Below, piece after piece: positions 1-64,000 of a stretch of DNA of 64,000 nt. The DNA lies in the NCBI GenBank assembly GCA_025558095.1, contig JAIVFI010000007.1, positions 1 to 64,000 on the forward strand. The letters are read 5' to 3'. How positions within the stretch are numbered: position 1 is the stretch's first letter; every line of letters starts with the position of its first letter. The notes beneath the pieces were generated by a model, which saw nothing but the letters and a program-made list of their open reading frames with translations, was not told the origin of the DNA and did not search any database. This DNA comes from Hyaloraphidium curvatum SAG 235-1 (lineage: Eukaryota > Fungi > Monoblepharomycota). Both the position numbers and the translations under genes were made by a program.

Positions 1-573
1 GGGAAGGAGGCAAGGAAGGCGCCTGATGGCGGAGAGGACGGGAGGCCGGCCAAGAGGCGGCGCGGTGATCCACCCCCGGCGCAAAGTCCCACCGCGCTGG
101 TCCGCAGGGCGGGAGAGGCGGGAACGGCGGCGCTGGCGTGGTGCCTGGGCTTCAGCCGCGGGTACTGCGGTGATCCGGGAGCGCCTTTTGTGCACGGGCT
201 GCGGGCAGGGGCGATCCGGAGTTAGAGTGAGGCGCCGGATCACGTGCTGGGGGTCGCGGTGTGACTCCCCCCGTCCGTTCCCGTTGGAAGTCGATCCATC
301 CGCTGCCGGAACGAGCCGGGAGCTTCCCGATACCGCGGTTGCTGTCCCACACCGATTAGGAACAACCGACCTTTGCCGGCCGGCCCGTCGGCAATTCTTC
401 CGACCGTACTCACTTTTGGGGTCCGCCCGACTTGGGCTTTCACGAGCCAACCCCCGACACCTCCGGAGGAGCCTGCCTCCCGCGCCGCCATTCAGCGTGC
501 CCTCCGCCGCGGCCTCTCCGCCGCCTTTGCCCGCCGCCGCCCTCCGCCGCCGCTCCCGCGCCGCGCCGCCGCG

Positions 574-2776
574 ATGCCGCAGACCGTGCCGACGCTGCCC
601 CGCGAGGCATTCTCGACCTTCCACACCGGTGACACCGACCCGCTGTGCCCTATAGACGCCTCCTAACGATGCATTTCCCTCCCATCTCCCCGGTGCCCCG
701 AAATTCGCTCTGCCTCGGCCCTCTGTACCCCTCGTTGGTTCAGACCGCACCATCGTCGGCAAGGAGCTCCCCGCGGCGGCCGAGTACCCGCTCGACGACT
801 GCTTCATGGCCGAGGGCGAGAGGCCGCTGCCGGACACCAAGGTGGACTGCTACCTCGTCGACGGCGAGCTGAAGCAGTGGACCGGCAAGGTGCGCCGCCT
901 CGGGCGAAACTCCGTTCCCCGTTCTCACCCCCATTCCTCCCTTCATTCGGCGTCGGCTCGCTCCGCCCGCGACGGCAGATGGCCCCCGTCTACACCCCCA
1001 TCCGCGCCCGCGGCTCCCCCGCCAAGGTGCAGATCGGCGCCTACGCCATGCTGACCGAGGCGCAGGCCGCCGAGGCCGTCGACTCGGCCGCGCGCGCGTG
1101 GGACAACGGCCGCGGGGAGTGGGCGCAGTCGTCCGTTTTGGACCGGATCGCGGCCATGGAGAAGTTCCTGGACGGGCTGAGGGGGGTGAGGGACAGGATC
1201 GTGGAGCTGCTGAGTGGGTGTTCTTGAGGGGGGCCGTTCGACACCCTCTGACGGCATCTCTCTCTCTCGTGTGGGCCCCGTTTAGTGTGGGAAATCTGCA
1301 AGAACGCCAAGGACGCGGCCAACGAGGTCGACCGCACGGTGCAGTACATCGAGGCGACGATCGGCGCCCTCAAGACCCTGGTCAACGAGGGCTCGACCTT
1401 CAACGAGAACGGCGGCGTGGTGGCGCAGATCCGCCGCTCGCCGCTCGGCGTGGTCATGTGCGCCGGCCCCTTCAAGTGGGTGGGCGGGCGCGCGATGTCA
1501 TGATCACTTGCTGATCTCGCTCCCCGCCTTGCCCTTGTCGCCGACCGCCACTCGCTTCTCTCGTGGGCTTCGCTCGTGGCGCGCAGCTACCCGTTCAACG
1601 AGACCTACGCCCTCCTCATCCCCGCCCTCATCATGGGCAACTGCGTCGTCGTCAAGATCCCCCGCGTCGGCGTGCTCTGCCACCGCCCCACCTTCGAGCT
1701 CTTCCGCGACTGCTTCCCCAAGGGCGTCGTCAACATCGTCTCGGGCTCGGGCCGCGAGACCATGCCCCCGATCATGTCCTCGGGCAAGCTCGACGGGTTC
1801 GGCTTCATCGGCACCTCGGACGCCGCGGACGACCTGATGAAGGCCCACCCGGCCCCGCACCGCCTGCGCGCCGTGCTGGGGATGGAGGCCAAAAACCCCG
1901 GCATCGTCCTGCGCGACGCCAACCTGGACCTCGCCGTCAGCGAGTGCCTCCTGGGCTCGCTGAGCTTCAACGGGCAGCGGTGCACGGCCATCAAGATCAT
2001 CTTCGTCCACGAGGCCGTCGCCGACGCGTTCGTGGAGAAGTTCGCGGCCGAGGTGGACAAGCTCAAGCTGGGGACGCCGTGGGACAAGGACACCAAGATC
2101 ACGCCGCTGCCCGAGGAGGCCAAGCCGGCGTACCTCAAGGGGCTGATTGAGGACGCCGTGGGCAAGGGCGCCAAGATCGTCAACAAGAAGGGCGGCGTGT
2201 TTGACCGGACGCTCGTCACCCCGACCGTGCTGTACAACGTCACCCCCGACATGGTTGGTTGCTTTTGCTTGCCTCCGATTCGCTGCCGGCTCGCATAGCT
2301 GATCGACCCGTTCCCCGAACAACAGAAAGTCATGCACGAGGAGCAGTTCGGCCCCGTGGTCCCCATCGCCCGCTGGTCCTCGTGGGAGGACGTGGACAAG
2401 TTCCTGGCCGAGTCCAAGTACGGCCAGCAGGCCGCGCTCTTCGGCAACGACCCCGCCGAGATCGGCCCGATCGTGGACAGCCTGGTGAACCAGGTCGCCA
2501 GGGTCAACCTGAACGCGCAGTGCCAGAGGGGGCCGGACGTGTTCCCCTTCAATGGCCGCAAGGTTCGACGCGTTGTCGCCCCCTTTCGTGGCAGTTGCTG
2601 ACCCCGCTTTCGCGCAGTCCTCGGCCATCGGCACCCTCTCCATCTCGGACGCCCTCAAGGTCTTCTCGATCCGCACCATGGTCGCGACCAAGGTCGCGCC
2701 CCGCAACACCGACCTGCTCTCGGGCATCGTCAAGACGGGCACGTCGCAGTTCGTGAGCATGAACCACCTCTTCTGA
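574..2776 (+). CDS. gapN: NADP-dependent non-phosphorylating glyceraldehyde-3-phosphate dehydrogenase (ALDH superfamily, bacterial GapN type), multi-exon
   Basis: Spliced exons give [48 protein letters not shown], catalytic [32 protein letters not shown] and [15 protein letters not shown]. About 6 introns (e.g. 629-743, 891-979). Confidence 0.88.
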
Positions 2777-3003
2777 TCGGGATCCCGCGCCCGGAGGCGG
2801 GACGGGGAAAAAACTATGAAGCTACGCCGGGGGAAGACACGTAATCTCTTGCCATCGTTCTTGAATGTAATTTTGCCGCTCAATAGCAGCCTCAACCGTA
2901 GTTTTGGCGGTATCTTCGAGGCAGGTCTGCAGGTCGGGAGAGATTGGGCGATTTTGGCAGCAACCGCAACACCCTCCCCTGGGCTCCCCCACATCTCTCG
3001 GCT

Positions 3004-5162
3004 ATGGCGCCCGTCGCGGCGGCCGGCCGGCGCCTCGCGCTCCTCGCCCTCCTCTCCGTGCTCGCTGCGGCCTGCGGCACGGCGTCGGCGTGCACGCTCA
3101 TCGTCGTCGGGCGGCGCGCGTCCGCCGACGGCAGCGTGATGATCGCGCACACCGACGACGCCGGCGGCGCGACGTCCGACGTGCGGCTCGTGCGCATCGA
3201 GGCGGCGGACCACGCGCCGGGCAGCAGGAGGGCCGTGCTGCGCGTGCGGGGCGGCTACCCGCGCATCGTGGCGCCCAACAGGGGCAGGGCGTACGACCCG
3301 AAAAACTACCCGGGCGAGGAGGAAAATACCGTGTTGGGCTACATCGATCAGGTGATTTTATTGGAGGATGGCGATTCGGGAAATGGTATTGACGCGCTTT
3401 TGCGCCTCGCCACCGCGTTCACCCTCCAAGGTTCCCCATACCTACGCCTACATCGACCAGGACTACGGCATGATCAACGAGAAGCAGCTGATCATCGGCG
3501 AGACCACCACCTCGGCGCGCTTCGCCGGCTGGCCCAAGGCCCCCGGCGTGCCGTTCGGCAACTCGCTCTTCTGCGTCGAGGAGCTGTCCAAGATCGCCAT
3601 GGAGCGCTGCGACTCTGCGCGCTGCGCCATCGAGACCATGGGTGCGCTGGCGGTCGAGCACGGGTTCTACTCGGAGGAATCGGGGGAGGATCCGGAGCAC
3701 GCGACGCTGACGTTTGCCAGCGAGACGCTGGCCATTGGCGACAAGTACGCCGAGGTGGGCTCGTCTGGCTACTACGGCTGGCAGCATGTCGCTCACCGCC
3801 CCCATCCAGGCCTGGATGTTCTCGGTCCTCACGGGCCCGAACCGCACCTCGGCCATCTGGGCCGCCAGGCGCGTGCCGGACGACGAGGTCGCCGTCGCCG
3901 CCAACTCCTTCACCATCCGCCGCATGAACCTCTCGGACCCCGCCAACTACCTCGCCTCACCCCGCATCCACGAGATCGCCAAGGAAACCGGTGCCTGGCA
4001 CCCCGAGCGGGACGGGGAGTTCGACTTCGACAAGGCCTTCGGGTACATGGGCTCGATCCGCAACGGGGTCCGCGCGCTCTACGTCGGCCGCCGGATCTGG
4101 CGCGCCATGGACCTCCTCGCCCCCTCGCAGCGCTTCGATCCCTACTGGGGCGTTCACCCGGACCGCCCCTCGTACCCCTTCTCTGTCAAGCCCGACGCCC
4201 CCGTCACCCGCGAAAAGATCTTCTCCATCCTCCGGGACCACTACGAGGGCACCGAGTTCGACCTCTCCCGGCACCTCTCCGCCGGCCCCTTCCACGCCCC
4301 CGTGCGGTACGACGGCGAGGAGCACGGCGTCGAGGGCGGGTGGGAGCGCCCCATCTCCATCTTCCGCTCCACCTTCTCCTTCGTCGCCGTCTCGCGCGGG
4401 CAGCTTCCCGACCCCGTCGGCGGCGTCGCGTGGTACGGCCACGACGCGCCGCACGGCACCGTGTACGTCCCCTTCTGGGTCGGCGTGCGGGACAGGGACT
4501 GGCCCAAGGAGTGGGCCGCGGGGAAGCAGACCGAGTTCTCGACAAAGTCGGCATGGTGGGCGTTCGCGTTCGTGAACCAGTGGCGGATGCTGCGGTGGGA
4601 CCGGATGACGGAGGAGGACATCGGCCCGCTGCAGCGGAAGCTCGAGGCCGAGGTCGCCGAGGGGTACGAGAAGGCAGAGGCCGAGGCACTGGGGCACTGC
4701 ACCGCGGACGGGTGCTCCCGCGCCGCGACCGACGCGCTCTCCAAGTTCGTCGGCAAGGCGGCGGGCAGGGTGCTGGACGCGTGGTGGGATCTGGCGTGGA
4801 AGCTCGTGGCAAAGTACGCCAACGGGTACGTGACCACGGGCGAGGGCGAGGGGCAGCAGGAGTCCCCCGGGTACTCTCAGGAGTTCCTCGAGGCGACGGA
4901 CTTCAAGGGCTTCCCGGGCAAGACATACTACCTGCCCGGCGAGGAGCCGGCGTGGGGGGTGCACCTGCCCGAGGGCGGGCGGCCCAAGCCGGCCAAGCCG
5001 GATCCGCCGGCGCAGCACGAGCCGGGCGCGAGGTGGTCGCCCGACGGGCGCAGCTTCGCGTTCGGGGTGCTGGCTGTGGTCACGCTGCAGGCCGCGGTGC
5101 TGGGGATCGTGCTGCTGGCCAAGAAGCTGCGGGGGGACCGGGAGGGGTCGATCAAGATCTGA
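3004..5162 (+). CDS. Secreted/membrane-anchored peptidase family C69 (dipeptidase A/secernin, Ntn hydrolase)
   Basis: Signal peptide followed by CTLIVVGRRASADGSVMIAHTDD (N-terminal Cys nucleophile), INEKQLIIGETT, ERCDSARCAI, LRDHYEGT, WERPISIFR and a C-terminal hydrophobic helix. Introns 3352-3430 and 3755-3809. Confidence 0.9.
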
Positions 5163-5388
5163 GTATCGTCGGGCGCAGCCGAGCGCTCCTTGGGTATTGG
5201 ACGATGGATTATTGGACTTCGTGTATAGTGCGGCGTATGATCTGATTATCGGCTCGCTCGGTCGCCAAGTACCGTGCCATCTGGAGGCGGTAGGGGATTG
5301 CTGGACCGGCAATCCCATACGTCATCAACGCGCTGAGGACACTGGACCCGCAATCGATGCACCCCGAATCCAATCCACCTAGCTCGCA

Positions 5389-7241
5389 ATGAGTCCCCAA
5401 GCCGCGCTCTTTCTCGTCCTCGCGGCGCTCGCGGCGCTCATCCCGCTCGCCGCCGCCTTCGGTGGGGCCGGCGAGAGCAGCGGGAGCGGCGGGCGCGCGC
5501 CCATCGTCACCAAGCCCGGCACCTACGCCGGAGCGCTCAATGCGCTGGTGTGCACCGACACCATGCACTTCGTGCTGTCGTGCAGGCAGTATTCTGGGGT
5601 GCTCACGAGCGGCGAGTGCCCGGCCGGGGGAACGGCCCAAGCGCGGCTGTGGATGAGGCGCAAGGACGACGGCGACGAAGGAGAAGGGGGCAGCAACGAT
5701 GCCTGCAAGGTCGCCGACCAGGGAGCCATCCTCGAAGCCGTCAAGGCGAAGTGCACCGGCAGGAGGGAGTGCAAGGCCAAGCTCCACGACCTCGTTCCGT
5801 CGGCCAAGGACTGCAAGGGCGTCGGGGCGGTAGGTGTTCCGGAAATCCTGGCATTCGCCGGCCCATCCGCTGACGGCCGTTCCGCAGTACCTCGAGGTTG
5901 CGTACGATTGCCTGAAAGACGCGCCGGCGGACTATGCCGCGGATGAGGGCGACGCCGAGTACGATCACCAGGAGGCAGAGCGCAGGAAGAAAGATGAGGA
6001 GAGGTTCAAGGCGGAGGAGGAGAAGGCTCGGGCGGAGGTGGAGAAGGCCAGGGCGGCGGAGGACGGCAAGAGAAAGGCGCACAAGAATGCGGAGCCGATC
6101 GTCACCAAGACCGGCAACGGCGGGCTCAAGGCGCTGGTGTGCACCGACACCATGAACTTCGTCCTCTCGTGCGAGTGGTACCCAGGGGTGCTCACGATCC
6201 ATTCGGCCAAGTTCGGGGCCGGGAAGCGGAAGGGCGAGTGCCTTGCCGGGGGCGGCACGGCCGAGGCGAGGCGGCTTTGGAGGCGCATGTTTCAGGCCAA
6301 GGACGACGACGACGAAGGCGGAGACCCTGACGGCGAGGGTGCCTGCAAGGCCGCCGACCAGAAAACCGTCCTCGAGGCCGTCAAAGCGAAGTGCAGCGGC
6401 AAGAAGGAGTGCAAAGCCCAGGTCACCGACCTGGTTCCGACGGCCGGAGATTGCAAGGGCGTCGGGACAGTGCGTGTTCTGCTAATCCGGGCATCCGCTG
6501 ACTCATCCGCTGACGGCTGTTCCGCAGTACCTCGAGGTTGCGTACGATTGCCTGAAAGATCCGCCGGAACAGGAGGCGTTTCAGAAGGCCCAGGCGGAGG
6601 AGAAGGCCAAGGCGGACGAGAAGGCCAGGGCGGACGAGAAGGCCAGGGCGGACGAGAAGGCCAGGGCGGAGGCGGAGGAGAGATGGCGAAAGGAGAGGCC
6701 GAAGGTGGAGCTATTCGGGGGGGAGGAGGGCACGAGAATTGCGTACCCAAAGGACAGCGCCGGGGAGGACAAGGGCGGGGGAAAGACGGAGGAGAAGGCG
6801 GAAAAGGATGGAGTCAGGCCAAGCGCCGGCGGGGATTCCAAGGCGCACAAGCTCGCCAGGGAGATCACGGCAGCGGCCCGGCGTACCGCAGACAACAGGA
6901 CCGCGCTCGAGGATGCTTTCCAGCTGGCCACCTGGTCGATCCCCGCCCAGGTGTGGCAGAAGTCGCTGGCGCGCAAGATGGCAGCCGAGCTCGAGGCGGC
7001 CATGATCAACCAGAGGCGCAAGGGCATGGTGGTACCACAGTATCTCGGCGAGCCTTTCAAGGTGGCTGCAGATGAAGCCAAGGCGCGGATCGAATCGGCC
7101 CGCGCCCGCCTCGACAAGGACGCCAAGGCGTTTTTGCGCGAGATCGAGCGCAGCATGGACAAGGTGGTGCAGGCGCGGGTGCGGGATTGGATGGGGTACC
7201 ACGAGAAGCGGATGAAGAGGGAGATTCTGGGCCAAAAGTGA
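5389..7241 (+). CDS. Secreted protein with two SUEL/rhamnose-binding-lectin-like domains and a charged helical C-terminus
   Basis: Signal peptide; two copies of ALVC..LSC..GEC..CK..VKAKCxGxxEC..DCKG(intron)YLEVAYDC. Introns ~5830-5887 and ~6470-6527. EKARAD repeats. Confidence 0.75.
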
Positions 7242-7720
7242 CAGGTCGATTTCGCGATGGGTACTTGAGTAACGTTGGGCGCGGTGCGCACCCTCAGGGG
7301 GCGTTTGGACGGGGAATCGGGTTTCATGTACTGTACGACGCGCAATCCGACCATCAACTAGGCCGAAGTGCCCAAGGCTGAAGGCGGCCGTGGCGGCGCT
7401 TCAGGCGTCCATTGCGGGGCTGGAGAAGGAGGTGCAGGGCCGGATGCGGGAGTGGATCGGGTGGCAGGAGGAGCGGATGGGGAGGGCCCGCTCCCCGCCG
7501 CGTCCCATCCAGATGATGCTGCGTCGTACCTTCCTTGTAAATCAGTAAATGGACGAGGCCTCTTGCCTTTCCAATTGGGCGGTATGACCGCGTCCCGATC
7601 AATTTGGTCGACCCGGCCCCTCTTGCCAGCGCCCCTGGACCCACGAAACCTCCCCTCATGCCCACCCACACTGCCCCCGGCGGCCCCCGCAGTACCGCGG
7701 CCCCCGGCGCCACCGCCGCG

Positions 7721-8940
7721 ATGCCGCGCCTTGCGCTGCTCCTCTTGCTGGCGGCGCTGCCGCTCCTCGCGGTCGCGCAGGACCCGCCCAAAATCACAAA
7801 GGGCAAGGGCGGCTCCATGACCGCCCTCGCGTGCGCCGACACGATGTCGTTCAAGCTGACGTGCAAGTCGGGCACGGTGCTCGCGATCTCGGCGGCCACG
7901 TTCTCGGCGGGGAAGCGCAAGGGCGAGTGCGCCGCGGAGGAGGAGGAGGAGCGGAGGCGCCTGCGGAGGCGGCAGGACGACGACGACGAGGAGGAGGAGG
8001 AGGAAAAGACGTGCGAGGTCGACGACGACGCGCAGGAGGCCGTGCTGGGGGCCGTCAAGGCGCTCTGCGACGGCAAGAAGTCGTGCAAGTCGGACATCGG
8101 GGAGCTGGCGCCGATGGCGGAGGACTGCACGGGGACCGGGGCGGTTCGTCCTTCACCGCCCTTCCGCGCAGCCTCGCATCTCATGCTTCTTCTCCCTGGC
8201 AGTACCTCGAGGTCAAGTACAAGTGCGAGAAGCCGAAGCCCAAGAAGAAGGCCCCGAAAAAGACGGCACCGAAGAAGACGTCACCCAAAAAGACCACGAA
8301 GAAGCATCAGAAGACGGGAGACGACGACGACGATGACGATGCCGCGGCCAAGGCCAAGGCGGACGCGGACGCCAAGGCCAAGGAGGAGCAGGACAAGGCC
8401 GAGGCGGACGCAAAGGCCGCCGAGGACGCGAGAAAGGCGCAGGAGGAGGCCGACAAAAAGGACGCGGAGGAGGCCGACAGGAAGGCCAAGGAGAATGCGG
8501 AGCGCAAGGCCAAGGAGGAAGCCGAGCGGCTCGCGCAGGAGGCCGCCGACAAGGCCAAAGCCGACGCAGATAGCAAGGCCAAGCTCGAAAAGGACTACGA
8601 GACCACGGTCAACTCGGGCCCGGCGCGGCAGTGGGAGAACATGCTCCGGCAGGTGCTGGCGACCAACAGGGAGATCAAGGTTATGGAGCGCGAGAAAAGG
8701 GAGGCGCTGGACAAGCTCCGGGGCTTCATGGCCGTCTTCCAGAAGCCGGCGATCGAGGTCAAATTCGGTCCGCTCATCATGGCCGCCCAGATGAGGCTGA
8801 AGCAGATGGACGCGGCGCTGGGCGTAGCCACGGGCGCGCTGCAGACCTACATCGGGAGCCTGGACAAGGAGCTGCAGGATCGGGTGCGGGAGTGGATGTC
8901 GCGGCAGCAGGATCGGATGAAGCAGGAGATGGCCGGGTAG
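7721..8940 (+). CDS. Secreted single SUEL-lectin-like domain protein with Lys-rich linker and coiled coil (paralogue of 5389-7241)
   Basis: MPRLALLLLLAALPLLAVA signal; same Cys pattern; intron 8144-8202 at the same position before YLEV; C-terminus homologous to the upstream gene. Confidence 0.75.
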
Positions 8941-9064
8941 CATTTGGGCGAGGGACCAAAGAGAGAGGGAAGGAGTTCACTTGTCGAGTGATTGGCCCAA
9001 TGCAGGCATGCATCCCTTTCGTGCAGCGCCGTTCAAAAGCAAGGGAGGTCGCAGTCCTGCGCGG

Positions 9065-10717
9065 TCAGCCCTTCGCCCCGCTGGCCCTCGCCGAAATTCT
9101 CGCCCTCGACCTCGTGGCCGGCCACCGCGACCCGATCCCCGTCCTCCCCCTGACGTAATCGTCCCCCCCGTCCTCGAGCAGCTCCACCTCGTAGTTTGCC
9201 AGCATCACCCCCGCGGCGCAGCGCATCTCGCCCCGGGCAAAGTTGCGCCCGGGGCACATGCTCGCCCCCGCGCCGAACGGCGCCGTGCGCGCGGCGGTCT
9301 TGGCGGGCCCCGCGGCGGCGTGCCGCGCAGGGTCGAACGCGGTGGGGGGGCTGGTGTCGCCGGCGTACAGACCGGGGTCACGGTGAAGCATCTCCGGGAC
9401 GAAGAAGAACACCCTGGTTCCCTGCGGGAGGCGGAACGGGGTACCCGGGAGGTCGCACCCGCCGTCGGCGACGGCCTCGCGGGTGATGAACACGCTCATG
9501 GTGTGCCGCAGGGTCTCGGTCAGCGCGGCGTCCAGGGCCGGGGTCGGAAAAGAGGGGTCGAAAGCGCCCGAGGCGCACGCGGCGCGGGCTTCCGCGAGGC
9601 AGTCCGCGGCCCAGGCTTCCTCCGAGCGCAGGCCGCGGAGGATGTGGAGGACCATCCAGTAGGCCGTCGGGCCGGTGTTGACGTGCGACACCCAGTGCGT
9701 GATCAGCATCGACAAGCCCATCGCCTTGGGACCCGCATAGGGAAGGTGGGTGCGGAGGTTCGAGAGCACGAGGTTGACGATGAACGGGGAAGGAAGGTTC
9801 GCGGGCGTATCGTAGTCCGGCGGGATCTCCGGGGGCTTGTCGCGCGAGATGCCGGGGCACCCGTCGATCAGCGAGGTCCAGTGCTCCGTGAATTGGTCGC
9901 CCGGATCGTACAGGTCCTCGAGGAAGGCCATGGCCTCCTGCTGCTCCTTGGGGAGCATGGATCGCGGGACGACCTGCAGCGTCGGAAACGCGGCGTCGAA
10001 CAGCATCATCTTGGACAGCGTGTGCGCCGACAGCCCGGAAGCCCGGTCCTCCTCCGCCGTTGGCCCGCCGATCGGGAATCGGGTGCCGAACATGGCCTTG
10101 CTGCCAGCGAACCACACCAGGCCGTTCATAAACTCGAACAGATCCACCTCGATGCCGCCTGGCGGCACCTCGGCCCTCAGTTTGTCGGCGAACCAGGGCA
10201 CGAAGCGGGCAGTCAGGCGGGCCGCGTCATTCAGCAAGAACTTCTGGGTGACCTTGTAATCCGAGACCGCCTGTGAGTGGAAGGACCACCCCTCCTCGGG
10301 CCGCGCCGTCGTGTCCCGGCCGGTCAGCCTCGCCACGAACTCGGCCTTGACGGGATCGAAACTGAACCCGCGGCCGTCGCGCATGACCGCGGCGTAAACT
10401 GCGGGGTCCATGACGTGGACCGAATCGGCACCCATCATGGTCATCGAAAACACGGGGCCATGCTCCTTTTCCAGCTTGCGCAGCAGCCCCGGGCCGTCGG
10501 CGCCCAGCGCGAGCGCGTGGCCGACGTACGGCAGCCAGCCGGCGTCGTGCGGGGGAGAACCCGGCGGCCTCGGGGCCCACTTTCGGTTGAAGACGCGCAG
10601 AGAGAGCAGGTATGCCGCAAACAGCCAGGCGACGGCGTGGGCGGCGGGATGGCCGATGCGGGAGGCGAGGAAGAATGCCGCGGCGGCGGCCAGCACGGGG
10701 AACGGCGTCGACAGCAT
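9065..10717 (-). CDS. Cytochrome P450, CYP7/CYP8-clan-like, intronless
   Basis: N-terminal anchor, PP..GWLPYVGHAL, I-helix WVSHVNTGPTAYW, ETLR, FDPAR, heme motif PFGAGASMCPGRNFA. Confidence 0.92.
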   Translation of the reverse strand: MLSTPFPVLAAAAAFFLASRIGHPAAHAVAWLFAAYLLSLRVFNRKWAPRPPGSPPHDAGWLPYVGHALALGADGPGLLRKLEKEHGPVFSMTMMGADSVHVMDPAVYAAVMRDGRGFSFDPVKAEFVARLTGRDTTARPEEGWSFHSQAVSDYKVTQKFLLNDAARLTARFVPWFADKLRAEVPPGGIEVDLFEFMNGLVWFAGSKAMFGTRFPIGGPTAEEDRASGLSAHTLSKMMLFDAAFPTLQVVPRSMLPKEQQEAMAFLEDLYDPGDQFTEHWTSLIDGCPGISRDKPPEIPPDYDTPANLPSPFIVNLVLSNLRTHLPYAGPKAMGLSMLITHWVSHVNTGPTAYWMVLHILRGLRSEEAWAADCLAEARAACASGAFDPSFPTPALDAALTETLRHTMSVFITREAVADGGCDLPGTPFRLPQGTRVFFFVPEMLHRDPGLYAGDTSPPTAFDPARHAAAGPAKTAARTAPFGAGASMCPGRNFARGEMRCAAGVMLANYEVELLEDGGDDYVRGRTGIGSRWPATRSRARISARASGAKG

Positions 10718-10972
10718 CGGGCGGCGCGGTCCTTCGCGGCTTAGGCAAGAGGAATAACTACGCGACCGCCGGCGCGGTCTAGAGTGGCGGAACGCGTTCC
10801 GAAGTGCCGCCCTTGGCGTGGTTCTGAATCTGATCACGATCGATTTTAGGCTCATATTGTCTCCCGCCTGAGGAGCCGATTCCAAAGCTTTCCTCCGGAT
10901 GGCCGGACGAGGGGCCGGAGGCGCTGCGCAGGACGGATTGGAGGGGCGTCGATCGGATACCTAGGGGATTGG

Positions 10973-11440
10973 GTGGGTTGTCGGCGGCGATTGCGCGACG
11001 TCGGGCCTCGGTCCTCAGCACTTCGGCCGCAGCGCACCCGGACGGCAAGCCCGTCGACGAAATCGTGGGTCCCTTGTCTCGTAATTGCCGGCGGCGCCCC
11101 GCTCACGAGCTCCGCGCTCCGCGCACAGATCGCTGCCGTCTGCGCCGACGTCCCCGCCACCTCTGACTTCTGCCGCATGTTCGCCGGCACCTACGTCCCC
11201 ACCTCGACCGCCTCGGTCTCGCTGCAGTTCTTCCGCCCCGTCCCCGAGGGCACCCCCTTTGTGTACCTGGTCTACGACATGCCGGCGCAGGACGTCGCCC
11301 ACGGGCCAGGGGCGTCGGGGAACGTAGCGTACTGCGAGACGAGGATCTGGACGCCGGACGGGGATCTAATTGCGGTGCAGAGGCAGGCCAAGGCGTTCGT
11401 GGGGGGATCCCCGGTGCATCCGCAAGGGGTGAAGCTCTAG
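10973..11440 (+). CDS. HotDog-fold acyl-CoA thioesterase-like C-terminal half (possibly truncated or pseudogene)
   Basis: HPDGKPVDEI(intron)IAAVCADVP...STASVSLQFFRP...CETRIWTPDGDLIAVQRQ resembles the second HotDog domain of TesB-like enzymes. No convincing start or N-terminal half found. Confidence 0.5.
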   Translation: MGCRRRLRDVGPRSSALRPQRTRTASPSTKSWVPCLVIAGGAPLTSSALRAQIAAVCADVPATSDFCRMFAGTYVPTSTASVSLQFFRPVPEGTPFVYLVYDMPAQDVAHGPGASGNVAYCETRIWTPDGDLIAVQRQAKAFVGGSPVHPQGVKL

Positions 11441-12058
11441 TCGCGGTAGATGGCCCGAAGCGACGCAGTCGTGGAAGGGCGGTGGTCGAAGAAACGCAGA
11501 GTTCGATAGATACATAGATTCCTTTGCTGCTAGCTGGATTCCATTTCGTTTGTGATGTTAGCGGGGCGACCGCGGGAAGCCTGATCTGCGTTCGCCGCTG
11601 ACGTGGCCTAGCTCGTTCTCCGCCCTGCTGTTAGGCCATGCCCGTCGGGGCAGGCACGTCGTGCCGATCTCCCCACACGAAGAACGGCGACGGGGTTCGT
11701 TCCCGCCGCCGCTAAAGGCCAAGGGCAGGCGGGGAGATTGTGCACAAGATCGAGAAAGAAAGCCACGGACGAAGCCCGTACCGTGCCATCGAGCTCGCGT
11801 CGCACACTAGCTTGCGCCACCGTCCGGAAAAGCTCACCTGATAATTGTCCAAGGGAGGGCCGTGCCGTTAGTATCCCCGATAAAGCCGTCCAGCAAGCGG
11901 TCGGAAAGGCTGGTGTGCGGCGCGGCCGGCGACGGGGCTTTCTCCCACTGCCCTGGGTGTGTACCACTGCCCAACTCAACTCTCAGCAACTCTCTGCCTC
12001 CCAGACCCTGCCCGCCCGCTCCAAGCAACCCATCGCCCACCGCACCTCCAACCGCGAG

Positions 12059-13056
12059 ATGGACACCCTGCAGCGCGTTGCCGGCCTCGTCTCGGGCTCC
12101 GTCGGCGACTCCCCGCAGGCGCAGACGCCCCCGCCCGAGCCCGCCAGCGCCGGCAAGCCCGCGTCGGGCGAGCAGCCTCCCGCATGTGCGTCCCGCCTCC
12201 GATTTCGCTCCTCCGCGCTGCTGATTCTGGCCCATTCGCCCCGCGGGCAGCCCGTATGGAACCCGACGGCCACGGCCGCGGCGCGCTCTGGATCTCGGAC
12301 GCGATGCTGGACCGCCTCGTGGACCAGGCCAACAAGGAGCTGCAGTCGAGCAACTACTACCTCACGTTCTCGCTGTGGTTCGAGGACAGGGAGCTGCCGG
12401 GGAGCGCGGTGCGTCAAATGCCCGGGCGGGTCGTCGGCTTCTGAAGGTCTCTGACGATGAGATGCGGTTCGGCTTGGCGCACAGGCGTGGTGCAGGCACC
12501 ATTCGGAGGAGGAACGTTCTCACGCGCTCAAGATCTTCGACCACCTGATCAAGCGCCGCGCCAAGGGGGTGGGTCGCGCTGCAGGAGGCGGTGATCCGAT
12601 CCCTCATTCACCCCTCTCCAACGTCGTTGACCCACAGATCATGCTCCAGCCCCTCGAAGCCGTCCGCGTGGACTTCAAGGACCCCGTGGAGGTGTGGGAG
12701 GCCGCCTCGGCGCAGGAGCGGGACAACTCGGCCTCGATCTTCTCGATCATGAAGCTGGCGAGGCAGACGGACGACTACACGAGCGAGGAGCTGCTGCGGT
12801 GGTATATTTCCGAACAAATGGAGGAGGAGGCTGCCGTCAACGGTCCGTCGAACCCGGCGCGTCTGCCCCGCTGGGTGCTGACGCCGCTTGGGTTCTCATC
12901 GGTCAGACATCCTCACCAACGCGAGGGAGATCGTCAAGACCCAGGGGCTCTACAGGTGCGCTGACTGCCGGTCGATCCGATTCGCGGGGTCTGATTCCAC
13001 CGGTTTCACAACCGCACAGGGACTACGACGCCAAGATCGCCAAGAAGAAGCACTAG
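12059..13056 (+). CDS. Ferritin, resembling prokaryotic non-heme FtnA type, 6 exons
   Basis: Spliced product has QANKELQSSNYY, HSEEERSHALKIFD, QERDNS, DDYTSEELLRWYISEQMEEE, GLYRDYDAKI. Introns ~12186-12250, 12409-12484, 12569-12637, 12843-12906, 12956-13019. Confidence 0.9.
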
Positions 13057-13270
13057 CCGGCCCCTCGCGGCGCCCAGGACCCGTCTTGTCAGCCTCGTTG
13101 TTCGCGCTTAATCAACGGTCGGCCCATTACTGGTGCGCCGCGTCCGGATATGCGTGCGGTCGATCGGCCGCGATGCATTCCGACTTCCGTCCTGTGCCCT
13201 CCGCCTCCCGCGTCCATCGGCGTCGCATCCGCGACGTCGCGATTCACCTGCGTCCCCGACGCTCGAAGCA

Positions 13271-13568
13271 GAAGGAGGAGCCCGGGGCCTAGGGGGAGGG
13301 CGCGGCGAGCCAGGCGAGTAGCGGGTATGCGTGGGAGGAGGCGGTGGGCCCGCAGGGCAAGCCGGAGATGGTGGCCAAGGTGTGAATGGGGGATGATCGG
13401 CATCGGATCGTGCGGAGGCCGCACTCGATCTGGGATGACATATGAATGGCATTGAGCCTGATAGATCTGGTGATTCGCACTGGAGCTATCTCGCTGGGGG
13501 CGTGATGGGACCGGGTCCGAAGGATGCTGGGCAGCCGCCGACGTGAAGGCGACCTGTCCCCGCGGCCA
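13271..13568 (+). repeat. Degenerate inverted copy of the 3' end of the HIPL1-like gene plus downstream intergenic DNA (partner ~29792-30086)
   Basis: Encodes KEEPG*..ASQASSGYAWEEA..KPEMVAKV* and continues gatgatcggcatcggatcgtgcggaggccgcactcga, matching the reverse complement of 29.8-30.1 kb. Confidence 0.9.
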
Positions 13569-13802
13569 TCCGTGCGGCAACATACGCTATGAATTTTGCA
13601 TCGATCTATGCTGCCCGATATCCTGCTGATTGGAGGTCCGAAGAAGTCAGTCTTTTGATGGGTCGTAGAAGTGATGGGTCGTTCGACGGGAGTCAGTCGG
13701 TCACGATCGCAACCGCCACGCACCAGCCGTACTTCTCCGTCACGGCCGTTCCGTCCCGTTGCCCCCCCCGGACGGTCCCCGGGCCCCGCTACGCAGACAA
13801 CG

Positions 13803-15050
13803 ATGTCCGAGAGTGCGCAGGAGTGCGCTGCTCGGGGCTTGAAGTTCTACACCGGCGATGGCGTGGCCAAGAACCTCGTCGAGGCCGCGAAGTGGTTCCG
13901 CAAGGCGGCCGACAAGGGCCACGCCGCCGCGCAGCACAACCTCGGATTCCTCTACCTGAACGGCGAGGGCGTGCCGCAGGACCATGCCGAGGCCGCGCGG
14001 TGGTACCGCAAGTATGCCGACCAGGGCAACGAGCACGGGCAGAACAATTTCGGACGCTGCTACGAGAACGGCTGGGGCGTGACCAAGGACTATGCCGAGG
14101 CCGCGCGGTGGTACCGCAAGTCTGCCGACCAGGGCAACGCGGACGCGCAGTACGCCCTTGGGTTCCTGTACGCGCGCGGACTGGGCGTGGCCCAGGACTA
14201 TGCCGAGGCGGCGCGGTGGTACCGCAAGTCGGCCGACCAGGGCAACACGTACGCGCAGAATAGCCTCGGAGTCCTCTACCGGGACGGTCAGGGCGTGCCG
14301 CAGGACTATGCCGAGGCCGTGCGGTGGTTCCGGAAGGCGGCCGACCAGGGCGACCGGAACGCGCATGTCCGCCTCGGATTCCAATACGAGAAGGGCCAGG
14401 GCGTGGCCCAGGACTATGCCGAGGCCGCGCGATGGTACCGCAAGGGGGCCGACCAGGGCCACGCTGTCGGGCAGGACAACCTCGGAGGCCTCTACCGAAA
14501 TGGATGGGGAGTGGCCCAGGACCATGCCGAGGCCGTGCGGTGGTTCCGGAAGGCGGCCGACCAAGGAAACGCGTACGGGCAGAACAACCTCGCACGTTGC
14601 TACGAGGACGGCAAAGGCGTTGCAAAGGACCTGTCCATGGCTCTGGAGCTGTACCGGAAGGCGTCGGCGCAAGGTCACGAGCAAGCGACGGCCGCCGCAA
14701 AGAGGCTGCAGGCCACCGGTGTGGTCCCGGATCGACAGCGGCAGGACGACGCCGCCGCAGCCGAGCGGAACCGCGCCGCTGCCGAGGCACGCCGGAGGCA
14801 GGAAGCTGAAGCCGAGGCGCGCCGCCGTCGGGAGGAGGAGCTGGCGCACGAGCGGGAGAAGCGGGCACCGGCTGGAGGACTTCCTCCGCAGGTCATGCAG
14901 GCCATCTTCGGCGGCAAGCGTCCGCCGAGACCCGGCAATGTGCAGGACGACGTGTGGTCGCTGGTGGAGTCGTGCTGGCCGAAGGAGATGAGTGCCCGGC
15001 CGACGATGGCCGAGGTGGCCTGGGAGCTTGTCCGGATCAGGGGTCGCTAG
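13803..15050 (+). CDS. Sel1-like repeat protein (8 x 36 aa) + coiled coil + orphan protein-kinase C-terminal tail
   Basis: Repeats xxxAQxxLGxxYxxGxGVAQDYAEAARWYRKAADQG. Tail KRPPRPGNVQDDVWSLVESCWPKEMSARPTMAEV corresponds to kinase subdomains X-XI only. Confidence 0.88.
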   Translation: MSESAQECAARGLKFYTGDGVAKNLVEAAKWFRKAADKGHAAAQHNLGFLYLNGEGVPQDHAEAARWYRKYADQGNEHGQNNFGRCYENGWGVTKDYAEAARWYRKSADQGNADAQYALGFLYARGLGVAQDYAEAARWYRKSADQGNTYAQNSLGVLYRDGQGVPQDYAEAVRWFRKAADQGDRNAHVRLGFQYEKGQGVAQDYAEAARWYRKGADQGHAVGQDNLGGLYRNGWGVAQDHAEAVRWFRKAADQGNAYGQNNLARCYEDGKGVAKDLSMALELYRKASAQGHEQATAAAKRLQATGVVPDRQRQDDAAAAERNRAAAEARRRQEAEAEARRRREEELAHEREKRAPAGGLPPQVMQAIFGGKRPPRPGNVQDDVWSLVESCWPKEMSARPTMAEVAWELVRIRGR

Positions 15051-15119
15051 GGGTCCCCAGGTTGCTCACTGTTAAGGACTGCGATGCATACTTTCTTTTG
15101 GATAACTAGATGAAGGGGA

Positions 15120-15290
15120 CGGCGGGCCGATCCGGATTCTGAGGGATAACAGGGACATGATTCGACTTTGCATTGCCGCCAGGGACTACGATGTCAAGAT
15201 CGCCGAAAAGAAGCACTAGGCAGGTTCGCTGTGCGAGGACCATTCTTGTCAGCCCTCCGTGTTCGTCATCCATCGACGGTCGGCCTTGGG
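15120..15290 (+). repeat. Degenerate direct copy of ferritin last intron/exon/3'UTR (partner ~12965-13125)
   Basis: agggactacgatgtcaagatcgccgaaaagaagcactag versus agggactacgacgccaagatcgccaagaagaagcactag, with further matches (tcttgtcagcc, acggtcggcc). Confidence 0.88.
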
Positions 15291-15778
15291 AGCACCATCG
15301 CCCGGTCCAGACCCGATCGGCCCCGCCCCTTGTCCCTTGTCGCAAAACCACCCGCGCTCCCCTTCGCCGACCCGGGGCCGGCGACGCGGACCCGTTCCCC
15401 GCGAACGGAATCCGGATCGCGCAACTTTTCCGCCCCAGCCGCCGCGCCGTGGGTCGCTGGCGGGCGGGTGGGGCGGCCGGCTGCGGCTCAGACGACTGGG
15501 CCCTGCCGACAAAGGACCCTTCCGGCCCGACCCGATGGCGGGGTTCTCCGGGCCTCCCGGGCCTCCAGAACCCCGGGAACGGCAGCGCGTGCCTCCACAA
15601 GTGGTTGCCATGGTCGGGCGGGCCGGCGGAGCGGCAGCGCCCGGCGAGGGGAGGGCGGTGGTTCCAAGGTTCGGGCGGGGCGATTATTGCGCGAACCCAG
15701 GGTCGGGGCCCGGCGCCGACAGCGTCGGCCGGCCCCACCGCAACACCCGCCCGCCCGCACCCGCCAGGGCGCCCCGCG

Positions 15779-18700
15779 ATGCGACTCCGCGCCCCGGGCG
15801 AACCGTGCGGAAGCGAGGCGACGGGCGGTGGGCGGCGGGCGCCGCCGCCGGGGCCGCGGCGGCGGCGGCGGCGTGACGGATCCCTGGTGCTGGCCGCCGT
15901 GCTCCTTGCGCTCCTCGCGATCTGCTCGCTCCTGGCGCCGATCTCGGCGCGGGAGGCGTCCGCAGACGATCTGTCGGACCCGGACCCGCCCGCCGGCCGG
16001 CACTCCCTGGGGGAGCGCACCTCCGACGACCTCGAGTGCCGCCAGCTGCGGCGCCGCTGGCTGCCCGCCGTCTTCCGGCGGCACACGACCTGCACCGTCA
16101 CCTCGTGCCGCAGAACTGGCTGGAAGACCCGCACCCTCGGCAAAGTGGCCACCGTCAAGCGCACCGCCCGGAGGACGACCACGCTCGTGAAAACAAAGGT
16201 CGCCGTGAAGCGGCAGACCCTGGCCCTCATCAGGGCGGTGACCTCGGTCGGCCTGCCCGATTTTGCCGCGCTCCCCAGCTCGGCCGTCTACGCCGTCAGG
16301 AGCACGTCCACCGTGCTCGTTCCCGGGCCGACGAGGACCAAAACCGTGGCGGCAAACACGGACCTCGCCACCGTGCTGATCAGGACCACCTGGACGCCCA
16401 CGACGACCAGGTTCGTGACCCAGCGGATGGATCTCGAGTGCCCCACCGTCGTGCCGGCCGCCCGGCGGCGGATGGAGGAGGCGCAGGTGGACTCTGATGC
16501 CTCGCTGGCTACCGGCGAGCTGGAGCTCGACACCGAGGAGGAGATCGGGCTTCCGCTCATCAACGTGACCGTCGCCCGCCGCTCCGACGCCGAACCCGGC
16601 CCCGATCAACCCGACGTGGACGCGAAACCCGACTCCCTGGAACGCCGCACCAACTTCGACTCTTCCTGCGCGGCCGTCTGCACCCTCCGCAAGTCCATGT
16701 GCTGGCGCACCCGGTGGAGCACGCGCACGTGGACCCGCACCTCGTGGAAGGTCTCCTGGCGCACGCTGCGGAGGACCAAGACCGTCTCGAGCACGCGGCT
16801 CGTGCAGCTCGCCGGAACGGGAGGTTGCGCGGACCCGACGGGGACGATGGCCGTGGCGACCTGCTCGTTCGCCAGCCAGGACAGCAGGGTGCAGGCCACG
16901 CTGTGGGCAGCTGGATCGCGCGCCCGCAACGGTCCCGTGCTCACCCCGCGTTCGCTTGCAGGACGACGATCGTGGTCACCGCCACCTCCACCCAACCCGC
17001 CCGCATGCGCACCGTCTTCAGCCACAACGCCGTCGCCGACGCACCCACCGTCCACTCGACCATCACCGCACCCCGCACCGCCTCGTACGGTCCCCGCCAC
17101 CCGCGCCCGCATCCATCCGCTGACCCCGTCCCCGCACCGCCAGGGTCACATCCACCGTCGCCGCCTCGGACGTCTTCTGCATGCCGCAGCTCAACCCCCC
17201 CTCGTACCGCGCCACCTCGTGCGGCATCCTCGCCGTGCCCGCCGCGCTGGGGCTGCTGCGGGGGGCGGTGGGGTCGGGCGTGTCGGCGGTGGCGGGGGTG
17301 GTTGCCAGCGAGCGCGGGTTCCGGGTCGAGATCGGGGAGGACGGGTCGTTCACGTACGCGCCTGCGGCGAGGAGCGGGTTCGTGGGCACGGACAGGTTCG
17401 CGTTTTCCGCCGTCAATGCGGCGGGAAACGCGGCAGATGGGGTCGCGGAGGTCGTCGTTGAGGCGTGCCCGGCGGTGGGTTCAGCGACGCGCCTCCGCCC
17501 GCGAGAGCGGCTCTGAGACGCCAAAAATGCCGCCGTCCAGACTTCCACGCGCACGCACAGCTCTCCCGCCACGCCCACAGGGGCCATTGGAGGACGCGTA
17601 TTCGTCGACGCTAACCTTAATGGCGTGGACAATGGAGGTCGGTTGGCCGCTGTCTGTCGTTTTGGGCGCGCTGAACGGTTCCGTTCCACAGAGACGGAAA
17701 TCCCGATGGTGACGGTCATTCTGACCGGCATCGACAAGTTTGGCAATTTCGTGAACCGGAGCACGACGACGGGGCCCGATGGGAGGTACCAGTTTGAAGG
17801 CCTGGTGGGTTCCGCTCCGCCGCGTCCCCAAGCCTGCCTTCTGACCCTTCCCCCCCCCCCCCCCCCCTCGCAGTGGCCCGGCAACTACACGATCGACTCC
17901 GTCAACCCCGCCGGCCTTTCAGACACCCCGCAAGGACAGATCGGGAAGCTCCTCGTGTCGCTCGGCGACGGGCAGCGCATCCTCGACCAGAACTTTGGCA
18001 AGGTCGCGTCCTCGCCCAGCACGACCCCTACCGCGTCCCGCAGCCGCTCACGGACCCCCACTTCGACTGCCGTGCCGCCGGGCAGCATCTCGGGGCGGGT
18101 CTACCTCGACGCGGACCTCGACGGCAAGGACGGGGGCGAGCCGGCCGTCGCGGGTGTGGACGTCGTGCTGGTCGGCACCGACCACCTCGGCCGGCCCGTG
18201 CAGATGACGGCCACCGCGGGCGCGGACGGGAGCTACCGCTTCGATGGCGTGCCGCCGGGGACGTACGGCGTTTCGTGCGCCGCGCCGGCGGGCCACGCGT
18301 TCTCGCCCGCGGGGCCGCAGGGCCAGGTTCAGGGCATCCTGCTGGTGCCCGGGGGCTCGGAGGCCGCGGATTTCGGGATGTTGCGCGTGGCGAGCACCAC
18401 CTGGACCATCGCGACGGCCACGCGCTCCCGGACCAGCTCGACCTTCACCGTGCGCGCCGAGCTCGGCGGCAGGATCTTTGTGGACGCCAATACGGACGGC
18501 GTCGACAATGGCGAGCCCGCGATCCCCGGCGTGACCATCTTTGTGACAGGCACGGATGATCAAGGCAATCCGGTCAACGTCAGCACCACCACGGCGCAGG
18601 ACGGTACCTACATCTTCGAGAACCTGCGCCCCGGCACCTACACCGTCACCCCCGTCGTGCCTGCCGGCTTCGTCAGCTCGCCCGGTGGGCCGACGGAAGT

Positions 18701-21700
18701 GACGCTGTCGCTCGTGGACGGGGACAACAAGCAGGACGTCGATCTGGGCTTCGTGGCCATGACGTCGACCTCCTCGAGCCTGACCACCGCCACGCGCTCG
18801 CGGACCAGTTCGACCTTCACCGTGCGCGCCGAGCTGGGCGGCAGGATCTTTGTGGACGCCAACACGGACGGCGTCGACAATGGCGAGCCCGCGATCCCCG
18901 GCGTGACCATCTTTGTGACGGGCACGGACGACCAAGGCAATCCGGTCAACGTCAGCACCACCACGGCGCAGGACGGCACCTTTGTGTTCGAGAACCTGCG
19001 CCCCGGCACCTACACCGTCACCCCCGTCGTGCCTGCCGGCTTCGTCAGCTCGCCCGGTGGGCCGACGGAAGTGACGCTGTCGCTCGTGGACGGGGACAAC
19101 AAGCAGGACGTCGATCTGGGCTTCGTGGCCATGACGTCGACCTCCTCGAGCCTGACCACCGCCACGCGCTCGCGGACCAGTTCGACCTTCACCGTGCGCG
19201 CCGAGCTGGGCGGCAGGATCTTTGTGGACGCCAACACGGACGGCGTCGACAATGGCGAGCCCGCGATCCCCGGCGTGACCATCTTTGTGACGGGCACGGA
19301 CGACCAAGGCAATCCGGTCAACGTCAGCACCACCACGGCGCAGGACGGTACCTACATCTTCGAGAACCTGCGCCCCGGCACCTACATTGTCACCCCCGTC
19401 GTGCCTGCCGGCTTCGTCAGCTCGCCCGGTGGGCCGACGGAAGTGACGCTGTCGCTCGTGGACGGGGACAACAAGCAGGACGTCGATCTGGGCTTCGTGG
19501 CCATGACGTCGACCTCCTCGAGCCTGACCACCGCCACGCGCTCGCGGACCAGTTCGACCTTCACCGTGCGCGCCGAGCTGGGCGGCAGGATCTTTGTGGA
19601 CGCCAACACGGACGGCGTCGACAATGGCGAGCCCGCGATCCCCGGCGTGACCATCTTTGTGACGGGCACGGACGACCAAGGCAATCCGGTCAACGTCAGC
19701 ACCACCACGGCGCAGGACGGTACCTACATCTTCGAGAACCTGCGCCCCGGCACCTACATTGTCACCCCCGTCGTGCCTGCCGGCTTCGTCAGCTCGCCCG
19801 GTGGGCCGACGGAAGTGACGCTGTCGCTCGTGGACGGGGACAACAAGCAGGACGTCGATCTGGGCTTCGTGGCCATGACGTCGACCTCCTCGAGCCTGAC
19901 CACCGCCACGCGCTCGCGGACCAGTTCGACCTTCACCGTGCGCGCCGAGCTGGGCGGCAGGATCTTTGTGGACGCCAACACGGACGGCGTCGACAATGGC
20001 GAGCCCGCGATCCCCGGCGTGACCATCTTTGTGACGGGCACGGACGACCAAGGCAATCCGGTCAACGTCAGCACCACCACGGCGCAGGACGGTACCTACA
20101 TCTTCGAGAACCTGCGCCCCGGCACCTACATTGTCACCCCCGTCGTGCCTGCCGGCTTCGTCAGCTCTCCCGGCGGGCCGACGGAAGTGATGCTGTCGCT
20201 CGTGGACGCGGACAACAAGCAGGACGTCGATCTGGGCTTCGTGGCCATGACGTCGACCTCCTCGAGCCTGACCACCGCCACGCGCTCGCGGACCAGCTCG
20301 ACCTTCACCGTGCGCGCCGAGCTCGGGGGCAGGATCTTTGTGGACGCCAACACGGACGGCGTCGACAATGGCGAGCCCGCGATCCCCCGCGTGACCATTT
20401 TTGTGACGGGCACGGACGACCAAGGCAATGCGGTCAACGTCAGCACCACCACGGCGCAGGACGGCACCTTTGTGTTCGAGAACCTGCGCCCCGGCACCTA
20501 CACCGTCACCCCCGTCGTGCCTGCCGGCTTCGTCAGCTCTCCCGGGGGGCCGACGGAAGTGACGCTGTCGCTCGTGGACGGGGACAGCAAGCAGGACGTC
20601 GATCTGGGCTTCGTGGCCATGACGTCGACCTCCTCGAGCCTGACCACCGCCACGCGCTCGCGGACCAGCTCGACCTTCACCGTGCGCGCCGAGCTCGGGG
20701 GCAGGATCTTTGTGGACGCCAACACGGACGGCGTCGACAATGGCGAGCCCGCGATCCCCGGCGTGACCATTTTTGTGACGGGCACGGACGACCAAGGCAA
20801 TCCGGTCAACGTCAGCACCACCACGGCGCAGGACGGCACCTTTGTGTTCGAGAACCTGCGCCCCGGCACCTACACCGTCACCCCCGTCGTGCCTGCCGGC
20901 TTCGTCAGCTCTCCCGGGGGGCCGACGGAAGTGACGCTGTCGCTCGTGGACGGGGACAGCAAGCAGGACGTCGATCTGGGCTTCGTGGCCATGACGTCGA
21001 CCTCCTCGAGCCTGACCACCGCCACGCGCTCGCGGACCAGCTCGACCTTCACCGTGCGCGCCGAGCTCGGGGGCAGGATCTTTGTGGACGCCAACACGGA
21101 CGGCGTCGACAATGGCGAGCCCGCGATCCCCGGCGTGACCATTTTTGTGACGGGCACGGACGACCAAGGCAATCCGGTCAACGTCAGCACCACCACGGCG
21201 CAGGACGGCACCTTTGTGTTCGAGAACCTGCGCCCCGGCACCTACACCGTCACCCCCGTCGTGCCTGCCGGCTTCGTCAGCTCTCCCGGGGGGCCGACGG
21301 AAGTGACGCTGTCGCTCGTGGACGGGGACAGCAAGCAGGACGTCGATCTGGGCTTCGTGGCCATGACGTCGACCTCCTCGAGCCTGACCACCGCCACGCG
21401 CTCGCCGACCAGTTCGACCTTCACCGTGCGCGCCGAGCTCGGGGGCAGGATCTTTGTGGACGCCAATACGGACGGCGTCGACAATGGCGAGCCCGCGATC
21501 CCCCGCGTGACCATTTTTGTGACGGGCACGGACGACCAAGGCAATGCGGTCAACGTCAGCACCACCACGGCGCAGGACGGCACCTTTGTGTTCGAGAACC
21601 TGCGCCCCGGCACCTACACCGTCACCCCCGTCGTGCCTGCCGGCTTCGTCAGCTCTCCCGGCGGGCCGACGGAAGTGACGCTGTCGCTCGTGGACGGGGA

Positions 21701-24700
21701 CAACAAGCAGGACGTCGATCTGGGCTTCGTGGCCATGACGTCGACCTCCTCGAGCCTGACCACCGCCACGCGCTCGCGGACCAGCTCGACTTTCACCGTG
21801 CGCGCCGAGCTCGGGGGCAGGATCTTTGTGGACGCCAACACGAACGGCGTCGACAATGGCGAGCCCGCGATCCCCGGCGTGACCATCTTTGTGACGGGCA
21901 CGGACGACCAAGGCAATCCGGTCAACGTCAGCACCACCACGGCGCAGGACGGCACCTACATCTTCGAGAACCTGCGGCCGGGGACGTACACTGTGGCTGC
22001 AGTCACGCCGGACGGCTACGTGAGCTCTCCCGGGGGGCCGATCGACATTCCCAATGTCAGTCTCGCGGACGGAGATGTCATGCTAGACAAGGACCTGGGG
22101 TTCGTGCTCGAGACCTCGACCACCTGGACTGTGACAGTTTCGGAGTCGGAAACACCGACCACTTCTCTCACGGCGACTTCGAGCACGAGCCTGACGATCA
22201 GCCTGACCACCGAGACATTGGTTGGTTGCTTTGCGGAGGCGGGAATCAACTGAACTCACGCGACCGTTTGCAGACCACGGAGACTTCGAGCACCACGTCC
22301 GAATCTCTCACCGCGACGCCGACTAGCACGTCGGAGACGCAGAGCCGCACGGCGACGACGTCGGAGTCGCAGAGCTTGACGGCCACGACCAGCGAATCTG
22401 CTTCTGCAACCGCAACGACTTCGGAGTCGCAGACCCCGACGGCAACAACCTCCGAGTCCCAGAGCTTGACAGCGACGACCAGCGAGTCTGCTTCTGAAAC
22501 GGCAACGACTTCGGAGTCCCGGAGCTTGACGGCGACGACGTCGGAGTCGGAAACACCGACCACTTCTCTCACGGCGACTTCGAGCACGAGCCTGACGATC
22601 AGCCTGACCACCGAGACATTGGTTGGTTGCTTTGCGGAGGCGGGAATCAACTGAACTCACCCGATCTTTTGAAGACCACGGAGACGTCGAGCACGACGTC
22701 CGAATCTCTCACCGCGACGCCGACTAGCACGTCGGAGACGCAGAGCCTCACGGCGACGACGTCGGAGTCGCAGAGCTTGACGGCCACGACCAGCGAATCT
22801 GCTTCCGCAACCGCAACGACTTCGGAATCGCAGACCCTGACCGCAACGACCTCGGAGTCACAGAGCTTGACAGCGACGACCAGCGAGTCTGCTTCTGTCA
22901 CGACCAGCGAATCTGCTTCCGCAACGGCAACGACTTCGGAATCGCAGACCCTGACCGCAACAACCTCGGAGTCGCAGAGCTTGACAGCGACGACCAGCGA
23001 GTCTGCTTCTGTCACGACCAGCGAATCTGCTTCCGCAACGGCAACGACTTCGGAATCGCAGACCCTGACCGCAACAACCTCGGAGTCGCAGAGCTTGACA
23101 GCAACGACGAGCGAAAGCCAGAGCTTGACCGCAACAACCTCGGAGTCGCAGAGCTTGACAGCAACGACGAGCGAGAGCCAGAGCTTGACCGCAACAATCT
23201 CGGAGTCGCAGAGCTTGACAGCAACGACGAGCGAGAGCCAGAGCTTGACCGCAACGACCTCGGAGTCGCAGAGCTTGACAGCAACGACGAGCAAGAGCAA
23301 GAGCTTGACCGCAACAACCTCGGAGTCCCAAAGTCTGACGGCGACGACCAGCGAGTCGCAGAGCTTGACGGCAACGACCAGCGAATCTGCTTCCGCAACC
23401 GCAACGACTTCGGAGTCGCTCACTTCGTCGACTTCGCTCACCGTTTCGCTCACGACGGAGACGCAGGTTGGTATCGTTCTGATGGTCGTTTTGGACTGAG
23501 AGTGCTGAGAAGAGTTGATTCCCGCAGACGACCGAGACCGTGACCTCGAGCACGACGTCCGAATCCTTCACAGGGTCGACGGTACGATCCTTTGCCTTGC
23601 TGCGGAAGTCGTGGCGGTTCTGATGCTTTTAGGGTCCCAGACCTCCGGGTCGGCAACACCGAGCTCGACTTCGGTGACCCTGACCACGGAAACGCCGAGC
23701 TCCACCTCGGAGACGCTCTCCAGCACCTCGTTTACGCCGTCCAGCTCGACGCTTTCCAGCACCTCGGAGACGCTCTCCAGCACCTCGTTTACGCCGTCCA
23801 GTTCGACGCTTTCCAGCACCTCGGAGACGCTCTCCAGCACCTCGGAGACGCTCTCCAGCACCTCGTTTACGCCGTCCAGTTCGACGCTTTCCAGCACCTC
23901 GGAGACGCTCTCCAGCACCTCGGAGACGCTCTCCAGCACCTCGTTCACGCCGTCCAGCTCGACGCTTTCCAGCACCTCGGAGACGCGGACGACCAGCTCG
24001 CTGACAGCCACAACGAGCGAGAGCTTGACCTTGACGGCCACGACGTCGGAAACCCCGAGCAGCAGCTCGCTGACCGCTACGACTTCGAAAACGCCGAGCA
24101 GCAGCTCGATGACAGCTACCAGCTCGTCGGAATCCATCACTTCGTCCACGGTGAGCTGCGTCGGGCTTGACTTGTTGGCTACGGTGCTCAACGCCCGTCC
24201 ATAAGCTCACGCAGACGAGCTCGTCGCTCACCTCCTCGACGACGTCTCGAACGACCGTCTTGCCGGACCTGCCTCCGCCGACGACCACCTTCCGCACGAG
24301 CACCTCGCGGTCCGAAACCCGGACGAGCATGACCTCCTCGCGCTCCGAAACCCGGACCGCCTCGCAATCCGAGACCCGGACCCGCTCCTCGACCTCCCTC
24401 AGCCTCACGGCGACCCGCACGAGCACGCAGAGCCGCACGCTCACCTCGACCTCGGCCAGTTCGACCTGCATACCCCCCGAGGGCGACTGCCTCGTCGACG
24501 AGGACTGCTGCGACCACTTCTCGGGGGGAAGCACCTCCACGACGGGCGGCTCGGTATGCTACGAGGCGAGCGCAGGCAGGAAAGTCTGCTCGGGCCCCAA
24601 GTGCTCCTCCGCCGACTTTTTGCAGTGCGGCCTCTGCCTGGACAACTGCGGCACGGCCAAGAAGATCGCCGTGTGCAGCGCGTACAACGCCACGCTCAAC

Positions 24701-24894
24701 AACGCTGAGGGGACGTGCGACAACGTCAGCGCAAACATGGGGGGCGGGCGTTGCCCGGGAACGATGGTGTGCTGCTTCGTCGGTGGGTGCCTTGCTCCGC
24801 CCGTTTCGGGAAACCGGCGGCTCACGCGCGCTCCGCCGCAGTTCCGTCGGTTCCCGCGGATGCGAACGGCGACTGCCCGTACGCCCTCATGTGA
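15779..24894 (+). CDS. Giant multi-exon surface/adhesin-like protein: basic Thr/Trp modules, Ig/Big_9-like domain, 12 SdrD-B-like domains, Ser/Thr mucin stalk, Cys-rich C-terminus
   Basis: Hydrophobic signal LVLAAVLLALLAICSLLA; DGSFTYAP..GFVGTDRFAF; repeated GGRIFVDANTDGVDNGEPAIPGVTIFVTG..TTTAQDGTYIFENLRPGTY..DLGF. Introns include 22221-22273, 22622-22674, 23467-23527, 23582-23640, 24151-24214, 24783-24841. Treating this as one gene is inferred from in-frame splicing. Confidence 0.78.
18417..22105 (+). repeat. Coding tandem array, 10 x 372 bp (124 aa), SdrD-B-like domain + Ser/Thr linker
   Basis: ELGGRIF motif starts at 18459, 18831, 19203, 19575, 19947, 20319, 20691, 21063, 21435 and 21807. 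Units are nearly identical; the last diverges in its 3' half. Confidence 0.97.
22340..23985 (+). repeat. Coding minisatellites of the mucin stalk: 30-bp SESQSLTATT units, then SSTSETL/SSTSFTPSSSTL units
   Basis: Repeated tcggagtcgcagagcttgacagcaacgacg and tccagcacctcggagacgctc. Confidence 0.9.
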
Positions 24895-25136
24895 GCGGGC
24901 GCGCGGGCGGGCCTCGGAAGGTTCGGATGGAAGGAAGCCGCTCGCGGGGGACGGGCTTCCCGAAGCTGCGGCATGGGACGGAACGTGCGGGGCGGTCGCA
25001 GCACGGCTTTTGTTGGATATCGTAGACGAGTACGGCATAGAGCCATTAGATGCTGCCTCTTTCGCGATATCTACAACGGGAACTCCCCTTCCCACTTCCC
25101 GTCCATACTTAACCCTTCTTTCCCGCCCCTCGGCGA

Positions 25137-25867
25137 TCAGAGCGCGGCGAACGCGCCCGCCACTGCGGCCAACGCCGCGATCGCCCCCGCTTCCACCCTC
25201 CCCGCGCCCGCCGGCCTCGCGGTCGATGTCGGCGCGGCAGGGCCCTGGGTGGTCGTCGGCTGCGCGGTGGGAGCCACGGCCGTCGTCCTGCCAACGAATC
25301 GTTCAGCAATCGCCGTCGAGGGCGGAAGGAAGGGAACCCACGTGGCTTCGGGCGCCTCGGTGGTCCTGCTCAGCGCGGTAAGGATGCTGGCCACGCTGCC
25401 GGAATTGATCTGACGGCAGGCCTCCTGGAAGTCTGCCAGGGTTTTGTAACCGAATTCGTCTGCTCGCGAGAGAGGAGGAACGGGGTTGATCAGTGAGCAA
25501 GTCGGAGGGCGTGGCGAGAGGGGTAGGTACCGCAGGTGGAGATGCAGCCGACCGCCTGCGCCGAGTTATCGCCTGTCCCCATCACGCACAATCAGTCTTC
25601 CATCGTCATTGATCAGCACCGCGGCGGGAACCCACATGCGCACTTTGCCGGCGCCAGCGGATCCGAGTTCCCCTGCATGCACCCCGCGACCTTCATACCA
25701 AAGTTCAGGCAGGCGTCGGTGGCGCAGCCGTTCTGCCGCGGCTGGATGCGCAAATGGGGGGAGGCCAATGCGAGGGCGGCGGCGTTGAGTTCGTCCGTGC
25801 GGGAGGCGAGGGCCAGGGGGGCGAAGAGGAGGATGGAGGCCAGAAGAAGGGCCGTTGCGTGCTTCAT
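25137..25867 (-). CDS. Small secreted 8-Cys (CFEM-like) Thr-rich GPI-anchor-type protein
   Basis: Signal MKHATALLLASILLFAPLALA; GCATDACL..GC..DPLAPAKCAC..CISTC..AC; Thr/Ala/Pro stalk; hydrophobic tail AIAALAAVAGAFAAL; 3 introns. Confidence 0.7.
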
Positions 25868-26579
25868 GGGAAGAGAATGTTTGGGGAGGTGTTTCTGTTG
25901 CTGTGACTGGTTGCTGTCGAGTGCGGGTTGTCCTGCAGGGAGGAGGGCGCGAGGTGTCAACGCCGTTCCAGAACATCCGGCCCGTGCAGCCCATTGGGCA
26001 GCCAATCCCCCGCACTGCCGAGCACTCGAGAGCATCGCGCGCCGCCGCATTGGTCGTGCACTGGGGCATTTGCCCCCGCGGGCGGCCCCACTCCGCCGCC
26101 GCTCGCCCCGACGCCAGCAGCCGTCCCCCCGCACGCAGCCCGTCTCGGGCCCTCTTCCCCGCTCCAGGCACACCCCGCGCACGCCGGGTAGCGTACCTTT
26201 CCCGCTCTCTCTGCCTTGCTTTCGTTCGTGCGTGAATGTGATTCGGTGTGACTGGGTTGCGGCAATGGCTGTGCGCCATAGTCGGATCCCCGTGATTTCC
26301 GCTGTGATTCACAAACTTGCCACCGCCACGCCCGGCCGGAACGGGAACTTCAAGCCGCAAAAAAAGGGAGGTTGGCGGAGGTGGACGGCATGTGCACGGC
26401 AAGGTGGATAGATGGCTCGGGTGGGAACGCGGCCCGGCCGGCGGGCTTACACGGATCGCGCGGATCAATAAGCAACTCCCCCCCCTTGGTCCCCTTCCTC
26501 CTCCCCATAGACAACCCCCTTTCGATAGATACTCAGCTCCCCTCGGCAATCCGATGCCCGATCCCCCCAGATCCGGCCA

Positions 26580-27348
26580 TCAGAGGGCGGCAAACACGCC
26601 CGCGACGCCGGCAAACGCCGCCACGGCCACGACGCCGGCGCCGAGCTTGCCCGCGGCCGCGGGGCGCGAGGTGGTCACGGCGGTGGCGGTGGGGCCGGCG
26701 GTGGTGGTGGCCTGGGCGGTCTGGGTGGCGGCGGTGGTGGTGCTGTTTGGAGCGGGAGGCAGATCAGACACAGAAGGGTGCGTGGCGGTGCGTGGACACG
26801 AACGTGACGACGGCGGTGGTCCGGCTGGCCAGCGAGCTCAGAATCGAATTGATCGTGGACAGGACGCTGGCGATGCTCGCGGAATTGGAGGTGAACTCGG
26901 CACAGGCCTTGTTGAAGTCGTCGATGGAGTCGAAATCGAGCTCGCCTGCGTCCCGGCGTCGGGGAGTCAGCAAAGACGCAGGAGAGTGCGGCCCAAGGGA
27001 GACGCACTGCAGGTGGACACGCAGGCGGTGAATCCGCTGGGGTTGGCGCCTGCACCGCGCGGGGGCCTGGATCAGCAAAGGGCCGCGGGCGGCGCGGCAG
27101 GGAGACGCACAGGCGCACTTGTAGCCCGCCAGCGCGTCACCCGGGCTCTGCTGCACGCACTGGCCCAGGGCCTGGGCAAAGGCGAGGCAGGGCTGGGTGG
27201 CGCAGCCTGTCTGGCGAGCCTTGAGGTGCTTCTCCGAGAGGAAGGCGAGGGCGGCGGCGTTGAGCTTGTCGCGGGGGCTCGTGGACTCGGCGCGGGCGGA
27301 GCCGGCCAGGAGGAGCAGGCACAGGGCGAAGGCGGCGACGGCCTTCAT
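26580..27348 (-). CDS. Tandem paralogue: 8-Cys (CFEM-like) GPI-anchor-type protein
   Basis: MKAVAAFALCLLLLAGSARA; LNAAALA..RQTGCATQPCL..QC..GDALAGYKCAC..ACVSTC..KAC; tail VVAVAAFAGVAGVFAAL; same exon layout as 25137-25867. Confidence 0.7.
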
Positions 27349-27888
27349 CGTTCTGTCGCGGGAGGAGTCGGCGGTGGGAATGGGTGGGAAGTGCCTGCCG
27401 CGGGAAGGGGAATCAGCCCCGACCGCGCGTCCGCCGGCCGGAAATCCACGGCGGAACCGACGGCAGCGCTTTTGCAGGCCCGCGGCACGCGGCTCCGCGC
27501 CAGGTGCCCGCGCGCCACGCGGGGGACCATCTGCCGTTGCGCCCTCCCGCGCCCCTCCGCCCGCCCCGCGCCGCACACCGCACCGCCCGCCCGCGCGCAG
27601 CACATAGCCCTTTTCCCGTCCCGCGCGGATACGTACCTCGGCTGTCCCGGCTTCGGGGGTGAGAAGCGGACGGTTCCGGGTTTTGGTTGCCGCAGCGAAG
27701 GCTGGGGCTGTGCTCGATCGGTGGCTTGGTACTGGCCGGCGGTCGGAGGGTCGGACCAGCAATGCTGTGCTTTCAGGCTCGATCGGAGGGAGGCAGACAA
27801 CGCAGATGCGATGCCGGGGTTGCAGCGGGACCACCAATCGATGAGTTCCCTCGCCGTCTCACGGTTCCGGTAATGATGTCCCAAACCA

Positions 27889-29792
27889 TCATACAGCCAA
27901 AGCGCTGTCCTTCCGGTCGATGACCGCCTTCAGCTCGTCCGCAACCTGCCCGAACGTGGGCCTCTTGCCTGGGTCGGAATCCCAGCACCGCCTCATCAGG
28001 CCCCACAGCGCCTCGGGGCACCGCTCTGGCCGCTCTGGCCGGAAATGTGGGTCCGTCCTGATCCGCTCCCCGAGCATCTGCGGCGACAGACCCTCGTCGA
28101 GCATCTCCATTTCCAAGGGGGTTTCGCCCTCGGAGAGGAACTCCCACATCGTCATGCCGAAGGCGTAGACGTCCGAGGGCCGGCCGCGGCGTCCTTCCCA
28201 CACTAGAATCGCCGTTGAGAATCGCGATACGAAGGGACAGCCGCGTGATGCCCACCTTCAGGCGCCATGTAAGATGGTGTGCCCCCCACGAACATGGTCT
28301 GCCTCGTCGACCCCGACCGGATCTTGCTCAGCCCGAAATCGGCGACCTTGGCCACCCCGTTCTCGTCCACCAGCACGTTGGCGCCCTTGAGGTCCGAGTG
28401 CAGGATCGGCATCGGCCTCGAATGCAGGTGGTTCATCCCCTTGGCGATCTGGAACAGCACGTCGGCGACGGTGGCGGGGTCCCAGCGCTTTGTGGTGAGG
28501 TAATCGGTGGCGGTGCCGTTGGCCATGAAGCGCGTGACCATGCAGAAGGGCTCCTTGCACCAGCCGATGAGGGGTTGGACTGCCGATCGCTCGTCAGCGA
28601 CAGCGGGTGAGGCAAGGCGGAACAAGCGCACCGTTGTCGTGGTAGGGCAGAGCTCCCCACACCGTCATCTCCTGCTCGAAATCCGCCCTCTTCCTTTCCA
28701 GCAGCCGCGGCGTCCCCGCCATCTTGACGAGCTTCATCGCGACGCGGGTGTGCTTCTGGTACAGCCCCTCGAACACCTCGCCGAACGCGCCGGAGCCGAG
28801 GTACTTGCCCCTCTCCAGATCGGCGGGGAGGATCTCGTACGCCCCGTGGGGAGACAGCCCTCCTGGGGTGCCCGGCGAAGGCGGTGGAGCCGTTCGGATG
28901 TTGAGCTCGGCGAGCTCCTTCTCGAGCTTCAGCCTCTCGGCGAGCAGCGCGAGTTCCTTGGCCTTGGCCTCGTGCTCGAGCTCCGTCCGCCGGCGCTGCA
29001 GCTCGAGCTTCTCGCGCTCGTGCGCGAGGTCTTCATCCCGGCGGCGGCGCGCTTCGGCTTCCGCCTCTTGCTTCCGACGCGCCTCGGCCGCCATCCGGTT
29101 CCGCTCGGCCGCCTCGGCTTCCTCCCGCTGCTTTCGCGCCGCGGCTTCCGCCTCCGCACGCCGACGCTGCAGCTCGAGCTTCTCCCGCTCGTGCGCCAGC
29201 TCCTCCTCCCGGCGGCGCCGGGCCTCGGCTTCCGCTTCCTGCTTCCGGCGGGCTTCAGCAGCCACGCGGATGCGCTCGGCTGCGGCGGCCTCGCCGTTCG
29301 CTGCATCAATGGCTGATTGCGCCCTCTTGATGCCGACCATCGCATCCTGGTCACCGCCGGCCGATGCCTTCCGGTACAATTCCAGCGCCGTGGATAGATC
29401 CTTGGGAACGCCTTTGCCGTACTCGTACATGTAGCCGAGGTTGAACTGCCCGTACGCGTTGCCCTGGTCGGCCGCCTTGCGGTACCACCGCACGGCCTCG
29501 GCATGGTCCTGGGCCACACCCTGTCCGTTCTCGTAGCAGAGTCCGAGGTTGAACTGCGCGTTCGCGAGTCCCTGGTCGGCTGCCTTGCGGTACCACCGCG
29601 CGGCCTCGGCATGGTCCTGGGCCACCCCCTGTCCGTTCGCGTAGAGGAGTCCGAGATTGAGCTGCGCGTCCGCGAGTCCCTGGTCAGCCGCCTTCCGGTA
29701 CCAACGCGCGGCCTCGGCGAGGTCCTCGGCCACGCCCTGTCCGTTCTCGTAGAGGAGTGCGACGCTAAACTGCCCGCCCGCGTGTCCCTGTT
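27889..29792 (-). CDS. Sel1-repeat (4) + duplicated coiled coil + TKL-type non-RD protein kinase; 5'-truncated, possible pseudogene
   Basis: GSGAFGEV, VAMK, HSDLKGANVL, DFGLS, GTPSYMAPE, SDVYAFG, CWDSDPGKRPTF; two introns. No ATG precedes the first repeat (the ORF-track start is GTG in intergenic-derived DNA). Confidence 0.85.
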
Positions 29793-29980
29793 GGCCGTGG
29801 GGAAAGGTCCCCTTCGCGCCGGTTGCCCAGCGAACGGGCACCCCTCCTTCCTGGTCTGATTATACATCCAGCGAGACAGCTGCAGTGCGAATCCCCAGAT
29901 CTATCAGGCTCAATGCCATACATATGTCAATCCCAGGTCGAGTGCGGCCTCCGCACGATCCGATGCCGATCATCCCCCGT

Positions 29981-32243
29981 TCACACCTTGGCCACCATCT
30001 CCGGCTTGGGCCCCGCCGCCTCCTCCCACGCATACCCGCTGCTAGCCTGGCTCGCCGCGTCCTCCCCCGCCCCGGGCTCCTCCTTCCGCCGCGTCGTACG
30101 GTAGAGGAGGTACCCCGCCCCGCCGAGCAGCGCGGCGCCGCCCAGGGCGCCGAGGGTGATCCACAGCGGGGTGAGGTTCGGCCCCGCGGCGGATTCGACG
30201 GGGAGCGCGGTGGTGCCGGGGGTGCGCGTGGGGATGCGGGTCGGGGTGCGGGTGGCGGTGCCGGCGGGGCGGGTGGGGACGGCGGTGCCGGTGGGCTGCG
30301 CGCCGATCCGCGCCGCGCAACCCTCGCCGAGCTCGATACCGCACGCCGAGGGGTCGCGCACGAGGTAGGCGCCCGAGTCCATGAGGAGGAAGGATTCCCC
30401 GAACGCGCGGCCGAAGCCGACGATGCTGCGGAGGGAGCCGGGGCAGGGCAGGCCGCCGCCGGAGTCGGTGCACCGCAGCGGTACGGTCTGCGTCTGCCAG
30501 ATTCCTTCCCCGTCGAGCTCGGTGACGAAACCGCCGCCGTACAGGTCGGCGGAGAGGTAGGCGCCGGCCTTGCAGCGGTCGCGGCGGCCGGGGTGGAAGA
30601 CGCCGCCCGTCACGGAGCGCGGGCCGTCAGAATGCTCGTAGATGAAGACCGGGGCGACGAAATCGGCGCCGGGGGGCGGGCCCTGGGGGCGGTACCGGTA
30701 CGTGCCTTCGAAGAAGGGCCAGCCGTGGTTGGTGCCGGCCGTGACCACCGTGAGCTCCTCTTGCCTGTCGGGGAAAGGAATCGCATCAGCTGTGCACATG
30801 GTGACCGCCGTCTTCACCGGATACGCACCTGTTCTGCCCGACGTCGCCGCACATCATCGTCTCCCCCTGCCCCGGGATCCAATCGCACCTCCACGGGTTC
30901 CTCAGCCCCGCCGCCCACGTCTCGGCCCTCCACCCCTCGCCGAACACATCCTCGGTCCCGTACGGTGCCCCCTCGGCCGCGCGGGACATGTCGAGCTTGA
31001 GAATCTTGCCCATGAGCGACGACGGCGCCTGCGCGAGGTTGTACGGGTCCCCGGCGTTGCCGCCGTCCCCGAACATCACGTACAGCGCGGTCGAGTTGGC
31101 GGGGCCGAAGACGACCTGCCCGCCGTTGTGGTTGGCGAAGGGCTGCCCGATGCGGAGGATCTGGCGGACCTCCCGGGGGGGCGTCGAGGCGGCCGAGTAT
31201 TCCGCGATGACCGAGACGTAGCGGCACAGGTCGGCCGACTGCGACGTGCACTGCGGGCGCACGCAGGCGCATTCGGCGGCGGGCGGGCAGGTGTCGGGCA
31301 TCTCGCGGGAGTCGCAGGTGTAGGAGATGTAGAAGAGGCGGTTGGAGGCGAACTCGGGGTGGAAGGCGATCGAGAACATGCCCAGCTCGCCGCTGTAGCG
31401 CACGAGCGACGAGACGCTGAACCACGGGCTCTGCGGGGGCAGCCGCGCGTTCTCGTCGGGCCGCCAGCTGCGAAGATCGTGCAGGAAGAAGTTGCCCGAC
31501 TGCGTGTGCGTGACGACGGTGCTGGGGGCGCCGGGGTACTCGTGCAGGGACAGCACGCGGTTCGTGGTGACCCGCGTGAGGCACAGCGGGTGGTGCGTCA
31601 CGGGGCCCGTGACGGCGGTGCCGCCATCCGTGGTGCCGTTGCCGCCGTCGAAGGTGGGCTCGTAGACGTCGCCCGAGTAGCAGTAGCCGCCCTCGGTCGA
31701 GTTGAAGGTGGCCGCGGCGCAGAAGGCGTCGGCGGTCGGGTAGGTGCCGGCCAGCGAGCCGGTGCGGTTGCCGAGGAACGGGTTGACGGGCATCTCGACG
31801 AGGCGGCAGGCCGAGTAGAGGTCGCGGCAGAAGCCCGGGCACAGGATCGGCGCCGGGGCGATGGCCACGTCGCGGCCGGCGGCGGCGGCCTCCTCGGTGC
31901 CGAACAGGTGGGCGCCCCAGCCATCGCAGTGCGAGCAGGAAATTCCCCGCATCAGCACGGAGCAGCGGTCGGTCTCGGGCAGGCCGCCCGTCCAGCGCCG
32001 GAACTCGGCGGCCCGCAGCGAGTCCTGCGCCGCCGAGCAGCAGCCGTCGGCGGCGTACGCCGGGCAGAAGGCGAGCGACCCGCGATTCGACGGGAACTCG
32101 ACGTTGTTGGCGCACAGCGGGTGGGCGGCGGCGGGCAGCAGGCCGGCGAGCAGCGAAAGCGCAGAGGCCGCGAGCAGCGCGGAAACCCGCGCCGTGCGGA
32201 GCAGCGCCCCGGGCGCGGTGGCGCGCATGGTGTCCGTCGGCAT
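29981..32243 (-). CDS. HHIP-like/HIPL1-like protein (Cys-rich folate-receptor-like domain + glucose/sorbosone dehydrogenase propeller + TM)
   Basis: Signal; FCPAYAADGCCSAAQD..CSHCDGW..LCPGFCRDLYSAC; ELGMFSIAFHPEF; NHNGGQVVFGP; FGDGG; GLRNPWRC; GDVGQ; C-terminal TM. Intron ~30774-30828. Confidence 0.88.
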
Positions 32244-32998
32244 CGCGGGGCGTGCTCGCCGGGATCTGGCGCCGATTCGAGTGTGTGCGTGTGCGAGGGC
32301 ACACGGTGCTGCGGCCGGCCGCCGGGGGCGGAGCGGCTCACGCGGACGCAACACCACCCCCAGGGACCCGGCAAAACGAAAGGAAATCGGACCCTCGGCC
32401 GCCTGCAGACACGGGATTCTGACTGATGAGAGGGCGCCGCAGCAGTGGCCGGAGGGCCGGCCGGCGATCCGGTGACCGGATTCCGAGCCAGGGCGCCCGC
32501 GGAGAGATCCGACCCTGTAGGGACTCAGCATTCGGAGGTCAGGATCCCTTTATGTGAAAGGCCTTTCTGCAGCTGCTACAGGATCAGCCCTTGTCGATTT
32601 CGTTCGATTTCCGGTTTTTCGCATCGTCTCTGTTGGACACCGCAGGTAAGATCAGGCAGCCGAAGGGGCTTCCCCCGCTACAACACAACTGTCGCGGACA
32701 TCATGCCAAATCCGGGCCCAACAAGTGCCCGGCATCGTCCAAGGACGATGATTCGCCAGTCCGAGGTGAATCGGGGCCGACTGACCCCCGATGCCTCCGC
32801 CGATGCCTGCACAGCGACGCAATGCCTCTCCGCAAGACAATCCTCCGTACGAGACCTGGACCGGCCAGCCGCGGACTCCGCTGCCTGATCGACAACCGTG
32901 GCGGACTCATCCAGCGAGTCTTTCTACAAGTAGGGGATCTCAACCCCTCCGGCATACCCCAGATCCCTTGCTGGCCGCCGACGTGTACCCGCAACGCC

Positions 32999-33820
32999 AT
33001 GGCCTCCTCCTCCGGCGGACCTACGGACGGCCACGCGGTACCTGCGACCGAATCTACCTCCGCCCCCTCCAAACCGCCGAATCCGGGTCGCGATGCGCCT
33101 CCGGAGCCCTCCGAACCCGACCCTCCCCCATCCTTCATGCGGCAGACAATCTCCCCGAGCTATGCGCGATGGCCGCTCATCGCCTACTTTGCGGTTGCGG
33201 GGATCGTCGATGCCGCCACCCTCGTCGGCTTCTCCCTTGTCTTCTCCTCGAACCAGACGGGCAACCTGCTCATCCTCGGCATCTCTCTCGCCGGCCTCGC
33301 CGTCCCCTCCCTCCCCGCGCTCGCCCCACCCATCCCACACGCGGTGTCCATCGCCTCCTTCATCGCCGGCTCCCTCCTCGCCGGCCTCGCCCTCCCCCCC
33401 GCCCCCGGCCCTCGGACGCGCGGCGCCTTCGTCGTTTCGGACCTCGCCCAGGCCGCCCTGCTCCTCTGCTGCGCCGTCGCCGCCATCTTCGGCGCCCCCG
33501 GCAACGCGGTGCTCGCCATCGCGTCGCTCTGCATGGGCGCGCAGGCGGCGCACGCGAGGAGGTCCGGGGTCGCGGAGCTGTCGGCGACGACGGTGGTCAC
33601 CAGCGTGCTGTCGGACCTGGCGTCGGACCCGGGGCTGCTGAGGGGCAGGAACGCGGCCAGGGATAACCGGATTTTGGGGGTGGCGGGGATGTTCGCGGGG
33701 GCGTTCGGCGGGGCCGCGCTGTGCGGTGCCGCGGGGGCCGGGTGGGCGCTGCTGGCGTCGGCGGGGGGCAAGGCGGCGTGCGCGACGTCGTGGCTGCTCC
33801 TGCCGGGGGAGAACGGATAG
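32999..33820 (+). CDS. YoaK/DUF1275 family multi-pass membrane protein
   Basis: AGIVDAATL..VFSSNQTGNLLILG..MGAQAA..TTVVTSVLSDL..MFAGAFGGA. Confidence 0.85.
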   Translation: MASSSGGPTDGHAVPATESTSAPSKPPNPGRDAPPEPSEPDPPPSFMRQTISPSYARWPLIAYFAVAGIVDAATLVGFSLVFSSNQTGNLLILGISLAGLAVPSLPALAPPIPHAVSIASFIAGSLLAGLALPPAPGPRTRGAFVVSDLAQAALLLCCAVAAIFGAPGNAVLAIASLCMGAQAAHARRSGVAELSATTVVTSVLSDLASDPGLLRGRNAARDNRILGVAGMFAGAFGGAALCGAAGAGWALLASAGGKAACATSWLLLPGENG

Positions 33821-33969
33821 GGCTCTTGTTGCAGCTTCCGTCGGACTGGCTTCGAATCGACAAAGCTCATTCTCGGGCCTCGAATACAAACGAAACAGCA
33901 AAACTACAGATCGCCGCCTCCCTCCTCCTCCACCACCAATCTTTTCTCCCGGCGCGGCCCTCCAACCCC

Positions 33970-34580
33970 TCATTCGGCCTTCTTCTTCGCGGCACCCGAG
34001 CGCGAAGCCCCGATGACCAACAGCGCCCCGAGCAGCGCGGCGTTCTTCATGACGTGGGTGATCTCCGCGATTTGCTGCGGGCTGCCCGCAGAGTAGGTCG
34101 AAGGGTTGTGGTACACGGGCGTGACGGCGGCCAGGAAGGCGATGAGGAGGGGGACGCCCATGGAGTTTCCGATGAGGAAGAAGAACCCGCCTGGAGGGAA
34201 ACGTCAGCCTCTGTCGGGCGCGGGAGGGGGCCGCGGGGGCAGGACCCACCGAGGAGTTCCATCCCAATGGCGGCGTAGACGGCGTAGGTCACGGCGTCGG
34301 TGTAGTGCGAGCCCAGGAGCTCCGCAAAGTTGACGGTCTTGAACTCGTCGAACTTTGTCCGCGTGCCGGCGACGACGGGGCCCATGTCCTGCAGCTTCGT
34401 GACGCCGGAGAGGATAAAGAGCGCTGGAGGAGGCATGTGCGGGGTAGCGGAGACGGAGACGGCAGCGGGAACGGTGTCGGCGTGGCGGCGGGAACGGGGT
34501 CAGCGTGGCCCGGCAACTGCGGCCGCGGAGCGCCCACCGGAGAAGAGCGCCCGGCCGACGAACTTCTGGAGCGACGACAT
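33970..34580 (-). CDS. DoxX/HR-lesion-like membrane protein
   Basis: Spliced MSSLQKFVGRALFS..LFILSGVTK..ELLGG..LLIAFLAAVTPVYHN..MKNAALLGALL; 2 introns. Confidence 0.8.
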
Positions 34581-34889
34581 CGCGGCAAGGAAGAGCGGGT
34601 GTGTCTCGGTGTACGATGTGGTGGTGGAGGCGCGGCGGTTTCGGGGTGGGCGGTCTTTGAAGGGGTCCGGCCCATCGCAAGCTCGTGTGGACCCCCAGTG
34701 AAGTCAGCAGCGCCAAGTCGGCCCAATACCTCCTGGGAATGCGACTTATAGAAGCAGAAGTGCGGGAATACAATGCAAATGAGAGCAGAATGAATACACG
34801 GCTGTGCGACCCCGGCGGCAAGACTCCACATCTCTTGGTTCGATGTCAACTGTCAAGTTCCCGGCCAGTTCCACGTCCCCTGCAGACCA

Positions 34890-35992
34890 TCAACGACCCA
34901 GCGCCGAGCTCACGTAGCTCCCCACCCTGCAGCGCGGCACCACCCTCGCCGTCACCCTGGTCCCCCAGTTCTGCGGCTTCCAGCGGAAGTAGGTGAGGGC
35001 GAAGAAGTCGACGTGGCACGGGTCGAGCCCCCATCCCACGTCATCCACGCGGACGCAGCCGTTGTGCACCTTGCCGCCGGTGCCGGGAACCACCTTGCCG
35101 TAGAGCTCGCGGAGGAAGAGAAAGGTGCCGAAGGGGAGGTCGTTGACAGCTGCGTGGCCACGGGCGAGTCGGTCGGTCAGCATCACCCGCAAAGCAGCAC
35201 TGCCGACGGAAACCTACCGACGCTGACGAAAGGCTCGAGCGCGTTGTTCCTGCTCCCGATCCCGAACGGGAACCTCTGCCTGTTCAGCGCACGGAAGCAC
35301 TGGTGTCCCACCAGGTTGAGCAGCACCTTGTTCCTCGTGAAGCACGTCCCCTGGGTATGGCAAGCATCGTAGAAAGCCCGGCTGGTCTTTCCGAACGAAT
35401 GGTTGGTCCGGCACTCGATCAGGTCAAGCTCGTGCGGGCCGCGGAGCACCGCGGGGATGCCTAGGGGGGCGTCCTGCATGCCCTCGATGGGGATCCAGTA
35501 CTGCGTGAAGCGGGCGGTGCCACCTCCGCGATACGAATTGCAGGTGTCCAGCACAGCGCGCGAGGTGAGGTTCCACCGGCCGGGGGGCTGGTTCTGGTCC
35601 GCGCCCCGGTTGCTCAGATCCGAAAGCACAACCGGGAGGTAGCTCGAGGGGATCTCGGGGTCGGTCATGTTGGGAGGCACCGGGAAGGGGAGGTTGAAGC
35701 TGATTTCGCCTTCCGCAGGGCTGGGATCAGCCGAAGACGTCGCCAGAGGGGCAAGGAGGGCGAGCGCCGCGAGGAGGAGCGAACGTGCCGATGCAAAAGA
35801 ATTGCTTCGAGTCCCACGCTCGTCGGAGCCACGAGTGGGCGAGAATCGGGGCGGCGCCTCTGAAGTCCCGCCTCCGGGAACCAACAGAAGCGGCTCTGGC
35901 CCACAATTCTCCCCGTCCGCACCGCCGCGAGCATGCGGGCCAGGTTTTCCGCCTTTCCCTGGCGGCCACAATGGCCGGCCTGCCCGACCCAT
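34890..35992 (-). CDS. Secreted protein with 3D (Asp-Asp-Asp)/MltA-like domain; start uncertain
   Basis: Signal-like LLLAALALLAPLA; FTQYWIP; LEPFVS(intron)AAVNDLPFGTFLFL..HNGCVRVDDVGW..HVDFF. Confidence 0.6.
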
Positions 35993-36820
35993 GGCTCTGA
36001 AGTCGGGGACGGCTCACCCGGCCGGTCCGCTTCGCCTTCGAGCCCCGCCGCCGCCGCTCGGCCGCAATGGCCGCAATGGCCGCACCGCTCACGCAACAAC
36101 AAACAGGCACCAGAAGTCTGCGCGGAGTGGGGCAGAAGCTCGGAAATAGGAGGGGAAAGTGGGCACGCCCCGGTCAATCTGGACGGAGAGCCGATGGAAG
36201 AGTGCCGGGACTTTTGCTCTTTGGCGGGCGGCGTTGCCGTTGCGAGCCCCCCCACGGGCCCCCAAGTCCCCCGCTTAGCAACCCCGCCGTTCAGGGCTCC
36301 GGCCAGCCGACCTAGCTGTCAACGCACATGAACAAGAGACGTTGGACTTTTGGATGGCATTTGCACGAACGGAAGAAACTGTGGCGAATAGCGTGCGAAG
36401 ACCCGTTTGACACGAGGCAGAAGCAAGCCAGACTATCACAGAGCACTCCCACTCGGTCCAGTCTGACCGACGTTCCCCTGCCCTTGAACGCATCCATTTC
36501 CCAATGCCCTCCGTCCCGATCGGGCAGGCGGCGCCCGGGGCAATGGAAGGCCGCGGCCGGCGAGCGGCATCCGGCCTTACGGGTAGTGAACCTCGTATCG
36601 CCAAAGCCCCGTCCCTCGGAATTGCCGCCAACCCAATTGGGAGCGGGGATTCGGGCCAGCGGCTCGACGTGCGGCCCGAGGCGTTGGGAGGCGGTGCAGC
36701 GGCATAGCGGCAACCTCGAGAGCCCAAAACGGATCCCCTCGCATGCAATTCTCGCGATCACGTCACCCGCACTCAGCGAACAAGCAAGCCAACTTCCCGA
36801 CACAACAACTGCGCGACAAG

Positions 36821-37290
36821 ATGAACGCCCTCCGCGTCCTACTGCTCCTTGCCGCGGCCCTCGCGCTGCTTCTCGTGTGCTCCCCCGCCGGCGCCGCTCC
36901 CGCCGACGGGTCCCTCGAGCGCCGGGCCAAGGGCGTGAACAAGGGCCAGGGCGCCGCCAAGAAGAGCGCCGGTGGAAACAACGGCCAAGGCTGGGGCAAG
37001 CCGACTGCGCTGCCGCCGAAGGCAAAGGGCAAGGCGCTCGGGCTGAAGAGCAAGGTGGGTCGACTCGTCCCCTCGGCGCTCTCGTCTTACCCCTTCCGTC
37101 TGCGCAGTCTGCCAAGAGCAAGAAGGTCGCCAAGACGGTCAAGAGCAAGAGCAAGTCCAAGTCGCACTCGCGCGAGATCGAGACCGAGACCGAGCGGGCC
37201 ACGACCCGCACTGCCGTGGAGACGGGCACCGCCACTGCGAGCGGCACGAAGACCGGGACGGTCGAAGCTTCGGAGACCGCGAAGGCCTGA
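36821..37290 (+). CDS. Small secreted Lys/Gly-rich propeptide
   Basis: Signal MNALRVLLLLAAALALLLVCSPAGA; LERR site; cationic segment; intron 37055-37107; Thr-rich tail. Confidence 0.7.
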
Positions 37291-37466
37291 AGGTGGGCAG
37301 GGTTGGGAAGCAAGAAGTTCGGTTGCTGACCCGTCCGCCGCACAATAGGGGCTTCCCCTGAGGCAAAAGGCTATACGTATCTGTCCGAAACCCATATATC
37401 CATCTGCTTCTCGCAAACTGCACCCGGCAACGTCCGTAAGGCGACGGACATGCCAGCCGTTCCCTG

Positions 37467-39920
37467 TCACGCGACCAGCATCTTTAGCAACGCCGACAGC
37501 TCCTCCTCCCTGTCCTTGGGCAGCTCCGGCATCCGCGAAGGCCTCGATTTCGCGACCTTTTCCACGTCTGCACCGAACACCGGCTCCCGGATCTCGTTGG
37601 CCTTGGGATCCACCATGTCCGAAAGCCTCGTGATGAGGAAGTCGCTCCAAATCGGTTCCTTGAGCTCGTCGAGGTACTCGAGCGAACGCCCAGGGTAGTG
37701 TGAACAGATAATGCCCGACTTGTGCTTGTACCTGTCGGGCGGTCAGCATCGTCAACAGCGGCCCGTGCTCGAACGATGCGAGACGACGCACCAGCCGCCA
37801 CACTCGACTGACCACACCGTCGGCTTGAGCCTCTCCTGGATACCGTCGTGCCACTGCTCCTCAGCCTCCTTCTTCGGCTCGTACGACACCTCGTCCGTGG
37901 TCTGCATCCGCCGCACGACCTGGATGACGTACTGCATCTGCGCCTCCTCGAGGATGTGGATCGACTGCGAGGCCACGGGCGCGTTCACGCCCATGAGCGG
38001 GAAGAGATTCGGGAAACCGTGGTTGCACATCGACTTGTAGCTCCACGGGTACTCCTTCCAGAGCTCGGCAAGGGTGATGCCGCCGCGGCCAACGACGGGG
38101 AAGCGCGGAATGTAGCTGCCGACGCACAGTCAGGTAGCGCTCGGTCGGGCGGAGGCGCGGAAACTTGCTTCATGTCGAAACCAATGGCCTTGATGATGAC
38201 GTCGCACTTGCGCTCGACTCCGCCAGAAACGATCCCGTCGGCGGTGAAGCGCTCGATCTCGCCGCGGACGATGGTGGTTGTGGGCAGCTGGAGCACGTCG
38301 AGCTGCGCGGGATCGTTAAGGAGCCGGCGGACCGGTAGCAGGCAAATGGCCTACGTAGTGCTCGTGGGGCGTGAGGCGCCGGCAGCCGAGGGGATAGGAG
38401 GGTGTTAGGGTCTCCCGGACCTTGGGGTCGGGCACGAGCTTCTCCATCAAGGCCAACGCGCCTGTCGACCAGGTCAGAGCCCAACGAGCGGTCCTTTCTA
38501 AAGCACCGCCCACCTTTCGTGGCAGCCTCGCTTTCCGGGGAATCCTTGACGAACAGCGACCTGCGGCGGACGGCAGAGTTCAGTCGGCGCAAGATCAAGG
38601 CTGCGCGGCAGCAACCAACCACAAGTTGTCCATCATCTGGAAGTTGCCTCTGTAGAATTCGTAGTTGTACTTGCGATCTTTGAACTTCTCCCTCTCCTCC
38701 GGCGTGTAGACGTGCACGTCAATATGGGGCTGACCATCCGGGGTGACCTGGGCGATGATGTAGGCTGCGAACCTGGTGGGCACCGGGTAGGACAACGAGA
38801 CTATCCGCTTACTATTCTGCCGCTGGTACGAATGAAGCTCTTTGACCTTATGCCCGATGGTCCCGATGGTCTGGATCCCCGAGGAGCCGTTGCCAATGAC
38901 CGCGACGACCTTGCCCTCGAGCTGCACGTTGCGGTTGAAGCGGGCCGTGTGCATCACGGGGCCCTTGAACAGCTCCTCCCCCGGGAACTTGAAGTCCTTG
39001 ACGTTGTTGAGGAACCCGCTCGCGTTGACGACCACGTGGCTCCAATCCGTCTTGACACCCTCGGGCGTGCGTACGTCCACGCGCCATGCTTGGCGCTCCT
39101 CCGACCACGTCAGGCCGATGACCTCGGCGTTGTACGTTGTGAAGGCGTCGAGGTTGTACTTGTCGCCGACTGGGCGTACGTGAACCATCAGGACCGTGAA
39201 ACGGGAGAGAATGGCGATGGCTCAAACTTACTCCGCGTGAAGTATCGCTCTATTTCGTCTGCCTCGGAGTATTCGGCCGTCCAGTCGTTGAGCTCGAACC
39301 TCCACGAATAGAAGTGGCTGGCTGCAATCGAGAAACGATTAGATTCTGTTTGCTACACCCATCTTGCCTGTCGCTTACCCAAATCACAGCGACATCCAGG
39401 GTACTTGTTCTCGTTCCATGTCCCGCCGTTCTAAGAAAACAAAGAAAGAGAGAAAGAAAAGGGGAGATTGAGCTCTCGCCGCAAGACTGTAGGAAGTTCG
39501 GCCACCAACCTTCGGGTTCTTCTCGAAGACCTTCAGGTGCACGTTCTTGAGCCTCCACTGTGCCAGCATGGCGACGGTAATGCCGCCGAGCCCCGTCCCG
39601 ATACACGTCTGCCGGGCCAGCGCCCCGTAAGCTGCCGGCGGCGGACGAAACAAGGCATCGGCGCACAATGTCGATCCTGCGCAGGTCCTTGGCTCCTTCG
39701 GGGTATCCGAGCTCCGGCGCGAGGTGCCAGTCCCTGACTTCCTCCTCCGTGGGCATGGCGAGGTCCACAGCAGGGCGGACCGTGTCGTTCGGATCATAGA
39801 ACTCGCGGAAGTCCACAGCCTGCAGCCGCCCGCGTCAACTGCACCGCGACACGGGCAAAGGAGCAAAGCACGCACAAGGCCGCCATTTTCGGCGCGCAGA
39901 TGGGGTCGCTGAATGCCCAT
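37467..39920 (-). CDS. Flavin-dependent monooxygenase (Baeyer-Villiger/FMO-like), many exons
   Basis: IGTGLGG; VGG-TWNENKYPGCRCDL-PSHFYSW; FKGPVMHTARF; VIGNGSSGIQ; GCRR; GFPNLF; WYKHKSG. Confidence 0.88.
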
Positions 39921-40042
39921 GGCGCCGGCGGGTGTGAGCGGCGCGGGAGACAGGTGAGTTGTGGCAAAGGACCCCGAGACGGCCGCCACACATATGCGCG
40001 CATTCGATCGACCCATGAATCTTCTGCAATAAAGTCGGATCA

Positions 40043-41226
40043 CTACAGTTTGACTTCCGGCCTCTTCCAAACGACGGGATGATCCGGATGTCCGACTAGC
40101 TTGTCGCCGTTGGTGAGCCCCTGGCTCCACAGATCGACCACGGGCCAACCCCATTCCCGTCCGGGCTGATCGAGGAACGCGTGGTCATCACCAACGAAAC
40201 GGAACGCCCAAGCACGCCTCCTCGTTCCCATCCTCAGGTTCCCCTTCGATCCGTGAACCGTCATGGCGTTGAACACGATCATGTCCCCCGGCTCCATGTC
40301 CCACGCGAGGAACTCGTGTTCTCCGGCGGCCTTTGCAGCGTCCATGTCGGGGAGAACGGGAAGGTTGGCGCCCCGGTACAACGCGTTGCCGGGTTGGAAC
40401 TTGATCGCATTGAACTCCCGCCATCGGTGCGATCCGCGGACGTACTCGACTGCCATGGGGACGCTGGTGAGCTCGACAGACATGATGTTGGCCAGCCAAG
40501 ATGGTCGCCCCACCGCACGTAGCCTTGTCAATCGGATCGAGGGGAACCCAGAAGGAGCACACTTGGTCTCCGCCCACAGCCCTAACGTGGCAAGCCATCA
40601 CGTTAGCAAGGTAGTAGGATATGGCGGACATCTTGACCGCACCAGTACGGTCTGTCTTGGTGAAAAGGCGTCGAGTCCTCCGTCTTCGGTTCCTTGACCT
40701 ATCGCAGGCTCAACTCGAGCACACGTGCCGCACACGACGGCACTCACGAATAGCTGATCGTAGAGAAAACACGCGTACGAGCTGCCCATGAGCTCCGCCG
40801 CGATCTGCCCCATGGGCCCGTCCCTGATCCAAGGCATGACCTGCGGCACGAGTCGTCTCCAGACGTCCAGTTCCTGGTAGAACCGCCCGGGTTTCCCGGC
40901 GGGCGTGTAGGTGGCGCCGAGTTTGGCTGCACGCCGGAGGAGAAGTCCCGTCAAAGGGCTGTTGGGTCCCGGAACGCGTCCTGTCTCCCACCGTCGCCGC
41001 ACGTCTCGAGGACGTTCTCGACCAGAGCCCGGAGGTACGCCACCCATTCTTGCGACAGTACGCCGCGTAGGCAGACGACACCATCCTCCTGATAGCGCCG
41101 CCGGTCCTCCTCCGTGACCCTGACGCGCGAAGGCCCCGGAACCGGGGGAAGGGGCAAAGGGAGGGATGTCGTCGGTTTTACGGCACCGATACGGATGATC
41201 CGGTTGAAGGGCTTCGTCTGCTCCAT
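40043..41226 (-). CDS. Phytanoyl-CoA dioxygenase (PhyH)-family Fe(II)/2OG oxygenase
   Basis: YQEDGVVCLRGVL; YDQLF-VKEPKTEDSTPFHQDRPYW (HxD); FWVPLD; VRGSHRW; DMEPGD..VHGS..RRRAWAFRF. Confidence 0.85.
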
Positions 41227-41347
41227 TTCGGAGTATCGATTCGGAAGAGCCAAGGCGGGAATGGAAGCAGCGGACGCCGGGGCGGCGAACCAAGGTCCGC
41301 GCGGCGAATAATCCGCAGGCTGCCTCTCATCGATTCTCCCACTCTCT

Positions 41348-43285
41348 TCACCCATCCGGGGCACAAAACTCCCCGTCGGAGCACCACTGCATCCACAGCG
41401 GCGCCGCCTCCACCCCCCACTGCACCATCCTCTCCCTCGCCGCGCTCATCGCCATCCTCGCCGCCCGCAGCTGCTCCCCCGTCGGCGCCGATCCCCCCCT
41501 GGCGCCTCTCGCCTGCCACCACCTTCCCGCGGCCCCGATCGCGCGGGGAAAGACGGTGGAGATGAGGTTACGGGGGTCGGTGGATTCGGCCCACATGGCC
41601 AACTCCCCACCAACCACCCTCCCCGGCCCCGGCGCACCACCCGGCTCCGGGTCGTAGAGGTACGCGCTGACGGCCGTCAGCGGCGGGTCGCACCACGATT
41701 TGCGGCCGCCGTCGATCCAGTTGCCGTGTCCGCAGTCCAGGTAGTACTGGTTCGACGGGCTGGCGATGACCCCGTACCCCCTGCGGACGAGGTCGGCGAT
41801 GTTCCCGGCGTCGGACCAGACCTGCAGCAGAGAGCCCGCGGGGGGCTGCAAGCCGTGGTGCGTCACGGCGTCCTCCCACTGCACGGAAGTGCGGTTCAGC
41901 GCGGCCAACGTCGCAAAGACGGGGTCGAAGAAGGCGTGCAGCATGTCGGCGGTGTAGCCGGGTATGAAATCCTTGTAGCACTGCGCGTTGATCTCGTCCG
42001 AGCCCACGTGGAGGAGCGGGTCGGGGAAGAGCCGGGCGATGCCGCCCAGCAGGCGGGCAACCACCTCGACCGTCTCGTTCCGCGAGACGTCCAGCTGTCC
42101 CGACGGAGGCTGGTTCGCGAACCGCGACCACGGCAGCACGTTCCCGCAGACCACGAGCCCTGGCGAACTGCGCCCGCCGGCGTACCAATGCCCCGGGATG
42201 TCGATCTCCGGCACCACGCGGATGCCCAGGTCCGCGGCCTCGTTGACGAGATCCGCCACGTCTTGTTCCGAGTATATCCTGTCGAACGGCTCGGAAGCCG
42301 AGAGCTCGGGCGCCTCGGCCAGGCGGAGCGGGAACGCCTGGCTGTCGACGATGTGCCAGTGCAAGACGTTGAGCTTGGCGAAGCTCATGGCCTGCAGCAC
42401 CTTCTTGAGCGTCGGCACGGGGACAAAGTGCCTTGCCGTGTCCAGCATCAGTCCGCGGTGTTCAAAGGTGGGGGAGTCGACGATCGCCAGTGGGGTGCCT
42501 TGAATGTACAGTGGGAAGCCGCCGCCGACGGGTTGCCCCGTCGTGACGGACCTGCGGCTCCGGACGACGAGCTGCGCGAAGGTGTCCAGCGCTCGGAGGC
42601 AGCCAACCCAGCTTTGTGCCGAAACCGAGGCGACACCGCCGCTGGGCACCGAGATGTTGTACGCCTCGGAAGCCGAATGGAGCGGGGCATCGGGCTCGTC
42701 CGCACCGCACGACAGTTCGACCCGCAGCAGCGCCGGAGGGTCGGGCTGGGTGGAGTTGCCCAGCTCCCGGGCGTCCATGTCCGCGGCGGCCGTCACGATA
42801 TGCCCCGGCGCGCCCTTCAGGAGGTCCGCGTACCGGGCAGCTGCCCGCCGCACCCGCACGAAGGGCGAGCCGGGGGCCAAAGGACCGTCGAGGCCGGGGA
42901 AGGAGAAGGCCCAGTCCTGGTCCAGGCGGACCGTGACGTTGCCGGAGGTCAGGCTCCGAGGAAGAGGCCACAGGAAGTCGTGAGCCGGTCCCCGCACCGC
43001 AGCCGGTGCCGAGGATCCCATCGGGGATCCGCTCCGAGGGGCGGAGAAAGAAGAAACGGAGGCCGACAAAGACCGTCCCGACGCGGTCCCGAGAAAAAAG
43101 TAGGCCGCGATGCCGACCAAGCTGGCAAGCGTCGCAATGAAAAGCGCGAGGAGCACCACCGTTGCCGTGCGGGCGCGTGCCAAGAAGCGATGGAGCCGGC
43201 GCAGCTCCTCGGCGTTGACGGCCACCAGCTGGGGCCCGGGGCCAGAATCCCCGCCATGATCCTTCTTTCCTGACGTCTCTATCAT
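41348..43285 (-). CDS. GH20 beta-N-acetylhexosaminidase, type II membrane anchor, intronless
   Basis: LWPLP; HRGLMLDTARHF; LNVLHWHIVDSQAFP; PEIDIPGH; HVGSDEI; YYLDCGHG; GGELAMWAE; FPR. Confidence 0.95.
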   Translation of the reverse strand: MIETSGKKDHGGDSGPGPQLVAVNAEELRRLHRFLARARTATVVLLALFIATLASLVGIAAYFFLGTASGRSLSASVSSFSAPRSGSPMGSSAPAAVRGPAHDFLWPLPRSLTSGNVTVRLDQDWAFSFPGLDGPLAPGSPFVRVRRAAARYADLLKGAPGHIVTAAADMDARELGNSTQPDPPALLRVELSCGADEPDAPLHSASEAYNISVPSGGVASVSAQSWVGCLRALDTFAQLVVRSRRSVTTGQPVGGGFPLYIQGTPLAIVDSPTFEHRGLMLDTARHFVPVPTLKKVLQAMSFAKLNVLHWHIVDSQAFPLRLAEAPELSASEPFDRIYSEQDVADLVNEAADLGIRVVPEIDIPGHWYAGGRSSPGLVVCGNVLPWSRFANQPPSGQLDVSRNETVEVVARLLGGIARLFPDPLLHVGSDEINAQCYKDFIPGYTADMLHAFFDPVFATLAALNRTSVQWEDAVTHHGLQPPAGSLLQVWSDAGNIADLVRRGYGVIASPSNQYYLDCGHGNWIDGGRKSWCDPPLTAVSAYLYDPEPGGAPGPGRVVGGELAMWAESTDPRNLISTVFPRAIGAAGRWWQARGARGGSAPTGEQLRAARMAMSAARERMVQWGVEAAPLWMQWCSDGEFCAPDG

Positions 43286-43453
43286 ATCGAGCCCATTTTC
43301 AAACGGCGGAAGGGGGAACACGGGGACCAAGGGCAACTTTTGTCAAGCAGAGTGAGTCCCGCGCTTCGTCATCAAAACTCGCTTGCTCCGCCTCGTATCG
43401 ACGCTTCCGCTTGCAGTGGTGTCGGCGCCAGCGATCGTCCATTTCACTTCAGA

Positions 43454-46002
43454 TTACAGGTCATCGAGGCCTCCAAATCCCCTGCCCCTGCCATTGTTGC
43501 CCCCCGAGAACAGCCCGAACCCCTCCCCCTCGCCCGCGGACCAACCCCCTTCGTCCGGCGTCCCCGGCCCGCCGGACCCCGGCTCTGGCGTCTCCGCCTT
43601 CCTGGGCGGCCCCCCCGACGTCGTACCGAGGTCGATGATCCCCCCCACGAGCCTCTGGCTGCCCGTGGACGACCGCGTCGGCGGCGGCAGGGGGAACAGC
43701 GGATCGTCCCTGCGCTCCTGCCTTGCCCACGCCCTCCCGGCGGCGTCGACGAATTCCTCGCTCGGTGCCGGTCCCCGCGCGGGGGGCGGCGCGGCGGCGG
43801 ATGCCCCGGCAGGGGTCACCGTGACCCTTGACCTGCCGAACGCGCGGCGCGACGCCGACGCGGGGGTCTGCACGGGGGTCTCGGGCTCCCCGTCCGCGTC
43901 CGCGTCGTCCGCGTCCTGCTCGTGCGCTCCGGTGCGCCGCCGGCGCACGCGGAAGAAGGGCTGCAGGATGCGCTGGTCGAACGAGACGAACCAGTGCGTC
44001 TGCCTGCCCTGCCCGGCCGCCCCCATGAGCCGCTCCTCCTCGCCGTCCCCGGCCTCGCCGTGCTCGCTCTCGCTGTCCGACCCCTCGCGCTCGGGCTCCG
44101 CGACCCCGGTTCGGATGCCGAAGTACCCGACCGCGGGCACGACCAGGCTGCCCAGCAGCAGCACGCTGGCCACGCACACGAGCAGCGTCGTGCTCCGCGT
44201 CGCCTTTTCCGTGTCCTCGTTGGGCGCGTCGAGCTGGTACGCGAGGGCAAAGGCGATGGCCCCGCGCAGCCCCGAGAGGACGAGGATATGCTGCCAGCCG
44301 CGCGGGATGGGCTCGTCCTCCCCGCGGGCGAGCCGTGTGGGGCTGGTGGGCGAGGCGGCGAGGAAGGAGAGCCAGCCGCGGGAGGTGGGGGTGAAGGGGG
44401 CGCGTGGGGAGGCGGGGAGCGAGAGCTCGCCATCCGGGGGGGGCGGGGGGCGGGAAAGGCTGTTGATTATTTGCGCGAGAGGGAGGACCGAAAGGTATCG
44501 AGCCAGGAGCAGGACGGCCTGCAGGTGGGAGATGAGCGAGCTCAAGCGTGAGCTGACTATGAGCACTTACAAGAGTGTACACGATGAGCCCGGGGTAGTA
44601 AGGATCCGTGCCGGCTAGGTGCCCGAGTGGTGAGGCAAACAACGTCAGAAGGTCCACATGAAACCAAAGCAGACAGCTACCCACCGAACACCGTGATCCC
44701 CAGCGACACAAAGATGAACACCTCCGACATGGTCGACAGCACCTTGAACATGTACTTTGTCGTCCTGCGCCCCTCCTCGGCCAGGTTCGGGTAGGCGTAG
44801 TGCCGCATTGCGATCCCGCAGAAGAGCAGCGACACGATCCCCGAGAGCTGCATCGCGTTGGCGAGCAGGTAGGAGCAGTACGCCAGCAGCGTCAGCACGC
44901 ACGATTCGAGCGGGGGGTACCGGTAGATGAGCGAGTGCTTGAAGAGCAGGGCCGAGAGCAGGCCGAAGACGAGGCCGATGAGCACGGAGCCCACGAAGAT
45001 GAGGACAAAGAGGCCGGTGCCCTGGAGTAGGGTGAGGAAAGACAGGGCGGAGGAGCGGAAGAGGCCGAGAGTCGAGAAGAGGACGATGGCGACCGAGTCG
45101 TTGAGGATGGATTCGCCGAAGATGATGGAGTAGAGGCGCGGTTCCACGCGGAGCTCGCGGAAGACGGCGAGCACGGTGACGGGGTCCGTGGAGGAGAGGA
45201 TGGCGCCGAGGACGAAGCAGTCGAGGAAGGAAAGCGCCAGGCGGTGCAGGCCGGTGAGCACGAAGAAGTAGATGAAGACGGCCACGATGAGCGCCGAGAA
45301 TATGGTGCCCAGGAAGGCGAACACGAGGATAGTGCCGAGGTTCCGGAAGAACATGTTCATCTGCATCTCGTAGCCCGAGTTGAGCAGGATCGGGGGCAGC
45401 AGCAGGTTGAAGAAATATCTGGGATCAAACTTGACCAGCCGCTGAAGGTTCTGGTCGCCGCCGGCGAGGCGGATGACCAGACCGACGGCCAGGCCCAAGA
45501 TCACGGCGAGCACGGTCTCGTGGATATAGCGGATCTTGAACCTCCGCAGTGCGTAGGCCGACAAAAGCGAGGCCAACAGCAGCGTGAACAGGATCAGCAG
45601 CGCCCACGCGTCGTACAGAGCCTCCTCCGTGGCCGGCAGTGGCGTCGGCGTCGGCGACAGCGTCGCGGAGGTGGATATCCACGCGGTCGTCGAGGTCCAT
45701 TCGTCGGTCGTGATCGTGGGAAACGGCGTGGGCGACTCCCAGGCCGAGGTTGCCGCGGAGGACCCGGCGGTCGAAGTCCACGCCCCGCTCGACGTCCATT
45801 CCGCGGAGCTCGTCGGCCAAACAGACGACGACGCGTCGGTCGGCCATTCGCTGGCGGTTTGAGTCCAGGGCGACGAGGGCTCCCCGGGCGGCTCCGTTGT
45901 TTGCGCGGGCTCCCCGCTCGTCGGCGCGTCGCCGCCCGCCGTCGTCGAAAGCGCCGGCGCCGAGGAGATTTCGGGATCGGGCGAGACGGGCACCGCCGTC
46001 AT
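43454..46002 (-). CDS. NHX1: Endosomal-type Na+/H+ exchanger (CPA1, Nhx1/NHE6-like)
   Basis: IHETV; FDPRYFFNLLLPPILLNSGYE; SSTDPVTVLA; FGESILNDSVAIVLF; SGIVSLLFCGI; SGLRGAIAFALA; introns near 44.5-44.7 kb. Confidence 0.9.
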
Positions 46003-46209
46003 GGCTGCGGCCGGGAGGGGGTCGGGCGCTTCGAGCGGTCTCCCTGCCGCCCGCGCTTCGTCACCACCCAGCAATCTTCGCGGGGGAGGTATCGACCCTT
46101 CGCCACCCCGGACGGTCGATGCAGTACCCCAACTCTGCAGGTCAGAAAAGAGTGTATCCATCCCATGAACAAGAAACCCCATCCCACCGCTCGATCGCCC
46201 CTCTCCGCC

Positions 46210-48733
46210 CTAATCCCTGTCCGAGTCCAGGTCCATCCTGGTCGCCTTCTTCTCCGGCAGCACCAGCCGCTCCCGCTCCCTCTCCTGCTGATGTGGGGCA
46301 ATCGGAAGCACGACGGGCGCCGCGGTGATCGGCTGCGCGGGGGCTTGGGAGGAAGCGTAGGCTGGGAGCGAGGGCGCTTCCGTCGAGGTGGGCGTCGCCG
46401 GTTGCTGCGCCGACCCCGACCCCGATCCCGACGCGGCGCCGGGCGCGCGCGAGGTCCACGCCTCGGGCAGCGCGCCCGGCACGCTGGGCGCCTGCAGCGA
46501 TCCCGACCCCGAGGGCTTGGGCCTCGGCGGGAAGGTGACGAGGGTGCCGCCCTTGGGAGGGGCTTCGCCGGCACCGTCTCCACCGGCAGCCGCGGAGGAA
46601 GAGGAGGCGGCGGGAGCCCGCGCGACGGTGGGCAGGTGCCCCGGCTTCCTCGGCTTGGGCAACTTGGGCACGCCCCCGCCCGCGGCCACTCCGGCCCCGG
46701 ATCCGTAGGGAACCTGCGGCAGCTTGAGCTTGGACCGGAAGTAGGCGTTCTCCCTCCTCAGCCTGTCGAGCAGCCGCGCCGTGTCCTTCTCGAGCACCTG
46801 GTACGTCCGCACCGTGGCCAGCAGCTCGCGGTTGGTCTTGCTGAGCTGCTTGTTGCGCTCGGCCTGCTTGGGCGCCTTCTTGGTCGGCGGCGGCTCGGGC
46901 CCTTCGGCGACGGCCTTCCACTGCTCGATCTCCTTCACGAGCTCCGCCGCGCGGTCGTTGTTGGCCGCCATCGCCGCGTGCGCCTCCTGGAGCTGCACCT
47001 TGAGCTTCCCGATCTCGTCCGGGTCCGAGGCGAGCGCCTGCAGGCGCTGCACCTCGTTGGCCAGCTTCTGGTTGCTCTGGTTCAGCTTCCTGTTCTGCTC
47101 CTCCAGCGCCGACGCCCGGGCCTCGGCGGCCGCGAGCTTCTCCGCCGCCCGCGCAGCGTCCGCCGCCGCCTGCCGGTCGTCCCTGGTCTGGTACTGCAGC
47201 CCGTGCGTGTCGTACAGCCCCTTGAGCGCCTTTTCCGCGCGATCCAGCGGCGCCGCGGGGACCTGCGCCGCGGGCGCCGCCGGTGCCGCCGGCGCGCGGT
47301 TGCGGTCGCCGACCAGGATCACCGAATCGTCCGAATCCGAGCCCGCCGTCCCGTCGGCCCGCTGCTTCCTCTGCTTAGGCGGGTACAGCCGGTCCATCTC
47401 CGAGTGGTACCACCCCCAGTCGAGGTACTCGAGCGCCTTGTCGTAGATCCTGCTCTCGGCGTTGGCCGCCTCCACAGCGTCGCGCTTGGGGAGGTGCCGC
47501 CGGATGCGCTCGATCATCTCGCGGCGCTCGGCGATGCCGGGCATCTGGCGCTGTCCCGGGACCTGTTGCTGCGCGCGCTGCGGTTGCTGGGGCTGCTGGG
47601 CGTACCCGTGGCCGGCGTACTGCTGCTGCTGCTGCTGCTGCGCGTGCTGCCGCCACGTCTCCTGCGGCGAGGCGGGGCGGGGCGGCTGGGCCGGGGCCGC
47701 GGTCTGGTACCGCTGCGCCGCGGCCTGGGGCTGCGGCACCTGCGGCGCCTGGACCATGGCCTGCTGGTGATACTGCTGGTATCCGTTGGCGTAGGCCTGC
47801 TGCTGGTGCTGCTGGTAGCCGGCGTACGAGATGGGCTGGAAAACACGCGGTCAGCGACAATGGAAGGCGGCGTCGTTTGGGTTTGGAACGTACCCTCCCG
47901 TAGGCGTCGTAGCGCTGCCCGCCCGAGCCCAGCGCATCCGCGATCGACGGCAGCGACTGCTGCTGCTGCTGCTGCGCAGCCGCCTGGTAGCTCTGGTACG
48001 GCGCCTGCTGCCCCGCCGCCTGGTACTGGTACCCGCGCGCCGCGGCGGCCGGGTCGTAGTACGCCTGCGGCATGGCCCGCTGGTCGGCGTAGACCCGCGG
48101 GGTGGCGGCGGCGGCGTGCTGCGCGTGCGCCTGCCAGTCGGCCTGCGGCGGGTACGCGGGCAGCGGGTCCTGCGGCTTGGCGGGGGAAGCGGCGGGCTGG
48201 TGGTTCCAGTACGCGTTCTGCGCCTGCTGCGCCATCGCGGGCAGCGGGGTCGGCTGTTGTGCGGCGGCGGGTGCTTGGGTGACGTTGGCAGGGGTTGAGA
48301 GGGCCGTCGAGGCGGCAGGCGGGGCGTCCGTGGCTGCCGGCGCGGCGACGGGCGCCACACCGTTGGGTGCGGCGAGTTCCTCGACGGTTTTCAGCCTCTT
48401 TGCCGGCGACGGTGCGGCCGACGCGTCGTTTGCCGTTGAGAGTGCCCCGCCCGCCCCGCGCCGCGCCGCGCCGCCGCCGCCGTCCGCCGCCGCGCCGCCC
48501 GCAATTTTGCCATTATTTCCGTCCTTCGCACCGCCGGGCGCCTTCCTGTCGATCACCATCTCGGCGGCCGGCGCGGGTTTGCCGCTTCGGGGAGCCCGCC
48601 GCCCCCGCGCGCCGTCGTCGTCGGAGCTCGCCAGCTCGTCGGGGTCGACGTCGCCGCCGGCCGAGTGGTAATCCGACTCGGACGCGAGCGACGAGCCCGA
48701 CCCGCTGCGCCGCCGCTTGGCCGGCTGCGCCAT
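46210..48733 (-). CDS. Gln/Pro/Ala/Tyr-rich putative nuclear protein with small helical domain and coiled coil
   Basis: NLS-like PAKRRR; poly-Q tracts; heptad region EEQNRKLNQSNQKLANEVQRL; intron near 47.83-47.9 kb. Confidence 0.65.
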
Positions 48734-49070
48734 CCCGCGCGGGATCCCGACGCCGGCCGGATGCGCGGCCGAGACCGGATCCGCCGGCTAAGGCGCCCTC
48801 AATTAGGGCGGAAAACGCCGCGGTGGAGGTGCGCCGCCGGACGGTATGTGTGCAGTCGGGGTCCGAATGAAAATGCTGTTCGGTGTTGCAAGGGCCGGCG
48901 GCGGCTGGTTCTAGGCGCTTCGGATCATAGGTGGCTGGCCGCACGGACCCGCGACTCGAAAAATCGATCGATGTCGGATTCCCGGTGCAAGAGGCCTTCC
49001 ATCGGCACCCATACATGCTGCCCGTCAACTTTCCATCGCATTGTACCGTCCACCCGCTCCGCATCCGCCT

Positions 49071-50617
49071 TCAGGCGGATCTGAGGACCGCGGCAGGGAC
49101 CCACTCCCCCGCCTCCCCCCGGGGGCCATAAACGTCCATCCTCAGCTCGAACGCGCCCGGCCCCGCGGCGAGGTAGTTCTCCGCATCCCCTTTCCCACCC
49201 TCCGCGCCGCCGACGGCCACGGCGACCAGCTGCGACGGGTAGGCCCGCTTGGCCGCCGTGCCCGCGAGCTCCGAGACGGTGCCCTCCGCGGTGCGCACCG
49301 AAAGCACCCAGAACCCGCCGTCCCCGCACTCGGGCTCGGCAAACGCCACCGAATACGCGTTCGATCCGTCCAACGGGGACCCCGTGGCGTCCTCCCTGCA
49401 CGTCCACCACACGCGCTCGGGGTCCGCCAGCACCCCCCTGCGCGCGCGCAGCGCCCTCTCGAGCAGGTCGAACGTCCCCGCGTCCATCCGCCGCGGATCC
49501 AGCGGCGCAGGGGAACTCTCCCACCCCGCCTCCTTTTTGACGGCGCCCAGCCACGCGTCGCCCCGGATCCCGGCGTACTCCTCCAGCAGGTGGTCGGCCT
49601 TGTACGCCGCGTCGGCCAGGCGCACGAGGAGCTTCTCCTCGGGGAGCTGCAAAGCGGGGGGGTTGCTGGGGAGGGGGAGGGTGGGCGGGGGGAGCAGCAT
49701 GCGGAGGGTCGCGAGCTCGAGGAGGGCGGGCTCGTGGAGGGGAGAGTCGGAGGGGGAGAAGGGGTCCGCGCCGGGGATGGTGCAGTGGCGCTGTTGCGAG
49801 CAAAGCGGGGTTAGCAAACGGCTTGCAGGCTGACGATCCGTCTTCGGCCCACCAGAACGCGCGCCGCGGCCTCCCACTCCTCCAGCTTGTGCTCCCTCCA
49901 CTCTTTCGACAGCCCCACTACCCCGTCCCCATCCCCCTCGATCAGCCCCCCGTCCCACAGCTTCGCCCCCGCCTTGTACATCCCCAGCCTCGCCTGCAGG
50001 TCCTGCTCGACCCTTACCAGCCCCTCCAACCCGCCGGGCCACTCGAGCACCTCCAGCGGTCCCGTCTCCACCTCCCCGCCCTCCACATCGGCGGCAACCA
50101 TCCGCGCCTCGCACCAGACGAGGTCGTTGTCCGTCTCCACCACCTTCACCCCGTCCTTCATCGCCTCTGCCCTGCCCTTCCCGACCGTCCGCGTGCCCAC
50201 GACGACGACGACCGCCCCGCCGTTCCCGTGCGTCCTGCTCGACAAAGAGGCGAGGCAGCATCCCCACGGGTCGAACAGGGAGAGCGACCAGAACACGCCG
50301 GGGGGCACGGCGGGCACCTTGATGCCGGCTATGGGCTTTCCCGGCGCCAGGGCGAGCAGCCCCTCGGCGCCCTCGTCACCGGCACGGAACTCGTTGGGCA
50401 CGCAGTCCTTCGCTTTCGCGTAGAATTCGGAGAGGGGCAGCAAGGCCAGCCGGCCGGGCACGAGGTTGTCTCGATAATAAAGCCATCCCGCGGCGAGGGT
50501 CGACAGGTGCCGGTAGCCGAACGCGGCGGCGCCCGCGAGCGAGGACAGCGGCGCCGGGAGCCACGAGGTATAAGCGCGAGGTGCGGATGGCGGGGCGGAG
50601 GGCGGGTAGGAGGACAT
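49071..50617 (-). CDS. DUF1254/DUF1214-like protein
   Basis: VPAVPPGVFWSLSLFDPWG..VWCEAR; EDATGSPLDGSNAYSVAF..GFWVLSV..NYL..FELRMDVYGP..W; intron near 49.8 kb. Confidence 0.65.
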
Positions 50618-50889
50618 CGCGGGGCAAGGGAAAGAGAAACCGCGGGGCCGGCACGGCGTCTCAGCGGGTGCGAGAGCGAAGAGTTACCTCTTGGGAGGTC
50701 TCGAGGTCCTCCAAGGCAACGGCTGACCAGGAAAAGAGGTGCAAAGAGGCTCTAGAGCAAGTTCCGGTGGTCGAGGTGGGGATGCGGTGCCCCCGTCGGG
50801 AGCGAATCTCATGTCTCCCACCCGCGATCCAGCGAACCGCTTCCGGCATCCCGCGGCTCCCATCGACCGTCCCTCCGTACGTGCCTGAA

Positions 50890-51826
50890 ATGCCCACCCT
50901 TCCCGCCCCCGTCTCCCTTCCCGCCGACCCCTCCCGCGGCCGCCTCGCCGGCAAGACCTGCGCGCTCTTCGGCGCCGGGCAGTCCCCCGGCGAGCCCGGG
51001 TTCCTGGGCAACGGCCGCGCCACGGTGATGCGGATGGCGCAGGAGGGATGCAGGGTGCTCGCGGTGGACAGCGATCCCGCGTCGGCGGAGGAGACGGCGC
51101 GGCTGGCGAACGCGCAGCCCGGGCTGCCTTTGAAAGACCCCGTAGTGGCCTACAAGGCCGACGTGGCGGAGGAAAGCGAGGTCAAGGCCGCGCTGGACGA
51201 GGTGGTGCGCCGGTGGGGCACCCTCTCGATCGTGCACTACAACGTCGGCGTCTCCGTGGGCGCCGGCGACGGCCCGCTGGCGGCCATGACGAGGGACAGG
51301 TTCGAGAAAGTGTCGAGGGTCAATCTGTGGGGGCTCGTGGCGGCGGCCAAGCACGCGGCGGAGATCATGGGGAAGCAGGAGGGGGGAGGGGTGATTTGCT
51401 CGATATCGAGCGCGGCGGCGGTCGAGAACTCGTGTCGGTGTCCTTCTTGCCCCGCAGCGGACATATTGCTGACTTTCCGCCCCCTGCATCGCAGACCCCA
51501 ACGTCGTCTACCGCCTCACCAAATCCGCTATCGTCTCCTTCACCTCCTCCCAGGCGCTGCAGCTCGCGCCCCGCCTCATCCGCGTCAACACGGTTCTTCC
51601 CGGCCTGATCGACACCCCGATGGCCGTCGACACCCGCGCGCGCGTGCTAAACAGGCCGAGGGCGGACGTGCAGGCCGAGAGGGACAGGAGGGTGCCGCTG
51701 GGCGGGAAGCAGGGCAGCCCGTGGGACGTGGCGAACGCGGTGGTGTGGTTGTGCTCGGACGAGGCGCGGTGGGTGACGGGGCAGGCGCTGGGCGTGTGCG
51801 GGGGTGGGACGCTGGGGAGGTTGTGA
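50890..51826 (+). CDS. Classical short-chain dehydrogenase/reductase
   Basis: GAGQSPGEPGFLGNGRA; YNVGV; ISS; YRLTK (YxxxK); IRVNTVLPGLIDTPM; WVTGQ. Intron ~51432-51494. Confidence 0.9.
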
Positions 51827-52223
51827 TCGGTACGCAGTGTGGAGGTTGTCTGGAGAGCCGAGGCGGGAAGCGGCGGGCAGGACGGCAGGGGTTCGCGATC
51901 GAGCGTCGATCCCGGGCCCGTAGCTCTATGGACGCCGAATTCCGTCTGCTGCTGTCTTTCGAGTCGTTCCGAGGTCCACGCAGGGGTTTTGCCAGGCAAC
52001 GAGGTGTTGCGCATGGTTTGGCGAGGCGGCGGGCTGGACCCGTCGACTGTCCGGAGGCACCCGGCCCCATCCCACGGATCGCCCCTCCCTCGCACCGCCG
52101 CGCTACGGACGCGCCGGCGCCGCACAGATCGATTTCCGGTGGCCGCCGCCGCGCTGCCGAGGTGCCCGCGGCGCGATTCCCCGGCGGCGCCGCCCGCTCA
52201 GCGCCCTTCCCGCCTTCCCGCAG

Positions 52224-53810
52224 ATGTCGACCGCCGCGGCGCACCGCATCGCGCTGCTCGCGGTGCTGATCGCCGCCTTTGCCCTGCTCGGCCCCAGCCG
52301 CTCGGAAAGCGGGCTGGCGTTCCGCGCCAACGGGGTCTCCGCCGCGGGCGTGCAGCGCTTCCCGGTCATGCGAGTCTCGAAACGGCAGTACGGACTCGAC
52401 GCCAACGACGACGATGATGACGAGGGCGATGATGATGACGACGACGACGATGTGGGTGGTGTCCCGGCCCGGATTGGCGGCGCTGGACCGGCTGCTCCCC
52501 CCAGGACGACTCGGACGAACGGCGGCGGCTCCAGCGGCGCCAGCGGCGCCAGAAGAAGAGCAAGAAGACTAAGACCGCAAAGAAGAAGAAGACCGCCAAG
52601 AAAGCACCGAAGAAGAAAAAGACCACCAAGAAGAAGACAACCAAGAACAAGAAGGACACGAAAAAGGCTAAGAAGGAGAAGACGACCAAGGGCGGCTGCG
52701 TCCCCAAGGGCATCCGGGGCCGCCTCCCCAAACCGCTCCCCGCCTCGTGCACCCCGGCATTGCTGGAGCAGTACTGCAACGTGGCCAAGAACCAGAAGGA
52801 CCCCGCCTGTGCCGACCTCCTGGGCTGCGTGCCCAAGAAGGGCCTCATGGGCTCGGCCAAGCTGCCCGACCCGCTCCCGGCATCCTGCACGCCCGAGAAG
52901 CTGGCCGCGTACTGCGCGAAACCGACGAGCTCCAAGGACCCGGCGTGCGGGGACGCGTCCAACTGCGTGCCCGACACCGAGGACGAGGTGGGGGTCGCTG
53001 CCCGCCGGCGCATGCGGACGGCCCTCACACCACTCCAGGAGGGTAACATGATCCTCTCCAACCCGCCGGCGCCCGAGTGCAACCCGGCCTCGCTCAAGGC
53101 GTACTGCAAGTCGCTCGGCTCCGCCAAGAACGTGGGCACGATGCGACCGCGCCGGCCTCCCCTAGCCCTCCTCACGCACCCATCTGCCCACCAGAGCGAG
53201 CCCCAATGCGCCAGCGGCCTCTCTCGCGCCATCAAGTCCGTCAAGAAGGCCGTCTCGGGCGCCTTTGCCGCCTTTGCCCCGCAGATCCAGGAGCTCGGCA
53301 CCATGATCGGCATCGAAAACTACACCCCGCTCAGGTTCGCGACCGACTTTGGCCCGATCCTCGTGCAGTCCAAGGGCGACGCCAAGAAGATGGCCAGGGC
53401 GGTGGGCTCCCGCTCCACCTTGCTGCCGCGATGGGGAGGGACACGCTGACGGGCGATTGCCACCCCGCAGATTAAGAAGAAGCTCCAGGAGATCGCCGTC
53501 GACGCCGAAGGCGTCCAGGACGCCAGTGGGTACCCGCGTCGTCCCCGCACCTGCTCTCCACGTGACCGCGCCCCATTCAGTCGCCCTGGTCCAAACCATC
53601 CTCGGCCAGTCGCCCACCGGCGGCGAAGAGGAGGAAGGAGGCGAAGGAGAGGGCGACGTCAGCCCCCCGGCCGGCGACGACGACGAGGCGCCGCCGCCGG
53701 AGGACGACGATGCGCCGCCGCCGCCGGCCGAGGACGACGATGTGCCGCCGCCGGAGGACGACGATGAGCCGCCGCCGGAGGTGGAGGAGGAGCCGATGGA
53801 GGAGGATTGA
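52224..53810 (+). CDS. Secreted protein with three Cys-rich repeats, poly-Asp, poly-Lys and (PPPEDDD)n tail
   Basis: Signal; repeats PLPASCTPxxLxxYC..KDPAC; ~5 introns. Confidence 0.65.
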
Positions 53811-53984
53811 AGGGCCCCTGTGTGTGTGCGTGCGCATGCGAATATCATATTGCGTTACCATTGGAATGGCGGACTGCGAAATCCGTTCCCAGGAGGTAGA
53901 TTGCGCATGGCAGGCATTCGGCGGGGCGAGGAGGAGAATGACGCGCAAACATTTTATGTGTCTCCCCCGCCCGTTCCTCCCACG

Positions 53985-55337
53985 ATGATCCACGATGCGA
54001 CCCTGGAAACACCGCACCTTGAGCCGGAGCTTGCATTGGCGGGCCCTGCACCCTCGCTATGCCCTCGTTTGCCCCCCGAGCTCCTGAGAATCATTCTCGA
54101 GTGGGTCCCCCGTTCCCGGCCTTGCTCCCCCGTCCATGTCAACTGACGACGCGTTCTCATGGCGCTCAACTATCCAGATTCGCCTTCCCCACGTGCCCGC
54201 TCCTCCGGCGGGGCCCCCTCCGCGATCGGGCTCGGACCTGCACATGCCACTCGCGCCGCGGCGCCCTCCACCGCCTGCTCTTCGTGTCCCGCGATTTCGC
54301 AGACTGCGCCGCGGAACGGCTCTACGAGTGTCTGCTCGTCGGCGACGACGGCGTCGGGAGGCTCTCGAGCCTGTGGAGCTCCCTCGGCCCCGCGTCGCGG
54401 GACGGTCAAACGTCGCGGCCCTATTCCCGATTCGTCAGGAGCATCTCCTTCCACTGCGTCAATTCCTCCAGCGCGTTTCCGCAGCGGCGGACGGACGTCG
54501 TCGCTGCTTTGAAGGAGATGTCCTGCGTGCGCAGGGTGCGCTTCTCGTCCAAGCGCGTGGACGTCTGGGACCTCGTCTGGGACTGCACGGCACTGCTCCG
54601 TGCGCTGGAGGCCTCGGGCAGCCCGCTCGAGGCCGTGATCATCGACGGCGCACGGTTCAGCGGGGAGCAGGTCGGGCAGGTGCTGGCCAAGCTGGACAAT
54701 CTGAGCGTGCTCGAGATCCGGCGCACGGACGCCAAGATGCGCAAGGGGATCAAGGAGGCGATATCGCACGGTCTGGAGGAGCTCGTGATCCGGGACGCGT
54801 TCACGGTCCTCTACTATGCGTTCGACGGGCACGAGGGGACCACCAAGCTGAGGAAGCTTGAGCTCGGAGAGTACCGCAAGTTCCCCGACAACGGCATCCG
54901 CAGCGTACTTGCCTCCTCGCCGGATCTGGAGGAGGTCTCCCTGGACGTCTTCAAGGTTACGGTGGGTTGAGCCGCGATCTGCAGCTCGTCGTGAATTAGC
55001 TCATCAATTGCATCCACACCAGCGCCAGCTCCTGCAGCACCTCACCACCCTCCCGCACCTCCGCCTCCTGCGCCTACAATGCCCCCGCATCCCCACGCAC
55101 CTTCCCACCTGGCGCCTCCTCGCGCAGCGGTGCGTGCTGGAGGACGTCTCGCTCGAGGCCGAGTGGGGCAAGGCGGTGCCGACGGTCGGCAGGGCGCTCG
55201 CGAGGATGCTAGGCGGAGAGGGGAGGGTGCGGTGGACGGGGATGGACAAGATCGTGGGTGGGAGCCCGAGGAAGGTGGCTTCGCCGGGGAAGTCGGCCAG
55301 GGTCGTGGATCACAACCAGCAGCCGCCAGTGATCTAG
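53985..55337 (+). CDS. F-box-like / LRR (RNI-like) protein
   Basis: RLPPELLRIILE..LLFVSRDF..AAERLY; LxxLxI repeats; 2 introns. Confidence 0.65.
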
Positions 55338-55618
55338 CTTGCACTTTCTTGAATTTCCTCTGTGAAATCCAATCGAGGTCGTTCTCGAGTGTTGGTCGGA
55401 CGACCGTCGCGGGTGAATCATCAGCATCGCCACGCCATCGCAAACAAGCCGAAGCTCCGCCGCCCGTTGGCTCCCCATCGCAGCCCCCAAACCGGACGAC
55501 CTCCGCGGCGGCCTCGCGATATGCCACGCACGCGCAACCTGGCCCGGCCCCGGCGCCGCAGGTGCCCGCCGGGCTCCCCAAGGACATCCATATCGTCACG
55601 GTCACGCCGCGTTTCCCG

Positions 55619-56158
55619 ATGGCAGAGTTCCCCCCCTGGTCGGATCCCATTCCGCCCGTTTACTGCGTTGGAATCCGTTGCTGAAGACGGGCCCCGTCCT
55701 GCAGGCCCGCACTCTACCTCGGCGAAGTCTCCGCGATGACGGACAAGAAGATCCTCCGGGCGAACAACTGGCGGCATCGTGGTCGGAGACCGCAACACCT
55801 CTTATTTGTGGCTTTCCAACCACCTGGACTGGCTTCGCTTTTTGGCCGACTTGCGCGATCGAGACGACGACGAGCACCGCAAGTTTGCTCTGTGCCTGGG
55901 CTCACAAACAGCGAAACTTCGGCGCATGCTCACCAGATCGCGCGATCGCAGGACGTCTGCAAGACGTGCGGCCAGCCGGTGTGCATCTCGGTGCTCTGCG
56001 CGGCCAGCTCCGACGACGGCGGCGCCGGATGCTTCGGCAGCGTGTGCAAGGCGGGCCACACCCTCTGCAAGAAGTGCCTGCCCGTCGCCCTCGAGGACTG
56101 GTCCGTGATCGACCGCTGCCCGCACTGCAACGACGACGACGACGACGAGAGCGCCTGA
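55619..56158 (+). CDS. Small Cys-rich zinc-finger-like protein (exon structure uncertain)
   Basis: CKTC..C..C..C..CKAGHTLCKKC..CPHC followed by an acidic tail. Confidence 0.45.
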
Positions 56159-56269
56159 TTCGCTCTGGCGGACGATTGCAGCAAACTGCGATTCGTGCGT
56201 CGGAACGGTAGCCAATAGTCTTGAAAACAGATGCAATAGCCCGGCCTCGCTCAGAACGGCATCCCGGCC

Positions 56270-58848
56270 TCACCCATCCTTACCCTCTCCCACACCGAGT
56301 ACCAGAACGTTCTCTCCTCCCCCTGCCTCCCCATCGCGTTCGCCCCCGCGCTCGCCCCCACCTTCTGCCCCGCGGCCAGCGCCGCCGTGTGCGTGGCGAT
56401 CTGCTCCAGCGCCCCGGCGAGCAGCTCCGCGTAGTCCGGCGCGGCGTCGGCGGGCTGCAGCGCCATCGCGGCCTCGGCGGCGCGCACGTATGCCACGTGC
56501 ACGAGGCCGGTGCGCACGATGCAGTACTGGAAGAAGGGCGAGGCCATCTGGACGATGATCTGGTCGAGGGAGAGGAGGCGCCGGAGGAGGCCGGTGGCGC
56601 GGATGGCGTGCTCCTGGCACTGCGGGATGAATGTTTTCGGGTTAGGAATCGCACTGCGCGCTGGGGGAGTGGGAGACTCACGACGAGGAACGCCGGGCTC
56701 TGCAGCCAGTCGTACGGCAGCTCCTGACTCCAAATCTCTGCCTCCCCCGGGCTGGAAAGCAGCACGTGCGCCACGTGGTACATGAGCAGCACGTAGGCAA
56801 TCAGCCCGACCAGGTTCCTCTCGTCCTTGGACCCCGAGTTGCGCGAGGGCAGGAAGGTCCCGGGCTTGGCCAGCGTCCGCAGGTCCAGGGCCCTGAAGCT
56901 TTCGGGTAGCTCCTCGAACCACGAGTCGAGCTCGAGGGAGAGCAGCGTGCGTGCGTCCGACTCGAGGTACGGCCACGAGTTGGAGCGGCGGTGGGCCATG
57001 ATGCGCTCCAGGAAGACGAAGAGGCGGATGTACGAGTAGGCGGGGTCGAAGACGCCGTCGGGGGTCGAGGAGGAGACGAGGAGGCGGTGCACGACGGCGG
57101 GCGAGGAAGGCGGGGACGGCGCAACGGTCGGCGAGGGGGGTTCCAGTTTGACCGGGGATTCGAGCTTGACCGGGGATCCCGTCCGGCTCTGTGCGAGGTC
57201 GGCGAACATCCGGGCCGAGGGTTCCGTGAACGGGTACAGGTGGGAGAGATCGGGCGGCGACCTTGGCGGGGAGCTCGACTTCGGTGCTGCCGCCGCGGGG
57301 GACGGGGCCGACCTGGGTGGCGGCGCCGGCGCGTCCGGATCCAGCCCCTCCGCCTCGTCCTCGAGCTTCATTATCTCAAACGCCTTGTCCGACGCCTGGA
57401 TACCGACGTCGAGGCACTCTTGGAATCCGATCACGGGATCGCCGTGGTACATGATGGCCAGCATGCGGTCCATGAGGGTGAGCGTCCACCAGCACCGGCG
57501 CACTCGTTCGAGCTGCGCCGAGATGCGGGGGCGGCGGCGGCGCCGCGGGTCGGGAGGGGGGGCGTAGATGCCCTCGGTGTTAAGGCGCGCGGCGCGGGCG
57601 ACGCGGGTGGCGACGAGCATGACCGCGCGGTAGTCCGAAAAGGGGTCTTCGGTCGGACTGCGAAACAGCGGTGAGGCGGAGATGACGGGGGTCTGCAAAT
57701 CAACCCACCTGCGGAAGCTCGCCGCGACGCTGAGCAGGTGCAGAAACACGATCGAGATCCAGACCGCGAGCGACTTGTACTCCTCCTCGGCCCGGCCGCC
57801 GGTCCCCGGGCCGAGGGGGAACAGGACGTCGTAGCCCTTGAGCACCGTCTCGAGCGGGGCGCGGATCGTCGCCTGCAGCCTTCCGTAGGTAGCCTTGAGC
57901 AGCGACCGGTACGTTTCCATTCCCACGGACGCCATCGTGTCCTTGTCGAACCACAGGGTCCCTGTTGCCACGCTATTAGGTCGGGCCTGCCCGAATACCC
58001 GACTGCTGAACCCACAGAAGCACAGGGTCTGGACGACGAAATCAGGAACTCTGCCCGCCGAAAAGTCCTTGAGAAGCTCCGGCCTGACGGTGTTGTAAAA
58101 GTTGAGGTACAACGAGCTGAAGTAGCTCGAAAGCACCATCTTAGTCGTCGAGTCGTCCATCGGCACGGGGAGGTAGGAAACGGCGACGACGGGGGAGGGA
58201 TGTGCGGCCAGCATGGCAAACTGGCCGCCGTAGAAGCCGACGGCAGCCGCGGGGTGTGACTCGGAGCCAAAGACCGGCATGAGGGTCATGAACGGGGTCG
58301 CCGGGTCCGACACCGCCCCCGCCGCGGGATCCTCCTCGGACGACTCCCGCTCCGTCTTCACGGGGTCCCGGCCGTGCTTCCGCCTGCGCCTGCTCGGGTG
58401 CTCGTAGCCCTGCGCCAGCCGCTCCGACTGCAGGAGCACCGCGAGCTCCACGTCCCTCCGCACCTCCCGCTCGTCGAGCGGCCGTTTCGGCGGCGGGCCC
58501 CGCCGCTTGGCCGGCAGATACGTGCAGTCCAGGCCCTTGTCGGCGCATCGCTCGCAGGTCGCGGGCGGGCCCCGCGTGTTGCAGCGCTTCCGCAGCGACG
58601 TGCAGTTGACCTGCGAGTGGGGTTAAGTCTCGCCGACGCCTCCGATTTAAGCTGAAACCCACGCAGGATATCCGCAGCAGTATGGGGCGCGGCGGCGACG
58701 CGTCGGCGGTGCCGAATGCCGGCAGGGGCGCCGCGAAACGTTCCGCAACGTCCGATTCCCCGCGGGCGGCCGCGGCGGCCGCCGCCCGCGCCCCGCCGCC
58801 GCCGCCACCCGACGACTCGCTGCTCGTCGACGCCGAGGGTGACGGCAT
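56270..58848 (-). CDS. Fungal Zn(II)2Cys6 transcription factor with middle homology region
   Basis: Spliced SC-VNCTSLRKRCNTRGPPATCERCADKGLDCTY..RRGPP; RRCWWTLTLMDR; LDSWFEELP; LMYHVAHVLL. Confidence 0.9.
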
Positions 58849-59001
58849 GGCGCCGTCTGCTTATTTGGTGGCCGGGTCGGCGGGGGAGTGCTGGCCGAAG
58901 AAGTGCGGGGAACTGGGCCCTGGAACGGAAAGCGGTGGCGCTACAATGAAGGACCCCGCCCGCTCATGAATGCCGCGAATCCTACGGCATTTGCCCGCCG
59001 G

Positions 59002-62000
59002 CTACAGCATGTCCTCGATCGCGTCCCGCGCCGCATCCATCGTCGGCCTCTTGTCGGCTTCGGCCTGCCAGCACGCCTGCATCAGCGCCCACAGCGCATC
59101 CGGCGTGCCCTCGGGCCTGTCGGGCCTCTTGTTCTCCACCGCGACCTGTAACCACTCAAGCCATCAGCGGCCGGGATCCCCAGCCGGCGCTTTCCAACCC
59201 ACCTGAAAAACCAGCGCCACGACGTTCTTGATGTCCTGGAATGGGTAGAGCCCCCTGCTCGCCACCTCGTAGCACACCATTCCGAATGCGTACACGTCCG
59301 CCGGGGCGCGCAGGGACCGCCCGTTCATCAGCTCAGGCGCGACAAACCCCGGCGTGCCAAACAGCCCCCCCGCATGGGTCATGCTGGCCACGGTGTTGGT
59401 CTGCTCGCGCACGCGGGAGAGGCCAAAGTCGGTGATGAGCGCCTTGCCACCGTCCACGAGCACGTTGAGCGATTTGAGATCGCCGTGGAGCACGTGGACC
59501 GAGTGCAGGTAGGTCATGCCGCTGGCGACCTCTGCGAGCAGCTTCAGGCCAAGGGGCAGATCCCACGCCCGTCGATCAAGATATTGCCGCATGTTCCCGC
59601 CGTCGGCGATCTCGCTGACCATCATCGGCGGCTCGACGCAGTAGGCCATCAGGGGCATCACTTTCCGGCGTCACCGTCAGCATCCACTTGGGTCATACCC
59701 CGTGCGACCCACCGTTCCTCTGCACCAACCCCTCCCAATTCCTCACCTCCCTCGCGAACGCCGCCGCCGACGCCGCATCCGCCCCCTTCATCGTCTTGAC
59801 CGCCACCCTCACCTTGCCCCTCAGCCGCCCCTGGTACACCGTGCCGAAGGTGCCCTCCCCGAGCGGCTTGGCGTAGTCGATCTCGATGTCCGAGGCGGGG
59901 ACGAGCAGGCGGCTCTGCTGCACGGGGGTGTTGGGGGAAGGAGGCCGGTTCGAGCCGGTGGAGGCGGGGATGACGGCGATCTGGGGGCCGCCTGCGGGTT
60001 CGGGGGTGCGAGCCGGAGCCGCGGCGGCGGCCGATCCCGAGGCGGAACCGGATGTGGATGCTGGGCGCGCAGGAGACTGATCGGAAGCTGATCCCTGGCT
60101 TGCTGGGCCTGCGTCCTTTGGTGCGGCTTCGAGGGCCGCGGGGGCGGCGACCGCGGATTCGATCCTCGGAGTCCAGGCAACTCCGGCGTCCGCACTTGCC
60201 GAAGATATCTTGCCCCATACTTCCTCGGTGACAGCAGGAACAGAGGAACCAGCGGGTGCGAGGCCCGATGCGGCCGGGACCGGCGGGGGCTCGCGGCCCG
60301 CAATCTCTGTGACGGCGGGCACCGACGGCACCGAACCTTGGGCAGAAGCATCGGCGGGCTGAGAGGCTGCCGCTCCCACCGCGGCAATTGCAGCTGCGGC
60401 AGGGACTCCGGGTCGCAAGGCAGGAGCAGAGGCTTGCACAGGAGCCGAGGTCACCGACGCCTCGAGCGCCACGTCGTCCGTGGCAGCGCGCACCGACAAT
60501 ACCGGTGCCTGCAATGCGGTCGGCGTTCCTTGCACCGGAGCATCCTCTGTGACGGCGGGCACCGACGATCCTGCCGGCGGTTTGCCGGCCGCTTGCACCT
60601 CTTCCGTGACCAGGGGCACCGAAGACCCTGCACCTGACGACGCGACCGCGGTGCTCGACCCCTCCGATGCCCCGATCGACGCGGCAGCGATACCCGCCGC
60701 CGCCGCAGCGCCCCAAACAGCCGTCCCCTCGGTACCCCTGTGCGACGCTTCGGTGGGCACCGGCACGCTGCCCACCGATCCCTCGAACGCCGTGCTCGAG
60801 CCCGCTTCCGAGATCGGGGCGGCGAAGGAGGGCATGACCTGCGTGGCGGAGTCGGCAGGAACGGCTGATTTGGGCGAGACCAGGCCGGCGGTTGGGATGA
60901 CAGCAGCGGCGGCGAGGATGGGGGCGGCGGGCGGCAGGGCTGCAGGTTGGGGTGCAGGCAGAGGGGGTGGCGCAGCGTCCGCGAGGTTCTTGGCCGCGCC
61001 GTTCGGTGCGACAGCTGCTTCGGCGAGTCCGTTGCCTGCCGGCGGCGGCGGCCCGCCTCCGTTGTACTTGGCACCGAACGCATCAGACCCATCACCAGGC
61101 TTGGCCCCTGTCACCCCGCCCTTCTCCGCAGCCGCAACAGGTGCCTTTCCCGCATTCTTTCGCCGCGTGTAGACGACGGCGCCGCCGATTCCCGCGACGG
61201 CAGCCAGGCCTCCGACGACGCCGCCGACGATCGCGCCGATCGGCGCGCCGCCGCCGTCTCCGGAGGAGCCGGTGCCGGTGGAAGTGGGAGAGGGGGCGAC
61301 AGCGGCGAGGGTGGTTGATGTGGTTGAAGGGGAGGCCGAGGGGGTGGGGGAAGGCGAGGGGGAGGTGGCGGCGGTCGTCGCGGGGGCGGCGGAAGTCGTG
61401 CGCGAGTTGGTCGTTGTGGTCTTTACCGTCGTCGTGGTAGTCGTAGTGGTCGTTGTAGTCGTTGTAGCAGGCGCCACGGGTCCGACCTGCGCCGGCACGT
61501 TGAGCTGCCCCGCCCCGTTGACCCCCCACCCCCGCACGGACCCATCCGACAGCCTCGCAAGGGAAAACGTCTCCCCCGCCGCCAGCTGCACCACGTTCCT
61601 CAGGTCCGAAGGCACGTTGCATGCGGCGGACTGCCCCCAGCAAACCACGGTGCCGTCCTGCCGGAGGGCGAGGGAGTGGTAGTACCCCGCCGCGACCTGG
61701 CGGATCCCCGAGAGTCCGGAGGGCACATTGATCTGTCCAAAATCGTTGCCACCCCACGCCTGGACGGTTCCATCAAGGAGGAGTGCCACGGTGTGAGACC
61801 AGCCACAGGAGACCGAGGCGACACCGCCGGCCCGCAGGGCGGCTGGGATCGCGAGCTTGTTGTTGGAGGTATCGCCCTCACCCCGGAGGCCGCCATCGTT
61901 CCGGACCGCGATCACAAAGGCGCCGCCGGCCGAGATGGAACTGCAGGGGCCGGTTTCCCGGATGAAGGTTTCCAGCGGCGGCACGGTGCTAAAGTCGACC

Positions 62001-62524
62001 AGTGTGCCGTCGTTCTGCACGCCCCAGTTGAAGTCGATCCCAGCGGAGACGCTGCGCATGTTAACGGCATTGGAAGGAACAACGAGAGCTCTGTTGTCGG
62101 AGCAGCAGCCCCACGTCTGGGTGGTGCCTGGCACGGGATCAAAGTCAGCCTCAGCTTCTCAGGCCATGGCAGACCCACCGTCCGACAGGCGGGCGATTCC
62201 GTGAGCGGTCCCGAGGGACACCTGCGTCACGCTCGTTCTGAAGCCCGGCAGGCTCGTCTGCCCGCGGTCGCTCGCACCCCACGCGGCGACGCTGCCGTCC
62301 GAGAGCACCGCCGCGGCAAAGTTCTGCCCGCACGCGATGTTGGTCGCCGGCAGCGCCGCCGCGGTGCCAACAAAGGCAGCGGCGCCGATCAAGAAAGGGA
62401 TCAGCCCCGCGGAGGCGACGCCGCGTCCGCATCGTGCCGGACTTTGTCCGGCGCGAGGGACGGCCGCGCGGCACTCATTCCCTCCGCGCGGCGCCCGCCC
62501 GCCCGGCTTCGCGCGCCCGTCCAT
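59002..62524 (-). CDS. Single-pass receptor-like TKL kinase with seven RCC1/BLIP-II repeats
   Basis: Hydrophobic signal; 7 x ~38-aa repeats (VAAGYYHSLALRQDGTVVCWG type); poly-Thr stalk; TM IGAIVGGVVGGLAAVAGIGGAVVY-TRRK; GEGTFGTV, VAVK, HGDLKSLN, DFG, APE, DVYAFG, CW..RPTM; 3 introns. Confidence 0.9.
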
Positions 62525-62908
62525 GGCGGCAGGTAGAAGCTTGATGGATCTCTTCGAGCCCCCTCGGAGGGACGGGCGAGGGAACGGCCGGTGCGGGGGT
62601 CCGGCGCTCCCCTGAATCGGGGCTTCGACTCGCGCAAAGTGGCTGGGGAGAAGTGTCATAGTTCGCGGTCCCATGCGCGCGGAACTGCCGTCCCCGCAGC
62701 AAAAGACCAATCGACGGGTGCGATCAGCCGGCGGCCCGTTTCTGCGGGCGGCCTGGCGTCTGCTGCCCGGCCAGCCGGCGCAGCGCTGCGATGAAGCACG
62801 TGCCAACAGGCCGACTCCGCATCCCAGCTCCTCCGGACCACACGGCCATCCCGAAGCAACCTCCCGCCTCCGTCCCGCGCAGATGTCGCGCCCTTTCCCT
62901 CCCCCATC

Positions 62909-64000
62909 TCATCCCTCCTTCATCCCCATGCTGCTCCCAACTCCCGGCCCCGGCTTGGGCGGCCACGCCTCCCCGTACAACCGCCTGAACCTGATCGCCA
63001 GCGCCGCCTCCCTCCCGTACAGCAGCACGCTCCTCGCATTGATCCACGCCAGCCCGTCGCACTTCCCGAACGGGTGCGGCCGCCGCGCGCCGTAGCCCCC
63101 GTATGCCGGCGCCTGCGCGAGCATCGAGGCGTTGCCGCAGCGGGTGCCCCACCGCCTTTCCGGATCGCGGGGGTCCGCGGTCCACCCCGGCGCAATGCTG
63201 GGGCATGCCCGTCCGAGGTTGGCCCACGCCATGGAGTTCTCGTAGACCCCGGCGAAGATGTAGTCCGGCCCCGTGCGGGCGTCCAGGCAGTCCGCGGGCC
63301 TGAAGTCCGGCAGGGAAGAGACCCACGCTTCGGCCCAGTACCTGCCGAGGCCGACGTAGCTCTCCAGGCATTTGTCGACGCCGTGCTCCCGCGCCGCGGC
63401 CCCGTAGGCCGCCAGCCTCGCGGGGTCGCGCATCATGCGGGGGTCCACGAGGCGCGCAACGTGGTCGCACCGCGCCCAGAAGAAGTTGCCCGTAAAGTGC
63501 GGGTACGGCACCGCCGAGAACCTCAGGCTGCACACGTCGTATTCCTCCATCAGGGTCGCGCAGCGCGGCGTGAGCACCGCGCAGTCCAGCGCCTTCCGGA
63601 AGCGCCCGTTGATCGGGCTGGGGTTCGCCGAGCCCTTGTTGTGCCAGTACAGGACGGCGGCCTCGGGGTCGGCGCGGCAGAAATCCCAGAGGTCGCCGAG
63701 GGTCTCGAGCTCGTCCCCCGCGGGGAGGTGCTTCATCCGCCGGGCCTTGGGCGCCCCCGGGAGCACGATCTCGGCCCCGTCCGGACCAAAGGTGTTGTAA
63801 AACACGCGCTCCAGCATGCTCCACGTGCCCGACGCGTTGAGCACGGCCAGCTGGTCCGCGATGATCTCGGCGTACGGCGCGCGGGTCCGGTCGGCAAATA
63901 TGTTGTAGAAGCCGTACAGCTTCCGCGTCCGCGGGGGCTCCGTCGGCGCCGCGGAAGGGCCCGGAGAGGGGCCGCCCGTCTCGCCCAACGAGGATGGGCG
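62909..64000 (-). CDS. Uncharacterised glycosyltransferase-like protein, 5' end outside window
   Basis: ELETL..LWDFC..VLYWHNKGS..HFTGNFFWA..RYWAEAWV; the ORF runs to the window edge. Confidence 0.5.
   Translation of the reverse strand, partial: RPSSLGETGGPSPGPSAAPTEPPRTRKLYGFYNIFADRTRAPYAEIIADQLAVLNASGTWSMLERVFYNTFGPDGAEIVLPGAPKARRMKHLPAGDELETLGDLWDFCRADPEAAVLYWHNKGSANPSPINGRFRKALDCAVLTPRCATLMEEYDVCSLRFSAVPYPHFTGNFFWARCDHVARLVDPRMMRDPARLAAYGAAAREHGVDKCLESYVGLGRYWAEAWVSSLPDFRPADCLDARTGPDYIFAGVYENSMAWANLGRACPSIAPGWTADPRDPERRWGTRCGNASMLAQAPAYGGYGARRPHPFGKCDGLAWINARSVLLYGREAALAIRFRRLYGEAWPPKPGPGVGSSMGMKEG

Follow-up and report, generated by a model that had tools for sequence, protein, structure and literature searches.

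The window, a stretch of 64,000 nucleotides from the genome of Hyaloraphidium curvatum, a freshwater fungus, holds on its + strand a real, spliced and expressed gene whose product of ~2,800 residues is predicted to be secreted. The region 15779-24894 fits a single gene of 12 exons and 2,819 codons, and a frame check revealed no internal stops. Its ends, an ATG at 15779 and a TGA at 24892-24894, coincide with the coordinates given in an earlier note on this DNA. The same note had described an intron-containing eukaryotic giant adhesin. That the gene is eukaryotic, contains introns and encodes a giant repeat protein is confirmed, with joints at introns 1, 4 and 5 seen in RNA-derived contigs. All 11 introns of the model are GT..AG introns of 53-69 nt with similar splice signals, and the GC3 frame plot agrees with the exon frames. 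The product comprises, in order, a signal peptide, an N-terminal region, a cadherin/Big_9-like domain, 12 SdrD_B domains (B1 to B12), a Ser/Thr-rich (S/T) stalk and a 15-Cys module. Rfam and tRNA scans of the window returned no matches. The features are as follows, with the evidence for each in brackets.

15779..15949, + strand: start codon and predicted cleavable signal peptide, 57 residues (direct reading)
15779..16902, + strand: exon 1, signal peptide and N-terminal region (GC3 0.86-0.98; RNA contigs; paralog identity)
16903..16961, + strand: intron 1, 59 nt, GT..AG, phase 2 (joint in RNA-derived contig)
16962..17084, + strand: exon 2, TTIVVTATSTQPARMRTVFSH... (RNA contig 16962-17085; GC3 0.90; 50% over 26 residues to paralog P0123)
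17085..17143, + strand: predicted intron 2, 59 nt, GT..AG, phase 2 (GC3 frame change; splice signals; collinearity with P0123)
17144..17474, + strand: exon 3, cadherin/Big_9-like Ig domain, …EDGSFTYAPAARSGFVGTDRFAFSAVNAAGN… (Big_9 score; P0123 alignment)
17475..17540, + strand: predicted intron 3, 66 nt, GTGGGT..CCAG, phase 0 (direct reading; frame check)
17541..17637, + strand: exon 4, S/T linker, first strand and calcium loop of B1, …GGRVFVDANLNGVDNG (RNA contig)
17638..17691, + strand: intron 4, 54 nt, phase 1, inside B1 just before the loop Glu (RNA joint)
17692..17804, + strand: exon 5, middle of B1, ETEIPMVTVILTGIDKFGNFVNRSTTTGPDGRYQFEGL (RNA contig; SdrD_B E 0.005)
17805..17873, + strand: intron 5, 69 nt, phase 0, inside B1 (RNA joint; spliced in public model P0001)
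17874..22220, + strand: exon 6, 1,449 codons, end of B1, B2 and B3-B12 (Pfam SdrD_B; GC3 0.82-0.96)
18417..22041, + strand: tandem array, intron-free, 372-bp unit of 124 codons (Tandem Repeats Finder; translation)
22221..22273, + strand: intron 6, 53 nt, phase 0 (spliced in P0001, joining …TETL to TTETSS…; direct reading)
22274..22621, + strand: exon 7, S/T-rich stalk, 116 residues, 63% S+T (reading; included in P0001)
22622..22674, + strand: intron 7, 53 nt, predicted to be spliced (duplicate of intron 6; acceptor TTTTGAAG)
22675..23466, + strand: exon 8, S/T-rich stalk with 30/60/114-bp repeats, TSESQSLTATT… (reading; repeat search)
23467..23527, + strand: predicted intron 8, 61 nt (reading; frame check)
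23528..23581, + strand: exon 9, 18 codons, S/T-rich (reading; frame check)
23582..23640, + strand: predicted intron 9, 59 nt (reading; frame check)
23641..24150, + strand: exon 10, S/T stalk with 57/78-bp repeats, 71% S+T (GC3 0.90-0.92)
24151..24214, + strand: predicted intron 10, 64 nt (reading; frame check)
24215..24782, + strand: exon 11, last 75 stalk residues, then Cys-rich module from 24440 (GC3 0.88-0.94)
24783..24841, + strand: predicted intron 11, 59 nt, phase 1 (join resembles the P0122 C-terminus)
24842..24894, + strand: exon 12 and stop, hydrophilic end (direct reading; frame check)

The expression and the 5′ structure of the gene are established by RNA run X1, which was examined over the 5′ part and consists of assembled contigs, informative on joints and not on transcript ends, strand or level. 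GT..AG joints in these contigs define introns 1, 4 and 5. An RNA contig spanning exons 4-5-6, including 58 nt of exon 4 joined to exon 5, has 0 mismatches to the window and terminates in an Illumina adaptor. Exon 1 is represented by contigs at 16006-16185 and 16199-16689. The RNA joint at 16903 ruled out two other donors for intron 1, at 16889 and 16867. Intron 3, which holds an in-frame stop, was initially placed at 17465-17560; this was replaced by 17475-17540, where the donor is like that of intron 5 (the first nine bases, GTGGGTTC and the next base, are the same) and where the paralog keeps the preceding Cys.

The public model of the gene, P0001, is a protein of 1,608 aa that is cut off at both ends, running from a Met in exon 5 to a stop in intron 7, with introns 5 and 6 spliced. 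A 401-bp direct duplication at 22140-22897 has made intron 7 a copy of intron 6 with a weaker acceptor (GAAG); the public model leaves it unspliced and ends within it. We took intron 7 as spliced because coding periodicity and homologs continue downstream. At the 3′ end, the exon 11-12 join reads CCFV-VPSVPADANGDCPYALM and is matched by the C-terminus of P0122, CCFAVPSVPSDIYGNCPSSL. The corrected model thus gives ~2,800 residues for a gene whose public annotation misses both ends.

The predicted signal peptide has an Arg-rich n-region and a hydrophobic core, LVLAAVLLALLAICSLLAP, followed by a putative cleavage site between ISA and RE according to the -3/-1 rule. A like layout is seen in P0123 (AAA before EE) and in a homolog, L010, from a related uncultured organism (AAA before EQ). 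The N-terminal region is basic and has about 310-316 mature residues with 9 Cys, 49 K+R and recurring [RK]-T-x-T runs. Its identity is 45-47% to the beginning of a paralog on contig C2, DFJ74DRAFT_727665 (KAI9033426.1; the C2 paralog), and 33-47% across the paralog and the relative, with the cysteines kept. Judged from sequence, the region appears to be specific to this lineage. Exon 1 yielded no Pfam match and no PDB profile match, and AlphaFold2 run on the N-terminal region with a 4-row alignment gave a pLDDT of 34, too poor for a fold search. A match to Echinococcus (P0124) was set aside as a low-complexity repeat match.

The exon 3 domain (DGSFTYAP..GFVGTDRFAF) scored just below the Big_9 cut-off (E 1.4e-4, 23.2 bits vs 23.6). 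Its P0123 equivalent passes the Cadherin_5 cut-off (28.9 vs 26.5 bits), and exon 3 aligns to this Cadherin_5-positive region with 36% identity (E 3e-17).

The SdrD_B profile of Pfam (PF17210) matched the open frame 17625-22250 in 11 stretches with an E value of 9.7e-155 and 506 bits, against a cut-off of 29.7; single SdrD_B domains scored 47-59 bits in the genome scan. The twelfth domain, B1, is split across exons 4, 5 and 6, and exon 5 alone is recognised with an E value of 0.005. Direct reading revealed an EF-hand-like D-x-[ND]-x-[ND]-G-x-D-x-G-E loop (site Ca1) after the first strand in all twelve domains: DANLNGVDNGE in B1, DADLDGKDGGE in B2, DANTDGVDNGE in B3-B11 and DANTNGVDNGE in B12. 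A consensus built from 118 bacterial domains agrees with these residues at the loop columns. Candidates for the Asp residues that clamp the fold from the N- and C-terminal strands (site Ca3) are seen in 'FVD…' and '…DVDLGF', and the Pfam match ends at profile position 79 of 112. The Lys/Asn pair of an isopeptide bond (compare PMC12617251) is absent from the B domains. The best PDB sequence matches of exon 6 were the solved structures of SdrD (E 5e-8) and UafA. Tandem Repeats Finder detected an array with a period of 372, 9.7 copies and 97% matches at 18417-22041, corresponding to ten domains without introns, and in exon 6 each B domain is followed by an S/T linker of ~22 residues.

The stalk, encoded by exons 7-11, has 643 residues, of which 64% are Ser or Thr, and is acidic with tandem repeats. 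The C-terminal module begins at 24440 and has 114 residues with 15 Cys. Copies of it were found on C8 (61-63%) and in P0121 (59%) and P0122 (48%), in every case after an S/T stretch; the module thus also terminates further secreted S/T-rich proteins, whose heads differ. It had no Pfam, protein atlas or meaningful PDB profile match, and AlphaFold2 with a 5-row alignment gave a pLDDT of 49, too poor for a fold search. The C-terminus (…CCFVVPSVPADANGDCPYALM) is hydrophilic and Cys-rich, and direct reading found neither a GPI-type tail nor LPXTG.

The domain content is thereby established and agrees closely with what the earlier note had read from the DNA. The 12 loop-bearing domains were recovered by the SdrD_B profile search and the loop occurs in 12/12; the introns in the first B domain and the intron-free 10-unit array were seen in the RNA joints and by Tandem Repeats Finder, respectively; the Big_9/cadherin-like assignment holds, with Big_9 just under its cut-off and the paralog counterpart above that of Cadherin_5; and the mucin stalk corresponds to the Ser/Thr-rich stretch of exons 7-11.

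The note had also spoken of MSCRAMM modules, and this applies to the B domains only. These belong to the same Pfam family as the B domains of the staphylococcal Sdr proteins (SdrD, SdrG; PDB 4JDZ) and have the same calcium loop motif, with candidate counterparts of the Asp residues on the first and last strands (PMC6232131). The staphylococcal and Hyaloraphidium proteins are also alike in using tandem B domains as an extender leading from a head to a low-complexity region. The Hyaloraphidium B domain, however, covers profile positions 2-79 of 112, the C-terminal part that carries further calcium ligands in staphylococci being shorter. In contrast to the Sdr proteins, the gene is eukaryotic and spliced, and its product is without the MSCRAMM head, Ser-Asp repeats and LPXTG. 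The A region (N2-N3 IgG-like domains) gave no Pfam match in exon 1 and no PDB profile match, and in place of Ser-Asp repeats the stalk is Ser/Thr/Glu-rich. Bacterial SdrD B-like proteins of Verrucomicrobiota, Planctomycetota, Chloroflexota and Actinomycetota (for example MEQ1858296.1, Chthoniobacteraceae), which gave the best non-self matches, have similarly long arrays and the same loop, but have no introns and carry other accessory domains, DUF11 and Big_1 among them.

The GPI-anchored fungal adhesins Als, Flo and Epa likewise have a signal peptide, a non-repetitive region at the N-terminus, tandem repeats and a long stalk rich in Ser and Thr. The Hyaloraphidium protein differs from them in having no GPI signal and in the bacterial-type Ig domains that precede the stalk. 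A Pfam search of exons 1-2 found no PA14, Flo5 or Als Ig-like head, and the description 'unlike Flo/Als adhesins' is correct in that both the Flo/Als head domain and the GPI signal are lacking.

The published precedent for a giant eukaryotic protein of bacterial-type repeats is colossin A of Dictyostelium, which is described as a structural slug protein with repeats of the bacterial Cna_B domain and is listed as a candidate for ancient transfer from bacteria (PMC3188802). The colossins are an expanded, lineage-specific family (PMC3188802, PMC4334915). Like colossin A, the Hyaloraphidium protein is a giant eukaryotic extracellular protein, by prediction, with many bacterial CnaB-type repeats, and colossin-like traits are found in its nuclear intron-bearing gene, its 12-domain array and its family on several contigs. 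Colossin A, compared here by its published description, differs in belonging to Amoebozoa and in its annotation as Cna_B rather than SdrD_B, and a mucin stalk, a Cys module and a Hyaloraphidium-type N-terminal region have not been reported for colossin.

Collectively, these results lead us to favour, with some reserve, the view that the 12-exon gene encodes a secreted, extracellular, fibre-like glycoprotein composed of a rod and a stalk, with the Cys module as probable anchor and the N-terminus facing outward. Staphylococcal B domains are calcium-dependent and mechanically strong (PMC6232131). By analogy, each B domain here may bind calcium in the D-x-N-x-D-G-x-D-x-G-E loop and between Asp residues of the first and last strands, and in fresh water containing calcium the rod would then be both stiff and mechanically strong. 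We predict that the stalk is O-glycosylated and extended. The Cys module is probably a common terminus by which the protein is retained in the cell wall or on its surface, in which case the N-terminal region would point outwards and serve for binding or contact. The module does not appear to be a general anchor of the family, because it is lacking in the relative's gene and none was found in the C2 paralog. A role as adhesin or tether is a prediction, as are the location, calcium binding and glycosylation of the protein.

A less probable but serious alternative is that the same protein is a structural part of a coat, sheath or matrix, such as wall fibrils or the material holding autospores, with the B rod as a tough spacer and no ligand-binding head. 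Hyaloraphidium lives free in the plankton, and no host to which it might attach is obvious. Searches of Pfam, the protein atlas and the PDB found no known adhesive domain at either end of the protein, the recent 97%-identical expansion of the array fits selection on length, and the colossin A precedent is itself described as a structural protein (PMC3188802). Against this, the conservation of the N-terminal region, with its cysteines kept, suggests a specific function there, and fibrillar adhesins have a comparable arrangement of a head, a stalk and a module at the end.

The outward-facing, wall-held fibre can be put in a more specific form, which we regard as doubtful: these would be the Hyaloraphidium lineage's own fibrillar surface proteins, built on anciently captured, calcium-clamped SdrD-B rods, with a lineage-specific N-terminal binding head and, in this gene, a hitherto undescribed 15-Cys anchor to the chitinous wall that is common to several unrelated secreted proteins. 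If the 15-Cys anchor is real, fungi would have an anchoring system other than the GPI and Pir linkages. Should the calcium and anchoring assignments both hold, the protein would represent a third way, beside GPI and Pir, to a long fungal surface fibre, and a second eukaryotic case after the colossins of a giant extracellular protein of bacterial-type Ig repeats. SdrD-B has been studied in staphylococcal adhesins as the strongest protein fold known mechanically, and here it would serve as a rod in an early-diverging fungus. Structural and binding work could be aimed directly at the two unclassified ends, the N-terminal region and the Cys module.

In run X1, contig depth was ~4 over exon 1 and ~119 over exons 4-6, a step that GC content accounts for in part only, and there may be a more abundant transcript that is shorter and starts internally. 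It is unlikely, however, that the locus comprises more than one gene, or a major internal start for which the public 1,608-residue model is about right, with the outer exons belonging to minor or other transcripts. The ends of P0001 in exon 5 and intron 7, the weaker acceptor of intron 7 and the ~30-fold depth step would fit such an arrangement, but the abundant contig has exon 4 sequence spliced on upstream of the public start, and that start would halve B1 and give no signal peptide. Moreover, exon 1 is spliced to exon 2 in an RNA contig, the order of parts is identical in the C2 paralog and the relative's gene, and coding periodicity is strong downstream, where no start or signal peptide was seen in the stalk exons. 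Contig depth is also a poor measure, and two bins within exon 6 read zero.

The gene belongs to a family: the H. curvatum genome has at least 50 SdrD_B matches on seven contigs. The C2 paralog, publicly modelled as one 3,064-residue protein, has the N-terminal region (47%), Cadherin_5, 17 SdrD_B domains and then an S/T stalk. Its N-terminal region, cadherin-like domain, SdrD_B array (61% identical domains) and S/T stalk correspond to those of the gene in the window; it differs in having at least 17 B domains, an intron in the repeating unit of its array and more B domains after the stalk. The position of intron 4 is common to the C2 paralog's B1 and its array units, and that of intron 5 to its B1. 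The SdrD-B family has been expanded here with spliceosomal introns within the domain and, in one paralog, within the array's repeating unit. In the related uncultured organism (L010), the N-terminal homolog is immediately followed downstream by a frame that has cadherin-like, S/T and SdrD_B parts, and the C2 paralog looks like the ortholog of this gene. A metacaspase next to this gene in the relative has 67% identity to its H. curvatum counterpart, against no more than 41% to those of the next named fungi, and the GC content of the two organisms differs. One of the seven contigs, C54, was considered as a paralog with the same architecture and rejected, as it is a near-identical copy of the locus (99.3% to the window) and not independent support.

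Among the matches listed, the best non-self matches of the B domains were all bacterial, with 29-40% identity over a 430-residue query region, and the 119 listed besides the protein itself carried bacterial names wherever a source was named. A protein atlas search with one unit returned only SdrD_B clusters, bacterial or untyped. The array unit is nevertheless 61% identical to a fungal paralog domain vs 49% to the best single bacterial domain. In a tree of 16 eukaryotic and 118 bacterial B domains, holding 16/16 eukaryotic domains as one clade gave a likelihood above that of the free tree (p-AU 0.80). No bacterial domain fell inside the fungal clade, and no phylum stood out as donor in the tree or the listed matches.

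On this sequence evidence, the B domains appear to be of an overwhelmingly bacterial type and, here, an old intron-bearing family of the fungal lineage. Horizontal acquisition, as the earlier note proposed, is possible, but the eukaryotic domains fit one clade, the paralogs share architecture and introns, and no bacterial donor stands out. Any bacterial acquisition would be ancient and without an identifiable donor. The family occupies several loci and has introns at shared positions, its codon usage is that of the host, and the relative has a homolog; a transfer, if any, would predate the divergence of Hyaloraphidium and this relative. Vertical inheritance from older eukaryotic stock is also possible, in a comparison whose sampling did not extend to other fungi. 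A recent bacterial origin of the B block, by horizontal transfer or as contamination in the assembly, would account for the bacterial names of the listed matches (29-40% identity) and for the atlas neighbours with bacterial taxa, but we rejected it as most improbable given the RNA-confirmed spliceosomal introns within the domains, a B-block GC3 of ~0.9 that equals the remainder of the gene, the paralogs on several large contigs, the domains' closer affinity to fungal paralogs than to any sampled bacterial domain with one eukaryotic clade favoured, and the homolog in the relative, whose GC content is different.

The public entry for the window product is 'hypothetical protein DFJ74DRAFT_489667 [Hyaloraphidium curvatum]' (1,608 aa), as retrieved by protein search. 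This model begins at a Met within the first SdrD_B domain (B1, exon 5), ends by read-through into intron 7, and is without the signal peptide, the N-terminal region, the cadherin-like domain, most of the Ser/Thr-rich stalk and the C-terminal Cys module. Within the window, where G+C is 61-73%, a third-codon-position G+C of 0.86-0.98 marks a single frame at each point of 15779-24894 (+), with frame switches at short GT..AG intervals. The model built from these frames has 12 exons, 2,819 codons and no internal stops; its 11 introns, of 53-69 nt each, have donor and branch-like signals in common. Database searches were performed with individual exons as queries. One public RNA run, kept as contigs (X1), contains sequence from the gene. 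Its contigs leave out 16903-16961, 17638-17691 and 17805-17873, each with GT..AG borders, and exons 4, 5 and 6 are joined in one contig with 0 mismatches and an Illumina adaptor at the contig end. These joints show that the gene is transcribed and that both introns within B1 (the second and third of these intervals) are real, as expected from the earlier note, which had placed introns in a divergent first B domain. Because exon 4 is joined to exon 5, the start of the public model is too late. The RNA joints cover introns 1, 4 and 5; introns 2, 3 and 6-11 are predicted, and the public model also removes introns 5 and 6.

X1 contig depth was ~4 over exon 1 compared to ~119 over exons 4-6, and fell to zero in two G+C-rich bins within exons. 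Since G+C content accounts for these differences in part only, there may be an internal start. A further RNA-derived contig lies 5' of the ATG at 15519-15705, where no coding periodicity is seen; it would extend the 5' UTR to 260 nt or more, unless it represents the end of the preceding gene, which stops at 15050. A minus-strand open frame of 1,287 codons runs antisense to the array (18048-21911). We attribute it to the repetitive sequence and its G+C content, because strong third-position G+C is confined to the forward-strand frame.

Four lines support 15779-24894 being one gene: a paralog on another H. curvatum contig (C2), a homolog in a second organism, the absence of a start in the stalk and a matching C-terminus. 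The C2 paralog (KAI9033426.1) begins with a sequence 45-47% identical to exon 1; its public model is a single 3,064-residue protein that combines the N-terminal region with Cadherin_5, 17 SdrD_B domains and a ~400-residue Ser/Thr stalk. A Logan contig (L010, 54% G+C) encodes a 33%-identical homolog of this N-terminal region, followed immediately 3' by a frame with two cadherin-like domains, Ser/Thr stretches and B domains. The organism carrying it is a relative of Hyaloraphidium, since the metacaspase adjoining the gene shares 67% identity with the H. curvatum protein, compared with 41% at most for other named fungi. In the stalk exons, no start codon accompanied by a signal peptide was seen, and the C-terminus of a metagenomic homolog (P0122), CCFAVPSVPSDIYGNCPSSL, agrees with the join of exons 11 and 12. 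The order of parts common to the paralog and the relative thus speaks against transcription as several unrelated genes, the outcome that the earlier note had set against its reading. Contig C54 (20 kb) carries at 1-4604 (L002) a 99.3% copy of window 21923-26500, which spans the gene's 3' portion and downstream flanking sequence; the copy differs by gaps at 30 positions, and some of these shift the frame within the Cys module. C54 would be either a haplotig or broken allele, or else an assembly duplicate or another artefact of assembly or sequencing; as a copy of the same locus, it was rejected as independent support for the gene structure.

The protein begins with a secretory-type N-terminus, has 12 B domains in a rod whose loop residues are conserved, and continues with a long Ser/Thr stretch and a recurring Cys-rich end. 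Pfam SdrD_B matched the long open frame clearly (E 9.7e-155) in 11 stretches; B1, divergent and spread across exons 4-6, is the twelfth domain, and D-x-[ND]-x-[ND]-G-x-D-x-G-E is present in 12/12, in line with the number of loop-bearing domains first counted. The ten-unit array was likewise found as described, with a 372-bp unit, 97% identity and no introns. The single Big_9/cadherin-like domain read from DGSFTYAP…GFVGTDRFAF in exon 3 scored slightly below threshold for Big_9 (23.2 bits, cut-off 23.6), and its counterpart in the C2 paralog passes Cadherin_5 and aligns to exon 3 with E 3e-17. The proposed mucin stalk corresponds to 643 residues in exons 7-11, 64% Ser+Thr, with short tandem repeats, and is probably O-glycosylated and extended. 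Judged by sequence, the B domains are members of SdrD_B, which upholds this part of their description as MSCRAMM/Ig modules. The protein itself is not an MSCRAMM, as the A region, SD repeats and LPXTG are all missing. Nor, as already suggested for Flo and Als, is it an Als-, Flo- or Epa-type adhesin, since it lacks both a GPI signal and a known head. A full-text literature search did not find such proteins described in fungi. By analogy with their staphylococcal counterparts (PMC6232131), each B domain would become highly force-resistant by holding calcium in its loop and between Asp residues on its terminal strands. The clamp would be calcium rather than an isopeptide bond, since the Lys/Asn pair for the latter is absent from the B domains. 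SdrG B1 binds calcium with sub-nanomolar affinity (PMC6232131), and calcium in fresh water would generally be far above this level.

At least 50 SdrD_B matches are spread over seven contigs of the H. curvatum genome, the near-identical copy C54 among them, and loci were found on C2, C4, C15, C34 and C44. The arrays considered here are:

C2 ~1,104,600-1,116,400 (L001, L008, L009), minus strand: B-domain arrays of the C2 paralog
C15:257,300-261,400 (L004): SdrD_B array of the subfamily without the calcium loop
C44:68,500-70,400 (L006): SdrD_B array of the same loop-less subfamily

Two introns interrupt B1 of the C2 paralog, at positions matching those in B1 of the window gene. The repeated unit of the C2 arrays includes the first of these introns, which was therefore amplified along with its exon; a 432-bp unit occurs ~4 times and a 781-bp two-domain unit ~6 times, with the spliceosomal intron in the unit. 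The C-terminus of KAI9033426.1 is apparently in the wrong frame in the public model, and the locus goes on with Ser/Thr exons and a last B domain matching that of the L010 gene. The best non-self matches of the window protein, where named, were all bacterial (Verrucomicrobiota, Planctomycetota, Chloroflexota, Actinomycetota and others; 29-40% identity over a 430-residue query region), and none of the 120 matches listed came from eukaryote-only collections. Domain by domain, the array unit is nearer to the fungal paralog domain (61%) than to the best bacterial domain (49%).

A tree was built from 16 eukaryotic and 118 bacterial domains, using the best-scoring domain per bacterial match and leaving out near-identical fungal copies. 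It contained two supported eukaryotic clades (SH-aLRT 96 each), one of C7 (the window contig), C2, C4 and the relative, the other of C15 and C44, in which VDTTGQPGV replaces VDANTDGVDNGEPAIPGV and the calcium loop is absent. Constraining the 16 eukaryotic domains to one group gave a likelihood above that of the free tree (p-AU 0.80). The relative's B domain pairs with one specific paralog domain, so the family diversified before the split of H. curvatum and the relative. Contamination of the assembly and recent transfer from bacteria are both ruled out by the genome-wide family, the shared introns, the tree and the relative's homolog. An ancient transfer from bacteria, as a form of the horizontal acquisition proposed in the earlier note, is plausible, and no donor can be named among the matches or in the tree. 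SdrD_B has been reported in diatom chitinases and thraustochytrids (PMC12028343, PMC8917795).

The signal-peptide-like start combines an Arg-rich n-region with a hydrophobic core of 19 residues and the site ISA|RE, corresponding to AAA|EE in the C2 paralog and AAA|EQ in the relative. The N-terminal region that follows (316 residues, 9 Cys, 49 K+R, [RK]-T-x-T runs) matched only three proteins when 1.84 billion representatives were searched exhaustively with HMMER: the C2 paralog, that of the relative, and a third one through low-complexity sequence. At the other end, where neither a GPI-type tail nor LPXTG is present, the Cys module (114 residues, 15 Cys) had no match in Pfam, the protein atlas or PDB. 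It is also terminal in two environmental proteins (P0121, P0122) and at one further locus:

C8:842,300-845,100 (L007), minus strand: two tandem genes with a terminal Cys module

Each time it lies behind a Ser/Thr stretch and with a different N-terminal domain. Each C8 gene encodes a signal peptide, an unclassified ~130-residue domain (…FCVDYRTSWSARPEVYVTP…), a Ser/Thr/Pro linker and the Cys module, which is interrupted by an intron; P0121 and P0122 have the same layout. Because it recurs behind different heads, always after a Ser/Thr stretch, the Cys module may be the wall-proximal end, with the N-terminal region facing outward, an orientation that we regard as close to an even call. The main rival explanation is a purely structural role in a coat or matrix, as proposed for colossin A.

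The window also holds local repeats. A 401-bp direct duplication (22140-22897) comprises the end of one exon, the complete 53-nt intron and the start of the next exon; in the second copy the intron ends in the acceptor TTTTGAAG, not GTTTGCAG, and the public model stops within this intron copy. Inverted Sel1-repeat gene segments (13436-14862 and 29007-29929), 71-89% similar and ~14-16 kb apart, flank the gene, and a Sel1 tandem repeat of 108 bp (36 codons) occupies 14000-14663.

Follow-up and report, generated by a model that had tools for sequence, protein, structure and literature searches.

We found that a four-exon gene of Hyaloraphidium curvatum SAG 235-1 (Monoblepharomycota) probably encodes a type-I single-pass receptor-like Ser/Thr kinase, with a propeller outside the cell and a TKL-like kinase inside. 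The gene is real and is expressed in this early-diverging freshwater fungus; it lies within the window, by which we mean the whole stretch of 64,000 nucleotides analysed (positions 1 to 64,000 of contig JAIVFI010000007.1, assembly GCA_025558095.1), and its features are collected in Table 1. A sequence-only reading had proposed a fungal single-pass receptor-like kinase at this locus, and every feature that it listed was found where it had been placed; the proposal itself is supported by two hydrophobic segments, a basic TRRK, an intact kinase and intron-spliced RNA.

Table 1. Features of the candidate receptor-like kinase gene, in positions of the window.
Feature	Position	Strand	Basis
Coding region, whole	59002..62524	-	Gene model; introns skipped in RNA contigs; ortholog in L075 matches each of the four exons collinearly
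Exon 1: start codon, Arg-rich N-region, hydrophobic signal, repeat 1, start of repeat 2	62179..62524	-	Pfam RCC1_2, E 3e-9
Hydrophobic signal or signal-anchor core (predicted), residues 39-58, followed by A-LPA	62351..62410	-	Kyte-Doolittle maximum 1.97
Seven RCC1-type repeats, predicted propeller ectodomain (intron 1 inside)	61472..62338	-	Repeat register, Pfam RCC1_2, BLIP-II match, AF2, Foldseek
Intron 1, 51 nt, phase 1, within repeat 2	62128..62178	-	GTGGGT...CTGAC...CAG; skipped in RNA contig 4; ortholog continuous
Exon 2, single open frame: remainder of repeat 2 through repeat 7, stalk, TM helix, linker, kinase N-lobe	59713..62127	-	RNA contigs 1 and 4
Thr/Ser-rich stalk, 76 aa, including a run of 13 Thr	61244..61471	-	Composition T 39%, S 17%, A 14%, P 12%
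Glycine-zipper TM helix (predicted) and basic stop-transfer TRRK	61157..61243	-	Kyte-Doolittle maximum 2.03; GxxxG three times
Ala/Pro-rich low-complexity linker, about 411 aa, predicted cytoplasmic	59915..61156	-	A 26%, P 14%, S 12%, G 10%
Five S[VI]PxxTE motifs, starts 60769, 60622, 60565, 60325, 60244	60224..60769	-	Regular-expression matches
Protein kinase domain over exons 2-4 (introns 2 and 3 inside)	59005..59914	-	Pfam PK_Tyr_Ser-Thr on all three exons
Intron 2, 52 nt, phase 1	59661..59712	-	Skipped in RNA contig 1; ortholog continuous
Exon 3	59203..59660	-	Gene model
Catalytic loop HGDLKSLN, non-RD, Ser/Thr type	59464..59487	-	Motif reading
Intron 3, 57 nt, phase 0	59146..59202	-	Skipped in RNA contig 1; ortholog continuous
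Exon 4	59002..59145	-	Gene model
Stop codon TAG	59004-59002	-	Gene model

Judged from sequence and predicted fold, the ectodomain is closest to the bacterial protein BLIP-II, and plant CRINKLY4 appears only as a distant relative. The repeat units measure 39, 40, 38, 41, 39, 37 and about 38 aa, and Pfam RCC1_2 (PF13540) scores 105.4 bits on exon 2 and 36.9 bits on exon 1 (curated cut-off, 22). Sequence searches and folds were done exon by exon, with the entire ectodomain folded from ortholog P0125; the AF2 model of the latter (pLDDT 92.2) has 21 strands, that is, seven blades of three, while that of the gene's own exon-2 part (pLDDT 92.5) has five complete three-strand blades. BLIP-II ranked first in two Foldseek searches with predicted models (TM 0.79/0.81 and 0.86/0.69; identity 28–36%), and against solved structures the ectodomain sequence matched BLIP-II with E 2e-39, UVR8 with 1e-28 and ACR4 with 8e-6, so that the complete, bacterial-like seven-blade propeller first described from the letters alone is upheld both by sequence and by structure prediction. 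BLIP-II itself (beta-lactamase inhibitory protein II of Streptomyces exfoliatus; 1JTD, 3QHY, 3QI0) likewise has seven three-stranded blades, each about 40 aa long, but it is a soluble secreted bacterial protein without stalk, membrane anchor or kinase; it inhibits class A beta-lactamases, and its likeness to the fungal propeller is one of sequence and fold only. The best 120 matches in a word search with the ectodomain included no kinase and were dominated by bacterial multi-propeller proteins, and this search was thus uninformative on eukaryotic relatives.

Hydropathy and charge agree with a type-I single-pass topology: Kyte-Doolittle analysis gives two hydrophobic segments, TRRK comes after the second of them, and the A-LPA junction after the first hydrophobic core is also present in ortholog P0125. 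The stalk between repeat 7 and the predicted TM helix contains no Cys, consists of Thr and Ser to 56%, and has no Pfam match; the linker, too, has none. The recurring GSSVPAVTEE motifs that had been noticed in the linker correspond to five matches to S[VI]PxxTE within its 411 aa, a pattern that occurs as a single copy in each of the paralogs on C37 and C40 and is absent from the ortholog. A spacer of 411 aa from membrane to kinase is unusual among receptor kinases, and this counts against the receptor-kinase explanation.

The kinase is predicted from its motifs to be catalytically complete. GEGTFG, VAVK, EVRNW (with the alpha-C Glu), HGDLKSLN, DFG, APE and DVYAFG are all intact, and HGD replaces HRD at 59487-59479, in keeping with the earlier description of an intact, non-RD kinase. 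Among solved kinases it matches Src, Abl and Lck best (E 2e-33), which might be taken to indicate a tyrosine kinase; we reject this reading because the protein lacks HRDLAARN or HRDLRAAN and PxxWxAPE, and its loops read HGDLKSLN and GTPGFVAPE, as in Ser/Thr kinases. In a word search, the nearest named kinases outside Hyaloraphidium were Agaricomycete TKLs (31–38% identity), and FERONIA was a weak match (E 2.7e-16, 31% identity). A kinase tree that sampled Agaricomycete TKLs, and not the plant RLK/Pelle set, grouped the gene with its paralog on C37 and with ortholog P0125 (SH-aLRT 97); the enclosing clade is made up solely of proteins from Hyaloraphidium and from other assemblies without a named organism (SH-aLRT 97), and the sister of that clade is formed by the sampled Agaricomycete TKL kinases (SH-aLRT 97). 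The link to TKL-ccin (the Agaricomycete TKL kinases of NCBI) and to FslK is this sister-group placement to sampled Agaricomycete kinases and not a family assignment; both sister clades are lineage-specific expansions, and RCC1 does not occur in the precomputed Pfam lists of the Agaricomycete kinase matches listed. Of the FslK lineage, 6 of 241 members are reported to come from Chytridiomycota (Zhao et al. 2014, PMC3937382), and transmembrane regions have no occurrence in the text of that paper.

The gene belongs to a lineage-restricted family of receptor-like kinases. The sequence-only reading had suggested a genome-wide census of such architectures; ours, which rests on RCC1, kinase and TM-module matches together with a reading of 28 paralog loci, returned 12 loci in which RCC1 is followed by a kinase on the same strand, nine of them with a TM-module match in between. 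The TM module is matched 32 times in the genome; at 13 of the 28 nearest paralog loci it reads in frame and immediately precedes the kinase. Kinase matches in the genome number at least 161. Paralogs on C37, C38, C40, C2 and C26 each show the same architecture within a single ORF. For the organism of run SRR26194948, H. curvatum is the closest named relative, with one diflavin reductase 47% identical. Paralog ectodomains vary, being of RCC1 type, STIG1-like, or Cys-containing without a Pfam match. That the RCC1 ectodomain arose only once in the kinase clade finds no support, since well-supported branches force at least four changes, in a tree where some of the "other" ectodomain labels belong to truncated public models (P0127 is the RCC1 gene of C15). 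We lean, by a little, towards the view that Hyaloraphidium and its relatives evolved diversified single-pass receptor kinases independently of plants and animals, by joining a conserved module of glycine-zipper TM helix and non-RD TKL kinase to interchangeable ectodomains (BLIP-II-like propellers that are possibly bacterial in origin, STIG1-like Cys repeats, and other Cys-containing ones without a Pfam match).

As a receptor, the protein could be expected to work as follows. The N-terminal signal would place the seven-blade, BLIP-II-type RCC1-like propeller outside the cell, where the Thr/Ser-rich stalk, probably O-glycosylated, would hold it off the membrane; the glycine-zipper TM helix would cross the membrane with its basic residues on the cytoplasmic side, and a long and putatively disordered Ala/Pro linker with five SVPxVTE-like motifs would lead to the non-RD TKL-like kinase. 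The propeller may bind an extracellular ligand, ligand binding could alter the association of receptor chains with the aid of the GxxxGxxxG helix, and the cytoplasmic kinases might then phosphorylate one another, the linker, or downstream substrates.

Alternatively, the protein could serve as a sensor of cell-wall or surface stress instead of a ligand receptor, with the stalk, rigid and O-glycosylated, as a spring and the propeller as a wall anchor, as in yeast Wsc1/Mid2, and with the built-in kinase replacing the short Rom2-binding tail. Wsc1/Mid2 also carry a Ser/Thr-rich, probably O-glycosylated stalk just outside a single TM helix, and in the fungal protein the 76-aa stalk directly precedes that helix; moreover, the paralogs L011, L013 and L014 share the TM-kinase module and have only a short Ser/Thr-rich ectodomain (58–76 aa upstream, 25–39% Ser plus Thr). 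However, the tail of about 680 aa including the kinase is unlike the short signalling tail of the yeast proteins, the exons have no Pfam match to a WSC domain, and the propeller has a fold of the protein-binding kind. The wide variety of ectodomains among paralogs resembles ligand diversification, and the ectodomain is conserved far less than the kinase (35% versus 78–79% identity between the close paralogs C7 and C37). We consider a wall sensor unlikely.

One could also suppose that the protein is a pattern-recognition receptor that detects microbes such as bacteria, its non-RD kinase being a hallmark of innate-immune receptors, but we hold this to be quite improbable, and microbe sensing is at present pure speculation. 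BLIP-II, to which the ectodomain is closest among solved structures, binds a bacterial enzyme at picomolar affinity (PDB entry titles), the family is expanded with diverse ectodomains, and a passage in PMC8463890 ties plant non-RD kinases to immune receptor kinases. The step from non-RD kinase to pattern-recognition receptor, which the sequence-only reading had taken, nevertheless fails: HGD is family-wide, present in 27 of 31 catalytic-loop motifs from 30 paralog loci, including those of ankyrin-kinase and LRR-kinase members with no detected hydrophobic run. Because HGD is shared with these cytosolic-type members, it points to phylogenetic inheritance and lends no support to microbe sensing.

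The receptor-like kinase that we favor resembles plant CRINKLY4/ACR4 in having a signal, seven repeats, each about 39 aa long, that would form a compact extracellular seven-blade propeller, one TM helix and a C-terminal Ser/Thr kinase, and BLIP-II likewise heads the structural neighbours of the ACR4 propeller (bioRxiv 10.1101/2020.08.10.245050). In CR4, however, the repeats carry a C(X~10)CWG motif (PMC4617170) and the blades invariant disulfides (bioRxiv 10.1101/2020.08.10.245050), whereas the fungal repeats have neither a per-repeat C(X~10)CWG nor per-blade Cys pairs; the fungal ectodomain has seven Cys in all and CWG in repeat 6 alone, and the Cys pairs WGCC and CWG..C are common to the protein and its ortholog, a point in favor of the proposed topology. 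A Cys-free Thr/Ser stalk stands in place of the TNFR-like Cys-rich domain, the propeller resembles that of ACR4 only weakly (E 8e-6, 18% identity, TM 0.69–0.71), the 411-aa linker is a further difference, and the kinase lies beside the sampled Agaricomycete TKLs. The weak ACR4 similarity, the missing TNFR-like domain and per-blade Cys pairs, and the position of the kinase support an assembly independent of CRINKLY4, as had been suggested earlier. Bacterial Hanks-type kinases with RCC1_2 repeats and animal Nek8/Nek9 also combine a kinase and RCC1 repeats in a single chain, and a feature search of ESM Atlas, the results of which are leads and not alignments, gave clusters with Pkinase plus RCC1 or RCC1_2, one from Bacillota in addition to the Nek8 clusters. 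In Nek8/Nek9 the kinase precedes RCC1, which is cytosolic, and bacterial Hanks-type receptor kinases are usually ordered kinase, TM helix, sensor; in contrast, the fungal propeller is N-terminal and, as predicted, extracellular.

The usual account of how fungi sense their environment names GPCRs, histidine kinases and wall sensors, and fungi are generally said to lack receptor kinases of the kind described here. No LRR receptor kinases came to light when 49 fungal genomes were surveyed (PMC2939053), and our search of the literature found nothing on fungal RCC1-type receptor kinases or on Hyaloraphidium kinases. The contrast with Dikarya drawn in the earlier reading is off target, because the host belongs to Monoblepharomycota. 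An expressed receptor-like kinase family in an early-diverging fungus, kept in at least one relative, would mean that the design re-arose within fungi, with a fungal TKL kinase joined to a propeller whose closest counterparts are bacterial; if true, receptor-kinase signalling would have had one more independent origin, inside the fungi. The natural comparison is with plant CRINKLY4, where the outer fold is shared and the parts are different, and the family offers a test case for ectodomain shuffling, in which propellers may carry new binding specificities.

The gene model translates into four exons with a total of 3363 nt, or 1120 codons including the stop. All three introns run from GT to AG, begin with GTGGGT and have CTGAC or CTGAT as branch site; splicing at the three sites had been put forward as a check, and RNA contigs from run X1 omit exactly these stretches (CT..AC on the + strand) and are otherwise identical, while the collinear ortholog in a relative (L075) is without these introns. 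Because RNA depth in the run X1 contigs falls upstream of 62511, the transcription start, and hence the start codon, is provisional; the modelled start is the first in-frame ATG, and the 38 Arg-rich aa before the hydrophobic core make an unusually long N-region. That two adjacent genes, one for a secreted RCC1 protein and the other for a cytosolic kinase, were misread as one is barely credible, for although no single run X1 contig bridges ectodomain and kinase across the poly-Thr region, contigs 1 and 4 share a 24-nt overlap (61364-61387) exactly where the low-complexity repeat breaks assemblies, the same order recurs within single ORFs in five paralogs and in two genes of another organism, and one uninterrupted exon of 2415 nt holds repeats 3-7, stalk, TM helix and linker together with the Gly-loop and Lys of the kinase, so that the gene is no fusion artefact. 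A search of public proteins with a related kinase returned no model of this gene, despite a kinase core 79% identical to the query's locus; public annotation either is without this gene or models it outside 442-1405 aa. Its paralogs are named in public records only as "kinase-like domain-containing protein".

Sequence reading and exon-by-exon translation give one gene on the minus strand at 59002-62524, with a coding total of 3363 nt (1120 codons; stop TAG at 59004-59002) and a G+C of ~0.65-0.72 throughout the region. Of the region's sampled words, 93% occur in one public run, whose contigs have zero mismatches to the gene and leave out precisely the three predicted introns, which read CT..AC on the plus strand, that is, GT..AG for this gene; we thus conclude that the run is cDNA-derived and that transcription and splicing of the gene follow the model, bearing out the junctions foreseen in the sequence-only reading. 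The two contigs in the table share 24 nt inside a stretch of consecutive Thr codons, of the kind at which short-word assemblies break. Exon 1 as modelled has a single in-frame ATG (62524); the RNA contigs do not fix the transcription start, and two further in-frame ATGs near 62660-62675 are relevant only if transcription begins further upstream. A fusion of two genes is excluded because the propeller and the kinase N-lobe lie in the same exon.

Features of the receptor-like kinase gene, the RNA contigs covering it and the loci of like architecture
Feature	Position or extent	Strand	Description
Exon 1	62524..62179	-	translation exon by exon
Exon 2	62127..59713	-	translation exon by exon
Exon 3	59660..59203	-	translation exon by exon
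Exon 4	59145..59002	-	translation exon by exon
Introns 1-3	51, 52, 57 nt	-	all start GTGGGT; CTGAC/CTGAT branch site 15-25 nt before AG
Exon 1 start	38-aa Arg-rich stretch, then 20-aa hydrophobic core	-	KD maximum 1.97
Stalk	exon 2, 76 aa	-	39% Thr, 17% Ser; without Cys, without N-glycosylation sequons
Transmembrane helix	exon 2	-	begins PIGAIVGG; three overlapping GxxxG (glycine zipper); then TRRK
Linker	exon 2, 411 aa	-	26% Ala, 14% Pro; five S[VI]PxxTE motifs
Kinase N-lobe	exon 2	-	Gly-loop GEGTFG, VAVK, alpha-C Glu
Kinase core	exon 3	-	HGDLKSLN, DFG, GTPGFVAPE, DVYAFG
Kinase C-terminal helix region	exon 4	-	translation
RNA contig 1	58900-61387		zero differences, same run
RNA contig 4	61364-62511		zero differences, same run
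12 RCC1-kinase loci	C7 (this gene), C37, C38 twice, C21, C3, C15, C36, C40, C2, C26, C43		genome matches

The order and nature of the parts are those of a propeller, a membrane helix and a kinase in one chain. The hydrophobic core ends A|LPA and is followed in exon 1 by repeat 1 and the beginning of repeat 2; exon 2, a single open frame of 805 codons, begins with the remainder of repeat 2 and repeats 3-7. The seven units measure 39, 40, 38, 41, 39, 37 and ~38 aa, the third and fourth being degenerate and without WG, and Pfam RCC1_2 scores 105 bits (cut-off 22). Every search and fold took a single exon or a stored protein as its query, never joined exons. By sequence, the solved structure nearest to the exon-2 ectodomain is Streptomyces BLIP-II (E 2e-39), with weaker matches to UVR8 (1e-28), HERC1 (1e-18), yeast RCC1 (1e-14) and ACR4 (8e-6). 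For the ortholog, P0125, a fold of the whole ectodomain with 60 sequences gave a model (pLDDT 92.2, pTM 0.91) whose 21 strands fall into seven sets of three, with BLIP-II 1JTD as top structural match (TM 0.79/0.81, 31% identity) and lower values for ACR4 7A0J (TM 0.69/0.71, 18% identity); the exon-2 fragment of our gene (pLDDT 92.5) formed five full three-strand blades, BLIP-II again coming first (TM up to 0.86). The seven-bladed, BLIP-II-like propeller proposed earlier is thus supported by structure prediction, all seven blades being those of the ortholog. In an alignment (A2) of the ectodomain at window positions 61481-62125, identity was 33-41% to bacterial propellers, 28-35% to paralogs in its own genome and 48% to P0125; the greater closeness to bacterial propellers than to its own paralogs is compatible either with an origin in bacteria or with a repeat consensus that exerts a strong pull on the sequence.

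The kinase, matched by Pfam PK_Tyr_Ser-Thr in exons 2, 3 and 4, has a full set of catalytic residues. Among solved structures it matches Src, Abl and Lck best (E 2e-33), and its catalytic loop (DLK..N) and P+1 loop (GT..APE) are of the Ser/Thr-kinase type. Public databases give H. curvatum proteins of the KAI90... series as the closest paralogs, and the nearest named kinases outside Hyaloraphidium are Agaricomycete TKLs (31-38% identity), of which one bears the label TKL-ccin. An exhaustive HMMER search of 1.84 billion representatives returned close single-domain kinase relatives (~42-64% identity); among 20 examined, the named ones were all from H. curvatum and the others from Logan assemblies. 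In a quick maximum-likelihood tree of 106 kinase rows, which our gene entered by exon 3 only, all Hyaloraphidium and Logan-assembly kinases formed one clade (SH-aLRT 97), sister to the Agaricomycete TKLs plus one Polychytrium kinase (SH-aLRT 97), and our kinase clustered with its paralog on C37 and with P0125 (SH-aLRT 97). The contrast with Dikarya drawn from the sequence does not apply, since NCBI taxonomy places H. curvatum in Monoblepharomycota, Hyaloraphidiomycetes.

Searched against the genome, exon 3 matches at least 161 times (E <= 1e-10), the ectodomain 40 and the transmembrane module 32 times. RCC1 repeats are followed by a kinase on the same strand at 12 loci, with the transmembrane module matched between them at nine; the search found no such match at the second C38 locus (C38b), C2 and C26. 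At C37, C38a, C40, C2 and C26, repeats and kinase lie within single ORFs of 698-1005 aa. A helix of the same P-x-[VI]-G-A-I-V-G-G type as in our protein, followed by Arg/Lys, stands just upstream of the kinase in 13 of the 28 nearest kinase paralogs; their ectodomains are RCC1, STIG1-like Cys repeats, Cys-containing without a Pfam match, or very short and Ser/Thr-rich. One of these, P0122 (on C3), combines the same kinase clade and glycine-zipper helix with six STIG1-like cysteine repeats, which suggests that ectodomains are shuffled while the transmembrane-kinase module stays fixed. The HGD catalytic loop, read earlier as a hint of an immune role, occurs in 27 of 31 motifs at kinase paralog loci, including ankyrin-kinase and LRR-kinase members, in which we looked for a hydrophobic run and detected none; the non-RD state thus belongs to the family as such and does not argue for that role.

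Relatives outside the genome were found as well. A 5-kb Logan contig (L075, 56% G+C, run SRR26194948) encodes P0125 with its parts in the same order; its kinase is 68-73% identical to ours, and in both proteins repeats 3 and 4 are degenerate and the cysteines of WGCC and CWG..C are present. Because the P0125 gene is unbroken at all three of our exon junctions, its own single intron lying elsewhere, it supports our gene model independently. In the same run, a 49.7-kb contig with ordinary eukaryotic genes holds P0355, another RCC1-transmembrane-kinase gene; a diflavin reductase there is 47% identical to that of H. curvatum versus 32% to the next named fungi, and the source organism is therefore a fairly distant relative. 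ESM Atlas clusters with Pkinase and RCC1 or RCC1_2 (one bacterial, some Nek8-like) are leads only. A third source, L076 (run SRR23967301, 57% G+C), encodes P0124, an 826-aa protein that is a close relative by its kinase; it has a hydrophobic run, matches SH3_9 weakly and lacks RCC1.

We infer a type-I receptor-like kinase, in which a glycosylated stalk would display the propeller, the glycine-zipper helix would promote contact between chains, and the kinase would be controlled by ligand-dependent shifts in their association. The SVPxVTE motifs, amplified to five copies versus one each at C37 and C40, are candidate phosphorylation or docking sites. Between our gene and C37, identity is 35% in the ectodomain and 78-79% in the kinase, as would be expected if ligand specificity evolves fast. 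Such a receptor could possibly sense wall stress, or possibly microbes. Plant CRINKLY4 has a similar working outline; however, our protein lacks its defining per-repeat C(X~10)CWG motif (PMC4617170) and blade disulfides (bioRxiv 10.1101/2020.08.10.245050) as well as its TNFR-like domain, and the nearest neighbourhood of its kinase is different. A 2010 survey of 49 fungal genomes reported zero LRR receptor kinases (PMC2939053), the FslK paper gives six chytrid kinases and leaves membrane spans unmentioned (PMC3937382), and our literature search found no paper on the present family.

Several minor observations concern neighbours and paralogs. The upstream neighbour (62909-63988, minus strand) is a 359-aa open frame with zero Pfam matches; a third, shallower RNA contig (62482-62700) links it to the start of the receptor gene, so that its 3' end and the receptor gene's 5' end may overlap. 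The downstream gene weakly matches a fungal transcription factor. In the RCC1 receptor gene on C3 (L065, C3:166727-167200), the kinase core is near-identical to those of P0134 and P0135, LRR-kinase proteins of another contig (909,727 bases), at a branch length of 0.047 in the tree, where its row is partial with 47% of columns filled; this hints at recent kinase exchange or duplication between genes with different N-terminal domains. Elsewhere on C3, a 1003-aa open frame (L073:1077-4085; C3:123078-126086, plus strand) carries at least seven RCC1_2 repeats and a C-terminal SH3, placing RCC1 propellers on an output domain other than a kinase. On C31, an 801-aa frame (L074:7175-9577, minus strand) has at least eight RCC1_2 repeats broken up by EGF_3 domains and itself no kinase, although one lies ~5 kb downstream. 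A kinase-like fragment at window 28254-28574 (minus strand) has an equal-score twin on a small contig (C54:6359-6679), and several other paralog loci occur in identical pairs (C30/C48, C1/C52, C10/C51); such pairs are the product of recent segmental duplication or else haplotigs that were left uncollapsed.
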